Made by a program: the position numbers and the translations under genes. Shown piece after piece: positions 1 through 64,000 of a stretch of DNA of 64,000 bases; the stretch's first letter is position 1, and every line of letters begins with the position of its first letter. The notes beneath the pieces are model-generated. The model made no database searches and was not told where the DNA came from. It saw nothing but the letters and a program-made list of their open reading frames with translations. This stretch comes from Octopus sinensis. Lineage: Eukaryota. The DNA lies in contig NC_043001.1 of NCBI RefSeq assembly GCF_006345805.1, positions 30,442,001 through 30,506,000 of the forward strand, given 5' to 3'.

Positions 1-483
1 CAGTGTGTGTGCATGCATATACACACATGCATACACATGCCACACACACACTAAAATTACTGTTTGGTCAAAATTTTAACTTCCCAATCATATGGTTTGG
101 GGTTTAGTCCCCTTATATGAAACCTTGGCCAAGAGTCTTCTATTATAGCCCCAGGCCAACCAAAGCCTTGTTAATAGATTTGATAGATGCAAACAAAGAA
201 ACCTGTCATAGATGTCTATGTGTTGTACATTTGTATCTCCTGGTTTTCTATATCGCTCATAAACTAATAAAAAAAGTTGCAAACTTCCATACAAGTATTG
301 GCCTTTGTTTTCAGTCTTATATGAAAACATATTCAGACATGGGAAAATATTACTTTTCTTGGAAACATGTGGGTTGGTGGCAACAAGGACATCTGGCTGT
401 TGAAAATTTGCCTCAGCAAATTCCATTTGACTCATGCAAGCATAGAAAAGTAGATATTAAAATGATGATAATGATGTTGATAC

Positions 484-1040
484 ACCATATTTTAACGTGT
501 ATAAGGAACCATTTTTTTTTTGTCAAAAATGAGGTTAAAAAAAAATATGGGTGTTACTTATATATGGATAGTAAGAGTGGCTGTGTGGTAAGTAGCTTGC
601 TACCTAACCACATGGTTCTGGGTTCAGTTCCACTGCGTGGCACCTTGGCCAAGTGTCTTCTACTATAGCCTTGGGCTGACCAAAGCTTTGTGAATGGATT
701 TGGTAGACAGAAACTGAAAGAACCCCGTCATATATATGTATATATATGTATATTTGTGTGTCTGTGTTTGTCCCCCCAACATTGCTTGACAACCGATGCT
801 GGTGTGTTTACGTCCCTGTAACTTAGCGGTTCGGCAAAAGAGACCGATAGAATAAGTACTAGGCTTACAAAGAATAAGTCCTGGGGGTCGATTTGCTCTA
901 CTAAAGGCGGTGCTCCAGCATGGCCACAGTCAAATGACTGAAACAAGTAAAAGAGTATTATAATCCCTTACAAAACTTTTTTTTACCAAATTTTAAGCCC
1001 CCAAAATTAGGGGGCTCCTTATACATGTTAAAATATGGTA
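484..1040. mobile_element. Tc1/mariner-pogo-like MITE interrupted by SINE A
   Basis: TIR accatattttaacgtgtataagga..ccttatacatgttaaaatatggta; uninterrupted paralog at 3228-3393. Confidence 0.75.
574..956 (+). mobile_element. tRNA-headed SINE family A (nested in a MITE)
   Basis: Pol III A/B-box-like head, ccttggccaagtgtcttc core, internal (TA/TG)n, gaaacaagtaaaagag tail; many copies in window. Confidence 0.85.
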
Positions 1041-1060
1041 TATATATATATATATATATA

Positions 1061-1274
1061 TCATCATCATCATCATCATCGTTTAACGTCCGTTCTCCAT
1101 GCTAGTATGGGTTGGACAGTTCGATCGGGGATCTGGGAAGCCAGAAGGCTGCACCAGGCTCCAGTCTTATCTGGCAATGTTTCTACAGCTGGATGCCCTT
1201 CCTAACGCCAACCACTCCGTGAGTGTAGTGGGTGCTTTTTACGTGCCACCTGCACAGGTGCCAGGCGAGGCTGG

Positions 1275-1306
<32 letters not shown>

Positions 1307-1519
1307 CATCATCATCATCATCATCGTTTAACGTCCGTTCTCCATGCTAGTATGGGTTGGACAGTTCGATCGGGGATCTGGGAAGCCAGAAGGCTGCACC
1401 AGGCTCCAGTCTTATCTGGCAATGTTTCTACAGCTGGATGCCCTTCCTAACGCCAACCACTCCGTGAGTGTAGTGGGTGCTTTTTACGTGCCACCTGCAC
1501 AGGTGCCAGGCGAGGCTGG

Positions 1520-1523
<4 letters not shown>
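1061..1523 (-). mobile_element. Two identical tandem copies of the RTE-type 3' module (245-bp period)
   Basis: 1061-1278 and 1306-1523 read identical, separated by (TA)n. Confidence 0.9.
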
Positions 1524-1576
<53 letters not shown>

Positions 1577-1670
1577 TACATATATATATATATGCTTTAT
1601 TTCTTGTTCATTTATTATACTGATTATATATTTTCCTTTTTTCTTCCTTTTCATTGTTTTTATATTTTAG

Positions 1671-2085
1671 ATTTAACTGTTGAAATAAATTCTGCAAAAA
1701 CATCTTTAAACACAAACGGTAACTGTAAATTAGATGAGCAGAACAACTTGCCACATGACAGTGAAACAAAGAACAGCATACAAGATGTTTCAGCTGAGAA
1801 CAATACCTTAACTGATGTGCCTAATAAAACAACGAAAATTCAAAGTTGCAAAGAAGAAACACAGGAAAATTCTGAAGTTTCTACTCCAGTCACTAATGGT
1901 TTCACTTCTAATTCAAATAATGTCCACATTAGTCAAGCTTCCTTCTCGTCATCATCTCTACTCATTGGTATTGGTTTTGGTAGTCTTATATTCTTAACAG
2001 GCTGGACATTTGGTGAAGTGTCTTTGATATGTCGGTGGGTCGTTGAGGGTTATCCACTTCATGGTCCTTTGCCACAATTTTGGGG
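1671..2085 (+). CDS. CWH43: CWH43 exon (first in window)
   Basis: tatattttag|AT acceptor; ...[43 protein letters not shown]; GG|gtaagt donor. Confidence 0.9.
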
Positions 2086-5000
2086 GTAAGTCTCTTAACG
2101 TTTCTTTCTACTGAATGACTTTGACTTGGTAAATAAACCAATATTTGGATCGATCAGTTGTTTTTCCTCTTAGCTACTGAGCAAGCAATCCAGTATATTC
2201 AAAATAACATATAAAAGGATGCTAGCTACAAATACATATTTGTGTGTGTGGTATATATGTTTCTTTCAAAATCAGTGGACATAAAGTTTTTAATGTTTTT
2301 GACTGGCACGTAAAAAGCACCATGGGTTCCAGTTACATGACACCAGCATCAACCACAACTACAATTTCACTTGGCTTGATTGGTCTTCTCTAGGACTCGT
2401 ATTGTCAAAGGTCTCGGTCACTAGTCATTGCCTCTGTGAGGCCCAATGTTCAAAGATCATGCTTCACCACCTCATCCCATGGCTTCCTGGATCTACCTCT
2501 TCCACAGGTTTCCTCCACAGTTAGAGATTGGCACTTCTTTACACAGCTATCCTTGTCCATACGCATCGCATGACCATACCAGCGCAGATGTCTCTCTTTC
2601 ATACCACATCTTATAATAATAAGTGGTATTATATTGGCTCAGTGGTTAGAGGTCATGAGTTCGAAACCTGGACCGGGCTGCGTGTTGTGTTCTTGAGCAA
2701 GACACTTTATTTCACGTTGCTCCAGTTCACTCAGCTGTAGAAATGAGTTGTGACATCACAGGTGCCAAGTTGTATCTGCTGTTGCCTTTCCCTTGGATAA
2801 CACTGGTAGCGTGAAGAGGGGAGGCCGGTATGCATGGGTGACTGCTGGTCTTCCATAAACAACCTTGCCCGGACTTGTGCCTGGGAGGGTAACTTTCTAG
2901 GTGCAATCCCACGGTCAGTCATGACCGAAGGGGGTCTCAATATATTGGGGTTGAAAGACGTGTACAATATTAAATATGTTAAGACAATCTGAAAACAATA
3001 GAAACTTTTAAACGTTTACCTGTTTTTATGAAATTTTTGGGTTAACAGACTTGAGTTAATGGAAGCTAAATGTAACAGAAGTTAATTAGCCTGATAATGA
3101 TTAATAAAGTTAACTTGAAAGTTAAATCATTAATGAAAATGTTAACTTCATTAATTAATGATTAACAGATTAATGGACTTATGCCCAGCTCTGTATATGT
3201 ATGTATGTATGTATGTATCTATGTACGTACTATATTTTAATGTGTACAAAGAATCATTTTTGTCAAAAATTAGGTTTAAAAAAATATGGCTGTTGCTTAT
3301 ACATGGATAGCATTATAATCCCTTACAAAACCTTTTTTCCAAATTTTAAGCCCCAAAACTTAGAGGGTTCCTTATACACGTTAAAATGTGGTATCAGACA
3401 CAGAAGTCTGGTAGGGGCTCCTGCATGGCCACCTCTTGTCAAACTGTCCAGTCAATACCAGCATGGAAGGAGGACATTAAATGATGATGATGGTGTATGT
3501 ATATCATCATCTTTGTCATCATCAGATGATATCTGTTGTCCATGGGTTGGACAGTTTGACCAGGGCTGGTAATCTGAGGGGCTGCACCAGACTCCAGTCT
3601 GATTTGTCATGGTTTCTACAGCTGGATGCCCTTCCTCACACCAACCACTCTGAGAGTGTAATGGGTGCTTTTACATATGCCAGTTGTGTGACACCTGTAT
3701 CTGCTGTGGCTATTATTTCATTTGGCTTAATGGGTCTTCTCAAGCATGGCATAATGCCAAAGGTCTTGGTCATTTGTCATTGCCTCTGTGAGACCCAACA
3801 TTCAGAAGGTGCTTTTTATGTGCCATCAGCATCGACCACAACTACAATTTCACTTGGCTTGATAGGTCTTCTCTAGGACTCGTATTGTCCCACATCACAA
3901 GTTTCCATGGCACACTTGTCTTGCAAACTGAAGCACTTCAAGCCATTGATTTTCATGCTGTAGAACATTGGCAAACATCTCCCTTTCTGCTTCATCCCTG
4001 GCTAAGTATACTTGCTTCCTAGTTTCCCTTCTAGCTGCCTGGTATAGCTCCTTGCTACCACTACCCTTCCAGTTCTCCCAAGCCTGTTTCTTTGCTCTAA
4101 TGGCCCTGTCAACTACATTGTTTCACCAGCATGTCACCATAGGTCGTGTCGGGACTTTGCATCACCCACAAATTTGATCTGTGACTCTCATTAAGTTGTC
4201 TCATAGGAACTTTCAGTCACCCTCTATGTTGCAAGTCTGTAATTCCTCCTCCTTTTCATCAAATGCTTCAGTTAGGAAGTCCCTAAATCTCTGACTTTTC
4301 AAATGATCCTTAAGCTTTTAGATACTTCTTTTTCTGAACTATCTTGCTTCTTGGAATCCTTCATGCCTGCAGTTTGGAGTCACTAATGAGTAACCTATGC
4401 TAAGGGATACACTCTTCACCAGAGAAGGACTTTGCATTTATGAGCAACCATGAATCCCACTTTCTGGTTAGAATGTAGTTGATCTGGCTAGCATGGTCAG
4501 TGGATTTATAGGTTACCAAATGATGGAATAAGTACTAAGATTGATACATTCGGCTAAAAATTCTTCAAGACAGTGCCCCAGTATAGCTGCAGTCTAATAA
4601 CTGAAACATGTAAAGATTAAAAGATAAAGATATATGAATGTACAAGAAACAATTTGTAAAATAGATGGCATTAGAAAGGATATTCAGCCACAGAAACACT
4701 GTTAAAATTAAGTAAAATGTGGTTCTCTGGTTGGTTGGATTCTGTCACATTAGCATGGAAAATAGTCATAAAAATGATGTGCACATGTGTGTCGTGTATA
4801 ATATAGTAGTTGGAAAACTGATTGCCCATAAAATTGACTAAACCAGTTGCTAAATTCTTTTGTTCATTGCCAACAAAGAGAATTTAAAACTTTCTTTTTC
4901 TGCAGTAGACAGTTTATATAACCTTATCAACATTTTATGTTAAATTCAAGTTTGAAAATATGCTATAGATTTTTAAAAATTTCATTATTTTATTAACTAT

Positions 5001-7287
5001 TCTCTCTTTATGTAATTTTTTTCAGGTGTCCAGTTCTTTTGTTACTTGGAGTGGGTGTCTGCTTGTCCAGGCAGCATTTTACGAAACACTTTGCCTGGTG
5101 GCTTTTGGGTGTATTGAGTCTTTTTCTACTTTATTATTTAAAGACATGGGTAGCCTATGCAAGTAAGTGTAACTTTGTAAATAATGAAGTATTATAAACA
5201 CACACACACACACACACACGCATACTTGAAAAACAGGTGAGGGTTGTTGACAAGAAGTGTATTCAGCTATAAAAACCCTACCTCAAATTTAATTCTTCTT
5301 AGGTCACACTAGCATGGAAAGAAAATTATATGTTAAATGAAAGAAATATATTTTTGGAGGGTGGAAATAAACATTAAAAGTTTGAGTGTGTTTACAAAGT
5401 AGTTAGGCAACTATGTATTGGATTTAGTGGTTAAGAAACTTGGTTGTGTGGTTAAGAAGCTCATTTTGCTAGCACATGAATTTGGTTTCAGTCCCACTGT
5501 GCAGCACCTTGGGCAAGTGTCATCTATTCTAGCTCTGGACAGGCCAATACTTTATGAATGAATTTGGTAGATGGAAACTGTATAGAAGCCTGTCATGTGT
5601 GTGTGTATGTCTTTGTGTCTGTTTATCCCCTCCCCACTAATAGACAACCAATGTTGTTTTATTTACGCCCCCATAATTTAGTGGTTCAGCAAAAGAAACC
5701 AATGGGGTTGATTTGTTCAACTCAAACCCTTCAAAGCAGTTTCTCCTGCATGGCTGCAGTCCAATGACTGAAACAAACAAAAGATAAACAATACAACAAT
5801 CCAAGTTGATGCAGTGATAGACTTCTAATGAAGGATTCAGTGGCTCTTATTCCATTGCGCACAATACTGCAAATACTCTTAACTTCCCATGACTGACTTC
5901 ATCAGGCTGTAAATCTATTATATAAAATCTGTTCTGTCTGTCTGTGTGTGTGTCTTCTAGGATCTCGGGCATCCTCCATCCGATTGGGCTCAAATTTGAT
6001 ATGTAGATACCGATGGTATCAGGGCGTGTATAAGTTTTGAAAAAATTACAAAAATCGATTCCAGGTGAGAATGCGATCGATAAAGCTGTGGGAACGTGCA
6101 TTTGTACGTGCAAGTACATCAGCTGTTGTGATCGATATTACACGTACGCGAGAAAAATGCACATGCAGTTGTTGTTTTTGTACTGCTTAAAGGCACGTTT
6201 CTTTCCTGCCAAGCTTACTGTTTAAACCATGTTTGTGTTCTCCCAGTCAACAGCCTCATCATTACTGGTACTTTAAACTCTTTGGTTGCATACTTGTGTG
6301 AATAAAATCGTTTTTCTTTGGAATAGAAAACAAGTCTATCTTTATTTCTTCTTTTGCTGGTGTCTCAAATTTAGGTTAAATCTGTGTTTCTCAAAGGGGA
6401 GGCCTATGGGATAGTCGGACAAGTTGTTTTGAGAAAATTTGATTCAAATGTTTGACAACTCAGCACCGTCCATTGGATGGGGAGGGGGGCGTTTTGCTTG
6501 TAGTTACTATAGCTAGTATGTGGATCAAAAATTTAAAATAAAACAACAAAAGTCAAAAGGATACATACATGGAATGTTTTAACTTGAGGCTCAGCATAGA
6601 TGGAAAAAAACAGTGGGTGTATAACATTTCAAGCATGGCTCTTTGTCAGAAAGAGGAGAGAGAGAGGAAGGGTACAAAGAATGAAAAAGAGTCCAACAAA
6701 AGCATGACTGTGGTTATACCAAGAGGTGTAGGGCATGGAAGAAAAAGAAGAAAAGAGAAGTAAACTAATGTGAAGCTAAGTGAAAGAGTCCCGAACAAAT
6801 TGAAATTGATTCACAATCAAAAGTGGTAACTATTTATAGCTAACAGGCAACATTTACATGCATGTGCACACACACACTCACGCATGACTGGCTTCCTATA
6901 GTTTCTGCCAACCACATTCACTGAATTTGATTTCAAGGCATTGATCAACCAAGAGCTATAGTAGAAGTCATTATTTGTCCAAACTGCTGTTGAAATGAAT
7001 CTAAAACAATTTGGTTACAATGTGTAGCATGCATATTGGTGCAGACATGTAAAATAAATGAATTTTGTAATGAAATTATTATTGCATAACGAAGGCTGTG
7101 AAACAACTGAACTGTGATCATATGGATATCAAGTGATTAAATAAATATATTCACCTCTCATACCTCCTGACTTTTTTGGCAATTTTTTTTTGTCCGTCTT
7201 CCTTTTCTTTTGGACTTTCCTCCGTCTCCTGTTTCTGATGTAATATATATACATGTGTGTGTGTGCGCGCGCGCGCGCGTATATATA

Positions 7288-7320
<33 letters not shown>

Positions 7321-8608
7321 TTAGTAGCTAATAATAGATTGAATGAAACTTAATAAGAAACATTTCGATTTAATTAAAGAACTAAAACTACTAGATAGAA
7401 CTGAACCATATGCCCCTAAAATCCCACACTTCACATTTAAGGACCATAAAGCTAACTTGGAGAGCAAACCAACGGTTAGGTTAACCTGTCCAACCAATCG
7501 GATTTGGGCAGAATTAGTAAATCTATCATCGGCAGAATTATCCCTCATATTAAAAGGAATATGAACTCCCACTTTGGGAGATGTCATAACTTGGTTCTGC
7601 TCTTTAAATAACAAAAAGAAAACCTGCTTTATTCAATTTGACATTAGTAATTACTACCAGTCCATTAAATCTGATTTACTAGACAAAGCAATTAAATTAG
7701 CAGAGAAATTTACTAGTATCATGCTTTTGAAGAAAAATATCATATTTACCACAAGGAAAACACTCATTTCCTTCAAAAATAGGACATGGACCCGATCTGA
7801 CCTTCACGACAACTATGATGTTACAATGGGAAATTCAGATTCTGCCCAGGTTACAGATATTGTTGGACTATTTCTAATCTCTAAAATTAGGGAAGAATTC
7901 CCTAATAGTGGAGGCCTATATAGAGATGATGCTTTATTCACCATATCTGAATCCTCCACACAAGCAACTGATAGGATTAGGAAAAAAATTGATAAAATTT
8001 TTTTAAACTATACAAATTAGATATCATATTTGAAAATGTCTCTAAATGTGTTAACATATTAGATGTAACTCTAAATTTGGATAATAGCTTATTCTGTCCC
8101 TATCATAAGCCTAACAAAACTATTACATATATCCACGCCTTATCAAATCATCCCTAAAGTGTCATTAGGGGAATAATTAAAGTGTGTTGATAAGAATTTC
8201 TAATTTATCCACAAGTGAAAAAATATTTAACAAGTTTGCAACCCTTTATAATACAGCACTAAAAGACTGGACAGTTAGACTGAAGACTGGTGAGACAGAA
8301 GGCTGCACCAGGCTCAAATCTGATCTGGCAAAGTATCTACAGCTGGATGCCTTTCCTAACACCAATCACTCCGAGAGTGCAGTGGGTGCTTTTACGTGCA
8401 TCTGGCACAAGGGCCAGTCAGGTGGTACTGGCAATGACCATGCTCAAAAGTTGTTTTTTATGTATTAACTGCATGGGAGCTAGTCCGGCAGCACTGGCAA
8501 CGATCACGCTCGAATGGTGCTTTTTACGTGTCACCAGCATGGGAGACAATCAGCAGCTCTAGCAACGATGACAGGGGGTACTGTCATCGGATAATGATGA
8601 TGATGATG

Positions 8609-8644
<36 letters not shown>

Positions 8645-8683
8645 ATATATATGTGTATATATATATGTATATATATTTATATA

Positions 8684-8725
<42 letters not shown>

Positions 8726-8922
8726 GTGTGTATATATATATGTTATATATATATATATATGTGTATATATATATGTATATATATATGTGTATATATATAT
8801 GTATATATATATGTGTATATATATATGTATATATATTTATATATATATGTGTTATATATATGTATATATATATATATGTATATATATATGTATATATATA
8901 TATGTATATATATGTATATATA

Positions 8923-8967
<45 letters not shown>

Positions 8968-11900
8968 ATATGTGTATATATATGTGTATATTGTTGTATT
9001 TGGTGACGGTCATGTGCCAGTTTAACCAATAAAAACACATGCACTATATATTTGATGTTCACTTGCTTCAGCTTTATTTTATATTAATCCTATTTCAGCC
9101 AGAGTTCTTTCGTCACACTTCTGTGACCTCATCAGTGGTCCTTTGCTTTCTTCTTTTTTGTGTGTGTCTTTCCTTACTATTGATCAGCCATTTTGTATTC
9201 CTATTGTATGTCTTTATATCAATGTATATATATATATATATATTATATGTGTGTGTGTGTATGTATGTATATAGATATGTGTGTGTGTGTGCATATATGT
9301 ATGTATATTGTAATTTCTTTTGTATTAATTTTCAGGTGGCTTATTTTTAGCTGTTTTTACACTTTCTATTTGGCCGCATATGGTCAGTCGAGCAATTCAG
9401 TGTCCACCAGGAAGAACTATGTTTGTGTGTATGTTAACTTGGATAATTGAAACTCTTTTCTTTGTGTGGACTGTTGCCTACAACTTTGTACCCGGTGGTG
9501 TGTATACCCGTGAGCACACGGACTACCTCATTTCTTTCATTGCTGTAACTCTACTCTCAGGATATTTTACAGGTAAATTGCTCCACATTTTCATCTCCTA
9601 GAAGATTTTTACATGGATTTTATTAACTATTATTTCAGGTGTCCCACAACCTATAACTTTATAGCTTATTACTATATAAATTTCTTTACTACCCACAAGG
9701 GGCTACACACAGAGGGGACAAACAAGGACAGACAAACGGATTAAGTCGATTATATCGACCCCAGTGCATAACTGGTACTTATTTAATCGACCCCGAAAGG
9801 ATGAAAGGCAAAGTCGACCTCGGCGGAATTCGAACTCAGAACGTAGCGGCAGATGAAATACTGCTAAGCATTTCGGCCGGCGTGCTAACGATTCTGCCAG
9901 CTCGCCGCCTATTACTATATAAGCTGAGAATTTGAAAGTGCACCCATGCTGGTGCTGTGTAAACGCACCTGTACCGGTGGCACATGCAAAGCATCCAGCA
10001 CATTCTGTTAAGTGGTTGGCATTAGAAAGAGCACCTGGCTGTAGAAACCATGCTACAATAGACAATTGGAACCTGGACAGCTTTTTGCTAGCCACCTCCA
10101 TGTCAAACTGTCCAACCCATGCCAGCATGGAAAGCGGATGTTAAACGATGATGATGATGGCCTTCATCCTCTTCATACACTGTCCCTGCCTCTCTCTTGT
10201 CTCCATCTACCCCTGTGTCCTACCCAACAGCATATCATCTTTCTTTTGTCCTGTTTACACCATCAGTCTTTCTGTTCTATTGCTCTGCACTATTAGACCT
10301 CCCCTACTCCCCTCAGTCACTCTCTGCACCCCTCCCCCACTTGTTCCTTTCCACCTTGTACCTTGAAGGTCCACTCTGATACCTCACCACCCTTTTTATA
10401 TCACTTTGGTGCTCTCTCCTGCATCTCTTCTGGGATGTCACTGGTCATGTAGCTCCTCTACAGCAAGAAACCTGTTCTGCTCCAGCCTTTTCCGCTCATA
10501 CTTTACCCCTCCCTATTCTTAGTCTCCTAGCATAAAGCCCCTACACGATTCCCATTCAGGGGTCATAATCTTGCAAGCTGCATGAACCTTACAAGTGTTG
10601 GTGGCAGAGGGAAAAAAGAAGAAAAATACCCAGTACCTAAACATTCCCAGCATGGAAGACGGACATGTAATAATCATGATGATGATGAAGAGGTGGAGGA
10701 GGAGTTGGAGGAGTTACTTCCAATTTTTTATGATTTTATTACTTAATTTCAGTGTTTAACATTTTAAAACTTTTAATGATTATTTTTGTTTTTCAATTTA
10801 AAAGAAAATATTTTTCTTGTAGTTATCATCAAATAAAAGTTTGCAATTAGTATTGTAATGTTTTTTTGTTGTTTATAATACAGTCTTTTGAATTTGGTAA
10901 ATATAGTGGCAATACCAACTGAAATTATTTCAGCTGGTACAGGATAAAGTATGCTGAAGAAATTGTGATAAATAAGTTTAAAACCTTCATATAAAGGAAA
11001 AAGTTTTCTCCACTAAATTGTATAAAGATGTATTGCAGTGTTGCTTTCTCTAAAATTGTTTTCAAAGAAAGTTGTTGTTATTTCTTTTTGGTTCGATTGG
11101 TGTTTCTTTTTATTTTTGAATTTTAATTCTAAATTTACAAAACATTTCAAATTAAAATAGACAAAAAATGTTTTTTGTTATCCTATTAAATTTATATGTA
11201 CTATAACTGTGTTATGAAGGTTCAGATCACACATGCATGAGTTCAAATCTTAGGACAACAACCATTATATTGTATTTAGTTAGTTCTGTTTGCTTTGTCT
11301 TTCATTAACTGGTAGTTAGTTGTAAGAAAGGGATTCAACAGTAAAATCAGTAGAAACATTTTGTGAAAGATGAAATTTGTAAAAACTTTGATTAAAAGAG
11401 AGAAAAAAAATACAATGATTGTAAAATAATCTCCAAAAGAAAATCTTAGAACTTATTTTAATCTATTTCTTCAGGTGCTGGTGCTAAATACCCTTCTGAT
11501 GCCTTTATTCACATGGATTCAAAAATGTGGAATGAAATTAAAAAAGGTAGGCCTGAAACCTGGTTCTACTATTCCAAACAAATAAAGTTTTACGTTTATT
11601 TTTTTTATAGTTAACACACCATTTTCAGAGACATTAATACAATAATTAGTTAGTTTAATAGGCCTTCATATATATTTACATTTTCTTTGTTTATATCTTT
11701 TTACAATGCTTTACATTATTATTTAGTATGATCAGGATTGATAATGTTTGTGGGCACAAGCACCTACAAAGCTGAGGGTTTTAGAACAACAGCCATGTGG
11801 TCAAACTCTTTATTGACCTGGTTAATCACCTTAATTAACAGTGTCTTTACTAATTCATCTTTTTCGGAACCTGTTTCTCATAATTCAGTAAATTTCTTAT

Positions 11901-14900
11901 ATGTCTCTTTCCTATTCATTAACAACATTCTGTCTTTCATTTATAATATCCTTCACTTGGTTACACAACTGTACAACTTTCTGCTCTTCACTGCCTGTTT
12001 AGTCCTTTAGTCAGTTCATTAAATATTGTATTACTAGTATGCAATTTTGAATTAGAATTAGTTTCAAATCTACTTAGCAAAGCTATGCACTGCATGAACC
12101 TGGGACCTTTCTCTTTGAATTAGCATATATTCATTAACTTAAAAATTCCACTTGTTCTTCAGCCATAATTTATTTGCACATTCTTATAAACAAAACTATA
12201 GCATAATACTTTCCTCTGTGTTTTTTGACTTATTTCATCCTCTTTTTTTAGCAATACTGCTTCTTCTTTGTATCGGTTTGCTTGGATTTGGCACCAGGTC
12301 CAGTCACTTCGAGCAACCTAAAGTAAGTAGTCACTGTTTTTTTTTTGTGCGTGTTCTTTGCTTTTCATTTATTGAAACCTTTGGCAATTTGCTGTGCTTG
12401 AGAAGACTTGTCAAACCAAGTGAAATTATAGTCGTGGACAGTACCAGTGGCACATAAAAGGCACCTGTACTGGTGGCACATAACAGGCACTCATTACACT
12501 CTTGGTGTTAGGAAGGGTATCCAGCTGTAGAAACCAGGCCAAAATTAGACTAGAGCCTAGTGCAGCTCTCTAGTCAAACTAACCTATGCCAGGATGGAAA
12601 ACAAATGCTAAATGATGATGGTGAGGATATTAAGAATATATCATATTATACATGCAATGTTCATACTGAAAAATACTAGTAGCAGAAATAGTAAGGCTTC
12701 TCTTAAATTTATTGATTCTTTAGGTAGGTTTGAAACCTGGTACTACTAGTGTGTGCTGGAATCATTCTTCATTGCCTTGCCTTAAAAATCTGGAACAATC
12801 GAGTGACAAATGTGGAAGTGTTAAAGAAGATGAAAGTGAAGAGACAGTTGATGGATACTATCAGAGAGAAACAGTGGAGATTTGTTGGTCATTTTCTCAG
12901 AGAAGATGGTTGAATGGAGCGCTGCATGGTGGAGACTGAGCTGGTGGGAAAGAGAGCAAGAGGAAGGCAGAGAATGAAGAAGAGAATGAGCGTGCAGAGT
13001 GAGAAAGACCTGGGTGATGTTGCGAGAGACAGAAGTAAATGGAGGAGGAACAAGCCATGATTCATCAACAGCATGAATATGCCATGACACAAGAGAGAGA
13101 AATAGTGTGTGTTTATTTCAGGTCATTTGTCATGAATTGTAAAAGTTTCTGACTCCTTTACATAAATACATTTTAATAAGATGTGGTCATCCAATTCATT
13201 GCAATCTGTTAAATCATTCAACCCTTGCCTGCATGGAAAGTGTGCATGTAATGCTGTTGATAAAACGTTTTAAAAATTACTGCATGAAAAACGTGTCTGA
13301 CTAGGGGTAAATATTACCTTGCATGGTAAAAAGCGAGGGTTAGCAACAGTAAGGACATCCAGTTGTTGAAAATCTGCTTCAACAAATTCTATCTGACCCA
13401 TGCAAGCACGGAAAAATGGTCATTAAAAGATGGTGATTGTGCATGCTTGTGTGTATTTGGTTTATGCCTAAGTACAAGGAATCCCCAGTGCTTAGATTGA
13501 ATATTATACTAACAGAACATCATTTTGTGAGTTGATCTCTCAGTATAATTGCTTTACACTAAATTTGCTTCTCTATATATTTTAATAGCCATCAAAAATA
13601 TTCACGGCTGCTATATGGACATTCCACTTTGGCTATGACAATTATGGTTGGCCAAGTATGGAACGTGCAGAAAAAGTTCTTAGAGAAACTCGTAAGTAAC
13701 AGTATGAGAAAATTTGCATGTATTTTTTTTACCTCCAAATTTTTATTCCTTCAGACTTTTTAATTGACTTCATTGATTTTAATTTCTCAGAATTTGGATT
13801 AAATTCTAACAATTTTATGTCAGCTTTTTTGTTTCGTATTGAGACAAGCTGTTATGTAAACTATGGCAGCATGAATTTTAGTTTTCATAAATACTGTTGA
13901 CCAAGCAACATCTATGATCAAAGCATTCTTGCAATGACTATCCTGTTTCCCTTTTGTTTTTTTCCAGACAGCATATCCAATGAAAATATCCTTTATTAAA
14001 ACAAGAGTCTGATTGGCTGCTGTTTCACAGGTCAAATCCCCACGTAAAAGATCCCTAATTGCCCTCTCTCAAACACTGTATATATCAGAGAGTGGCAGTG
14101 GGTGGCTGAACCAGTAGGCTAACAAGCTAAATATTTTACATTAGTTAGCTTTATTCCTCTAGTAATTTGGGATTAAATGTATTTTTGTGCCCTTGGATTG
14201 ATAAAATATGTACCTGTAATATTTTGGATCAAGACCTTTGACTGTACTCCTCTCTGAGATACAGTGTAGTATTGATGATTTCAGTTTACCGTCTGACCAC
14301 TTTCCCATCTAAACACTCATCAATGTTATTTCTGAGAGAACATTTTTTGTTCCATGACAATCAAACTAACCCAACATTTACAAGCCATATAGAAAGCCTC
14401 TGCATGGTCACTCAACCTACAAGACATGGCAGCCAAATCTCCTTCAAATTCATTCTACTATTTTATATGCTGGAAATTTGTATATTCTTGCCCAAGGTAC
14501 GCTCTGCCTGGAAAGTGTACCTTGGACACTTTTCCATACAATCAAATGGATTCACAGCATTGTAAATCTTTTTACAATTAAGTTCAACTAGAAATCTTGC
14601 CAGCAACAAATTCAAAGTAATGTTTCACTTGCTCACAGTTTATTCCAATTGAATTACAAGGAAGAGCTTCTGTAAGAAATTCCTGCTCATTTTTTAACAG
14701 CATCAATGATGATCTTGTAAACTGAAAATGTGTTGAGATAGTCTTTGCTGGAATGCTCTTGGTCATAATTCAGTGCAATCAGAGCCAACTTAGGAGTTAA
14801 ACAAACAACATCTGAATACTCAGCTTGGTCAATACATATTAACCTCTATACTCTGTCAGCCTCAATAAATAATAATGATATTCTCAAGATTTCAATACAA

Positions 14901-17900
14901 ATAAGACATTTAATATTATCTGCTTAGATTGTCTGATTTTTATGATTATGCTATAAATTTTTCTTCTAATTTACTTTTTCTCTCTTCTTTTGTAGATGCT
15001 GATTTTATTACCTTATTAGAAAGTGATGCCTCAAAACCATTTCTGGGAAATAATGATTTAGGCATGTGGTTTGGCCAGAAACTTGGAATGTATGTTGATT
15101 TTGGCCCAGCTACCAAGAAGCACACTTGGGGGTAGGTGTACAATTAGAACTGTATTTTGATGTAAACTTCTCTGATATAAACACCCCACTTCTTATGCAC
15201 ATCTATCCCTCCTCACCTCTCTCTCTCTCTCTCTCATATTTTTTTTACTCAATGTATTTTTGAAAAATAATTCTGCAGATATATAGAGCTCACTCTGTAA
15301 TCATGTGGTTCAGGTTTTATCCAACTGAGAATAGTTATATCACAACTTACAAAAAAAATATTTAAATCATGTGTGAGAATAATTTTCCCTTCATCTTCTT
15401 TTCTTTTAAACAGAAATTTAATTCTTTCCAAGTACCCTATTGTAAAATCTGTTCATCATCTCCTTCCCTCTCCTGAAGGTAAGTCCTCCTAAAACTTACT
15501 CATTTTGTTCTTAGAACTTGATTATAGCTTAATGTTAATTTCTGTCAACTACTCATAAAAATATTTGTGTTTTTCTTTTATATTGCATAAACTTGTATTT
15601 AGCACATCTTTGCTTATTTTCATCTAAACTTTTTATTTCTTGTCCACCTAATCTATTCCTTTACTACCCACAAGGGGCTAAACACAGAGGGGACAAACAA
15701 GGACAGACAAACGGATTAAGTCGATTATATCGACCCCAGTGTGTAACCGGTACTTATTTAATCGACCCCGAAAGGATGAAAGGCAAAGTCGACCTCAGTG
15801 GAATTTGAACTCAGAACGTAACGGCAGACGAAATACCGCTGAGCATTTCGCCTGGCGTGCTAACGTTTCTGCCAGTAAGAAAAGGAATGTTTCTGGCAGC
15901 TCGCCGCCTTAGTTGTCTACCTAATCAATGTTAACTGAGTGCAAAACTTCTTTTAGTTTGCAATATGAAACTCTATAAAACATCATGCCAGCAAGAGATT
16001 ATATACTATCATCTGTAAAAAAAGGAAGAACATGTTGGATAATGTTGTCCTAAGTGCACCATACCTGGAATTAAGAGGTGTTGATCATTGATAGAATGCC
16101 TTTAAGCAAAGGTCTACCTGTTTAGAGCTAATTTGGTGGTAAATTGCTTTAACCCTTTAGTGTTCAGATTACTCTGTTAAATGTAATGCTTTTTTATTTA
16201 AATTGTTTTGAATTAATCATGCATTACCTTATAGCTTTGAGGTTTCAATGATGTGATTGTTTATTTTTAGACTGTCAATGTAGGTTAGGTGTGAGAGGCT
16301 AGATATGGCCAGTTTGAATATAAAATATGTAGAATATATTGGGCCGGATTTGGCCAGTTTAAGCACTAAAGGGTTAATTCACGAAAGGTTAGCCCTTGAA
16401 AGAGTAACTGGCTCACCAGAAGTGTCATGAATATGTAGATCTTTGCTGGAATAGAAAAAATGTTCTTTCTGACACCAATCAAAGCGAATGAGAATCACTA
16501 GCTATTTTGCTAATTCTATTGTTGTTGTTTGTTTTTGTCACTCTTGTTGTTGCTGCTGCTTTGTTTGTTTGTTTGTTTGTTTGTTTGTTGAGCAAAGCGG
16601 TCTTCTTCCCTGTAGTGGGAGAAGTCCGAAACATGGTCCTTTGCTATTCGTAAAACCTGCAGAAGAGAAAGCAGGTCAACCCCCGACACCGAGAGCATCG
16701 ACGGATGGATGAATGCACATCCAGGCTCAGCGGTTGCGTAGGAAGTCGGGGACGAGAAACAGGAAGAAAGAGTGAGAGAAAGTTGGAGCAAAAGAGTACA
16801 ACAGGGGTCGCCACCTGCCGGAGCCTCGTGGAGCTTTAGGTGTTTTCGCTCAATAAACACACACAAGGCCCAGTCTGGGAATCGAAACTGCGATCCTCCG
16901 ACCGCGAGTCCACTGCCCTAACCATTGGGCCATTGCACCTCCACTGTTGTTGCTGCTGCTGATGCTGCAGCCAGCTGACAGAATCATTAGCATGCCAGAC
17001 AAAATGCTTAGTGGCATTTCTTCTGGGTTTGCATTCTGAGTTCAAATTCTGTCAAGGTCGACTTTGCCTTTCATCTTCTGCGATCAATAAAATAAGTACC
17101 TTATAGGTAATATAGTAAAGGAAAAACTTTGATTAACTGGGACTATCTACGCATTTGGTGGACAAAAACTCCCTCTGGGAGTACTTTTTATCTAAAGAAC
17201 TACAAACAAGAGAGGTAGCTAAAAAAAAAATCAATCAGTTGAAATTTTTGTTCCTTTGCTTATGGTTTTCAGAGTTTTAAGCATCCCTAATTGTTTAGAC
17301 AATGTCAATTGTTCAAAGTTTTTGAACATATGACATTGTGTATATGAGATATAAGATCCTATTGTATGTATATTTCCTATGTAGATGTGGCTGTGTGGTT
17401 TTAAATCTTGCTTTCTAACCGTGTGATCTTGGGTTCAGTTTCAGTGTTTGGCACTTTGGGTAAACATCTTCTACTACAGCCTCACTCAACCAAAGCCTTG
17501 CGAGTAGATTTAGCAGATGGAAACTAAAAGAAGTTCATTGTATATATATGTGTGTGTGTGTGTGTCTAGATATCATGTGATTGTTGCAAATGAGTATCAT
17601 CGTCCTCATACAGCAAAGACAATAGTGTAAAAACTATATCAAATTATGGGGAAAATGCTACCTTGCTTGGAAACAGGTGAGCATTGGCAACAGGAAGAAC
17701 ATCCAGCCGTAGAAATTTTGCTTCAAAAATTTTCTTGTGACCCATGCAAGTATGAGACAGTAGGCATTTAACCCTTTAGCGTTCAGATTACTCTCGCAAG
17801 TGTATTGCTTATTTATTCACATTCTTTTGAATTAATCATGCATTATCTCATAGCTTTGAGATTTCGATGATGCAGGTTTTTATTTTTAGAGTGATATCGT

Positions 17901-20900
17901 ATGGTAGGTGTGAGAAGCTGGACCTGACTGGCTTGAACATAAAACAGGTAGAATCTTTATACTAGATATGGCTGGTTTAACTGCTAAAGGGTTAAATATA
18001 TGAACACTTTCTTAGGCTGCTTTCTTCTCAGTCATATTGTTGTTTTCTTAAATCTCTCTTTACTCTTTTACTTGTTTCAGTCATTTGACTGCGGCCATGC
18101 TGGAGCACCGCCGTTTTAGTCTAGCAAATCGACCCCAGAACTTATTCTTTGTACGCCTAGTACTTATTCTATCGGTCTCTTTTGCCGAACCACTAAGTAA
18201 TGGGGACGTAAACACACCAGCATCGGTTGTCAAGCGATGTTGGGGGGGACAAACACAGACACACAAACACACACACACACACATACATATACATATATAT
18301 ATATATATATATATGACGGGCTTCTTTCAGTTTCCCTCTACCAAATCCACTCACAAAGCTTTGGTCGGCCCGAGGCTATAATAGAAGACACTTGCCCAAG
18401 GTGCCACGCAGTGGGACTGAACCCGGAACCGTGTGGTTGGTAAGCAAGCTACTTACCACACAGCCACTCCTGCGCCTATATTTTGAAGTAAGCTTACAAA
18501 GTTTATTCATTTGTTTTTAGAGTCTGTATTTGAGTTTTCAGTCTTATTCCTGGTTTTTTTTTTTCGTTTTGTGGGATACGAAGGGCTTATTGTCTCTTCC
18601 CTTCCTCTCTTGAGTTAACAAACGAAACAATAAAATGAAAATGGTTTCACATATTGCCTGCTGATTAATTTAAACATTTCAAGTGATACATGATGTTATA
18701 TTATAGGTGAACTGGCACCTGCTATTAGTGCCACAGTGAACATTAGTGGCACCCTGGTTGACTTTGTTGTCACTCACATGGGTAATCACCGAGACAATGA
18801 AGACAGAAGGCAGCAAGCCATTTATCTTTCTGACATTCTTAAATCAAGGTGAGTGCGAATTTTTGTGCAGACAAATACATCTAAAAGAAAATATTCTTTG
18901 TGCTAGTATTGGTCTCAAATACTATATGCTCTAAACACTATATATTCTAAAGCAACCCTTGATTTTTGTTTTAAAATTTACCTAAAATGTATAAATATAT
19001 GCCAAATATAGAGTATCAGTCTCTAATCTGATGGTTTGAATGGAACTGGTAAGCTGGAGAGCTGCACCAGGTTCCAGTAAAATTCATCTTGTTTTCTACA
19101 GCTGGATGCCCTTCCTAATGCCATATTGTTGTATATAAGACACTACAGTTAACCAGATTATATTCAATGTATAATAATATTCTTTGCCCTCAGGTTTTTT
19201 GTGAATGTTCTAAAACCTTAATTGTATTATATACTGGAATATATGATCACTGGTGTACTACTGTCTTTGATAACATTAATAAAATTTTTATTCAGTTGAC
19301 ATCTTAGCCATAACCTTTCTATTATTATTGTGAATATTTTGTGAGATGTTTAGGAGATATTCAGAGAAAGTAGGATTTGGCCACTACATTAAGCATGTTA
19401 AATAAAGCACAGGATATAAAACAAGTATGACATGACATGCTTGACTACTCTGACTCATACAGCCAGCCTTTGCATGGCACTTTATATTAAAAAAGTGATT
19501 GCCTAACATTATTTCATAAATTTGCTTGAGCAGAATTAACTGAAGTTATTCAACAATTACTATGGCAATAGAACCTCAATACAGCCAGTAACCCAGGTAG
19601 AAATATCAGCCAGGTCTCCTTCAGATAACATCCCTTTGTTTTATATTAGGGCTGATGCATTGAATAATATAGTCTTACACACACTATACCTTAAAAATAG
19701 ATGGGATGATCACAGCTTGAATGCTTAGATCATAGGCATAGTTAGGAACAACCTGAACATAAATAACTGTAGTGTCTTATATACAACAATATGGCATTAG
19801 GAAGGGCATCCAGCTGTAGAAAACAAGCTGAATCATAATAGAATCTGGTGCAGCTTACCAATTACAGTCAAACCATCTAACCCAGGGCTGGTCAATCTGA
19901 GGCCTGCTGGCCACATGTGGCCTGCAGACTTTTATCTTGTGGCCTGCTTGATACTTTCTTGAAGTGGGTTTATTTAAACAAACATTTAAAAAATGTTATC
20001 AAAAATTAAAGATTATAATGAAAATACCACTGTTTTTGCAACGATCATATTTCATGTTGAATCAACAATCATTCATTCATTATTGTAATAAAGCAAAATG
20101 CTTTTAATTCTGTTAATATGCAAGCGGCCCTCAAAACACTTTCTGTGATTGAAGTGGTCTGTAATGTAATTCAAGTTGGCCAGGCTTGAATTACATTACA
20201 GACCACATGGAAAGCAGATGTTAGATGATTAGATGATGGTGGTAGTGATGGTGGTGGTGGTGGTGGTGGTGGTGGCGGCAGAGGAGGAGGTGTACAGGAA
20301 GCTGCTTTATTCTTAATTCTAATTTTTTTTTTTTCTGGATAATTTACAATTTTGTAAATGTGTTTAGTGAATTTGTGTGTGTAGATTAATTTGAATTACT
20401 TAATGATCACAACTATAGATTTCTGTAAAAGTTCTGAATTAAAATCTTCCACCAAACCTTAGTCACAATTTATGTTCCTAACACTAGTTTCATGATAACT
20501 AAGTTATTTTACTAAATTCTTTGTTATATTTAAAGTAATTGAAAGAAACACAAAGCATCTCAAAATAAATACAGTAACGAAAGGGTTAAGGAAAAAAAGT
20601 AAAGAAAGATTTCTTCATTTGATTTTGGCCTTTGTGATTCTATAAGTAGTTTTAGCTACTATCTGCTTTATTTAGAGGTTTTCTGTAAGCTGCTGGAATG
20701 TTAGGTCCCTCACCCTACTTTTTTTCTTTTCAAATAATGTTGTAGAGTAATAAAAATTTGTTTAGACACATGATATATGTAATTTGTTGGATTTAACAAA
20801 AGACCTTGTTATCCTTCTTTTTATCTATTTTCTTTCTCTTTCTCAATAAATATACATGAATAGTATTTAAGCTAAGTTTATAAGGTAGTCTGAAAAGTTA

Positions 20901-23900
20901 CCAGTTTGTATGAGTATTAACACAGATTCAATGATTTCAGACATTTAGTGACTGGCTATAAATTTTCAGATAGCAATGATACAGAAAAACAGGGCTGTGG
21001 GGCAGGATTGGGGAGTGAGAGGTAGGCATAGTGCATGAAGGAGGAAATGTGAGGAAGAGAAGAGATGTAGATTGGCTTGTTGGAGTAGGGTGCATGAGGT
21101 TTTCTTGTTATGTGTGGGTGGAACACATAGGTCGGGGGGCCAGTAGATAGCAATGATACAGTTAGACAGGCCCAAAAGAAAAGGATTGGGGTGGGAGGTA
21201 AGCACAGTGCATGAAGTGGAAATGTGTGGAAGAGTAGAGATGTAGTTTGGTTTGTTGCTGTAAGGTGGGTCTTCTCAAGAACCTCATATCACCAGACATC
21301 TTGGTCCAGTGTCATTTCTTCCGTGAGGCCCAGCATCTTGAGATTGGTCCTTACCACTTCATCCCACGTCTTCCTGGGTCTCCCTCTTCTGCAAGTACCA
21401 TCCACTTTCAGTGACCAGCACTTCTTTATGTAGCTGTCTTCATTCATACACATCACATGTCCATCTCTTGCAAGCTACATTTGATTCCTATTATGCCCAA
21501 CTTTTCTCTCAATACATTTGCAGTTTGCTGTACATGTGCACTGATGTTGCACATCCATCAGAGCTTACTGCCTTCATTTCTCTCCAGTCTATGCATATCT
21601 TCTGCATTCAGAACCCATGTCTCCCTGCCATGGAGTATAGCCATTCGTACACAAGCATCATATAGTCTACCTTTCACTTTGCAACAGAGTCCTTTTGTTG
21701 TCAACAGAGCTAATAGTTCTCTGAACTTCTTCCACCCTATTTTTATTCTAGAAACAATACTTTCAGAGCATCCTCCACCATTGCTAATTTGGTTACCTAG
21801 GTAACAGAAACTATCTACAACCTCAAGAGAGCCTCCTGGGCATTTGAGAGAATCGAAGTCCCATGTGCTCATAGTCCTTATTATTCTTGCACACCTGCCA
21901 CATACAAAGACATCACCATCTGTTAATATACCTGTGGTTCTACTGCACCTTTTATGTATCCATAAGTTTACACTGGGTACAGTGAATGGAATTTCTTCCA
22001 ACTCCTTTCCTTCATATTGAGCGTGGCCATTTACCTGACAGAAAGAGAGTTTCATCTTCTTTCTTACTAACAACAATTTTGGTCTATGCTAGGTTAACTT
22101 TAAGGCCCTTTGATTCCAGGTTTTGTTTCCATACCTGGAATTTCTTCTCCAATTCTGTTAAAGATTCTACGATAAGAGTAAGGTCATCAGCATATAGCAG
22201 TTTGGAATTCCTATGTTATAGCTTGGAGGACTATAATGAATATATAGTTTTTATTGACAATATTTGCCCAGATTTTTTATCCTAATTTTATAAACAATTT
22301 TTTGTCTTCTCCAATACAAGTCATCTTTAACCTCCATATGTAAAACTAAATAAAGCATATATTTCAAAGAAATCAACATTTTTGATTGATTTTTTTTTTC
22401 ATTATAATGTTTACATCATCATAATCAAAATTGTTTTATAGCTTATTTTATATTTAAGATTATGCAAATTTTTTATTTACAGTCCAAATCCTGCTGTATT
22501 TCTTGGGTATGTAACATCATACCCATATGGCCGAGATTATACCCAGTTTATTGAAGAAGGTCAAATGAAAGACATTGACCCAACAGATCATGATCGTTGG
22601 TGTCAATATATAATGTATAAAAAGCTAGTTCGGTATGAGACTCTTTTATTTTTCTTATTTATGTGTTAGTAACATGATTATATGATAAGAAATATTTATT
22701 AACCAATTACATTATTGTGTATTCCTAAATTCTGAAATGTCAGTAATTTGAAGATATTTTGAAAAATATGTATTTCCTTCACTTCAATATGAACACTGTT
22801 TTCACTAGTCATCCTTGAACATTCTTTAGTTATATGTCAGTCTGGTTCTCTCTGCAAGAATTCAAATAGCTAACTTTAGTTTGATGGTCTCTCTATTTAC
22901 ACTAAATATGCTGTTGTGATGATTCCTGGAGTCAGTATGCTCCCAATTGATAAAACTGTCTTTAGCTGTGAATGTTTCTTTATATCTCTATAGAGAAGAG
23001 AACATTTTATGCTTATTCCATAGATACGCAGGACAGTAAACAAACTAGAAAAATACTCTTCAATATTTTGAGGTGTCTTGTAAAAATAAGTTAAAAACGA
23101 ATTGAACATTTTAAAATCTGTAAGATTTAAAGGTATGTTTGTAGTGGTGGTAGTGGTGGTGAGACAAAGAGGAGGCATCCTTCATTTGGGACTGGCTATG
23201 GCCTATAAAACTAGAGTGACATTCAGGGAACATGTTTAGCTGTTAAGTATGGAAATCCTATGCTTTAAAGATGTGAGGATCCTTCTCAATCTCATTAATA
23301 AGTGACTATACTTCACAAAGGAAGTCTAATAAAACTGAAACATGTCCAAAGTTTTCAGTGTCTGCCAAAAATGAAATTATTATTACCTCTATGCTTATTT
23401 TCAATTTTAGTGTTAACTCACTGGTGTGTCAACCCATTCCAGAGAATTTTTTTTTGAGTTGTCATCCCTGTTTCTAATTTAATATTCAAGCTATGCTTAA
23501 TTAAATGCCATTCTTACCACATTATATTTTAGTGCTTGCTTCACTATTTTGACAATAGTTTGGATACAGCAGTTGCTGAAAGGAAGACAAGTGATCAGTC
23601 TATTCTCTTAGGGTAGCCACACTATATTTTCTTTTAGGAACTATTTCTCTTAATCTTTGACTTTTCCAAGGCACTCTTAGATCACGAATATTTAAGGTTC
23701 AAATAATGATGGTATATTTGATGAAATATAATATGTATGGATGTATAATAAATTAGATGGCTACTTTCTATAAATGGCTTACCATTAACTCAGCAATTAT
23801 CAATAAAGAACTTCTTAAAAATTAAAGAAATTATTATTAAAAGCTGGGCAGAATTATATTTTGATTTGAATAAAAAAGAAAAGGAGTTTCAGTTTTTTAA

Positions 23901-26720
23901 TTTGTAATGTAAATAAAATGTTTCCATTGTCTTGAAATATTTTTCCAGTGAACATTAGTCATTTTGTTTGTGGTTCTGCTTTTTGTGTTTAGCCTTGCCT
24001 ATGCCCGGATATCAAGAGGAGAACTGAGTGACACAGAAATTCAAATGGCTAAATTTAAAATCCCCAAAAATCCTTCTTCAAACAAAGATAACCATGTAGT
24101 CCTTCACAGACATGAAGATGTGCCTGAGTATCAACGTTTCTCAAGAAAGTACGTAAAAGAGTAAATTCTATATTTTTGTTTCTTTCTAAGTAAAACTTTT
24201 AATTTTAATTCTAATTGCAATCCTATAATTGATGAATTTCAAAGTTGTTCACATACATCTTCTGTACTCAGAGATTTGTAAACAATCAATTTTTTTTTTC
24301 TTTTCCATTTGCTCATATATAAGTCTTATTATGTCAGTTCATTTTAAATATTACATGAGTCACATTGTCTGAGTTGGATTATTGTTCATGCGTAGAAGGA
24401 TGGATGTGGGAACAACATCAGAATTGATATAATGAGGGTTAGAGAGAGCTCCATCAACATATGTAAGCAGGTAGTCTATGTCAGACATTTACATGGCAAA
24501 CTTGGTTTGAATGCTTTACAAAACGTCAAATGCAATGCTTCCATGAAATTTCTAAAGGGCAAGGGTTTATTAGTAAGTAACAAAGGAGAGGAGCAGGGCC
24601 CCATTAGATTTGGCTTTATGAAAGTTGTGCTAGTGGTCATTAAGGAGTGAGACAGAATCAAAGTGTTGGAGAGCTGGTTGTTAATGGCTGTTGCTTATCA
24701 CTTTTTTTAGAAAGCAATAAATCAGTAGTTGACAAGGTAAAAGTAGTTACCCTTCATGAAAATCAGGTGCACTGTAGGGTCTTTTCAAAGAGTGAGATAT
24801 ATTCCAAGGGTGGGGAAGAGACATTGATGGTCAGTATGAGAATAGAGGCTAACTGTGGGTTTAATTATTTGAGAGCAATAGAAGGATCATTGTCAGATAC
24901 AGTGTGACCATGGCGATTTGAAGTAAATACAGGTCTTTTCACACTTGGTGTATGTATGTGTGCATGATACACTTGGTAGAGTGGAGAGGAATGATTCTGG
25001 AGGCACATGGCCTAGTGGTTAGAGCAGCGGACTTGCGGTCGAGGGATCGTGGGTTCGAATCTCAGACCGGGCGATGTGTATGTTTATGAGCGAAAACACC
25101 TAGGCTCCATGCGGCTCCAGCAGAAGGTAATGGCGAACTTCTGCTGACTCTTTCACCACAACTTTCTCTCACTCTTTCCTCCTGCATCTTACAGCTCACC
25201 TGTGACGGACCGGCGTCCTGTACAGGTGGGGAACCTATATGCTAAGAAACTGGGAAACCGGCCCTTATGAGCCAGGCATGGCTCGAGAAGGAACAAAAGA
25301 AAAAGAGGGATGATTCTGGAGAAGATTTACCCAATAGGTGCCATGTTAAGTTGGATGCAAAGCAAGCTGCAAATGGAGTGGGTTTTTTTCACTATGAAAG
25401 TACTGCTTACAACACCAATGTAGTTGTGAAGGGAAAGAGAAGGAGGAAGATTCTACAAAGTTGGGAGAGATGCTTTTGGTTAAAGGCCAAAATGATTGGC
25501 TGTTGTTTGGGAAATGACACAACTTGTGGGCTGTGTGAGGCAGTAAAAGCTGTCCAGCTTGTTGGATGGTTTTCTCCAAATGTTGTGGGCCATCTTCTTT
25601 GCTCAAGAGTGAGCCATTTCAAAGATTTGGGTTTATGTATTTTGGTTGTTTGTGGAATGTGCAAGGACACACCCAAGAGGATGGTTTTAATTACCTGAAT
25701 GTGATGGAGTGTTTTGCATAGCATGTGAATGTGTAGTAAAACAGTAGTCAGACAGTTTTGTAGGTGTAGAGATGGCGTTTGTTTAGTAAAACTGGTTTTG
25801 GAGGTGAGAAAGAAATCCTGGGTGTATGGAATAATAGTAATTAACTAATACTAGCAATTTGATTTTGCTCTCAATATTTCTCTTGGTGTAAGGTGGCATG
25901 CTGGCAGAAATGTTAGCATGCCAGGCAAAATGCTTAGCAGTATTTCATTCATCTTTATTTTCTGAGATCAAATTCTGCCAAGGTTGACTTTGCCTTTCAT
26001 CCTTTCAAGGTCAATAAAATATGTACCAGTTTATCACTGGGGTTGATGTAATCAACTTACCCTGCTCCACCCAAATTGCTGGCCTTGTGCCAAAATTTGA
26101 AACCAGTACTTCTTTGTGATGCTTTGTAAGATACATAATTTTGAATGTTCTTAACCTTTTAACATTCAGATTATTCTGGCAAATGTAATGCTCGTTTTGG
26201 TCACATTGTTTTGAATTAATTATGCATTATCTCATAACTTCAAGATTTCAATGATGAGATCATTCATTTTTTAAATGTTATTATTGAGTAGGTGTTTGAA
26301 TATTAAACAGGTATAATATACAGGCCAAATATGGCTGGTTTAAATGCTTATGGGTTAAATATGAATGTAATTTGTGCTTTTAAGCTCTTTAATATGTTTC
26401 TATTTTCTATAATACTGTTAACCAATGCAGTTTTCTCTACAACTCATAAGTTACAGATTCACATTTGAACAGTTAATATTCTCTTTAGCTATCATTAAGA
26501 GCCTGTTGAATTTTAGGTGTGCTTATAGATTTCTCTTATATTCATATTCCAAAAATATACTTGTGTGTGTGTATGTTTAAATATTGTCAGAATTGTTTGC
26601 TATTGCATTAAATGTTTAAAAACTTTACCTTGCAGATTTGGTCATTATTACCCAGCTGCAGCTCCATCTGGTCAAAGTGAACAGCTGTACCAAATGGCAA
26701 CACCAAAATATTTTGTTTGA
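1671..26720 (+). CDS. CWH43: PGAP2-interacting protein / CWH43 (GPI lipid remodelling), 5'-partial, 12 exons
   Basis: join(1671-2085,5026-5162,9336-9572,11475-11546,12252-12322,13589-13691,14996-15131,15414-15478,18707-18848,22483-22632,23993-24148,26636-26720). All introns GT-AG, phases consistent, TGA at 26718-26720. Recognised motifs [93 protein letters not shown]. Confidence 0.96.
2633..2938 (+). mobile_element. tRNA-headed SINE, gggggtctc-tail variant
   Basis: Same family as 29688-30027 and 45489-45817. Confidence 0.75.
3228..3393. mobile_element. Tc1/mariner-pogo-like MITE
   Basis: ~28-bp imperfect TIRs, TA at both ends. Confidence 0.75.
3890..4420 (-). mobile_element. RTE-like LINE fragment
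   Basis: Minus frame gives ...[37 protein letters not shown]...; decayed. Confidence 0.65.
5026..5162 (+). CDS. CWH43: CWH43 exon
   Basis: ttttcag|G; [45 protein letters not shown]; A|gtaagt. Confidence 0.92.
5914..6516 (+). mobile_element. Probable non-autonomous Helitron
   Basis: A|TCTATTATATAAAA 5' end like the other two; CTAG|T at 6513-6517 but no clear hairpin, so 3' end uncertain. Confidence 0.45.
7141..8270 (+). mobile_element. Penelope-like retroelement RT fragment (frameshifted)
   Basis: 7322-8270 encodes [73 protein letters not shown], typical of PLE RTs. 7141-7240 is a possible terminal-repeat piece ending in CTGATG. Cut off at the 3' side by an RTE-type 3' module. Confidence 0.85.
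7243..7320. repeat. Compound alternating purine-pyrimidine microsatellite (TA/TG/CG)
   Basis: Directly visible, includes a run of about 7 CG dinucleotides. Confidence 0.9.
8607..8990. repeat. Degenerate (TA)n/(TATG)n array, about 380 bp
   Basis: Directly visible; source of spurious I/Y-rich ORFs. Confidence 0.95.
9099..9138 (-). ncRNA. Minimal type I hammerhead ribozyme candidate (Penelope-type)
   Basis: Minus strand CCA-CUGAUGA-G-GUCAC-agaagu-GUGAC-GAAA-G-aa-CU-C-UGG: intact core, 3-bp stem I, 5-bp stem II, 2-bp stem III, CUC triplet. Confidence 0.7.
9336..9572 (+). CDS. CWH43: CWH43 exon
   Basis: ttttcag|GT; [17 protein letters not shown]...[18 protein letters not shown]...; G|gtaaat. 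Confidence 0.95.
9679..9910 (-). mobile_element. tRNA-headed SINE family C
   Basis: Head aggcggcgagctggcag..gagttcgaattcc, core gcctttcatcctttcggggtcg; further copies near 16965, 25895, 49765. Confidence 0.8.
11475..11546 (+). CDS. CWH43: CWH43 exon
   Basis: cttcag|GT; [24 protein letters not shown]; G|gtaggc; phases fit both neighbours. Confidence 0.85.
12252..12322 (+). CDS. CWH43: CWH43 exon
   Basis: ttttag|CA; [24 protein letters not shown]; |gtaagt. Confidence 0.9.
12740..13090 (+). mobile_element. RTE-like LINE 3' ORF fragment
   Basis: Degenerate [19 protein letters not shown]...[10 protein letters not shown]-terminal pattern. Confidence 0.55.
13589..13691 (+). CDS. CWH43: CWH43 exon
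   Basis: aatag|CCA; [34 protein letters not shown]; C|gtaagt. Confidence 0.95.
14996..15131 (+). CDS. CWH43: CWH43 exon
   Basis: ttgtag|AT; [46 protein letters not shown]; GG|gtaggt. Confidence 0.95.
15414..15478 (+). CDS. CWH43: CWH43 exon
   Basis: aaacag|A; [22 protein letters not shown]; G|gtaagt. Confidence 0.95.
15655..15910 (-). mobile_element. SINE family C
   Basis: Near-identical to 9679-9910. Confidence 0.8.
16153..16373. mobile_element. piggyBac-like MITE family A
   Basis: TTAA|CCCTTTAG...CTAAAGGG|TTAA, 221 bp. Confidence 0.85.
16558..16944 (-). mobile_element. SINE family D head with (AAAC)n tail
   Basis: Same head as 56235, different 3' body. Confidence 0.8.
17772..17991. mobile_element. 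piggyBac-like MITE family A
   Basis: TTAA|CCCTTTAG...CTAAAGGG|TTAA, 220 bp. Confidence 0.85.
18059..18477 (-). mobile_element. SINE family A, full length
   Basis: Reverse complement of 574-956. Confidence 0.85.
18707..18848 (+). CDS. CWH43: CWH43 exon
   Basis: ttatag|GT; [46 protein letters not shown]; AG|gtgagt. Confidence 0.95.
19883..20188. mobile_element. hAT-like MITE inserted into an RTE-type 3' module
   Basis: Ends cagggctggtcaa / ttggccaggcttg with gcctgctggccacatgtggcctgc subterminal motif; no TSD found. Confidence 0.6.
21250..22200 (-). mobile_element. RTE LINE RT C-terminal fragment
   Basis: Track ORF 21558..22076: [43 protein letters not shown]. Confidence 0.85.
22483..22632 (+). 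CDS. CWH43: CWH43 exon
   Basis: ttacag|T; [19 protein letters not shown]...[20 protein letters not shown]; CG|gtatga. Confidence 0.95.
23993..24148 (+). CDS. CWH43: CWH43 exon
   Basis: gtttag|C; [27 protein letters not shown]...YQRFSR; AA|gtacgt. Confidence 0.95.
24360..25850 (-). mobile_element. Old non-LTR retrotransposon remnant split by a SINE
   Basis: [29 protein letters not shown] resembles the pre-RT region of Jockey/CR1-group LINEs; many stops; SINE inserted at 25001-25303. Confidence 0.5.
25001..25303 (+). mobile_element. SINE family D head with alternative tail, TSD
   Basis: Same head; flanked by agagg(a/g)atgattctgg duplication. Confidence 0.85.
26155..26354. mobile_element. piggyBac-like MITE family A (diverged)
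   Basis: TTAA flanks, internal similarity to 16153-16373. Confidence 0.7.
26636..26720 (+). CDS. CWH43: CWH43 terminal coding exon
   Basis: ttgcag|A; [27 protein letters not shown]; matches the CWH43 C-terminal TPKYF motif. Confidence 0.92.
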
Positions 26721-28585
26721 AAAGTTTTTTTTAAATCTCCATTGTATGGAAATGGGAGTATATTTTTGTGTTTGGGTTATATTTTTTATTATAAAATGGA
26801 TTAGTGCTCTTTATTTTTTCATAAATTTTATATTTTCTTTTCTTTTTTATTTGACAAACATTCAAGCTCTATTAGCATTTTGCATTTTTTTTCCCTTTTT
26901 TTTTCTGTTAATTGTTGTGGAGGAACTTTTGATATACTCTTTTAATATTCACTGGTGAAGCTCAGTTCCTACTGCTATCATTTGTGTTCTTTTATTATAA
27001 CTGATAACAAAAAAATACATCCCTATGATTTACTCCAAAAGCATAATATGATGAAAATAAGATGTACTTTTATCATAATTATTTATAATGTGATGTGTTA
27101 CTTCTACAGAATATTTATTACATGTAATTGTTTGAGTGGTGTTCTGATTAAGCTTTTGTGTTACAGAAAAGAGGGCTAATTTATATGTTTACAGCTCCTA
27201 AAGTGATAAATGTAAGTGTAGCTTTTTTATAGCTATTGGAACTTATTTCCACCAAAAAGAAAGACAAAGCTTGCCAAAGATTATCATTTTTTTTTTATAA
27301 AGTTAAAATGTACATTAATTGTTTTTGCTGGATAGCCCTGATTAGATTTGTTTCAAAGTATCTATAGCAAAGACATACTACAGGTTTGCTTGATTGATGC
27401 ATAGGAGTAACTGACAATTGCAGCACCTCTTGCTATGCTAGATAGGTCTGGCATGTGAAATTCAGCATGTGATTACTACATTAGCTATGATCATTTTAGC
27501 TTTATCTATTTTAAAAGTTATAACTTAAAGTTTGTGATCCTCATTTTAAAGACCTCACTGCCCTTGTTGAGGGAGATTTAACTGATATATTGAGCAAGTT
27601 AAACAACTACATAAAAGCTCCTATACTGGCTTGAATATTTTAAGTTAAACTTAAAAATGAATTCATCAGAGGAGGACCAAACTACAACTAGGGCATATAT
27701 CGAGCAGAAATTCTCAAAACCGTAATCTCAAGACTGTAAATCCTAGAAAAGTTGTCTTTCATGATGCACTCTTGCTTCCTTTTGAATGTTTGGTTGGATG
27801 AAAGTGTATCATTATGGAAATGTAAATATATATATATATATTATTATGGATCTGATTTGTAAAGAAATGGAAATTGTCAAAGTTGCACATTCAACTATAG
27901 AACTGATATATTCTTGCCAGGTGAACTCTTTTGGAGTAATGCTCTCAAAAGATTTTAAATGAAAAACTAAATCTATTTAATGTCTTAAATCAAAATATAT
28001 TTTTATATATTCATTATATATATATATATCAGGTTGGTATTAAAGCAAGTCTTTTAACTTTTTGAATGAAAAGGCTTGATTGGGTTTTATTTACTCTAGA
28101 TATTCTGAAAACTACACCTTTATCCTGTTTGTATCAGGTGTAATATATATGATGAGAGTAGATTTTGATTATAAAATTTTTTTTTTAAATCTCCTAAATT
28201 TTGTGAAAATCAATTTTTAAATATATTTTGGACAAATTACAAGAAATATTTTCAGTGTTATAACACTAAAATGAAAAGCAAACAAACAATATAACTTAGA
28301 TATCACACACCGGTAAGGAATATTCAGTCTTTTACTGAGAATTGAAACTGGTTAAGTTAGTACTGGCCCTTTAGTCCAAAGAGTCAGTTATTTGTATTCT
28401 ATCATCTCCACTATACAGTGTCCTTGGCCCAGTCTACCTTGCCATAAAATAAGTGCCATGAGAAGGTATAGTTCACTTTTATATGCAGTAGGGATTTTGA
28501 TGATTTGCTTTGTTGAGTTATAGTGCTAAGCTCTGATCTTCCTCTGAATAGGTAAAAGCAGCCAATGGAGAGTGTCCTCTTTTAA

Positions 28586-28800
28586 CCCTTTTGTTACTGT
28601 ATTTATTTTGAGATGCTCTGTGTTTCTTTCAATTACTTTAACTATAAGAAAGAATTTAGTAAAATAACATCGTTATCATTGAGCTAGGAACATAAATTGT
28701 GACTAAGATTTGGTGGAAATTTTGAATTCAAAACTTATGAAAACAAGACATTTATACTAAAGAGCCAGAGCCGGTTTCAGCCGGGTTGGTAACGAAAGGG
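28586..28800. mobile_element. piggyBac-like MITE family B
   Basis: TTAA|CCCTTTTGTTAC...GTAACGAAAGGG|TTAA; partial copy at 20425-20585. Confidence 0.85.
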
Positions 28801-29687
28801 TTAAATAACTGCATGAAGAGGGAGTTGACAATGGTATTTGTATTTCTTGAATTCTTTTTAAAGGGGCGTAATTTCACTGTGTGATATTACATTACTTGGC
28901 TTACCAGCTAATTAGTTGAATAAAAGGGAAACTAAATCATTAAAATTAAACTGTTTAATTTTACTGAAATTAGCTTATTAATTGTTACTTTTCTTTGTTG
29001 GAAGCATTTTTACACAGTTTTTTTTTTCTTTTGTTCTTCTTGAGACCTGATTTTATTCAACAGGTTGTAAATAAATATGAGAAGAGATTTGATAATTATA
29101 TTTCAGTTTTATATTCATATATTTTTGTGAGAGTAAAACATCATTTTCCCTGATATTATTTATGGCAGATAAGTACAAGAATGCCTTGAATCTTTTGATT
29201 CTCCATTCAACCAATGGATTATGGAATGTCTCTTATAGCATTTCATTAACTGCTTTACTTTACAATACCATCAGAGGATATTAAACATTTTATTAATTGC
29301 TTTTCTGTTAACAAGGTCAGAAAATATTTAACATTTTGTCATTTGCTTAATAACAACTGGAACTAGTGAAAAGTTTCCAATATATTGTGGTATCAAACAA
29401 ATCTAACCTTTTATATGCTTGGAATTCTTGGTAATTTTTTAAAAAACATGTGAATTTGCAAAAGGAATTTTGTTAACTAAATAGTCCTATAAAAATAAAA
29501 TATATATTGTTATCTATTTTGTGTTGCAATAAACCTTTTTCAGCTAATTTGATGCACTTGTAATTATTACAGATGCCTGAATGAATGTTTGAATATTTTT
29601 ATAATTTTTTGAGGTATGAAGACAGTTTTGTACAAGTAAGCTCTAGCCATTTAACCCCTTAGCATTCATCTTTTTCTGTCAAATATC

Positions 29688-30027
29688 GAGACCCCCGTCA
29701 GTCACGACACTGACCATGGGATTGCACCTAGAAAGTTACCCTCCTAGTCACAAGTCTGGGCAAGGTTGTTTATGGAAGACCAGCAGTCGCCCATGCATAC
29801 CGGCCTCCCCTCTCCATGCCACCAGTGTTATCCGAAGGAAAGGCAAAGGTGCCGATGCAGCTTGGCACCTGTGACGTCGCAACTCATTTCTACAGCTGAG
29901 TTAACTGGAGCAACGTGAAATAAAGTGTCTTGCTCAAGAACACAACACGCAGCCCGGTCCGGGATTCGAGCTCACAACCTCACGATCGTAAGCTCGATGC
30001 TCTAACCACTGAGCTATGTGCCTTCAC
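29688..30027 (-). mobile_element. tRNA-headed SINE, gggggtctc-tail variant
   Basis: Reverse complement of 2633-2938. Confidence 0.75.
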
Positions 30028-30234
30028 AATATAATGCTTATTTATATAATCAAATAATATAGTCAAATATAATGCTTATTTATTCACATTGATATGAATT
30101 GGTCATGTACTACCTTGTAGCTTTGTAACTTATTTTCTTTAGGCATAGGCCTAGGAGCAGCTGATCTACCATAGCTATATACATATGCCCAGGGGCTAAA
30201 CATCAACCTCAGTGTCTTCAATATTGCAGGCTTC

Positions 30235-30390
30235 ACTGTTGAGGAATATTTGAAGGATCATGATGAGATCACGTGGTCGTTAGCCTCAAATCGCCAGGTC
30301 TGGTCGGCGTTTGTGAGAGATGCAGCATTGAGGATGAATGAAGCCAGCTCAACTCACCCCGGGTGAATGCTGTCTTAAGTCAAGTCAAAG
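30235..30390 (+). mobile_element. RTE-type LINE extreme 3' end
   Basis: W..LASNRQVW C-terminus followed by a (caagt)-type tail. Confidence 0.5.
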
Positions 30391-30483
30391 CTTCACTGTT
30401 GAAAATTGCTAGATTGAAATTGTATACATTTAAAATATCTTCATGTCCTGAATCATCAGACTATCAACATTTGATTTACCATA

Positions 30484-30997
30484 TCTATATATATAAAACT
30501 GTAGTTGTGTGAGTGTCTGTCTTCTACGATTTAGATTCCTAACTCCTCCCACATTTTGCGGTGCAGTTTAACCAAATTTGGGTATCTTATAGTCGTGATT
30601 AATATAGAGCCCGTTTGGCTATTAGCGCGCGTCTACGATGAGTCTACGATTTAAAAAATAATTTAACATCATTTTTTATTCCATTTTAATGCATAATTTT
30701 TCGTGTGTCGATGGCGGCGGAGTTGGCGTCCACGCTCAAACACCTGCACCTGTGTTTGCTTCTCCCCCTTCTTCTCTCCCTCGTGAAGCTGTGGGGAAGG
30801 GAGTTTAAGGAAATCAACGTCGTAATGCATTGTCAAGGAGACCAGCGTTCTTTTAGAACGACTTCATGGCTTGAAGACACCAAAACAGAAATGGCTAAGA
30901 AAGCCCGAATTGGCATCTATAAAGGAAGTAACTCTCTAAAAATGCTTATATAGTTATTTCCCTTACAAACCCAAGCAACGCCGGGCGATACTGCTAG
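30484..30997 (+). mobile_element. Non-autonomous Helitron
   Basis: A|TCTATATATATAAAA 5' end, subterminal hairpin cccaagcaacgccggg, CTAG|T 3' end, no TSD. Confidence 0.85.
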
Positions 30998-31334
30998 TAT
31001 AATCTAAAGTTTTGATCTCTCTGATTAAAAATATTTCTAGTTATAGTAATAGTTGTGGTCACCGTCTATTATATCATAATGACACTAGCCATCTCCAGTG
31101 GATATATCAAAAAGTTAATAAAGTTTTAAACTGAATGTAGAAAATGTATGTCACCGTGGCAACTAAAAGGTTAATCAACAAGCATTCCCATTCATGACTA
31201 AATCTTTACAAAAGAACCTGTATGTCACTATCTCAAAGTTTATATCATCACTGGTTTAGCATCCACTTAACCATAGAAATAGTTAAGGTAAATTTTTTTA
31301 TAGTTGGATGTTTTTCCTGTTGCCATTGCTCACC

Positions 31335-31614
31335 TTGGACAAATGTCTTCTACTATAGCCTCTGACCAAAGCCTTGTGAGTGGATTTGGTAGACAGAAAG
31401 TGAAAAAAGCCCATTGAATATATATATATATATATATACACTTGTGTTCCTCCCTACCACCATCGCTTGACAATCGATGTTGGTGTGTTTACATCCCTGT
31501 AACTTAAAGCTTTGGCAAAAGTGACTGATAGAATAAGTGCTAGGGTCGATCTGTTCAACTAGAGGTGGTGCTCCAGCATGGCCGCAGTCAAATTACTGAA
31601 ACAAGTAAAAGAAC
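31335..31614 (+). mobile_element. SINE family A, 5'-truncated
   Basis: Similarity to 574-956. Confidence 0.75.
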
Positions 31615-31799
31615 ATATATATATATACATATGTATATGCAGACGAGTAAGCTGAAATGTCAACCTTGTAAAATTTTAATAAGCATTTACTCTACAAAAA
31701 AAAGTATTCAGTAATCCTTTGGTTTAATGTTAAATTGTTTTTATATACAGCTCAACATAAGAACATATATAAATATGTCTATATATGTATGTGTAAGAT

Positions 31800-32650
31800 G
31801 TATGGGAGTCATAAAACCCAAAGATACACAGGAAACCTCTTTCCTTGAATGTCCCAGTGGTTCTCTGGAATTGTAGATAAGTTTTGCTACCTAGATAACA
31901 TAAGTAGCAGTGGAGGAGGTTGTTCAGAAAGTGTACTTGCTAGAATAAGATGGAAAAAGTTCTGACAGCTTTTGCCTCTGTTGGCAACCAATGGTCTCTC
32001 TCTCTCTCTCTCTAATTAAAGGGAAGATTGTATGCAGTATGGTAGTGATACATGGACCCTGAATGCAAAGGACATACAAAGGCAAGAGTGGTACAAAGCT
32101 AGTATGCTTTGCTGGTTGTGCAATGTCAGTACTGGTGTAATAAGAGTGATGTTGGGCATAAGAGGAATTATATGCAGTGTGCAAGAGAGGGGACTGTGCT
32201 GGTGTGGTTATATGATGCGGATGGATGCCGACAGTTGCTTTATGAAATACTGATCACTTAAAGTAGAAGGAAGTTGTGGAAGAGGAAGACATGGGATGAA
32301 GTATTGAAGGCTAATCTCAAAATGATGAGCCTTACAAAGGAGATGACAGGACCAAGATATTGTGGCAGATTGCTGTACTCAAGAAGACCTGCTTACCACA
32401 ACAGAATTGAGATCCTAGAATCAAGGTGCCACATAAAAAGCATGGGTGTAGATGCTGGTGTCATATAAAAAGCATTGGTGATGGTGCCATGTAAAAAGTA
32501 CCCAGTACACTCTGCAAAGTGGTTGGCGTTAGGAAGGGCATCCATAGAAACCAAGCTAAAACTATGGAATCTGGCAGCCCTTGACCTTGCCAGTTCCTCT
32601 CAAGCTGTTCAACCTGTGCCAGCATGGAAAATGAATGCTTGATGATGATG

Positions 32651-32655
<5 letters not shown>
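31800..32655 (+). mobile_element. RTE LINE 3' end (ORF C-terminus + 3' UTR + (GAT)n tail)
   Basis: YGSDTWTLNAKD...LCWCGYMMRM..RKTWDEV followed by the ttggcgttaggaagggcatcc...catggaaaa..gatgatgatg module found throughout the window. Confidence 0.75.
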
Positions 32656-32716
<61 letters not shown>

Positions 32717-32896
32717 TATTAGTTATCGCCATACTAATATGGCATTCTTATAAAAATAAGAATAAAGCTGACCGCTTATTAGCTCCATGAGGCCATCGCC
32801 TTAAGTTAGCTATTTGATACACAAACTGTATCCATATAACCTTTGAACAAGGGAGGTCAGTCTTTTAGAGAGACTTAGTAATTTTAATATTTCTAT

Positions 32897-32957
<61 letters not shown>

Positions 32958-33246
32958 AAGAGATAATGATGAAAATAAACAAATAAACATGCTTTGGCAT
33001 GTACATTTCATTTTTCATTTTTTTTCATTTTCATCTAGTTTCAGCTCACGAGCTGTGGCCATGCTGGGGCACCGCCATTCGGTGTTGCTACATGATTTTA
33101 CTTCTCAAATGCTTTTTAGCAATTGACATTTGGTGCATGAGAGAGTTTGATGCAGCTGCCCTTACATACTTATATACATGTAAATATATTTAGGGATACA
33201 TAGAGAGAGAAACAAAAACTGAAAATATTCAGAAGGTAAACATTCA

Positions 33247-33519
33247 GGTACTATTTAAGACGAGTGGTCCCTGTGCACGCACTTGCGTACTCGCACATCC
33301 ACGCTAGTTAGTTGTGACTAGTCAATCCTACAACGACTACCTAGCAAAGTAAATAAAACACAAAATAAATAATTTTTTTACACAAAGTAAATAAAACACA
33401 AAAACACAAATAAGTTTTTAAACAAATTAAATAAAACACAAAGTAAGGATCGACTAGTCACGACTAGCTAGCACGGATTCGCGAGTACGCGAGAGCGCAC
33501 ACTCTTCTTAAATAGTACC
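33247..33519. mobile_element. Long-TIR MITE with 9-bp TSD (Merlin- or Mutator-like)
   Basis: ~85-bp imperfect TIRs starting GGTACTATTTAAGA; TSD aaacattca at 33238-33246 and 33520-33528. Confidence 0.88.
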
Positions 33520-34388
33520 AAACATTCATGTATAAGCATATAGATATTCATATATTTACAGAACAGATTTACAATGAGTACAAAAGATAAGAAGACTAAG
33601 GGGAGAGAGAGCATGGTAATTCAGGCCTGATAGTTGTTTCTTGTGGCTCGGAATTATGTAATAGTTGTAATGTTGGCGGTGTCCCAGCATAGCCGCGGCC
33701 TTCGGGCTAAAACATTTTTAAGGATTTTAAGAATATGCAACCAGTAGTGGATACATATAAACATTACTGTAAATCCAGCGTCTGTCTTGGGGGTGGAGAG
33801 ATTGGCATTTAACATTTCATGTCATAATACAGAGAATTTAAGGGTGGAACAGTTGAAGAAGGTAAATAGAGGTAGGAGGAAGTTGGCTGTTTGGGGGTGA
33901 GGAAAGTGTGGGAGCAGGAAGGGCAAGAGGAGAAGGAGATTGAGAGAAGCAGAAGTGATTTGAAAGGGTGGGATGGGAGTATTGTGAAGGGTGGTGGTGG
34001 TGTTGGGTTTGACAACAGATATTGTTAATCAGGAATGATGGAGGCTATAGAACTGAGAAAAGGAAGCAGGTACAATGAGAGAAGGGCCAGATGGGTCTTG
34101 AAATGAAGGGAAGGGATCTAGTTATAGATGCCAACAAGGAGGTGAAGGGGAAATTCGAAGAATGAAGGGGGGATTGGTGGCAGAGGGAGAATATTGAAGT
34201 AGGTAGGAAGGTATGAGAGTAAACAGAGAAAAGTGGACAAATAGACAGAAAGGGAGGGATAACTTGGTAAACAATGGCAAGGAAAGCTAGGAGGAGGTGC
34301 AGAAGGAATTTCAAGTATGAGAGCCAACAGTATAGGAGGATGTGCTAGATAGGAGGAATGTGTAAAGAGAATCAGTGTGTGTGTATAT

Positions 34389-34419
<31 letters not shown>

Positions 34420-35226
34420 CATACATACATATATATAGGGAAGGTATAAGTAGAAGGGATGTGTTGCTAGCACAACTAACTTGTAATTTAAGGTTGTATC
34501 ATAATTAGGGGAGTTATATTAGATTTTATTTAATAAGGCAAACAATGAATAAAATTTGTGTTTTCATGAAAGGATTACATCTGAGAATTTATTGAGTCAT
34601 GGGGAATTGTGGTGGCAGAGGATGGCAAGCAATTCTCTTACACACAATTTATAAACTCTGAGGTTGATATAGTACAGGTGATTCACAGATAATGAACCAG
34701 GATAGGATGTGTGTGTGTGTGTGTGTATATATATATACCAAATGAGTTAGGGGTTGTGGATCCAACCCTCTAAGGGATAATACTTATCCAATATACTGTT
34801 GGTATAATACCCAAATTATTAATACACAAGTGTTTTTAATTGCAATGCAATGAACTCACTTATTGTATTAAATGGGTGAAGGTAAAGAAATATTTTACCA
34901 TTAATTTATATTACAAATAAGAAAATGGAGAAACACATTAGTTGGTTTATCAGCTTTAGGATATTAGAATGTTTGTTTTATTTAATTAACAGAACTACAA
35001 CCATAATAACATACATATATACAGTATAAAATTCAATACATTTAAGATAAGAATACAAATCGTTATTAAAAAAACATTAATATAAATTGTTATATAGATA
35101 GATAGATAGATCAAAAGTTTGATTCAGACACCTTGGTACTCTGAGTTTCAGGTGTATAGCTAGTCTTTGGGCATTGGGGTCTGAATAAAAGTTTGATTGA
35201 AGAAAGTCAATGTTTATTGCTGGATG

Positions 35227-37900
35227 TTAATAATAATAATAATAATAATAATAATTGTGTACAGTGCTCAGGTGCACTACAACTCATCTAAAGTGTATAT
35301 ATAATCAGGTGTAGTTTCGACGGATTTCGGGAAGCATGAGGGCCTTAAAGGATGCAGTGTCATGGCAGTCAACAACTGATGCAGGCAGTTTATTCCACGC
35401 TTCAGCAACCCTGAGCGTGAAAAAATGTTTCCGAAAGTCATGGGCTGTGCTGTTTTCTGACTTTGTAGGCATGTCCACGTGTGTTAGACACATGGAGATC
35501 AAAAGGTGTTCAGTGTTGTTGTTGGTGAGGTGGTTGATAACCTTGTGGGTGTTTTACCAAGTCCGTCGCCAGACGCCGGAGCTTCAGTGAATCCATGCCC
35601 AGGGAAACAAGGCGCTCAGAATATGGTAGGTGTCTGATGGAGGGTATGCGTTTGGTTGCACGTCTCTGGACAGATTCCAGGAGGTCAATGTTCTGAGCAA
35701 GATAGGGATTCCAAACTGATGATGCGAATTCCAAGTGTGGTCGTACCATAGCTGTATACAGTTTTAAATAGATGGCTGGAGAGCGGCTAACAAAAGTCTT
35801 GCTGAGTGATGCCAAGACACCCTCGGCCTTCTTGACAATTTTTAGAGATATGCTTTGTATCCAACGCAAATCACTGCTAACAGTGATGCCTAGGTCATGC
35901 TCGCAAGAGGATTTCTTGATATCAGTGTTGTGAAGGGAGTATGTGGACGCAGGGTTTTTTCTCCCAAAATGCATGGTGGTACACTTGTCCACAGCCAGTT
36001 TCAGTTGCCAGTCTGTGATCCATTGCTGCATTGTGTCTAGGTCTGATTGCAGGAAAGAGTTGTAGACATCAGGATCAGTCCTCTTGATTTCAAGGTACAG
36101 CTTGATGTCGTCTGCATATTTCAATACTGTGGCATTCTTTAAATTGGCATCTATGTCATTAATGTATGCCACAACAGGAGGGGACCAAGGACAGATCCCT
36201 GTGGTACACCCGATGACATCTCATATGGTGTAGAGTGCTGTCCTAGAACTGTGACTACCACCTTTCGGCTGAGGATGAAGGATTTCAACCAGTTAAAAAG
36301 GTCATCCCCCACACCCATTGCAGAGAGTTTCACCATAAGCCTTTTGTGTGGCCAGAGTTGAAAGCCTTAGCAAAGTCAAGGTAGACAACATCCACCCATG
36401 AGCCACTGTCAGTGATCTGAGTAATGTCCTCAAGGAACTCGACAAGCTGGTCACTGCAGCTGGAGTTAGGGACAAATCCATATTGTGAGGGTCGGATGAG
36501 ACTGTGAGAGCTCCAGAAGTTCCAGAGTTTCTCTGACACACGATTCCATCAGTTTTGCAATACAGCTAGTGAGACTGACTGGGCGATAGTTGACAGGTGA
36601 TGTGCGGTCACCCTTTTTGAACAGAGGAATGACACTGGCAGTTTTCCACTGCTCCAGAGTAGCACCATTGTTGAGACTACTGGAAGAAAATAGAAAGCTG
36701 GTGTAAAAGGAAGTGCCTGCCACGTTTGAGAAGCAGGTATGTAACTCCATCGAGACCAGGGGAGGCATAGTTGCGCTTATTTTGAAGGTGACGTCGCAGC
36801 ATTGCAGGTGTAAATTCCATAGTTGTTATGGAGTTTGCTGTTAGTGATGGTGAAGATGGTACATTTTGACTTTCGACAGTGAATATGTTTGCATAGCACT
36901 CGGCAATGAGTTCTGCGCATTCCTTGGGGTCGTCAGTGATCTGGTTTGTGTGAGGGTTGCGAAGAGAGTGAGGTCTCTGCTTTGAATGCACATATTTCCA
37001 GAAAACCTTGCTGTCAGGATTGGCTGCTATGCACTGTTCAAATTCAAGCACTGCATTTTTTGTCACTTGCTTGAGATGGTTGGAGGATTTATTCCGCTTC
37101 TTCCTGTTGGTGTCTGATTTATGCAACTTGTATTCCTGTTCAGCAGTCCGACATTCCTTCCTGGCAAGTCGGACTGCTGAAGTTTCCCAAATTGCCCTTT
37201 TGGGGTGGTTCTTCTTTTTTGTTTACGTGGCCTGATGCTGCACATGCTGCCCATATTGAGTCCAGGATACTCTGGAGTATAGTATTCACATCTCCAGAGT
37301 TGTAGAATTCACGCCAGTTTGGGTGCTGTAGTTCAGTGTGGTACAGGTTCCAATCTACTCTCTTCCAATCGAAGGAAGCAGATTGGAGATGGTTCAGGTG
37401 TTTGTTGCCCGCAAGAGCCAGATTGGCGATGATCATAGCATGATCAGAGTCACCTAGAGGTTCCTCCGTAGTGCAATTGATAACCGCTTCAGGAGTTGTG
37501 GTGAAGAGCAGGTCCAAGGTGTTGTCGCCTCTTGTTGGAGAGGTGACTACTTGTGACCAGTTTGAGTCCAGCACAAGCTCAACAAAATCGTTTGCACTCT
37601 GTGGCCAACGGAAGGTTTCCCAATCGATCTCAGGATGATTGAAATCGCCTGCAATAAACACATAAGTGGCTGTTTTCCTGGCTGCAGCTCGGAGGATGTT
37701 GCAAAGCTGTGTGTCCTGATGGTAATTTGGGGGACAATAAACAACGCCAAGCAGGAGTGTTGACATGGTCATACGTACGTCACAGAAAAAAACTTCTTCT
37801 TGTGATTCATTCAAATCGGCACAAGGAATTACCAAAAAATTTGAACGAACGTAGACCATCACACCACCACCACGGCGGTGCAATTAATTGCACGGCGGTG
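35227..37900 (-). mobile_element. CR1-clade LINE, 5'-truncated, endonuclease + RT, multiple frameshifts, (TTA)n tail
   Basis: RRGGGVMVYVR, IAGDFNHPEIDW, PTRGDNTLDLL, SDHAMI (APE); YRPVSLTS, YLDFAKAF, GVPQGSVLGPLL, KYADDIKL, RPHLEFAS, KHFFTLRVAEAWNKLP; tail at 35227-35254. Confidence 0.93.
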
Positions 37901-38431
37901 CAATTAAGCCTGCAATTGGTCAAGAAAAGTCATGTCGTATAACAGTTTGATGTCAGTATTTCAGGGACAACAATTAGTTGGAAAATATCACATAGTGAGC
38001 AGGAAATCGACCACATGGTGGACAAGAAATTGGTTGTGTGGTTGGGGTAAGTGGGAAGGAGCAGATGTGGTGGCATATATATCTGTGTGTGTGATGTCCA
38101 TATATCTGTGCGTATACATCCATACTTATACGAGTGTATATGTGTGCTTAGATGTACATTCAAACACACACACATGAAGGCACATGCATGTGCTCAGATA
38201 CACATGCACACATACCTTTATCTCCATGTACATATGGACACAAGCATATATATATATATATATATATATATAATCAACAGGTGAAATGCTCAATATAGAA
38301 CACATGTAGAAGTGTAAGTTTAAATGATTTGAACTTACACCCCATGAAGACTAGGTCCACGGGGTAAAGAGTGGCTATAAGAGAAATCCAGGTGAGTTGA
38401 TATGGAGATAGTGATGCAGATAAACAGCTTG

Positions 38432-38436
<5 letters not shown>

Positions 38437-38510
<74 letters not shown>
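38437..38510. repeat. (CT)n(AT)n microsatellite
   Basis: Directly visible, abuts MITE copy 1. Confidence 0.95.
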
Positions 38511-38513
<3 letters not shown>

Positions 38514-38518
38514 ATTTT

Positions 38519-38931
38519 ATGATGTTTTCGGTTTGAACGGCAGTTTTTAACATAATTCTAGGTAACTAAAAATTTTAAACTTCGTATACTGGTAGAATGT
38601 GTTAATAAAACATCTTTTTCTCTTGGCTTTATTGAGAAAATTCTATAATTTGTAAGATATTTGTTGTTGTTTTATTCTTCAATTTCTGCAATTTCAACCA
38701 ATCACTATTGAGGTAAAAAAAAACATTCTGTGCCGTATGAATATGTCCCTCGTTTAAGAAACAGATTGGGTTTATTTACATTTGTGAAGAAAAAAATGAT
38801 ACCCTTCCCCCAACCCTAACCCTAACCCTAAAACAGATTGAAATGCAATAGATCGATACTAGTGTCATAATTATGAGTGACAATTTCATGACACCGCTAG
38901 AAAAAACTGCCGTTCAAACCGAAAAGATCCC
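38519..38931. mobile_element. MITE with internal (CCCTAA)n, copy 1
   Basis: TIR (gggatc)ttttcggtttgaacggcagttttt; caaccctaaccctaacccta at about 38811-38830. Confidence 0.85.
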
Positions 38932-39358
38932 AACAGTTTACTATTGTATGTTACGTGGAATACTTTTTGTTCTTTAACCCCAGATTTTGTGGGTTATGAC
39001 TGTTGTTTAGTTCCAGATCAGTCCTGACCGATCAAAGTTTTGCGATCATGACTACCTTGCTTTTCTCTGGCATAATGCATCTTGAACGTTTTCTCCTTTT
39101 GACTTAGCTCTTTCTAGGACAGGTCTTTGCGATATCAGTGATGATACAATCTATGCATCCCACTGCAGTCCGTGAAGAACTGTTCTGTTATTCTTTTGTT
39201 ATTATTCATAGTCAATGTCAACAGGCTACATTAAACAGAATAGAATAAAATTCAAGTAAAGGAATTGCGGATAATATATACAATAGGAATTGAGATTTGC
39301 TGACACCGCAAGAATTGAAGTCAATCTTCTGTCAATAAGTTAAATTAGAAATATTAAC

Positions 39359-39462
39359 ATGTCTTCTAGTAAACAAAAACGTAACTTTCGCAAACGGCGA
39401 TGTTCATCGTCATCCGAAAGTGCTGATGAAGATGCTGAATCTGGGAATACGGATCAAGTTGC
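39359..39462 (+). CDS. C9orf78: C9orf78 exon 1
   Basis: ATG; MSSSKQKRNFRKRRCSSSSESADEDAESGNTDQV; GC|gtaagt. Confidence 0.88.
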
Positions 39463-42400
39463 GTAAGTCTATTAAGTATCTTATATTTTACTTGGGGATG
39501 TAATTATTCGAAAGCTTACAAGAAGTTATGAACACCAAATAATTCTTGTGTGTATATATTCGTCTCCTCCATGGCATTTATACATTTTCGGTTTGAACGG
39601 CAGTTTTTTCTAGCGTCACTCATAATTATGACCTTAGTATCGATCTATTGCATTTCAATCTGTTTTAGGGTTAGGGTTAGTTAGGGTTGGGGGGAAAGGA
39701 TATCTTTTTTTTCTTCACAAATGTAAATAAACTTAATCTGTTTCTTAAACGAGGGACATATTCATACGGCACAGAATGCTTTTTAACTCAATAGACGTCA
39801 CTGATTGGTTGAAATTGCAGAAATTGAAGAAAAAAAAACAACAACAAATATCTTACAAACTATAGAATTTTCTCAATAAAGCCAAGAGAAAAAGATGTTT
39901 TATAAACACATTCTACCAGTATACGAAGTTTAAAATTTTTTAGTTACCTAGAAATTATGTTAAAAACTGCCGTTCAAACCGAAAAGATCCCATTTATGCG
40001 AATTATTATCTGGCAAAATGTAAATTAACCTGTCGGTGGAGGTTGTTATTTAGTTGCGGAGTACATGTTCATGTATTCTTGATACTCTAACGAAATGTTT
40101 TTAGCTCCAAGCTTGCGGATTGAACATATCTATAATCAAAAGCATATTTAACTTTTGGGCATCTCATTCTTTTTGCTCTATTATGTATTAAAAAATACGG
40201 CGATCCTTCGGTATAAGTACCGGAAGTGGCTTTGTTTACATTTCTGAAGATAGCAGAAACCCTTTTCTCTCACTCCTAACCCTAACACAAACCTTAACCC
40301 TAGCCCTAACCCTAATCCCCCATATATATATAAAAAAAAACACTTTCTTGAAATGTATCCGGTACTTATACCGAAGTTACGCCAAAAATACATTATATAG
40401 TTTGAGAATCGCTGGTTGTTTGGCTGCTATTTCAAACAAGTCGAGTGACCACAAATATGCTGCCAGATTGGGTTTCCGTAAATGTGATTGATCACTAGGA
40501 ATGCTGTCAACTGTTAGGAATGGAGAAAGATAGGGGTGGGGGTGGGGATAAACACAGGCACACACACAAATATATACATATATTTGTAATACATAAGTAT
40601 TTGCGGCCGGTCCCTGTTTTTGAGAATAGTTCTCCCTCTCACTCCATCAGTCCTGAAATTATGGATACTAATCTTTCCTCTAACTAAGCAATAATAATAA
40701 TAGTAATAAAAATAATAATAATAATCCTTTTTACTAAAGGTACAAGGCCTGAAATTTGTGGGTAGGGGACTAGTCGATTATATCGACCCCAGTGTTTCAC
40801 TGGCACTTAATTTATTGACCCCAAAAGGATGAAAGGCAAAGTCGACCTCAGTGGAATTTGAACTCATAACGTAAGGATGGACGAAATGCCGCTTAGCATT
40901 TCGCCCGGTGTGCTAATGATTCTGCCAGCTCACCACCTTATAATAATGATAATGCTGTGAACCTCATTTGCACTTTATACATAACTATATGTAAGGAGTA
41001 TGGTTAGTTAATAAAACACACTTTGAAAAGCTCTTTTACTCTATGTAACAGAAAGTGTTGCTGTATAATTTTCTTTTAATGTAAATAGTACACATCTTAT
41101 TTTAGTTTCTTGTTGCAATCTTTCATTAAATATTATTATGCTTATATAATTTGATATTAGAAGTAGTGTGAAAGCACGTGGCTTAGTGGTTAAGGCAATC
41201 GGCTCACAATCATAAGGTCGTGTGTTCGGTTCCTGGTGGCATGCTATATACTTGAGCAGGACACTTTATTTCATATTGCTCCAGTCCACTCTGCTGACAA
41301 AAATAAGTAGTACCTGTATTTCAAAGGGCCAACCTTGTCAGGTTCTGTATCACCTTGAAAACTATGATAAGGGTATGCATGCCTAATGGAGTGCTCAGCC
41401 ACTTGCATGTTAATTTCACATGCAGTATCAACTGGAAACCTCATCGTTGTAACATGGAGTGCCAATTTTAGAAATATTAGGTTGTCTGGAAAGTTGTGAG
41501 CATTTTTAAGCTAAATCTTTTAATGATTCATTGAACACACCTGGAATGTAACACTTTGGCGTTGCTTGAAGTGGTAGTGCATCTCTTTGTTCCTCACTAA
41601 AAATAGAAATTTGACAAGACAGTCAGTCACCGGCTGACACTCGCTGACGATACATCGAAGAGGCCAGGGAACAGAAGAAAGAAGACATGCACCCAACACC
41701 AGAGCTGAAGACACCTCCGAAAGGGGGGGGGTCCCGCCACGTCAAAACGGTAGAAGAGTAGGGGCCGAAACCGGACGTGGTTCCTCCTGATGATGTATTG
41801 AGCTAACTGGATCCTATAAAGGAGCTGTTGTGGTAGCAGACCACAAAACACGGTTGTAATTCCTTCCTTCGTTCTGGTTACCCTTTATCGACATTTAAAA
41901 TGGATACCCCAAAATTTCATATTTGCATTGTAATGCTTTTCTTTTTTAAAGGAGAAAATGTAAAGATTTGCAAAATCATTTGTTAAGTTTATGGTGATGA
42001 TGCTGTAGGTAAATCAACTGTTTGAAGGTGGTTTGCAAAATTTAAAGCCGGAGAGTTTAGCTTGGAAGATGACAGTTGCAGTGGAAGACTTTCAAAATTG
42101 GATGAAGATATTTTGAAGGCAAAAATGAAAGAAAACTCAAATATCATGACTTGGGAACTTGCAGAGAAGCTGGAAGTTTCTAAAAGTACAGCTCATGAAC
42201 ACCTTCTGAAACTAGAGTACATTTCTTGCTATAATGTATGGGTCCCTCACAAATTCTCAGAAAAGAATTGCATGGACCTACCGGTCCATGCAAAGCTGGA
42301 CTGCGATGGACTGGCGTCCCGTCCAGCTGGGGAACACATACACCATTGAAACCAGGAAACCGGGCCCATGAGCCTGGCTAGGCTTTAAAAGGGCGCATTT

Positions 42401-45400
42401 ATTTATTTATTTAAAATATAAAGCACCAATAGGAAAATATTAAATAATCGGATAAAAATTTAAAACTAAGAAAATACAAAAATACCAACTGAAAATATAA
42501 TTGCTTTAGTTTTTGACATGCATATCAACATATACACACAAACACTATGTTATTATATTTTTTAAATGTTTTCTGTGATATTCACTTAGAAATGTTACAT
42601 GGATTTTATTGTAGAAGCAGTATGACTGATATAAAATTGCTTCAGAAGTTGAGAGAAAAACCAAGAGGAGTTAATGCAGCCAGTTTAGCCTTTGGTAAAA
42701 GTACAAAAAAGGATGAAATTGAAGCTGTAAGTGTAACTGTTTACTTATTTATCCTTTTAAATACTCTCTTTTTTTTCTTTTACTCTCTTTTACTTGTTTC
42801 AGTCATTTGACTGTGGCTATGCTGGAGCACCGCATTTAGTCGAGCAAATCGACCCCAGGACTTATTCTTTGTAAGCCTAGTACTTATTCTATCGGTCTCT
42901 TTTGCCGAACCACTAAGTTACAGGGATGTAAACACACCAGCATCAGTTGTCAAGTGATGTTGAGGGGACAAACACAGACACACAAACATATACACACACA
43001 TACATATATATATACATATATACGACGGCCTTCTTTCAGTTTCCGTCTACCAAATCAACTCATAAGGCTTTGGTCGGCCCAAGGCCATAGTAGAAGACAC
43101 CTGCCCAAGGTGCCACGTAGTGGGACTGAACCCAGAACCATGTGGTTGGTAAGCAAGCTACTTACCACCCAGCCACTCCTATGCCTAAAAATTTACTCTT
43201 AATAATTTCTTTTATTTTTTTTTTCATCTTCCCATCATTGGTTAAATATCTATGAATAAACATTTTCTAGTTTGAATATTTGAGAAGGAGATCATTGTCA
43301 TGGTGTTAGCTTTTTCCACACTAATGTGGATTAGATGAGAATTGCAGAGGCAGAATTCTATGTTTGGATGGCTTTCCTTTTGCCAGTCCTTACTTATTTC
43401 TAAATAAGGATTGGTAACCACTGTTGAATGATTAGACATGCTCTTATTACAGACACCAACAATGATTAGCCTTGCCATATTAGTAATGACATTGCCTCTG
43501 TTAAATGTTTAATGTCAAGACACAGATGGGAGTACACACACACACACATGTATGTACATATGTACCTACCTTCATACATTCGTATGTACTTATATATGAC
43601 AACACTGTATAGTTTCTACCTACCAGTTTCTCTCATGTTGGTCGACCTGAGACTATAGAACACAGTTTCTCACAGTGTCATGTAGTGGTACTGAACTCAA
43701 AATTATGTGCTTTCAAGGCAAATTCTTAATCACACATCATCATCATCATCATCGTTTAACGTCCGTTCTCCATGCTAGCATGGGTTGGACGGTTCGACCA
43801 GAGATCTGGAAGGCCTGAAGGCTGCACCAGGCTCCAGTCTGATCTGGCAGTGTTTCTTCAGCTGGATACCCTTCCTAACGCCAACCACTCCGTGAGTGTA
43901 GTGGGTGCTTTTTAAGTGTCACCTGCACAGGTGCCAGGCAAGGCTGGCAACGGCCACGATCGGATTGCTGCATTTTACGTGCCACCAGCACAGAAGCCAG
44001 TCGAGGCGGCATTGGCATCGCCATGATTTGGATGGTGCTTTTTACGTGTCACTGGCACGGAAGCCAGTCGAGGCGGTGCTGGCATCGGCCACGATTCGGA
44101 TAGTGCTTTTTACGTGCCACCGGCACGAACCATTAGGAATCTGAAAACAAAATCAAATAAGTATGCAAGTCAAAGGATATTTTTGTTATTAGTTTCATTG
44201 TATTGGTATTTAATTTATATGTATATTTACACACAGCATAACGTATTTATGGAATTTGTTCATTGAAAATGTTCGATAATTTGTAAAGGTCTTTAAGAAA
44301 TTATCACCATTTTCCATGTATTTCCAGAGTGACCCGTTCAAAATGAAAACTGGTGGAATTGTTGATATGAAAGCTTTAAAGAACAGCGTGTAAGCACAAT
44401 CTCAATTTATGTCAATCATGAGTCGCCATGATAAATCGTTAGCCACTACACACACTTATTTCTCTCCTTGTTTTTTCTGTGTCCCTTTCTGTAGAAGAGC
44501 GTAGGCTCAAAACGTAAAAGACTTTTTCTATTCCTGAGCGTTATACTAATACATCTGTTTGTTTTGTACACCACCTGTCTTCATCTTTTGTTTTTTTCGT
44601 AAACTCTCCCTATATTTAGAAATGTTTGTAATTGATTAATTTTTGTTTAATTGCTCATATCGGTTTCATTTGTTATATTAATGAAAAAAATTAATTATAT
44701 ATTTTGAGCGATAGAGTAATAATGAGTTAGTACTTTTTAACTATTTTATTGATTTTTAGCAAAATAATGTTTATTTCAATAATGATTTAATTATTATTGC
44801 TTTATCAGAGCAAAATACAAACTAAAATAATTTAATAACCAATATGGTAATATCTGATTGATTTTTTATACATTTCATCCTCAGATCACTGCAAGGAGGT
44901 GACATAGAATCAATAGGAACAGCTTTTGCTGCTGAGACAAACATTCGAGACGAAGATGCGGAAATGTAAGCATTATTTTAATGTTTTTTGTGTGTGTATG
45001 CATGTGTTAGTCAGAAGAAGAATGGTAGTGCCAATGGTCTTTAAGACCTACCACACTTCTGAGGTCAGTGTAGTTGACACTTAGTTTGAACATCTATAGG
45101 CAGATGTTTGCTGGATCAAGCTAAATATTCTTTTCTACTCTAGGCACAAGGCCTGAAATTTTGGGGGAGGGGGTCAGTCGATTAAATCGACTCCAGTACG
45201 CAACTGGTACTTAATTTATCGACCCCGAAAGGATGAAAGGCAAAGTAGACCTTGGCAGAATTTGAATTCAGAACGCAGCGGCGGACGAAATACCACAAAG
45301 CATTTTGCCCAGCGTGCTAACGTTCTGCCAGCTCGCCGCCTTCAAGCTAAATATTGCAAGGCTTGTATTTACTGTTTCTGTCTTGATTACATTTTTGTCC

Positions 45401-48400
45401 AAAATAATGCATTTGATGTCTGAAAAGAGCTGAAATATTTTGTCTTCTCTCTTTTTTTTTTTTTTAACTAAAACAAGCAAAGGATAAAGAAACCCATTGG
45501 TCATAAATGACTATGGAATTGCACTTACAAAGTTTCTCTCTGAGGCACAAGTCCAGGCAAGGTTGTTTATGGAAGACCAGCAGTCGTCCATGCATAACAG
45601 CCTCCCCTCTCCGTGCTAGCAATGTTATCCAAGGGAAAGGCAAAGGCTGTTACAACTTGACATCAGTGTCATTGCAACTCATTTCTACAGCTGAGTGAAC
45701 TGGAGCAATGTGAAATAAAATGTCTTGCTCAAAAACACAACACACAGCTCAGTCTGGGAATTGGACTCACTACCTCATGATTGTGAGCCCAACACTCTAA
45801 CCACTGAGTCATGCGCCTTTTTTTTAACAACTGAATATATATATATATTCAAATCAAATTCGATGACTGGCATCCGTGCTAGTGGAGTGCTAAGAGTACC
45901 ATACGAGCGTGATCGTTGTCAGAGCAACAAGCTGGCCTCCGTGCCAGTGGCACGTAAAAAACACCATTCGAGCATGTTTGTTACCTGCTTCACCTTACCT
46001 GCACTTGTGCTGGTGGCATGCGAAAAACATTCGAGCGAGTTCATTGCCAGTGCCGCTGGACTAACTTCTGTGCAGGTGACACATAAAAAGCACCATTTGA
46101 GCGTGGCCATTTCCAGTACCGCCTGACTGGCCCTCATGCCGGTGGCATATAAAAGTACCCACTACACACTCGGAGTAGTTGGCATTAGGAAGGGCATTCA
46201 GCTGTAGAAACTCTGCCAGATCAGATTGGAGTCTGGTGCAGCCATCTGGTTCGCCAGACCTGTTAAATCGTCCAACCCATGCTAGCATGGAAAGCAGACG
46301 TTAAATGATGATGATGATGATGATGATATATATATAAAGTAAACATAAATGTCATTTAAAATTTATGACAGCTGTTTTGGTAGAACTTTGTTTATTTAAT
46401 GCAGTCATAAAATATTACATCATAATATATAATAATCCACCATCATCAGGTAAAATTCTAAGCAGGTAAGATGTATGTATGTACATACATATGTACCTTC
46501 ACTAGCACAAAAGCACCCACTACACTCACTGAGTGGTTGGCATTAGGAAGAGCATCCAGCTGTAGAAACACTGCCAGATCAGATTGGAGCCTGGTGCAGC
46601 CTCCTAGCTTCGCAGACCCCGGTTGAACCATCCAACCCATGCTAGCATGGAAAACGGACGTTAAATGATGATGATGATGTATACGAAATGTTTTAACCCT
46701 TTTGTTATTAACCTGCCCAAGACTGCCCCTTGTTCCATGATACAAGCTCCCTGTTTTAAAGTGATCTAAATTAAAACCTTCAGTCAAAATTCCATGTTAA
46801 TTTATGTTCTAAACCCTGGTTTAATAATAATTGGGTTATTTCATGAAGTTTTCATCATTTTCAAAATTAGTCAAAATGAAGAAATATGGTAAGAAAAGGA
46901 TTAACAGTATCTTTTGCCTGTGTCACTTGAAAACTGTAATGCAGTAATATTATAGGGTTTATGGAAAATGAAATATTTTATTTAGCTACTTTTGTGCCTT
47001 CTTTTTTTTTCCATTTTTTAATAGGTTGAAATATGTAGAGGAAGAATTGGCCAAGAAGAAAGGGCATGTTACAGAAAAAAGCCAAGAGAAGTAAGTTTTT
47101 TTTTTTTTTCACTTGTTCTTGTCATTAGACTGTGACCATGCTGGGGCACCATCTTGATAACAATACCAAATTATAAAACAGTTTTACTTTTCAGAATGAA
47201 ACAAAACTAATAGTAAGATGGAAAATAATGTTTGGCCTGGTGCAGCCTCCTGGCTTCTCAGACCCCAGTCGAACCGTCCAACTCATGCCCGCATGAAAAA
47301 AATATGTTAAACGATGATGAAGATGACGGCTCCTCCTCCTCCTCCTCTTCTTCTTCTTCTTCCCCCTCCTCCTCCCTATGACACCATGAACATTTCGAAA
47401 TTATATTTGTGATCACATAAAACACTTTGAATATTATTTTAGCAAGTTTAATGTGATTTCTTTTGTACCGTAAGCCATTTACCATTTCTGTGGAGTCCCT
47501 CTTCACTTGATGCCCTAAGAATGTGCTTATTTTGTTTAATGGTTAATCCAGCACTGGTAGAGAAGCAAACTTCTTACCACACAGCCACGTTTGCTCCTGT
47601 TGTTCTAAACATGAAAATATTTGAAAAGTTGTTTGTTGCTTATCATTCTAATTATAATATATGTAATAAAAATTTCATGAACTACATCAAGTAAGCTAGA
47701 GATTGACTTCCAACGCAAGGTCTTGTCCTTTCTGTGGTGTTGAGATCACTGAGAGCTACATCAGAAGAGTGCAATCTCCCAGAAGGGCTCCTGTGTTGGA
47801 CAGGTCAAATAACAGAGGCCAGACTAATATGGACCCCATCTTCCCAAAGGTCAAAATGGGTTTGTGTAGGGCTAACACATCTACTTTAGAGAAAACAAAG
47901 CTACGGAAGCATCAATGACAATTCAAAACCAGCATAATCAGAGAGAGGGAAGCTTTTCCTCAAGAACATAAAGACAATGTATAAAATGGGAAGGACAGTA
48001 CAACTCAGAGTCTAAGAACAACAGGAAAAACTCACTGATGGCCTAGAGACCATTTTGAGCAAAGGGCTTAAGTCAGTAGATATTTACCTAAGCTCATTTT
48101 AAGAATTGCGATAATTTTAGAATTATTTATCACAATTTATTTTAGTGGGTTTATAAAATTTTTACAATTTCTAGTTATCATTTTACTTTCAATTTAATCT
48201 TTAATTTTTTTTTGTGAACAGACAAGCTCATGCCGAAGATGCACTTTACCAACTTCCTGAAAACCTAAAAGTTGAATCATCTACAAAGAAAAGTGAAGAC
48301 ATGTTGTCAAATCAGATGCTGTCTGGGATTCCAGAAATTGACCTTGGAATTGAGTATGTGGCAAATTTAAATTCTTTATATATAAATATATATATATATA

Positions 48401-48914
48401 TATATAAATTAGTAAATAAATGGCACAACTAAGTACCGATATTTACTGGAAATAGCGAACGTAAAAATACGACGCTAATGTGTAGCTTCACCGGCTACTT
48501 TTTACTGGAAGGCAATACTTTGTATTGCATTACTGATATATATATATATATTTAGGGTACTTAGGTCTGCTCAGGACTTAGTGCTTGCTTTTTCCATGGG
48601 TATGAGTAAGTATTTCATTTATGTCTCACGTATTTATCGCTGAAGAAGGGAAAATTCTTATGAATTAACCCCGAAATTGGGACCAATACGGTAATAACGG
48701 ATTTTTTAGAAATTTCTATCGGTTTGTTTCGAGACGCATAAATTATAATGGTTATTGACAATTTTGTCTTTTTTTCGGCATATTTGGCATTAGAATTTTT
48801 CTTTTACCCTTATTTTGTAAATTATTTATAAATTTAACCTTTAAAGGTATTTTTTGATATGCTGGCCATTGATAAAATTTTTTTCTCGAAAAAATTTTAT
48901 CCTACATTAGTTGT

Positions 48915-48947
<33 letters not shown>

Positions 48948-51900
48948 GTAATGAAAATTTAACTGCCTTCCTTGAAATACCTATCAAGTTATTCTTTGTA
49001 ATTATGGTTCTAGTATATTTATTGTGAATATCTGAGATCCTTTGCTCATTTTATACATGTTTTTCTTTCCATTGCAACATAGGTTAAATAAAAACATATT
49101 ATCAAGGCATTGTTTTTACCTGGATGGCCTTTCTGTCACTATTTCTTTACTGTTTTTTAGTAAGAGATTTTTTTTTGTTCAGAACCACTGGACAATTTGT
49201 TGACCTGGAAATATCAACAGATGACAGCAACCCTAGTTCAGCTCAGTGCAGAGTGTAAACATTCACACTGACTCAGACATGCACATACCCTCATATCTGA
49301 CCTGGCTCTTTGGTGCCTTTAATGGAGTCCATTCTGTAGCTAGCATTCATGCTATGTTTCTATGTTTCTAGTTTAGAGATAACTCTTCTGCCAGTCTTAG
49401 AGGCTCTGAAAAAAAGGACATTGGTACTTCTTGATTAAGGAAAGGTGCATGGCCTAGTTGTTTACATATTGTACTTACAATTTCAAGATCATGGTTTCAA
49501 TGCACTGGGTAGTGCATCGTGTTCTTGAACAGGTCACTTCATTTCACATTACTCCAGTCCACTCAGCTGTAAAGGATAACCATTTGATGGATTGGTATCC
49601 TGTTCTGGGGAAATTTTGTGAGTCCTCAGACTCACAAGGGCCAGATTAAGTAATAAAAAGAAAGAAAGACACAGTAAATTAAATCTGTAGATAACAAAAT
49701 CAGTTCTGTTACTGCACCTTTTAAACTTAACTATCTCTTTTGTTAATATTTCACTTGCATAAAGCAGCGTGCTGGCAGAATTGTTAGCATGCCAAGCAAA
49801 ATGCTTAGCAGCGTTTCATCCATCTTCATGTTTTGAGTTCAAATCCCACTGAGGTTGACTTTACTTTGCATCCTTTTGGGGTCAATAAAATAAGCACCAT
49901 CTGAGCAATGGGGTCAAACTAATTAACTTACTCCCTCCCTCAGAGTTGCTTGTGTGATGCCAAAATTTGAAACCAGTATTTCACTTGTATTATTTTTTAC
50001 AGTGCTAAAATCAGAAACATTGAACATACAGAAGATGCCAAACAGAAGCTTGTTCAAGAAATGATGAAGAAGAAAGACAGTGAAGTCTCTGAATTTGTTC
50101 CTACAAATATGGCTGTGAATTTTGTACAACACAATCGCTGTAAATATCTGAAGTTATTTCTTTGTTTACCTTTTTCCTCCTACATTCTCATTTCAGCATG
50201 ACTAAAGTATGAGTGACTGCCTTAACCCTTTTGTTACTAACCCAGTCAAAACCGGCTCTGGCTCTGTGGTAAAATGTCTTGTTTTCATAAGTTTTTAATT
50301 AAAATATTCCACCAAACCTTAGTCACAATTTACGTTCCTAACACTAGCTTAATGATAACTAAGCTATTTGACTAAATTCTTTGTTATATTTAAAATAATT
50401 GAAAGAAACACAGAGCATCTCAAAATAAATACTGTAACGAAAGGGTTAATTAATTTGCTCTGTACTTGTTTTTGTTTAGAAACTAAATATTTTTCAAAAA
50501 TCTCCTCTATGTTGTGCTTTTTAAAACCTGTGTATATTCATGTTTCCTTGCTTAACAGTAAAAGAATGTTTATGTATGTCTTCATTGTTTTAATGTTCAC
50601 TTTTCCATGCTTGCATGGATCAAATGGAGTTCTATGAGGTAGATTTTTTCATGTCCAGATGTCCTTCTTGTCACCCACCATCACCTATTTCCAAGCAAGG
50701 TAATATTTCGCCATGGCCAGCCAGACACGTTTTCACAGAAAATTTGGAAATGAATGAATATCACAGCAGCATTCATTTACTACTGTCACACAATGTCAAG
50801 ACACAAACACACACTCACACATGCTCAATGGGCTTCTTCTTTCAGTTCCCATCTATCAAATACACTGGCATGGTTTTGGTTGGCCCTGAGCTGTAAGACA
50901 CTTGCCTTAGGTGCCATGCCCTGAGATTGAACCTGAAGCCATTTAGGTGGCAAGCAATCTTAATAATACTACTATATCTGCACCTGCATGATGTCATATG
51001 AATATTTTTTAAGCAGGCAAAAGACCCCAGATTCATAGGGAAAAGGAAAATGGAATGTGACAATTGGTCTTTTACCAAAATTATTAGCAGCAATGAATGA
51101 AGAATTATTAATTTCTGTTTATTTTATGCACAAACATTTGTTATTTTATGAAAATTGCTTAAAGTATTGGTAATATTATATAAACACTGAAATGTTTAAA
51201 ACCATATTTTGTCATTCTTTGCTTTTTTTCCTGTTTCTATTTATAGTTACAATTGAAGAAAGTGGACCGCGATTAAAAGACAAGCATTTACTTCTGAAAC
51301 CAAAGCTTCTCAGAGTGGGAGATGCTGAGAAAATTGGTGAAATGGATAAAAAATGTGAGTTGTAATTCATTTATTTTATACAATGGTATATGTGTAAGTT
51401 AGAGCTAAATAAAATTTTAATAAAGCTGGTTAGATGGGTGATAGCATTATGAAGCAAGTTAAATAATAAAATATATGAAAATGGCAAATATTGATATTTT
51501 GGTAGATAATTTTTGTGTGAGGTAACATTGATAAAATGGACATATACATTAGTAACTTTCTGTAATTATTTATATTTATATGTTTTGAACCAAATTCAAT
51601 GACTGGCACCCATGCCAGTGGAGCGCTAATAGCTCCATCCGAGCGGGATCACTGCCAGAGCAGCTGTCTGGCTTCCGTGCCGGTGGCATGTAAAAAGCAC
51701 CATTTGAGTGTGAACGTTACCAGCATCGCCTTACTGGCACTTGTGCCAGTGGCACATGAACAAAACATTTGAGCGAGGTCGTTGCCAGTGCCGCTGGACT
51801 GACTCCTGTGCAGGTGGCATGTAAAAAACACCATTTGAGTGTGGCTGTTGCCAGTACCGCCAGTCTGGCCCTCATGCCAGTGGCATGTAAAAGCACTCAC

Positions 51901-54061
51901 TGCACTCTCGGAGTGGTTGGTGTTAGGAAAGGCATCCAGCTGTAGAAACTCTGCCGGATCAGATTGGAGCCTGGTGCAGCCATCTGGTTCGCCAGTCCTC
52001 AGTTAAATCGTCCAACCCATGCTAGCATGGAAAGCGGATGTTAAATGATGACGATGATGATGATGATGATGGTTCATGGAACAATTTAAGCTCAGCTCTG
52101 TGAACTAATGAAACCCTCATTTACAGAGGTTATGTTGCCTCCCAACAATGGATTGTATCTCACTGTGGTGTCTATTTTACAGTTAAATCAACTGAACCAT
52201 TGAGAATGTTGTTTTTTGGGTGTTTTTTTTTATCAAATTTTTGCAAGTAACACACTGCAGGACCAATTACCGTATATGAACAAATGATTTTTCTGACTGT
52301 TGGTTAGAAAGCATTTGTGACAACTGAGAAAATGAAAAGAAAAAAAAATAGGTTGGGGAAGACAGAGAAAGAAGATATAGATGATATTAACAGTTGGCTT
52401 CAGAAAAACCAGCTTAGCAACATGCAAAGTTGTGTGTAGAACAAGATGGCATGAAAGCACATGATTATCAATGCCAATAAGCATGGCACATGAAGAGAGA
52501 ATCTTGTGTACTTTCAACCAAAAATGAACTGATCCTATTTTTCATATGAATAAAATATATTTTCTGTTTATGTGGTGGAGAAAGGGTGGGAGAGTGAGAA
52601 TCTGTATAAACATTGAACAAAAGAAAGAAAAAAAAAAAGTTGAAGGTATTCACCTGGTTCTTCATGTCTGTTATTTTCTTCTATCACTTAGAAAAGTGAA
52701 AAGTTATATTTTCAAACTTAGTGTGAAGCGTTGCAATTTAAAGAGATAAATTGAATATGGTTAGCTTTTCTCGAAGCAGTGTATCTATCACACAACTCTC
52801 CAGTAAATTTAATACAAACGCCTACAAAGGATTTGTGTGTGGTTGCTTAACCTGCTAAGTATAACAGCTAAATCTTAAAAGAAGATACACAAGAATATAG
52901 TTTTTGACATGATCTTTGCCAGCTTCGCTTTACTGGCACTTGTGCCCCGTGCTAGTAGGGTGCTAAGAGCACCATCTGAGCGTGATCCTTGCCAGAGCGG
53001 CCAACTGGCTTCCGTGCTGGTGGCATGTAGGAGGCACCATTCGAGCGGGATCGTTACCAGCATCGCCTTACTGGCACCCGTGCCATTGGCATGTGTAAAA
53101 AATTCGAGCGAGGTCGTTGCTAGTACCGCCTGACTAGCTCCCGTGCCGGTGACACGTAAAAGCACCACTACACTCTTGGAGTGGTTGGTGTTAGGAAGGG
53201 CATCCAGCTGTAGAAACTCTGCCAGATCAAGACTGGAGCCTGGTGCAGCCATCTGGTTCGCCAGCCCATGCTAGCATAGAAAGCAGACGTTAAATGATGA
53301 TGATGATGATATGTCTGACAAAAAAGATAGAATGATTATGGCTGGAATACCTTTGATTATAGGCCTGTTTGATTAGAGATGGCTTAGGACTCTGATTAAA
53401 CATACATCAATATAATTTTTATGTTTACTTTTCCATGCTTGCATGGGTTAGAGAGAGTTTATTGAAGCAGATTTTCTACATCTGGATGCCCACCCTGTCA
53501 CCAACACTCATTTGTTTCCATGCAAGATAATATTTGCCCATGATCAGACATGATTATGCAGAATATTGGAAATGACTGACACTGCTTGTATGACAATGAC
53601 ACAACTATCAAACAATGTCAGCACCATCTGAACGTGGCTGATGCCAGCGCCACTTTGACTGGCTTCCGTGCCAGTGGCACGTAAGAAGCACCAACCAATT
53701 GTGGCCACTGCCGGCTTCCCCTGGCACCTGTGCTGATGGCACGTAAAAAAGCACTCACTACACTCATGGAGTGGTTGGCGCTAGGAAGGTCATCCAGCTG
53801 TAGAAACACTACCAGATCAGCCTGGAGCTTGGTGCAGCCTCCTGGCTTCCCAGACCCCGGTCGAACCGTCTAACCCATGCTAGCACAGAAAACGGACATT
53901 AAACGATGATGATTGTCTGAAATCTTATTGAAGCTAATTTTATTGTAAACATTTCACTTGTATTCTATTTTACAGCTAGAAGAGTTGCAGTCGAACCTGA
54001 GGAAAAGGCAACTGATGACTTCCATTATGAAAGATTTAAGAAACAAATGAGACGTTATTAG
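39359..54061 (+). CDS. C9orf78: Telomere length and silencing protein 1 homolog / splicing factor C9orf78, complete, 9 exons, 295 aa
   Basis: join(39359-39462,42615-42726,44328-44389,44885-44965,47025-47090,48222-48353,50003-50139,51247-51354,53976-54061) = 888 nt, phases consistent. Motifs DPFKMKTGGIVDMK, AFAAETNIRDEDAEM, EDMLSNQMLSGIPEIDLGID, FVPTNMAVNFVQHNRF, KATDDFHYERFKK. Confidence 0.96.
39579..39991. mobile_element. MITE with internal (TTAGGG)n, copy 2, inverted relative to copy 1
   Basis: Reverse complement of 38519-38931, roughly 90% or more identical by eye. Confidence 0.88.
40199..40383. mobile_element. MITE with degenerate (CCCTAA)n and 8-bp TSD (Merlin-like termini)
   Basis: TIR ggcg....ttcggtataagtaccgga; TSD aaaaatac at 40191-40198 and 40384-40391. 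Confidence 0.85.
40725..40940 (-). mobile_element. SINE family C
   Basis: Similarity to 9679-9910. Confidence 0.75.
41900..42275 (+). mobile_element. mariner transposase N-terminal remnant
   Basis: MDTPKFH..VYGDDAV..RWFAKFKAGEFSLED..SGR..WVPHK; stops and frameshifts. Confidence 0.85.
42615..42726 (+). CDS. C9orf78: C9orf78 exon 2
   Basis: ttgtag|A (alternative in-frame AGs at 42617 and 42620); SSMTDIKLLQKLREKPRGVNAASLAFGKSTKKDEIEA; |gtaagt. Confidence 0.9.
42779..43183 (-). mobile_element. SINE family A, full length
   Basis: Reverse complement of 574-956. Confidence 0.85.
43737..44130 (-). mobile_element. RTE-type 3' module with internal ~60-bp tandem units
   Basis: (CAT)n + cgtttaacgtccg...ggatacccttcctaacgcc + repeated tttttacgtgccacc units. 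Confidence 0.8.
44328..44389 (+). CDS. C9orf78: C9orf78 exon 3
   Basis: ttccag|; SDPFKMKTGGIVDMKALKNS; GT|gtaagc. Confidence 0.93.
44885..44965 (+). CDS. C9orf78: C9orf78 exon 4
   Basis: cctcag|A; SLQGGDIESIGTAFAAETNIRDEDAE; AT|gtaagc. Confidence 0.93.
45135..45342 (-). mobile_element. SINE family C
   Basis: Similarity to 9679-9910. Confidence 0.75.
45489..45817 (-). mobile_element. tRNA-headed SINE, gggggtctc-tail variant
   Basis: Similarity to 29688-30027. Confidence 0.7.
45850..46325 (+). mobile_element. RTE-type 3' module with internal tandem units
   Basis: Repeated gtggcacgtaaaaagcacca units, ends in (GAT)n. Confidence 0.8.
47025..47090 (+). CDS. C9orf78: C9orf78 exon 5
   Basis: taatag|G; LKYVEEELAKKKGHVTEKSQE; AA|gtaagt. 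Confidence 0.93.
48222..48353 (+). CDS. C9orf78: C9orf78 exon 6
   Basis: gaacag|A; QAHAEDALYQLPENLKV...SNQMLSGIPEIDLGI; GA|gtatgt. Confidence 0.95.
48629..48699 (+). ncRNA. Type I hammerhead ribozyme candidate (full length)
   Basis: CUGAAGA core at 48640-46, GAAA at 48673-76, AUA cleavage triplet ending 48688; stem I UUAUCG/CGGUAA, stem II GGG..AAUUC-UUAU-GAAUU..CCC, stem III AUUG-GGAC-CAAU. Folded by hand. Confidence 0.8.
50003..50139 (+). CDS. C9orf78: C9orf78 exon 7
   Basis: ttacag|T; AKIRNIEHTEDAKQKL...FVPTNMAVNFVQHNR; T|gtaaat. Confidence 0.95.
50226..50445. mobile_element. piggyBac-like MITE family B (opposite orientation)
   Basis: TTAA flanks, reverse complement of 28586-28800; related diverged element at 46698-46900. 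Confidence 0.85.
51247..51354 (+). CDS. C9orf78: C9orf78 exon 8
   Basis: ttatag|TT; FTIEESGPRLKDKHLLLKPKLLRVGDAEKIGEMDKK; T|gtgagt. Confidence 0.92.
51590..52070 (+). mobile_element. RTE-type 3' module with internal tandem units
   Basis: Same family as 45850-46325. Confidence 0.8.
52915..53310 (+). mobile_element. RTE-type 3' module
   Basis: Same family, (GAT)n tail at 53295-53310. Confidence 0.8.
53620..53912 (+). mobile_element. RTE-type 3' module
   Basis: Same family, ends about 60 bp before the C9orf78 exon 9 acceptor. Confidence 0.8.
53976..54061 (+). CDS. C9orf78: C9orf78 exon 9 (terminal)
   Basis: ttacag|CT; RRVAVEPEEKATDDFHYERFKKQMRRY*. Confidence 0.95.
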
Positions 54062-54559
54062 GCAAACAAAAATTTGAAAACTTTTCTTTCTGTATGTCTT
54101 ATCCCATTAAAGTTTGATGGCCTAACATCATTCATAACTCATGTGACTGAGATGTACATCTACATTCATTGTAAATTTTTGATAATTTCTGTAGATACTT
54201 TATATAAATATCTAAATTTACAACTTATTAAATATGTTAATTTACTCATGAAATATGTCTTATATAATTGATGTCCTTTCTTACACAGTTCCATTACAGT
54301 AAATTTCTAAACAGAGTATTTTATTGTTTAACTTAAAACTTTGTTTTACTTCCGCTTAAAAGAGCTAATATTAACTAGCATAACTTTTTTTTCTCTGTCA
54401 AGGATTTAAGAGATATAGATTTCTACACATACCAGGTCATTAAGAATGAAATATCTGAATTTGAATCGAAAGTTTATTTTATTTATCTCGACAAAAAGTA
54501 ATGCAGTTAATCAAAGTATGCACCTAAATTATCAATACAATTTTGCCATTTTATCGGTG

Positions 54560-55450
54560 GCTTATTTATGCCAGCAATGAAGAATTCTGGAGAGCAAGAG
54601 GTGATGAAATCACGAAAGGCTGTTTTAGCATCTTCAGATTTGAAGTTTTTTTTGAAAAAAGTTGTCTTATGCCTGGAAAATGTGATAGTCAGTTGGTATA
54701 AGGTCTGGTAAATATGGTGGCTGACAGAGTACCTCCAAATTTAGTTCCTGTAACTTGAGTAGCATTCTTTGTGCAACATGTGGTCGAGCATTGGCCTGTC
54801 TCTATTGACCAGCATCAGTTGTTTACTTGTAAGTTCACTCATCATTTCATGCAATTGGTTGATGTATGCATCTGCTGTAATTGACTTACCAGGTCTCATG
54901 AAGCTGTAGTGGATGACACCAGCACTGGACCACCAGTCAGACACCATTAGAGTTTTTTGGTGAATATTCTTTTTTGGATTGCGTTTTGACACTTTGTCTC
55001 TATCCAACCACCATGCAGAATCCTTGCTATTATTGAAAAGAATCCATGTTTCATCAGATATAACAATATGATGCAAAAATGGTCTGCTTTTATGCTATGA
55101 AAGTGAAGAACAGCAAGTTTCAAGATGATGTGTCATTTGATGCTTGTTCAGTTTATGTGGTATCCTCTTGTCCAGCTTCTTTACCTTGCCGATTTGTTTC
55201 AAATGGTCCAATACAGTTGGAATCAAAACATCAAATCTTGCTGCTAACTCACGCATAGTTTGAGATGTATCTGCTACAGATTCCAGCTCATCATTATCCA
55301 TCTTGGTCTCAGGGCTACCACAGGACTGATTTTTAAGAGTAGAGTCACCAGACCGGAACTTCTCAAATGTACAGTGTGCTCATTTGCCATATGTTTTGAG
55401 CTGTCTGAGATGCATTGGCTCCATGACGGAACTCATATTCATAAACAACA
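54560..55450 (-). mobile_element. mariner transposase remnant
   Basis: FEKFRSGD, RELAARF..IPHKL, IVISDETWILF, WWSSAGVIHY; frameshifted. Confidence 0.85.
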
Positions 55451-55466
55451 CGAATTTTTTATCTAT

Positions 55467-55650
55467 CCATCATCATCATCGTTTAGCGTCCGTTTTCCAT
55501 GCTAGCATGGGTTGGACGGTTCAACTGGGGTCTGTGAAGCCTGAAGGCTTCATCAGGCCTAGTCAGATCTGGCAGTGTTTCTACGGCTGGATGCCCTTCC
55601 TAACGCCAACCACTCCGTGAGTGTAGTGGGTGCTTTTTACGTGCCACCCG
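55467..55650 (-). mobile_element. RTE-type 3' module
   Basis: (CAT)n + cgtttagcgtccg...ggatgcccttcctaacgcc. Confidence 0.8.
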
Positions 55651-56234
55651 GATTCACAAAAATTGATTTACAAGAGAAAACTCACAATATAATCAGACAC
55701 CATGAATTGCATTTCAAAAAGTGACGATGTAACTCTTCAATGTTGTAAAATAAAGAATTGTCATTAGAGTTAACAACTGTCAAACTTGGTGCTTAAGAAA
55801 ATTGGACATTTCATTCTTAACGACCTGATACAAAGCTAAATGTAACGAAGAGGTTTTGAATTGAGGAACAATTCAACATAGCACAATTAATTGAGAAGAA
55901 TTAGCTTAAATGTGATGCAGTTCAGGTTTGTACCAGTACAGCAAACTACCGATACCTTTTTTCTGTGAGAGACAACTACAATTTGGTGGCCACTACGAAA
56001 ACAGGATGCAAAAAAATGGCTTATGAGAGTTGTGAAAACCCTGTACAGGGTTGCTGTCAACAGAAGGAGAGTAGGCAACAAGTTCAGTAATGAAATTAGC
56101 ATAAAGGCAGACGTCCATCAATGCTTGGCTTGCAGTCTGCTTGTTTATTATAATCCACCGGACTACAAATGAGAAGTTCAAGACAGGCATTGGAATTGCT
56201 GTATGCTAACAACTTAGTTTTTAATAGCAGAAGC

Positions 56235-56621
56235 GTGGAGGCGCAATGGCCCAGTGGTTAGGGCAGCGGACTCGCGGTCATAGGATCGTGGTTTCGATTC
56301 CCAGACCGGGCGTTGCGAGTGTTTATTGAGCGAAAACACCTAAAGCTCCACGAGGCTCTGGCAGGGGATGGTGGTGATCCCTGCTGTACTCTTTCACCAC
56401 AACTTTCTCTCACTCTTACTTCCTGTTTCTGTTGTACCTGTATTTCAAAGGGCCGGCCTTGTCACTCTCTGTGTCACGCTGAATATCTCCGAGAACTACG
56501 TTAAGGGTACACGTGTCTGTGGAGTGCTCAGCCACTTACACGTTAATTTCACGAGCAAGCTGTTCCGTTGATTTGGATCAACAGGAACCCTCGTCGTCGT
56601 AACCGACGGAGTGCTTCCAAC
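56235..56621 (+). mobile_element. tRNA-headed SINE family D, full length with 12-bp TSD
   Basis: A box tggcccagtgg, B box ggtttcgattccc; TSD aatagcagaagc at 56223-56234 and 56622-56633. Confidence 0.9.
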
Positions 56622-57727
56622 AATAGCAGAAGCAGTTGAAGAATTAGAGGAAAAATTCTGAATGTGGAGGCTGTGCCTAGAATCAAGAGACTTAAAAGTA
56701 AACATGTTCAGGATAAAAGCTTTAGTTAGTAGGTGAGAAAACAGAACTCTACAACTGTCTGGAAAGAAGCCTAGCATAATATGCAGAAAAGGAGTAGGTA
56801 GGAACTCTATATCAAACATCCAATGTCAAAAACAGACGTTAAATGATGAGGATGATGATGATGAACTATGGGCACAAAAGATGCAGTGAGGTCACAGACA
56901 GGCTGAAAGAGGAAGATTTCATATATAGTAGCTGCACAGGAGTCAGCAGTAAAAGCACATTAAAAATGCATGCTTTCAAATGCCCAGAAAGGTCAGCATT
57001 AGTAGTTGACACCTTCTGATAACAAGAAACCAAATCAACAACATATTTAAAAAAATTTTAAAAACAAAAAGTACATTTAAGTCTCCCAATTAACATGGTG
57101 TAAAAATTTCTGTTTATTAGATGAATAGGATCAAACTTTATAAAATATAGTTTCAAGGAGCCTTTTAAAATGCAGTATGTCAAAAGTCATACAAAAATTT
57201 ATCTCCCAGTATTAATGTGTACTATTGATTTCAATCACAATTGGATTTTCTTAACAGAAAAAGTATTGGGTGAGACATTTATAGACTTTAAGTTATTCTT
57301 AAGAAAGTAATGTGACATGAGTAAAAAACAAAAAAAAACAAAAAAATGACTAATTTGTGTGAAACTGGTGTCATTAAAGAAATAGATGAAATGGTAGTTA
57401 AGTCTGTTAAGAGTAGACTGGTCTTTAGAAAAAAATAAACATGTAAGAAAATGATGTCCCATACAAAAGCAAAGCTTGCAACTGAATAAACACCTATTTT
57501 TATTTGTTTCCTTGTTTTAGTAACTTATTTACTAATGACCTTTCAAATGTATTAAGCTTTAAAGCTCAACAGATTAAAATTAAATTTAAGGAAGCTTGAA
57601 TTTTCTTGCATTATTCTTGTCAAAACATTTTGCAGCCATAATGGGGGTGGGGAAGAGATAATAAAATGAACTCAGTAGCAATAATATAAAAAGTTAAATT
57701 AATTTATAATTGCTAGGAGATACAATA

Positions 57728-58041
57728 CTACGATCGCCAGAAATAGGGATCTTGCTCCATCTTTCGAAGAAAGTTATTGTACCACTTTTCAAGAGTACTA
57801 AATGGAATATATGATTCGGATGGATTCATAGGAGTTTTAGAAGCAAATGACGAAGCAAAATTGAACAGATTTTCAACCATTTTCTTTGAGAAATCCATAA
57901 ATGGTTCAAGGTTTGACACTGCTGCAGATGTTGCAGGTGTCTGCTGAGATAAGTCTTGAAGTGGTTCAACAGATATTCCAATTTGTGATACATTTACTGG
58001 TTGACTCGCCATAACTCCAAATGGATTTAGAGATGCTTCCG
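57728..58041 (-). CDS. HIKESHI: HIKESHI terminal coding exon
   Basis: minus strand tatttcag|CG; contains track ORF 57728..58012. Confidence 0.95.
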
Positions 58042-61000
58042 CTGAAATAAAATAAGGAAAGAAATTTAGATCAAAAAGTATGTCGAGAAGTAAAGTCTTG
58101 TCAAAAACAATAATAAACTTAAGATGCTATAACAAGCATGTTTTGAACAGATAAAGAAAATATGGATCGTTATAGTTTCACTCACAGATTTTTTTAATTA
58201 TTTTTTTTTTAACTAAACAGTTCAAAACTTGGATACTGGTAGTAATTTCTCATGCTGAATATAGTTCACTTTCAACATTTTTGACACAGGTTCCAATTTT
58301 CATGGTTAAAAGAGGCAATTATCCATCACTATTCTTACATACTAAATATAAAACACTGAAAAAACAGAAAAATAATATAGACCACTAACAAAAGGAAACT
58401 TACTTGATTTTAATTTAGATACTTTAAAGATGGCACTTGGTTTAATATTAGTGATGTGACCAAGGAGAATCCAGCTGGGTCCAGTAAGACTGGGCCAAGA
58501 AAAGTATACTGTAAATAATCAAATAAAAACTAGTTTTATACAAGGCAACAAAAGATTAAAAAAAACTACCCCCACCACAAAATTTTTCAAATGGTAAGAT
58601 GATGGCTGTCTCTCAGTAAGGTTACAATAATATAAGATTCTTAATAGAGTTAAGTCAGTCATAAATATTTGTTTGTCTTTATAGGTTATGTGATCATGGT
58701 TTTGATTCCCAGACCAGCAGCATGTTGTGTTCTTAAGCAAGACACTTCATTTCATGATGCTTCAGTCCACTCAGCTGTAAATGGTTAACCCTGTGACAGA
58801 CTGGCATTCCAATCAAGGGGAATGTTGGCCTGCTTGCCTAGCCAATGGGATGACATTATTTGATAGCTATACCAATGCAGAGAAGTGCATTGTAACCAGT
58901 GGTGTATAACACCTGATAGTTTGTTTGATACAGTGATATAGGCCATACAATAATTTGTCATGTAAAGTCAGTCTATGGTTTTGTTTTTTTAATTATAGTG
59001 TCTTATTCCACATGTTGCTACCCTTTAGGTGGAGCAATGTACTATATTACATGCAGCATCAGTCAAAGTATGACAGCATTCAGCTAATGCTGACAATATA
59101 ATGCATCAGACTGGAGTATGTTGTCATTAATATTATACAATGTTAAAAAGTAGAAATGAAATGAAGTCTACAAATTTTGTAGCTGAATATTTGTTGAACA
59201 AAAAAAAAAAAAAGAAAAACAGAGAGTTAAGTTATTTCACATACAGGTAAAATAATCAATATCATCACAATTTTTTATTCCATACAGGTAAGGGTTGGAC
59301 AGTCAAGAAAAAAAAAAAGAAAAGATAGAGAGAGATTAGTGCGTTATGAAGAATAATATATTTTACAGCTTTTCTTTCACTACAGAATATTTCCATTTTC
59401 TGCTTAACTATCCATAACCAGTAATTGTCAGCAATGTATATAATTTGCCTAACTGACTTCAAAGGAGAAGGGAAATAGAAGCTGTGCTAAATATAAGTGA
59501 AGCAAACAGATTTATCTATGTCTTTCCTTTCACTTATATTGTTCTAAATGCTTAAGTCTCCTTAGCAACTAAACACATCACCACCACCTCTCACCATTAT
59601 CACTTCCAGGTGACTGCTACAAAATTCCTTACCTTACCAAATATTGTCATGGAGACATCATTACTTTCGACTATCTCTGTATAAATGTCAAACTGAAAGC
59701 AGTTAATTTGACAAGATAAATTTTATGAAATATATATTACTCTTTTACTTGTTTCAGTCATTTAACTGCGGCCATGCTGGAGCACCGCCTTTAATTGAGG
59801 AACTCGACCCCGAGACTTATTCTTTGTAAGCCCATTACTTATTCTATCAGTCTCTTTTTGCCGAACCGCTAAGTGACGGGGACATAATCACACCAGCATC
59901 GGTTGTCAAGCAATACTAGGGGGACAAACACAGACACACACATACATATATATATATATATACATATATACGACGGGCTTCTTTCAGTTTCCACCTACCA
60001 AATCCACTCACAAGGCTTTCGTCGGCCTGAGGCTATAGCAGAAGACGCTTGCCCAAGGTGCCACGCAGTGGGAGTGAACCCGAAACCATGTGGTTGGTAA
60101 GCAAGCTACTAACCACACAGCCACTCCTGTAATTATCATTATTTAACATCTGTTTTTCCGTGCTGGCACCAAATGGACAGTTTGACATGAGCTGGAGAGC
60201 CACAAGACTGCACCAAGCTCTACTGCCTGCTTTGACATGCTTTCTATGGCTGGATGCCCTCTTAACACAAACCACTTGAGAGTGAAAGGGGAGAGCGGCG
60301 TGAGGGAAGTGTGTGTGTGTGTGTGTGTTTAAATACTCTTTCAGATACTGAACTAACTGATAACTTTGCTGTTTTGATTTCTACATAAATTAATTAAGAT
60401 AATTTTTGAATGATTTTTTTAAAATTGTAAACACAAAATTGAAATTCTCCTGAAATCTTTTTACTGGAATTTTGTTTCTATATCAGAACCAGCTAAAAAT
60501 AACTGTGTCTGTCACTCAGGAGTAGACTTTTGTGGAGATTAACAAAGAAAACTGTTTTAATCTTATTCAATTGAAGATCATATATTATTATGATTGACAA
60601 CATATTGTAAATAGGAAATGTATTTAAAGTATGAAAGTCTTCTCTAAATCTTCTTACACTCCTTATAATTTTTGCTGTGCATTTGTGTCAAGATTGTATT
60701 GTATCAATGTATTGGTTTCTACCAATCTATACATATAAAGCTGAAGTTGTCTGTGTGTGTGGCAGGTTTGGTAGCCTTCAACTAACACTATTTCCTCCGA
60801 GACCCTGTGGCGCAAGTTGACCAAAATTGAAAGTATGATTGAAGAAGGCTTGCTCTTCATTCTGTAGAAGAAAAAATTCAAATCGGCCCACGTTAAGACC
60901 AAAAATTATTTACATCAAAAAGGTGCTTTTTTTTTCTATGAAAATCCCTTTTTTTACGATTTTTTTGACTGCTGTGTCACCATTTTTTGGTGTATTTCAA

Positions 61001-61802
61001 CCAGAAAAATGTTCACTTAAAGAGAATAACAAGCTACATAATGTAAAATTTTTACTTTTCAAAAAAAGATTGAAACTATGTCAAAACTTTGTTAACGCGA
61101 CATCAAAGTCTGCCGTTTTAAGCGCAACTAAAAAACAAACCTGAGCAACGCCAGGCTATACTGCTAGTACATTGATATAATGTAAGTAAACCACTGATTA
61201 CTATAATCTTAAGCTGTATAAAAGATATTAATCACTCTGAAGCTGATATTACAAACCAAAATAGTATTAGAGACAGAGAGCTTTAGCAGTAGTAATTGGT
61301 CTATCATGTCATTAGTTGTGAATTTTTGATTTTTATTTTGATACAGGCACCAACTGTGACATATCTAAAATAGTAGATTTATCTTCCACATGGTTGAATA
61401 TTATAAACATAATAACTATACAAATGAATATATAGGGCTTTATATATATTTATTTATATAACTATACAAATAAATCTATATACTTCAAGCAAATTTGTAA
61501 TAGGACAATGGAGATTTATTTTTGGCAAAAATCAATAAAATCATCAATTAGACTTTACTAAAACAAAGATCAATATTTGAAAGACTTTAACTAATGTTTT
61601 TAATTTAATGTAAAAATTTTAATCATCAAAATCATTTAATCACAAAAATCACAAATAAATGCACAATCTTACCAGCTCCACCATAACCATCAGGGAAAGG
61701 AATTTGTCCTGTAAGGAAAACTACTATGTGGTTGATGTTTTCGGACTCCAAAATATTAAACAGAAACTGGTTTTCGGTTACCTGTTCACAGTTTGTTTGG
61801 AC
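57728..61802 (-). CDS. HIKESHI: Hikeshi (Hsp70 nuclear import carrier, OPI10 family), 5'-partial, 3 exons
   Basis: complement(join(57728-58041,58404-58508,61673-61802)); phases consistent. [18 protein letters not shown]...[27 protein letters not shown]...[23 protein letters not shown]...FNFASSF...[19 protein letters not shown]. The short first exon (about 10 codons expected) was not found in the window. Confidence 0.95.
58404..58508 (-). CDS. HIKESHI: HIKESHI exon
   Basis: minus strand atttacag|TA...TCAA|gtaag; [35 protein letters not shown]. Confidence 0.95.
59739..60129 (-). mobile_element. SINE family A, full length
   Basis: Reverse complement of 574-956. Confidence 0.85.
60726..61167 (+). 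mobile_element. Non-autonomous Helitron
   Basis: A|TCTATACATATAAAG 5' end, hairpin cctgagcaacgccagg, CTAG|T 3' end. Confidence 0.85.
61673..61802 (-). CDS. HIKESHI: HIKESHI exon (second, by homology)
   Basis: minus strand gattccag|GTC...GCTG|gtaag. Confidence 0.93.
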
Positions 61803-62150
61803 CTGGAATCAGAATTAGAATTCCGGAATCAAAATTAGAAGCTGACCAAAGTATATGCAGTTTAATATTATTTTTTCAGCTGAAATGATAAAATCAGACC
61901 TTCCCCCACTCACTCCCACCAAAGAACAGCATTATAATTACATCTATTTCCATAATTACTATATGCATAGCCAGCTACATGGTGTGGATTCAGTCCCACT
62001 GCATGGCACCTTGAACAAGTGTCTTCTATTATAGCCCCAGGCTGACTAAAGCTTTGAGTGGGTTTAGTAGACGGAAACTGAAAGAAATGTTATATATATA
62101 TATTAATAATATAAGGGTAAATAATTATTAATTTTAAAATTAACAATTAT

Positions 62151-62191
62151 TACCGAGTAGTTTCGGCATGGAAATATAACCATTATCGGTA
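62151..62191 (-). ncRNA. Degenerate hammerhead-like motif (core damaged)
   Basis: Minus strand UACC-gaua-AUGG-uuauauuu-CCAU-gcc-GAAA-cuac-UC-GGUA; helices and GAAA/UC present, CUGANGA lost. Confidence 0.3.
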
Positions 62192-62219
62192 GGAACTTTT
62201 ACAAAAAGTTCTTTATATA

Positions 62220-62760
62220 TATCATCATCATCATCGTTTAGCGTCCGCTTTCCATGCTAGCATGGGTTGGATGGTTCAACTGGGGTCTGGGAAGCCAGAA
62301 GGCTGCACCAGGCCCAGTCTGATCTGGCAACGTTTCTACGGCAGGATGCCCTTCCTAGTGGGTGCTTTTTATGTGCCAGACGAGGCTGGCAAACGGCCAC
62401 GATCGGATGGTGCTTTTTACATGCCACCGGCACGGAGGCCAGGCGAGGCTGGCAATGGCCACGATCGGATGGTGCTTTTTATGTGCCACTGGCACAGAGG
62501 CCAGTCAGGGTGGTGCTGGCAACAGCCACGTTTGGATGGTTCTCTTATGTGCCACAGGCACTGGTGTCACAGCTACAATTTCCATTGATGTTGATCGATT
62601 TCGATTTTGATTTTCACTTGCCTCAACAGGTCTTCACAAGTAGAGTTTTGTGTCCCAAGAAGGAAAGGTATGCATATGTGGACTGGCTACATCCCAGGTA
62701 GAGGCCACGGGTTATGGTCTCACTTGTCCTGCCGGGTCTTCTCATATATATAGAGATGTA
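62220..62760 (-). mobile_element. RTE-type 3' module with tandem units
   Basis: Same family; lies in HIKESHI intron. Confidence 0.8.
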
Positions 62761-64000
62761 TAGGCATGTCAGGAATAGTGTTAGAGAGTTTTGGGAAGCA
62801 CAGATTTTCAAAGGGTAGTGTCCTGACAGTTAATCAACCAATGCTTTGACAATTCTGAACATGAAGAAAAATGTTTCTGAAAGTCACAAGTGATGTATTG
62901 TTTTTTGATTTAATAAGAACGTCCATGGGTGATAGCGATAATGAATTCAAAAAGGCAGTCAAAGTTATTGGAAATAGGGTGGATAATCTCGTTGGCATAT
63001 ATCAAAGCATTAACATGTTATTGCCCCAAGAAACAAAACAGTCAAGAACAAGATTATGAGAGTTCCAGAATGTCTCTCTGGCAGAACTCCATCAGTTTGA
63101 TGGTACAGCTAATGAGATTGACAGGTGATAGACATTTACCAGTTTTAATCTGGGGGATAACACTGGAAATTTTCCACTGTTCAAGGTAACACAATTATTA
63201 AAGCAGAATTGGAAGAAGAATGAAAGCTGGTGCAACAGAAGGTCACTGCATTTGGAAAGTAGAAAAATAACTCTTTCCAGAACATGGATTGTAGAGAATT
63301 GTGTCAATATTTGAAATGGCATCACGACATTGCAGGAGTAAATTTAACAGATTTTATGGAATTTGGTGTTAGTAGTGTGAAGGTGGTATGTTTGGATTTT
63401 CAAAAGTAAAAATGTTAGCAATTGGCAATAAGCTCAGCACACTCTTTGAAGTTATCAGTAATCTGTGAAGGGATTGTGGAAGGAGCCAATTGGTGGGAAT
63501 GAGGCCTCTGTTTTGATTGCATATACTTCCACAACATTATATTTTCCAGTTTTGTTGCTAAGCACTCTTCAACTTTAAGTACTGTCTTTTTAGTTACCTG
63601 TTTGATATGGCTATTGTGCCTTTCTCTTTTCTCTTTTACTTGTCTGTCATTTGACTGCGGCCATGCTGGAGCACCGCCTTTAATTGAGTAACTCGACCCC
63701 GGGACTTATTCTTTGTAAGTCCAGCCCAGATTGAATTAAAAATGTACTAGAGGATAGTATCAACATCTTTGGAATTGTAAGTTCAAGCCAATTTTGGTGC
63801 TTTAACACAGAACAGTAAGAGTTCCAGTTGAAGTGAGCAGTTTGTGATGGTGGCAGCTTTCCTTTCAGCCAATAAGACACAGATTGCCAATGGACATAGC
63901 ATGACTGGAGATATCTAAATGTTCCTCAGTAGAGATGTTGATAACACTTTCAGGAGCAGTGATAAACAAATAGTAGATCCAAAGTGTTGTTACCTCTTGT

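What the first reader, a model, noticed from the sequence alone, without database searches (positions are those of the whole stretch)
38519..39991. C9orf78 exon 1 and proximal promoter are bracketed by two inverted copies of the same ~410-bp MITE
Seen: 38519-38931 and 39579-39991 are reverse complements (about 90% or more identical by eye) enclosing a ~650-bp spacer that holds the ATG, all of exon 1 and its 5' splice site. Each copy has its own TIRs. Both carry CCAAT (copy 1 near 38699); copy 2 also keeps a CRE-like TGACGTC that is deleted in copy 1. Inference: (a) recombination could invert the exon-1 cassette; (b) if transcription starts in or before copy 1, the pre-mRNA forms a ~400-bp duplex looping out exon 1, a likely ADAR substrate given the heavy A-to-I editing known in coleoids; (c) outer ends could move the cassette as a composite transposon; (d) the MITE may supply promoter motifs.
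Basis: partly seen in the sequence, partly recalled or inferred. Interest (0 to 1): 0.7.

Follow-up and report, generated by a model that had tools for sequence, protein, structure and literature searches.

The report
Inverted MITE pair around octopus exon 1
Two copies of a small non-coding transposon really do sit in opposite orientation on either side of the first coding exon of the octopus C9orf78 splicing-factor gene. They are recent, lineage-specific insertions: one related species lacks them and in another one copy is flipped, so this looks like ordinary transposon litter rather than a regulatory device.

Summary
Window 38520-38930 (+) and 39585-39990 (-) are two copies of one ~410-bp element with 28-nt terminal inverted repeats. 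They are 89.1% identical with gaps counted and about 97% at aligned bases. They enclose a 654-bp spacer holding the ATG (39359), the 104-nt exon-1 coding part and its GTAAGT donor (39463).

The window is Octopus sinensis chromosome CM016863.1, and the gene is the C9orf78/TLS1 homolog (Pfam Hep_59).

Both copies occupy the same sites in O. vulgaris. The 31.8-kb O. bimaculoides locus has none, and there the sequence runs straight across the copy-2 site.

A third, 185-bp related element with a perfect 8-bp target-site duplication lies 208 bp downstream of copy 2.

In the O. vulgaris reference the interior of copy 2 is flipped, so the two copies are direct repeats there. That flip is bounded by a perfect 89-nt inverted duplication with microhomology at both junctions.

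The 85 nt before the ATG are identical in all three species, and O. bimaculoides tolerates a ~390-bp repeat insertion just upstream of them. This suggests transcription starts well downstream of copy 1, which argues against the exon-1 hairpin.

Verdict: a real but ordinary, recent transposon cluster. None of the four functional inferences is supported.

The parts
38520..38930 (+). MITE copy 1 (411 bp), ending 428 bp upstream of the ATG. No target-site duplication. Its left flank is not collinear with O. bimaculoides.
38521..38548 (+). Left 28-nt TIR of copy 1. It pairs with 38902-38929, and as the outer end it pairs with 39953-39989 of copy 2 (37 nt, 97%).
   Evidence: I23, I6
38902..38929 (+). 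Right TIR of copy 1. The inner ends of the two copies, 38895-38925 and 39585-39615, are 31 nt and 100% complementary.
   Evidence: I12, I23
38698..38702 (+). CCAAT inside copy 1. The adjacent 7-nt CRE-like piece is deleted in O. sinensis only.
38814..38831 (+). Telomere-like (CCCTAA)3 block inside copy 1.
   Evidence: (D4)
38931..39584 (+). Native spacer (654 bp), collinear and in the same orientation in O. vulgaris and O. bimaculoides. Positions 39274-39358 are identical in all three species.
39359..39462 (+). Coding part of C9orf78-homolog exon 1 (ATG to the GTAAGT donor at 39463). An alternative donor at 39476 explains the predicted O. sinensis isoform X2.
39575..39582 (.). CATTTATA, the left member of the 7/8 direct repeat flanking copy 2.
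39585..39990 (-). MITE copy 2 (406 bp) in intron 1, starting 122 bp after the donor. Its inner end lacks the terminal GGATC.
39668..39694 (+). G-rich telomere-like block of copy 2 on the sense strand (GGGTTAGGGTTAGTTAGGGTTGGGGGG), with four G-runs.
   Evidence: read from the sequence
39794..39800 (-). CRE-like TGACGTC next to CCAAT (39804-39808, minus strand) in copy 2.
39991..39998 (.). CATTTATG, the right member of the direct repeat flanking copy 2.
40199..40383 (+). Third, related 185-bp MITE with ~25-nt TIRs and a perfect 8-bp target-site duplication AAAAATAC (40191-40198 and 40384-40391). O. bimaculoides has a single AAAAATGC at this site.

Best explanation
What it is: a cluster of three lineage-specific insertions of non-autonomous, TIR-bounded DNA transposons around the 5' end of the Octopus sinensis C9orf78/TLS1 gene. 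Two are copies of a ~410-bp family and one is a 185-bp relative that made an 8-bp target duplication.

When (shown): the two ~410-bp copies entered after the split from O. bimaculoides and before the O. sinensis / O. vulgaris split.

Why they cluster (inferred): DNA transposons tend to land in accessible 5' regions of expressed genes, and to re-insert close to the donor site.

What it does (inferred): the opposite orientation of copies 1 and 2 is an accident of insertion with no conserved role. The gene is intact without the elements in O. bimaculoides. In the O. vulgaris reference the copies are direct repeats.

Main consequence (shown in one assembly; the mechanism is inferred): local structural instability. 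In O. vulgaris the interior of copy 2 was flipped by what looks like a two-step, microhomology-mediated template switch that also duplicated 89 nt in inverted orientation. The loss of a target duplication and of upstream collinearity at the left end of copy 1 suggests a second transposon-end-associated rearrangement (inferred).
For: Source and gene: the window is 100% identical to O. sinensis CM016863.1. The gene is confirmed by Hep_59 at E = 1.9e-28 and by 100% identity to P0001.

The repeat pair: E = 1e-158, with each copy carrying its own TIRs. The longest open frame in the element is 48 aa, and a search with its frame peptides found no protein.

Shared with O. vulgaris: both copies are at the same sites. 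Diagnostic indels pair c1 with c1 and c2 with c2 across species. In 335 ungapped columns there are 5 fixed paralog differences against 2-5 lineage-specific changes per branch.

Absent from O. bimaculoides: no copy in 31.8 kb. The copy-2 site reads GGCATTTATACATTTATGCG, which is the two flanks joined, and the right flank of copy 1 is collinear from window 38929.

Third element: related termini GG(C)GATC..TTCGGT, a shared internal telomere-like block, a perfect 8-bp duplication and a single-copy empty site in O. bimaculoides.

O. vulgaris flip: copy 2 aligns in plus orientation, with a perfect 89/89 inverted repeat at L002 10169-10257 and 10579-10667. The junction microhomologies, TTTCTAG and GTTCA.A, were read from the sequences.

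Start site: the 85 nt before the ATG have no substitution among three species, against 7.8% (sinensis vs bimaculoides) further upstream. O. bimaculoides has a ~390-bp insertion at about -86.

Background: inverted interspersed-repeat pairs within 3 kb are common in this window. For example, 43741-43912 / 46509-46679 (89%) brackets exons 3-4.
Against: No RNA data were available, so the transcription start, any editing and any promoter effect are untested.

Only about 105 kb of non-redundant O. sinensis / O. vulgaris DNA could be sampled (window, L004, L005). The family's copy number, autonomous partner and insertion preference are therefore unknown. Three related elements within 1.9 kb and none elsewhere in the sample is non-random clustering, and I explain it only by inference.

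Copy 1 has no target duplication.

The O. bimaculoides sequence at the copy-2 site already holds the 8-mer twice. It could be an excision footprint rather than a never-occupied site.

The O. vulgaris flip rests on a single ONT-based assembly (PMC10700109). The perfect identity of its 89-nt arms fits either a very recent event or a local assembly error.
Confidence: 0.8

Rival explanations
1. The pair acts through RNA. Transcripts starting in or before copy 1 fold into a ~400-bp duplex that loops out exon 1. This recruits ADAR and/or alters use of the exon-1 splice site.
For: If 38519-39991 is one RNA, the arms pair end to end (MFE -729 kcal/mol). Copy 2 is certainly intronic, 122 nt after the donor. 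An alternative donor 13 nt downstream is used in a predicted isoform.
Against: Copy 1 ends 428 nt before the ATG. The fully conserved block is only the last 85 nt, and O. bimaculoides tolerates a ~390-bp insertion at about -86. This suggests a start site downstream of copy 1. The arrangement is missing in O. bimaculoides and is direct rather than inverted in the O. vulgaris reference, while all three encode a 99-100% identical protein.
Confidence: 0.07
2. Copy 1 supplies cis-regulatory motifs (CCAAT plus a CRE-like site) and so contributes to the C9orf78 promoter in the O. vulgaris / O. sinensis lineage.
For: CCAAT and TGACGTC lie side by side in the element. Copy 1 lies 428-838 bp upstream of the ATG.
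Against: O. sinensis copy 1 has lost the CRE-like site through a 7-nt deletion. O. bimaculoides has no copy. Short motifs like these are frequent by chance. No expression data were available.
Confidence: 0.07
3. The two copies did not arrive as two simple insertions. One aberrant event, such as an alternative transposition involving sister chromatids or reversed ends, or an inverted duplication, created the second copy together with the upstream rearrangement.
For: Copy 1 lacks a target duplication. Homology with O. bimaculoides breaks exactly at its left end for several kb. The inner end of copy 2 is truncated. The locus has demonstrably undergone another template-switch-like event in O. vulgaris.
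Against: Copy 2 has sharp boundaries against the O. bimaculoides sequence and 7/8 flanking direct repeats. The spacer between the copies is unrearranged native sequence. The copies already differed by 5 substitutions and several indels before the species split.
Confidence: 0.1
4. The pair is a composite transposon or an invertible cassette that moves or flips exon 1.
For: The outer ends form a 37-nt, 97% inverted repeat, and the inner ends a 31-nt perfect one.
Against: The 8-mers outside the pair differ (TAATTTTA vs CATTTATG). The spacer is in place and in the same orientation in all three species, including the one without the elements. Inversion would detach the ATG exon from the rest of this apparently single-copy conserved gene.
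Confidence: 0.02

Closest known systems
Miniature inverted-repeat transposable elements (MITEs) near genes
   Same: It is short (~410 bp and 185 bp), AT-rich and non-coding, with 25-31-nt TIRs. It is present or absent between close species. It sits in the 5' flank and first intron of a gene. The third element shows an 8-bp target duplication.
   Different: Only two copies of the 410-bp family were seen in about 105 kb, so the high copy number usual for MITEs is unshown. Copy 1 has no target duplication. The superfamily and autonomous partner are unknown. The termini (GGGATC / GGCGATC) do not resemble the hAT terminal motif as I recall it.
Inverted Alu (SINE) pairs in primate pre-mRNAs, the classical ADAR substrates that also promote exon circularisation (from my own knowledge)
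   Same: Two inverted copies of one repeat flank an exon, and a long near-perfect duplex is predicted if both are co-transcribed.
   Different: Here the upstream arm is probably outside the transcription unit. No editing data exist. Better-placed intronic inverted pairs occur in the same gene (43741-43912 / 46509-46679).
Alternative transposition and macrotransposons formed by nearby Ac/Ds or P-element pairs (from my own knowledge)
   Same: Closely spaced elements in opposite orientation have compatible outer ends. One element end shows flank loss and a break in collinearity.
   Different: Nothing indicates that the composite ever moved: there is no shared outer duplication and the spacer is native. 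No transposase is known for the family.
Microhomology-mediated template-switch rearrangements (FoSTeS / MMBIR) giving inversions flanked by inverted duplications (from my own knowledge)
   Same: The O. vulgaris allele has an inverted interior, an 89-nt inverted duplication, a ~35-nt loss and 5-7-nt microhomology at both junctions.
   Different: It is seen in a single assembly with no read-level confirmation. It concerns copy 2 only, not the exon-1 cassette.

Membership tests
MITE (non-autonomous TIR DNA transposon) | Short length (under ~800 bp) with terminal inverted repeats | tested here: met
   The copies are 411 and 406 bp with 28-nt TIRs. The third element is 185 bp with ~25-nt TIRs.
MITE (non-autonomous TIR DNA transposon) | No coding capacity | tested here: met
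   The longest stop-to-stop frame is 48 aa. A protein search with all frame peptides gave nothing at E <= 10. No Rfam family matched.
MITE (non-autonomous TIR DNA transposon) | Target-site duplication flanking the element | tested here: inconclusive
   Third element: perfect 8 bp, AAAAATAC. Copy 2: 7/8, CATTTATA / CATTTATG, but O. bimaculoides already has both 8-mers. Copy 1: none.
MITE (non-autonomous TIR DNA transposon) | Insertion polymorphism with an empty site in a relative | tested here: met
   No copy in the O. bimaculoides locus, and the flanks are joined at the copy-2 and third-element sites.
MITE (non-autonomous TIR DNA transposon) | Many dispersed copies in the genome | tested here: inconclusive
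   Two copies plus one relative, all at this locus. There are none in the rest of the window, L004 or L005, about 105 kb in all. A whole-genome search is not possible with these tools.
hAT superfamily | 8-bp target duplication | tested here: inconclusive
   Met for the related 185-bp element, 7/8 for copy 2 and absent for copy 1.
hAT superfamily | Terminal motif of the (C/T)A(G/A)NG type (recalled from memory) and a hAT transposase partner | tested here: not met
   The termini read GGGATCTTTTCGG / GGCGATCCTTCGG. No partner element could be searched for. I therefore do not file it as hAT.
Composite transposon / macrotransposon | The whole unit is flanked by one target duplication and the enclosed DNA is foreign to the site | tested here: not met
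   The outer 8-mers differ. The spacer is orthologous native sequence in O. bimaculoides, which lacks the elements.
Intramolecular dsRNA substrate of ADAR (inverted-repeat type) | Long duplex predicted between the arms | tested here: met
   MFE -729 kcal/mol, with the arms paired along their length.
Intramolecular dsRNA substrate of ADAR (inverted-repeat type) | Both arms lie in one transcript | not testable with these tools
   No RNA data. Indirect evidence points to a start site within about 86 nt of the ATG, downstream of copy 1.
Intramolecular dsRNA substrate of ADAR (inverted-repeat type) | Clustered A-to-G mismatches between RNA and DNA | not testable with these tools
   No reads were available.

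The most novel reading that the evidence does not exclude
The inverted MITE pair is a young, species-specific modifier of an essential spliceosome-associated gene. In O. sinensis a minor upstream start site, possibly inside copy 1, would yield pre-mRNAs in which exon 1 is looped out by a ~400-bp duplex. Those RNAs would be hyper-edited or mis-spliced. In O. vulgaris the flip of copy 2 would have removed that duplex. The sibling species would then differ in C9orf78 5'-end processing because of a transposon-driven rearrangement.
Probability: 0.05. Interest if true: 0.4.

Novelty: new member of a known kind. Interest (0 to 1): 0.15.

Why it matters
It matters little beyond annotation. It documents a low-copy MITE family and a shorter relative with an 8-bp target duplication and an internal telomere-like block in the O. 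vulgaris / O. sinensis lineage. It dates their insertion to between the O. bimaculoides split and the O. sinensis / O. vulgaris split.

It also offers one concrete case of a transposon with symmetrical ends marking a rearrangement between sibling species, in intron 1 of a conserved gene.

For the scan, it is a caution. Inverted repeat pairs around exons are common in this repeat-rich genome, with at least one more in the same gene. They should not be read as regulatory without a mapped transcription start and editing data.

Tried and rejected
I located the exons with a from-memory human C9orf78 probe by tblastn and spliced them by hand.
- The look-up of the O. sinensis isoform X2 protein P0003 found nothing on record.
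- To find more copies of the element, I searched the protein collection with its concatenated six-frame peptides, hoping for spurious ORFs called on octopus contigs. Nothing scored at E <= 10.
- An exact scan of JGI metagenome contigs with a 23-nt TIR gave 0 hits.
- Two unrelated octopus loci fetched through LINE reverse-transcriptase hits (L004, L005) held no copy.
- A Logan transcript contig of a more distant relative (L006; its protein P0004 is 81% identical) has only 22 nt before the ATG. It says nothing about 5'UTR length.
- Rfam at gathering threshold found nothing in the window.
- ARAGORN found no tRNA in the O. bimaculoides insertion, so I do not call it tRNA-derived.
- The bacterial promoter scan was not used because it does not apply to an animal gene.
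- I considered and rejected an assembly artefact for the pair: it is present in two independent assemblies, O. sinensis and O. vulgaris.
- I considered and left open whether the O. bimaculoides copy-2 site is an excision footprint or an empty site. A rough local clock puts the insertion at no more than about 1.7 times the sinensis/vulgaris split, against about 2.2 times for the bimaculoides split. This mildly favours an empty site plus a 12-nt deletion at the element's inner end.
- A 17/20 match between a copy-1-specific 14-nt insertion (38883-38902) and the conserved promoter block (39295-39314, D10) is about what chance gives. My own estimate is roughly 0.3 such matches expected.
Full report
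**1. The observation**

Reading 38300-40200, the repeat finder and blastn of copy 1 against the whole window agree.
- 38521-38925 matches 39989-39585 on the opposite strand at 89.1% over 422 columns, with 12 mismatches and 8 gap openings (E = 1e-158).
- At aligned bases the copies are about 97% identical. Most of the difference is eight or nine indels.
- Each copy has its own 28-nt terminal inverted repeat (I23). Because copy 2 is reversed, the two outer ends match (37 nt, 97%) and so do the two inner ends (31 nt, 100%) (I6 and I12).
- Using the GGATC...GATCC termini, I place copy 1 at 38520-38930 and copy 2 at 39585-39990.
- CCAAT is at 38698-38702. The CRE-like site is at 39794-39800 on the minus strand, and copy 1 has a 7-nt deletion there.

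**2. The gene**

A from-memory human C9orf78 probe, used only to locate exons, found a colinear series of tblastn hits on the plus strand from 42.6 to 54.1 kb.

Splicing by hand gives these exons:
- exon 1, coding part: 39359-39462, with donor GTAAGT at 39463
- then 42615-42726, 44328-44389, 44885-44965, 47025-47090, 48222-48353 and 50003-50139
- later exons near 51.3 kb and 54.0 kb

The 231-aa partial product hits Pfam Hep_59 (E = 1.9e-28). It is 100% identical to a 295-aa Octopus protein (P0001) and 99% to 'splicing factor C9orf78 homolog [Octopus bimaculoides]'.

Copy 1 therefore ends 428 bp before the ATG, and copy 2 starts 122 bp into intron 1.

**3. Orthologous loci**

Look-ups of P0001 and P0002 returned the loci of O. 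bimaculoides (L001), O. vulgaris (L002) and O. sinensis (L003). L003 is 100% identical to window 29359-64000, so the window is O. sinensis CM016863.1.

In O. vulgaris both copies are at the same sites. Shared diagnostic indels pair copy 1 with copy 1 and copy 2 with copy 2. These include a 14-nt insertion and a 4-nt deletion in copy 1, and copy-2-specific run lengths. Both insertions therefore predate that split, and there has been no conversion between the copies since.

In O. bimaculoides there is no copy anywhere in 31.8 kb.
- At the copy-2 site it reads GGCATTTATACATTTATGCG, which is the two O. sinensis flanks joined.
- On the right side of copy 1, collinearity starts at window 38929.
- To the left of copy 1 there is no homology for several kb. 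Copy 1 also has no target duplication, which suggests a further rearrangement at that end.

**4. A third element and the type of transposon**

Window 40199-40383 is a 185-bp element with ~25-nt TIRs. It is flanked by a perfect 8-bp duplication, AAAAATAC, and is absent from O. bimaculoides, which has a single AAAAATGC.

It shares with the 410-bp family the terminal GG(C)GATC..TTCGGT motif and an internal block with telomere-like CCCTAA repeats. The elements are therefore related and belong to a class that makes 8-bp duplications.

Copy 2 is flanked by CATTTATA / CATTTATG. Because O. bimaculoides already has both 8-mers in tandem, two histories are possible:
- an empty site that happened to hold the 8-mer twice, followed by insertion and a 12-nt loss across the inner junction; or
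- an excision footprint.

Counting substitutions in 335 ungapped columns gives 5 fixed differences between the copies that predate the sinensis/vulgaris split, and 2-5 changes on each later branch. In the upstream flank, sinensis vs bimaculoides divergence is 7.8% against 3.5% for sinensis vs vulgaris. On this rough clock the insertions are younger than the bimaculoides split, which mildly favours the empty site.

I do not assign a superfamily. The termini do not look like hAT ends as I recall them, and no partner element could be searched for.

**5. Copy 2 is flipped in the O. vulgaris reference**

In L002 the interior of copy 2 aligns in plus orientation, the same as copy 1. The sequence reads, from left to right:
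- the 58-nt left flank
- the 31-nt inner TIR
- the interior in plus orientation, starting about 47 nt into the other end
- the inner TIR again
- the reverse complement of the 58-nt flank
- the last 12 nt of the outer TIR
- the right flank

The two 89-nt arms (L002 10169-10257 and 10579-10667) are identical at 89 of 89 positions. About 35 nt of the outer end are lost.

The first junction lies in a shared TTTCTAG, and the second in GTTCA(A/T)A. I read both.

This is the signature of a two-step, microhomology-mediated template switch (inference). The O. sinensis arrangement is the ancestral one, because it is a complete element relative to the O. bimaculoides site.

The O. vulgaris assembly is ONT R9.4.1 assembled with NextDenovo and polished with Hypo (PMC10700109). 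Perfect arms fit either a very recent event or a local assembly error, and I could not check reads.

If real, it shows that the inverted configuration is not conserved between species that split about 2.5 My ago (Amor et al. 2019, as cited in PMC10700109).

**6. Where transcription probably starts**

No RNA data were reachable. A related transcript contig has only 22 nt before the ATG.

In the three-way spacer alignment, the 85 nt before the ATG carry no substitution in any species. Further upstream, sinensis vs bimaculoides differ at 25 of 320 sites.

O. bimaculoides has a ~390-bp interspersed repeat inserted at about -86, directly upstream of a TATA-like ATATATAC (window 39274-39281).

The simplest reading is that the core promoter and 5'UTR lie within those 85 nt, about 350 bp downstream of copy 1. 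This is an inference, and I put it at roughly 85%.

**7.

(a) Inversion of the cassette. The spacer is in the same orientation in all three assemblies. Inversion would detach the ATG exon from the gene. In O. vulgaris, recombination between the now direct copies would delete exon 1 rather than invert it.

(b) RNA hairpin. The duplex forms if both arms are transcribed together (-729 kcal/mol), which is trivial for a 97% inverted repeat. The probable start site leaves copy 1 outside the RNA, and the arrangement is not conserved.

(c) Composite transposon. The outer flanks share no duplication, and the spacer is native sequence.

(d) Promoter motifs. The CRE-like site is already deleted in O. sinensis copy 1, and O. 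bimaculoides has no copy. A modulating effect is untested.

**8. Is the pair more than chance?**

The sequence similarity certainly is. Whether two copies so close together exceed random placement cannot be settled.

No further copy occurs in the rest of the window or in two unrelated loci, about 105 kb in all. This only bounds the density below about 3 per 100 kb, which gives a chance of up to about 8% for a second copy within 1.5 kb of the first.

With the related third element 208 bp away, the cluster looks non-random. Insertion preference for 5' gene regions and local re-insertion are the ordinary explanations (from general knowledge of DNA transposons).

Inverted pairs of other repeats within 3 kb are frequent in this window. 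One of them, 43741-43912 / 46509-46679 at 89%, brackets exons 3-4 and is certainly inside the pre-mRNA.

**9. Verdict**

This is a real, well-delimited but ordinary feature: a young cluster of MITE insertions at the 5' end of a housekeeping gene. There is no evidence of function, and there is evidence that the inverted geometry is evolutionarily labile.

- Novelty: a new member of a known kind.
- Interest: low.

Noticed in passing
window 40199-40383 (target duplications at 40191-40198 and 40384-40391): A 185-bp MITE related to the pair, with a perfect 8-bp target-site duplication AAAAATAC. It is present in O. vulgaris and absent in O. bimaculoides.
   Followed up: yes
L002 (O. vulgaris OX597818.1) 10169-10680: The interior of copy 2 is flipped relative to O. 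sinensis. The flip is bounded by a perfect 89-nt inverted duplication, with about 35 nt lost and microhomology at both junctions. It is either a template-switch rearrangement or a local assembly error.
   Followed up: partly
L001 (O. bimaculoides) about 9518-9907, related to window 56235-56623: A ~390-bp interspersed repeat is inserted about 86 nt upstream of the C9orf78 ATG in O. bimaculoides only, flanked by TGCGGAT direct repeats. ARAGORN finds no tRNA in it.
   Followed up: partly
L001 10213-10228 (the copy-2 site in O. bimaculoides): The site without the element reads CATTTATA CATTTATG, holding both flanking 8-mers. It is either an excision footprint or a pre-existing tandem 8-mer.
   Followed up: partly
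window 31555-38520 vs L001 5613-9169: The intergenic DNA between PGAP2IP and C9orf78 is not homologous between O. sinensis and O. bimaculoides. The break lies exactly at the left end of copy 1.
   Followed up: partly
window 35231-37903 (minus strand): A LINE fragment with endonuclease-like (37140-37883) and reverse-transcriptase (35510-36172) open frames. It is present in O. sinensis but absent from the O. vulgaris locus, so it is a recent insertion or deletion.
   Followed up: partly
window 43741-43912 and 46509-46679: An inverted pair of a SINE-like repeat (89% over 172 bp) lies in introns 2 and 4, bracketing exons 3-4. Unlike the MITE pair it is certainly inside the pre-mRNA, so it is a better candidate for dsRNA or back-splicing.
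   Followed up: no
window 39668-39694 (and 38814-38831 on the other strand): The element carries three telomere-like TTAGGG units. In copy 2 the G-rich strand is the sense strand of intron 1 and has four G-runs, a G-quadruplex-type motif.
   Followed up: no
window 39426-39477: The predicted O. sinensis isoform X2 (P0003) is explained by an internal ATG at 39426 in another frame, plus an alternative donor GT at 39476, 13 nt after the main donor.
   Followed up: yes
window 1039-1551: A 245-bp unit is repeated 2.1 times at 100% identity, with microsatellite ends. It is either a very recent tandem duplication or an assembly artefact, and it lies next to a PGAP2IP-like exon (ORF 1592-2089).
   Followed up: partly
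window 38883-38902 and 39295-39314: A 17/20 match between a copy-1-specific insertion and the fully conserved block upstream of the ATG. By my estimate about 0.3 such matches are expected by chance.
   Followed up: partly
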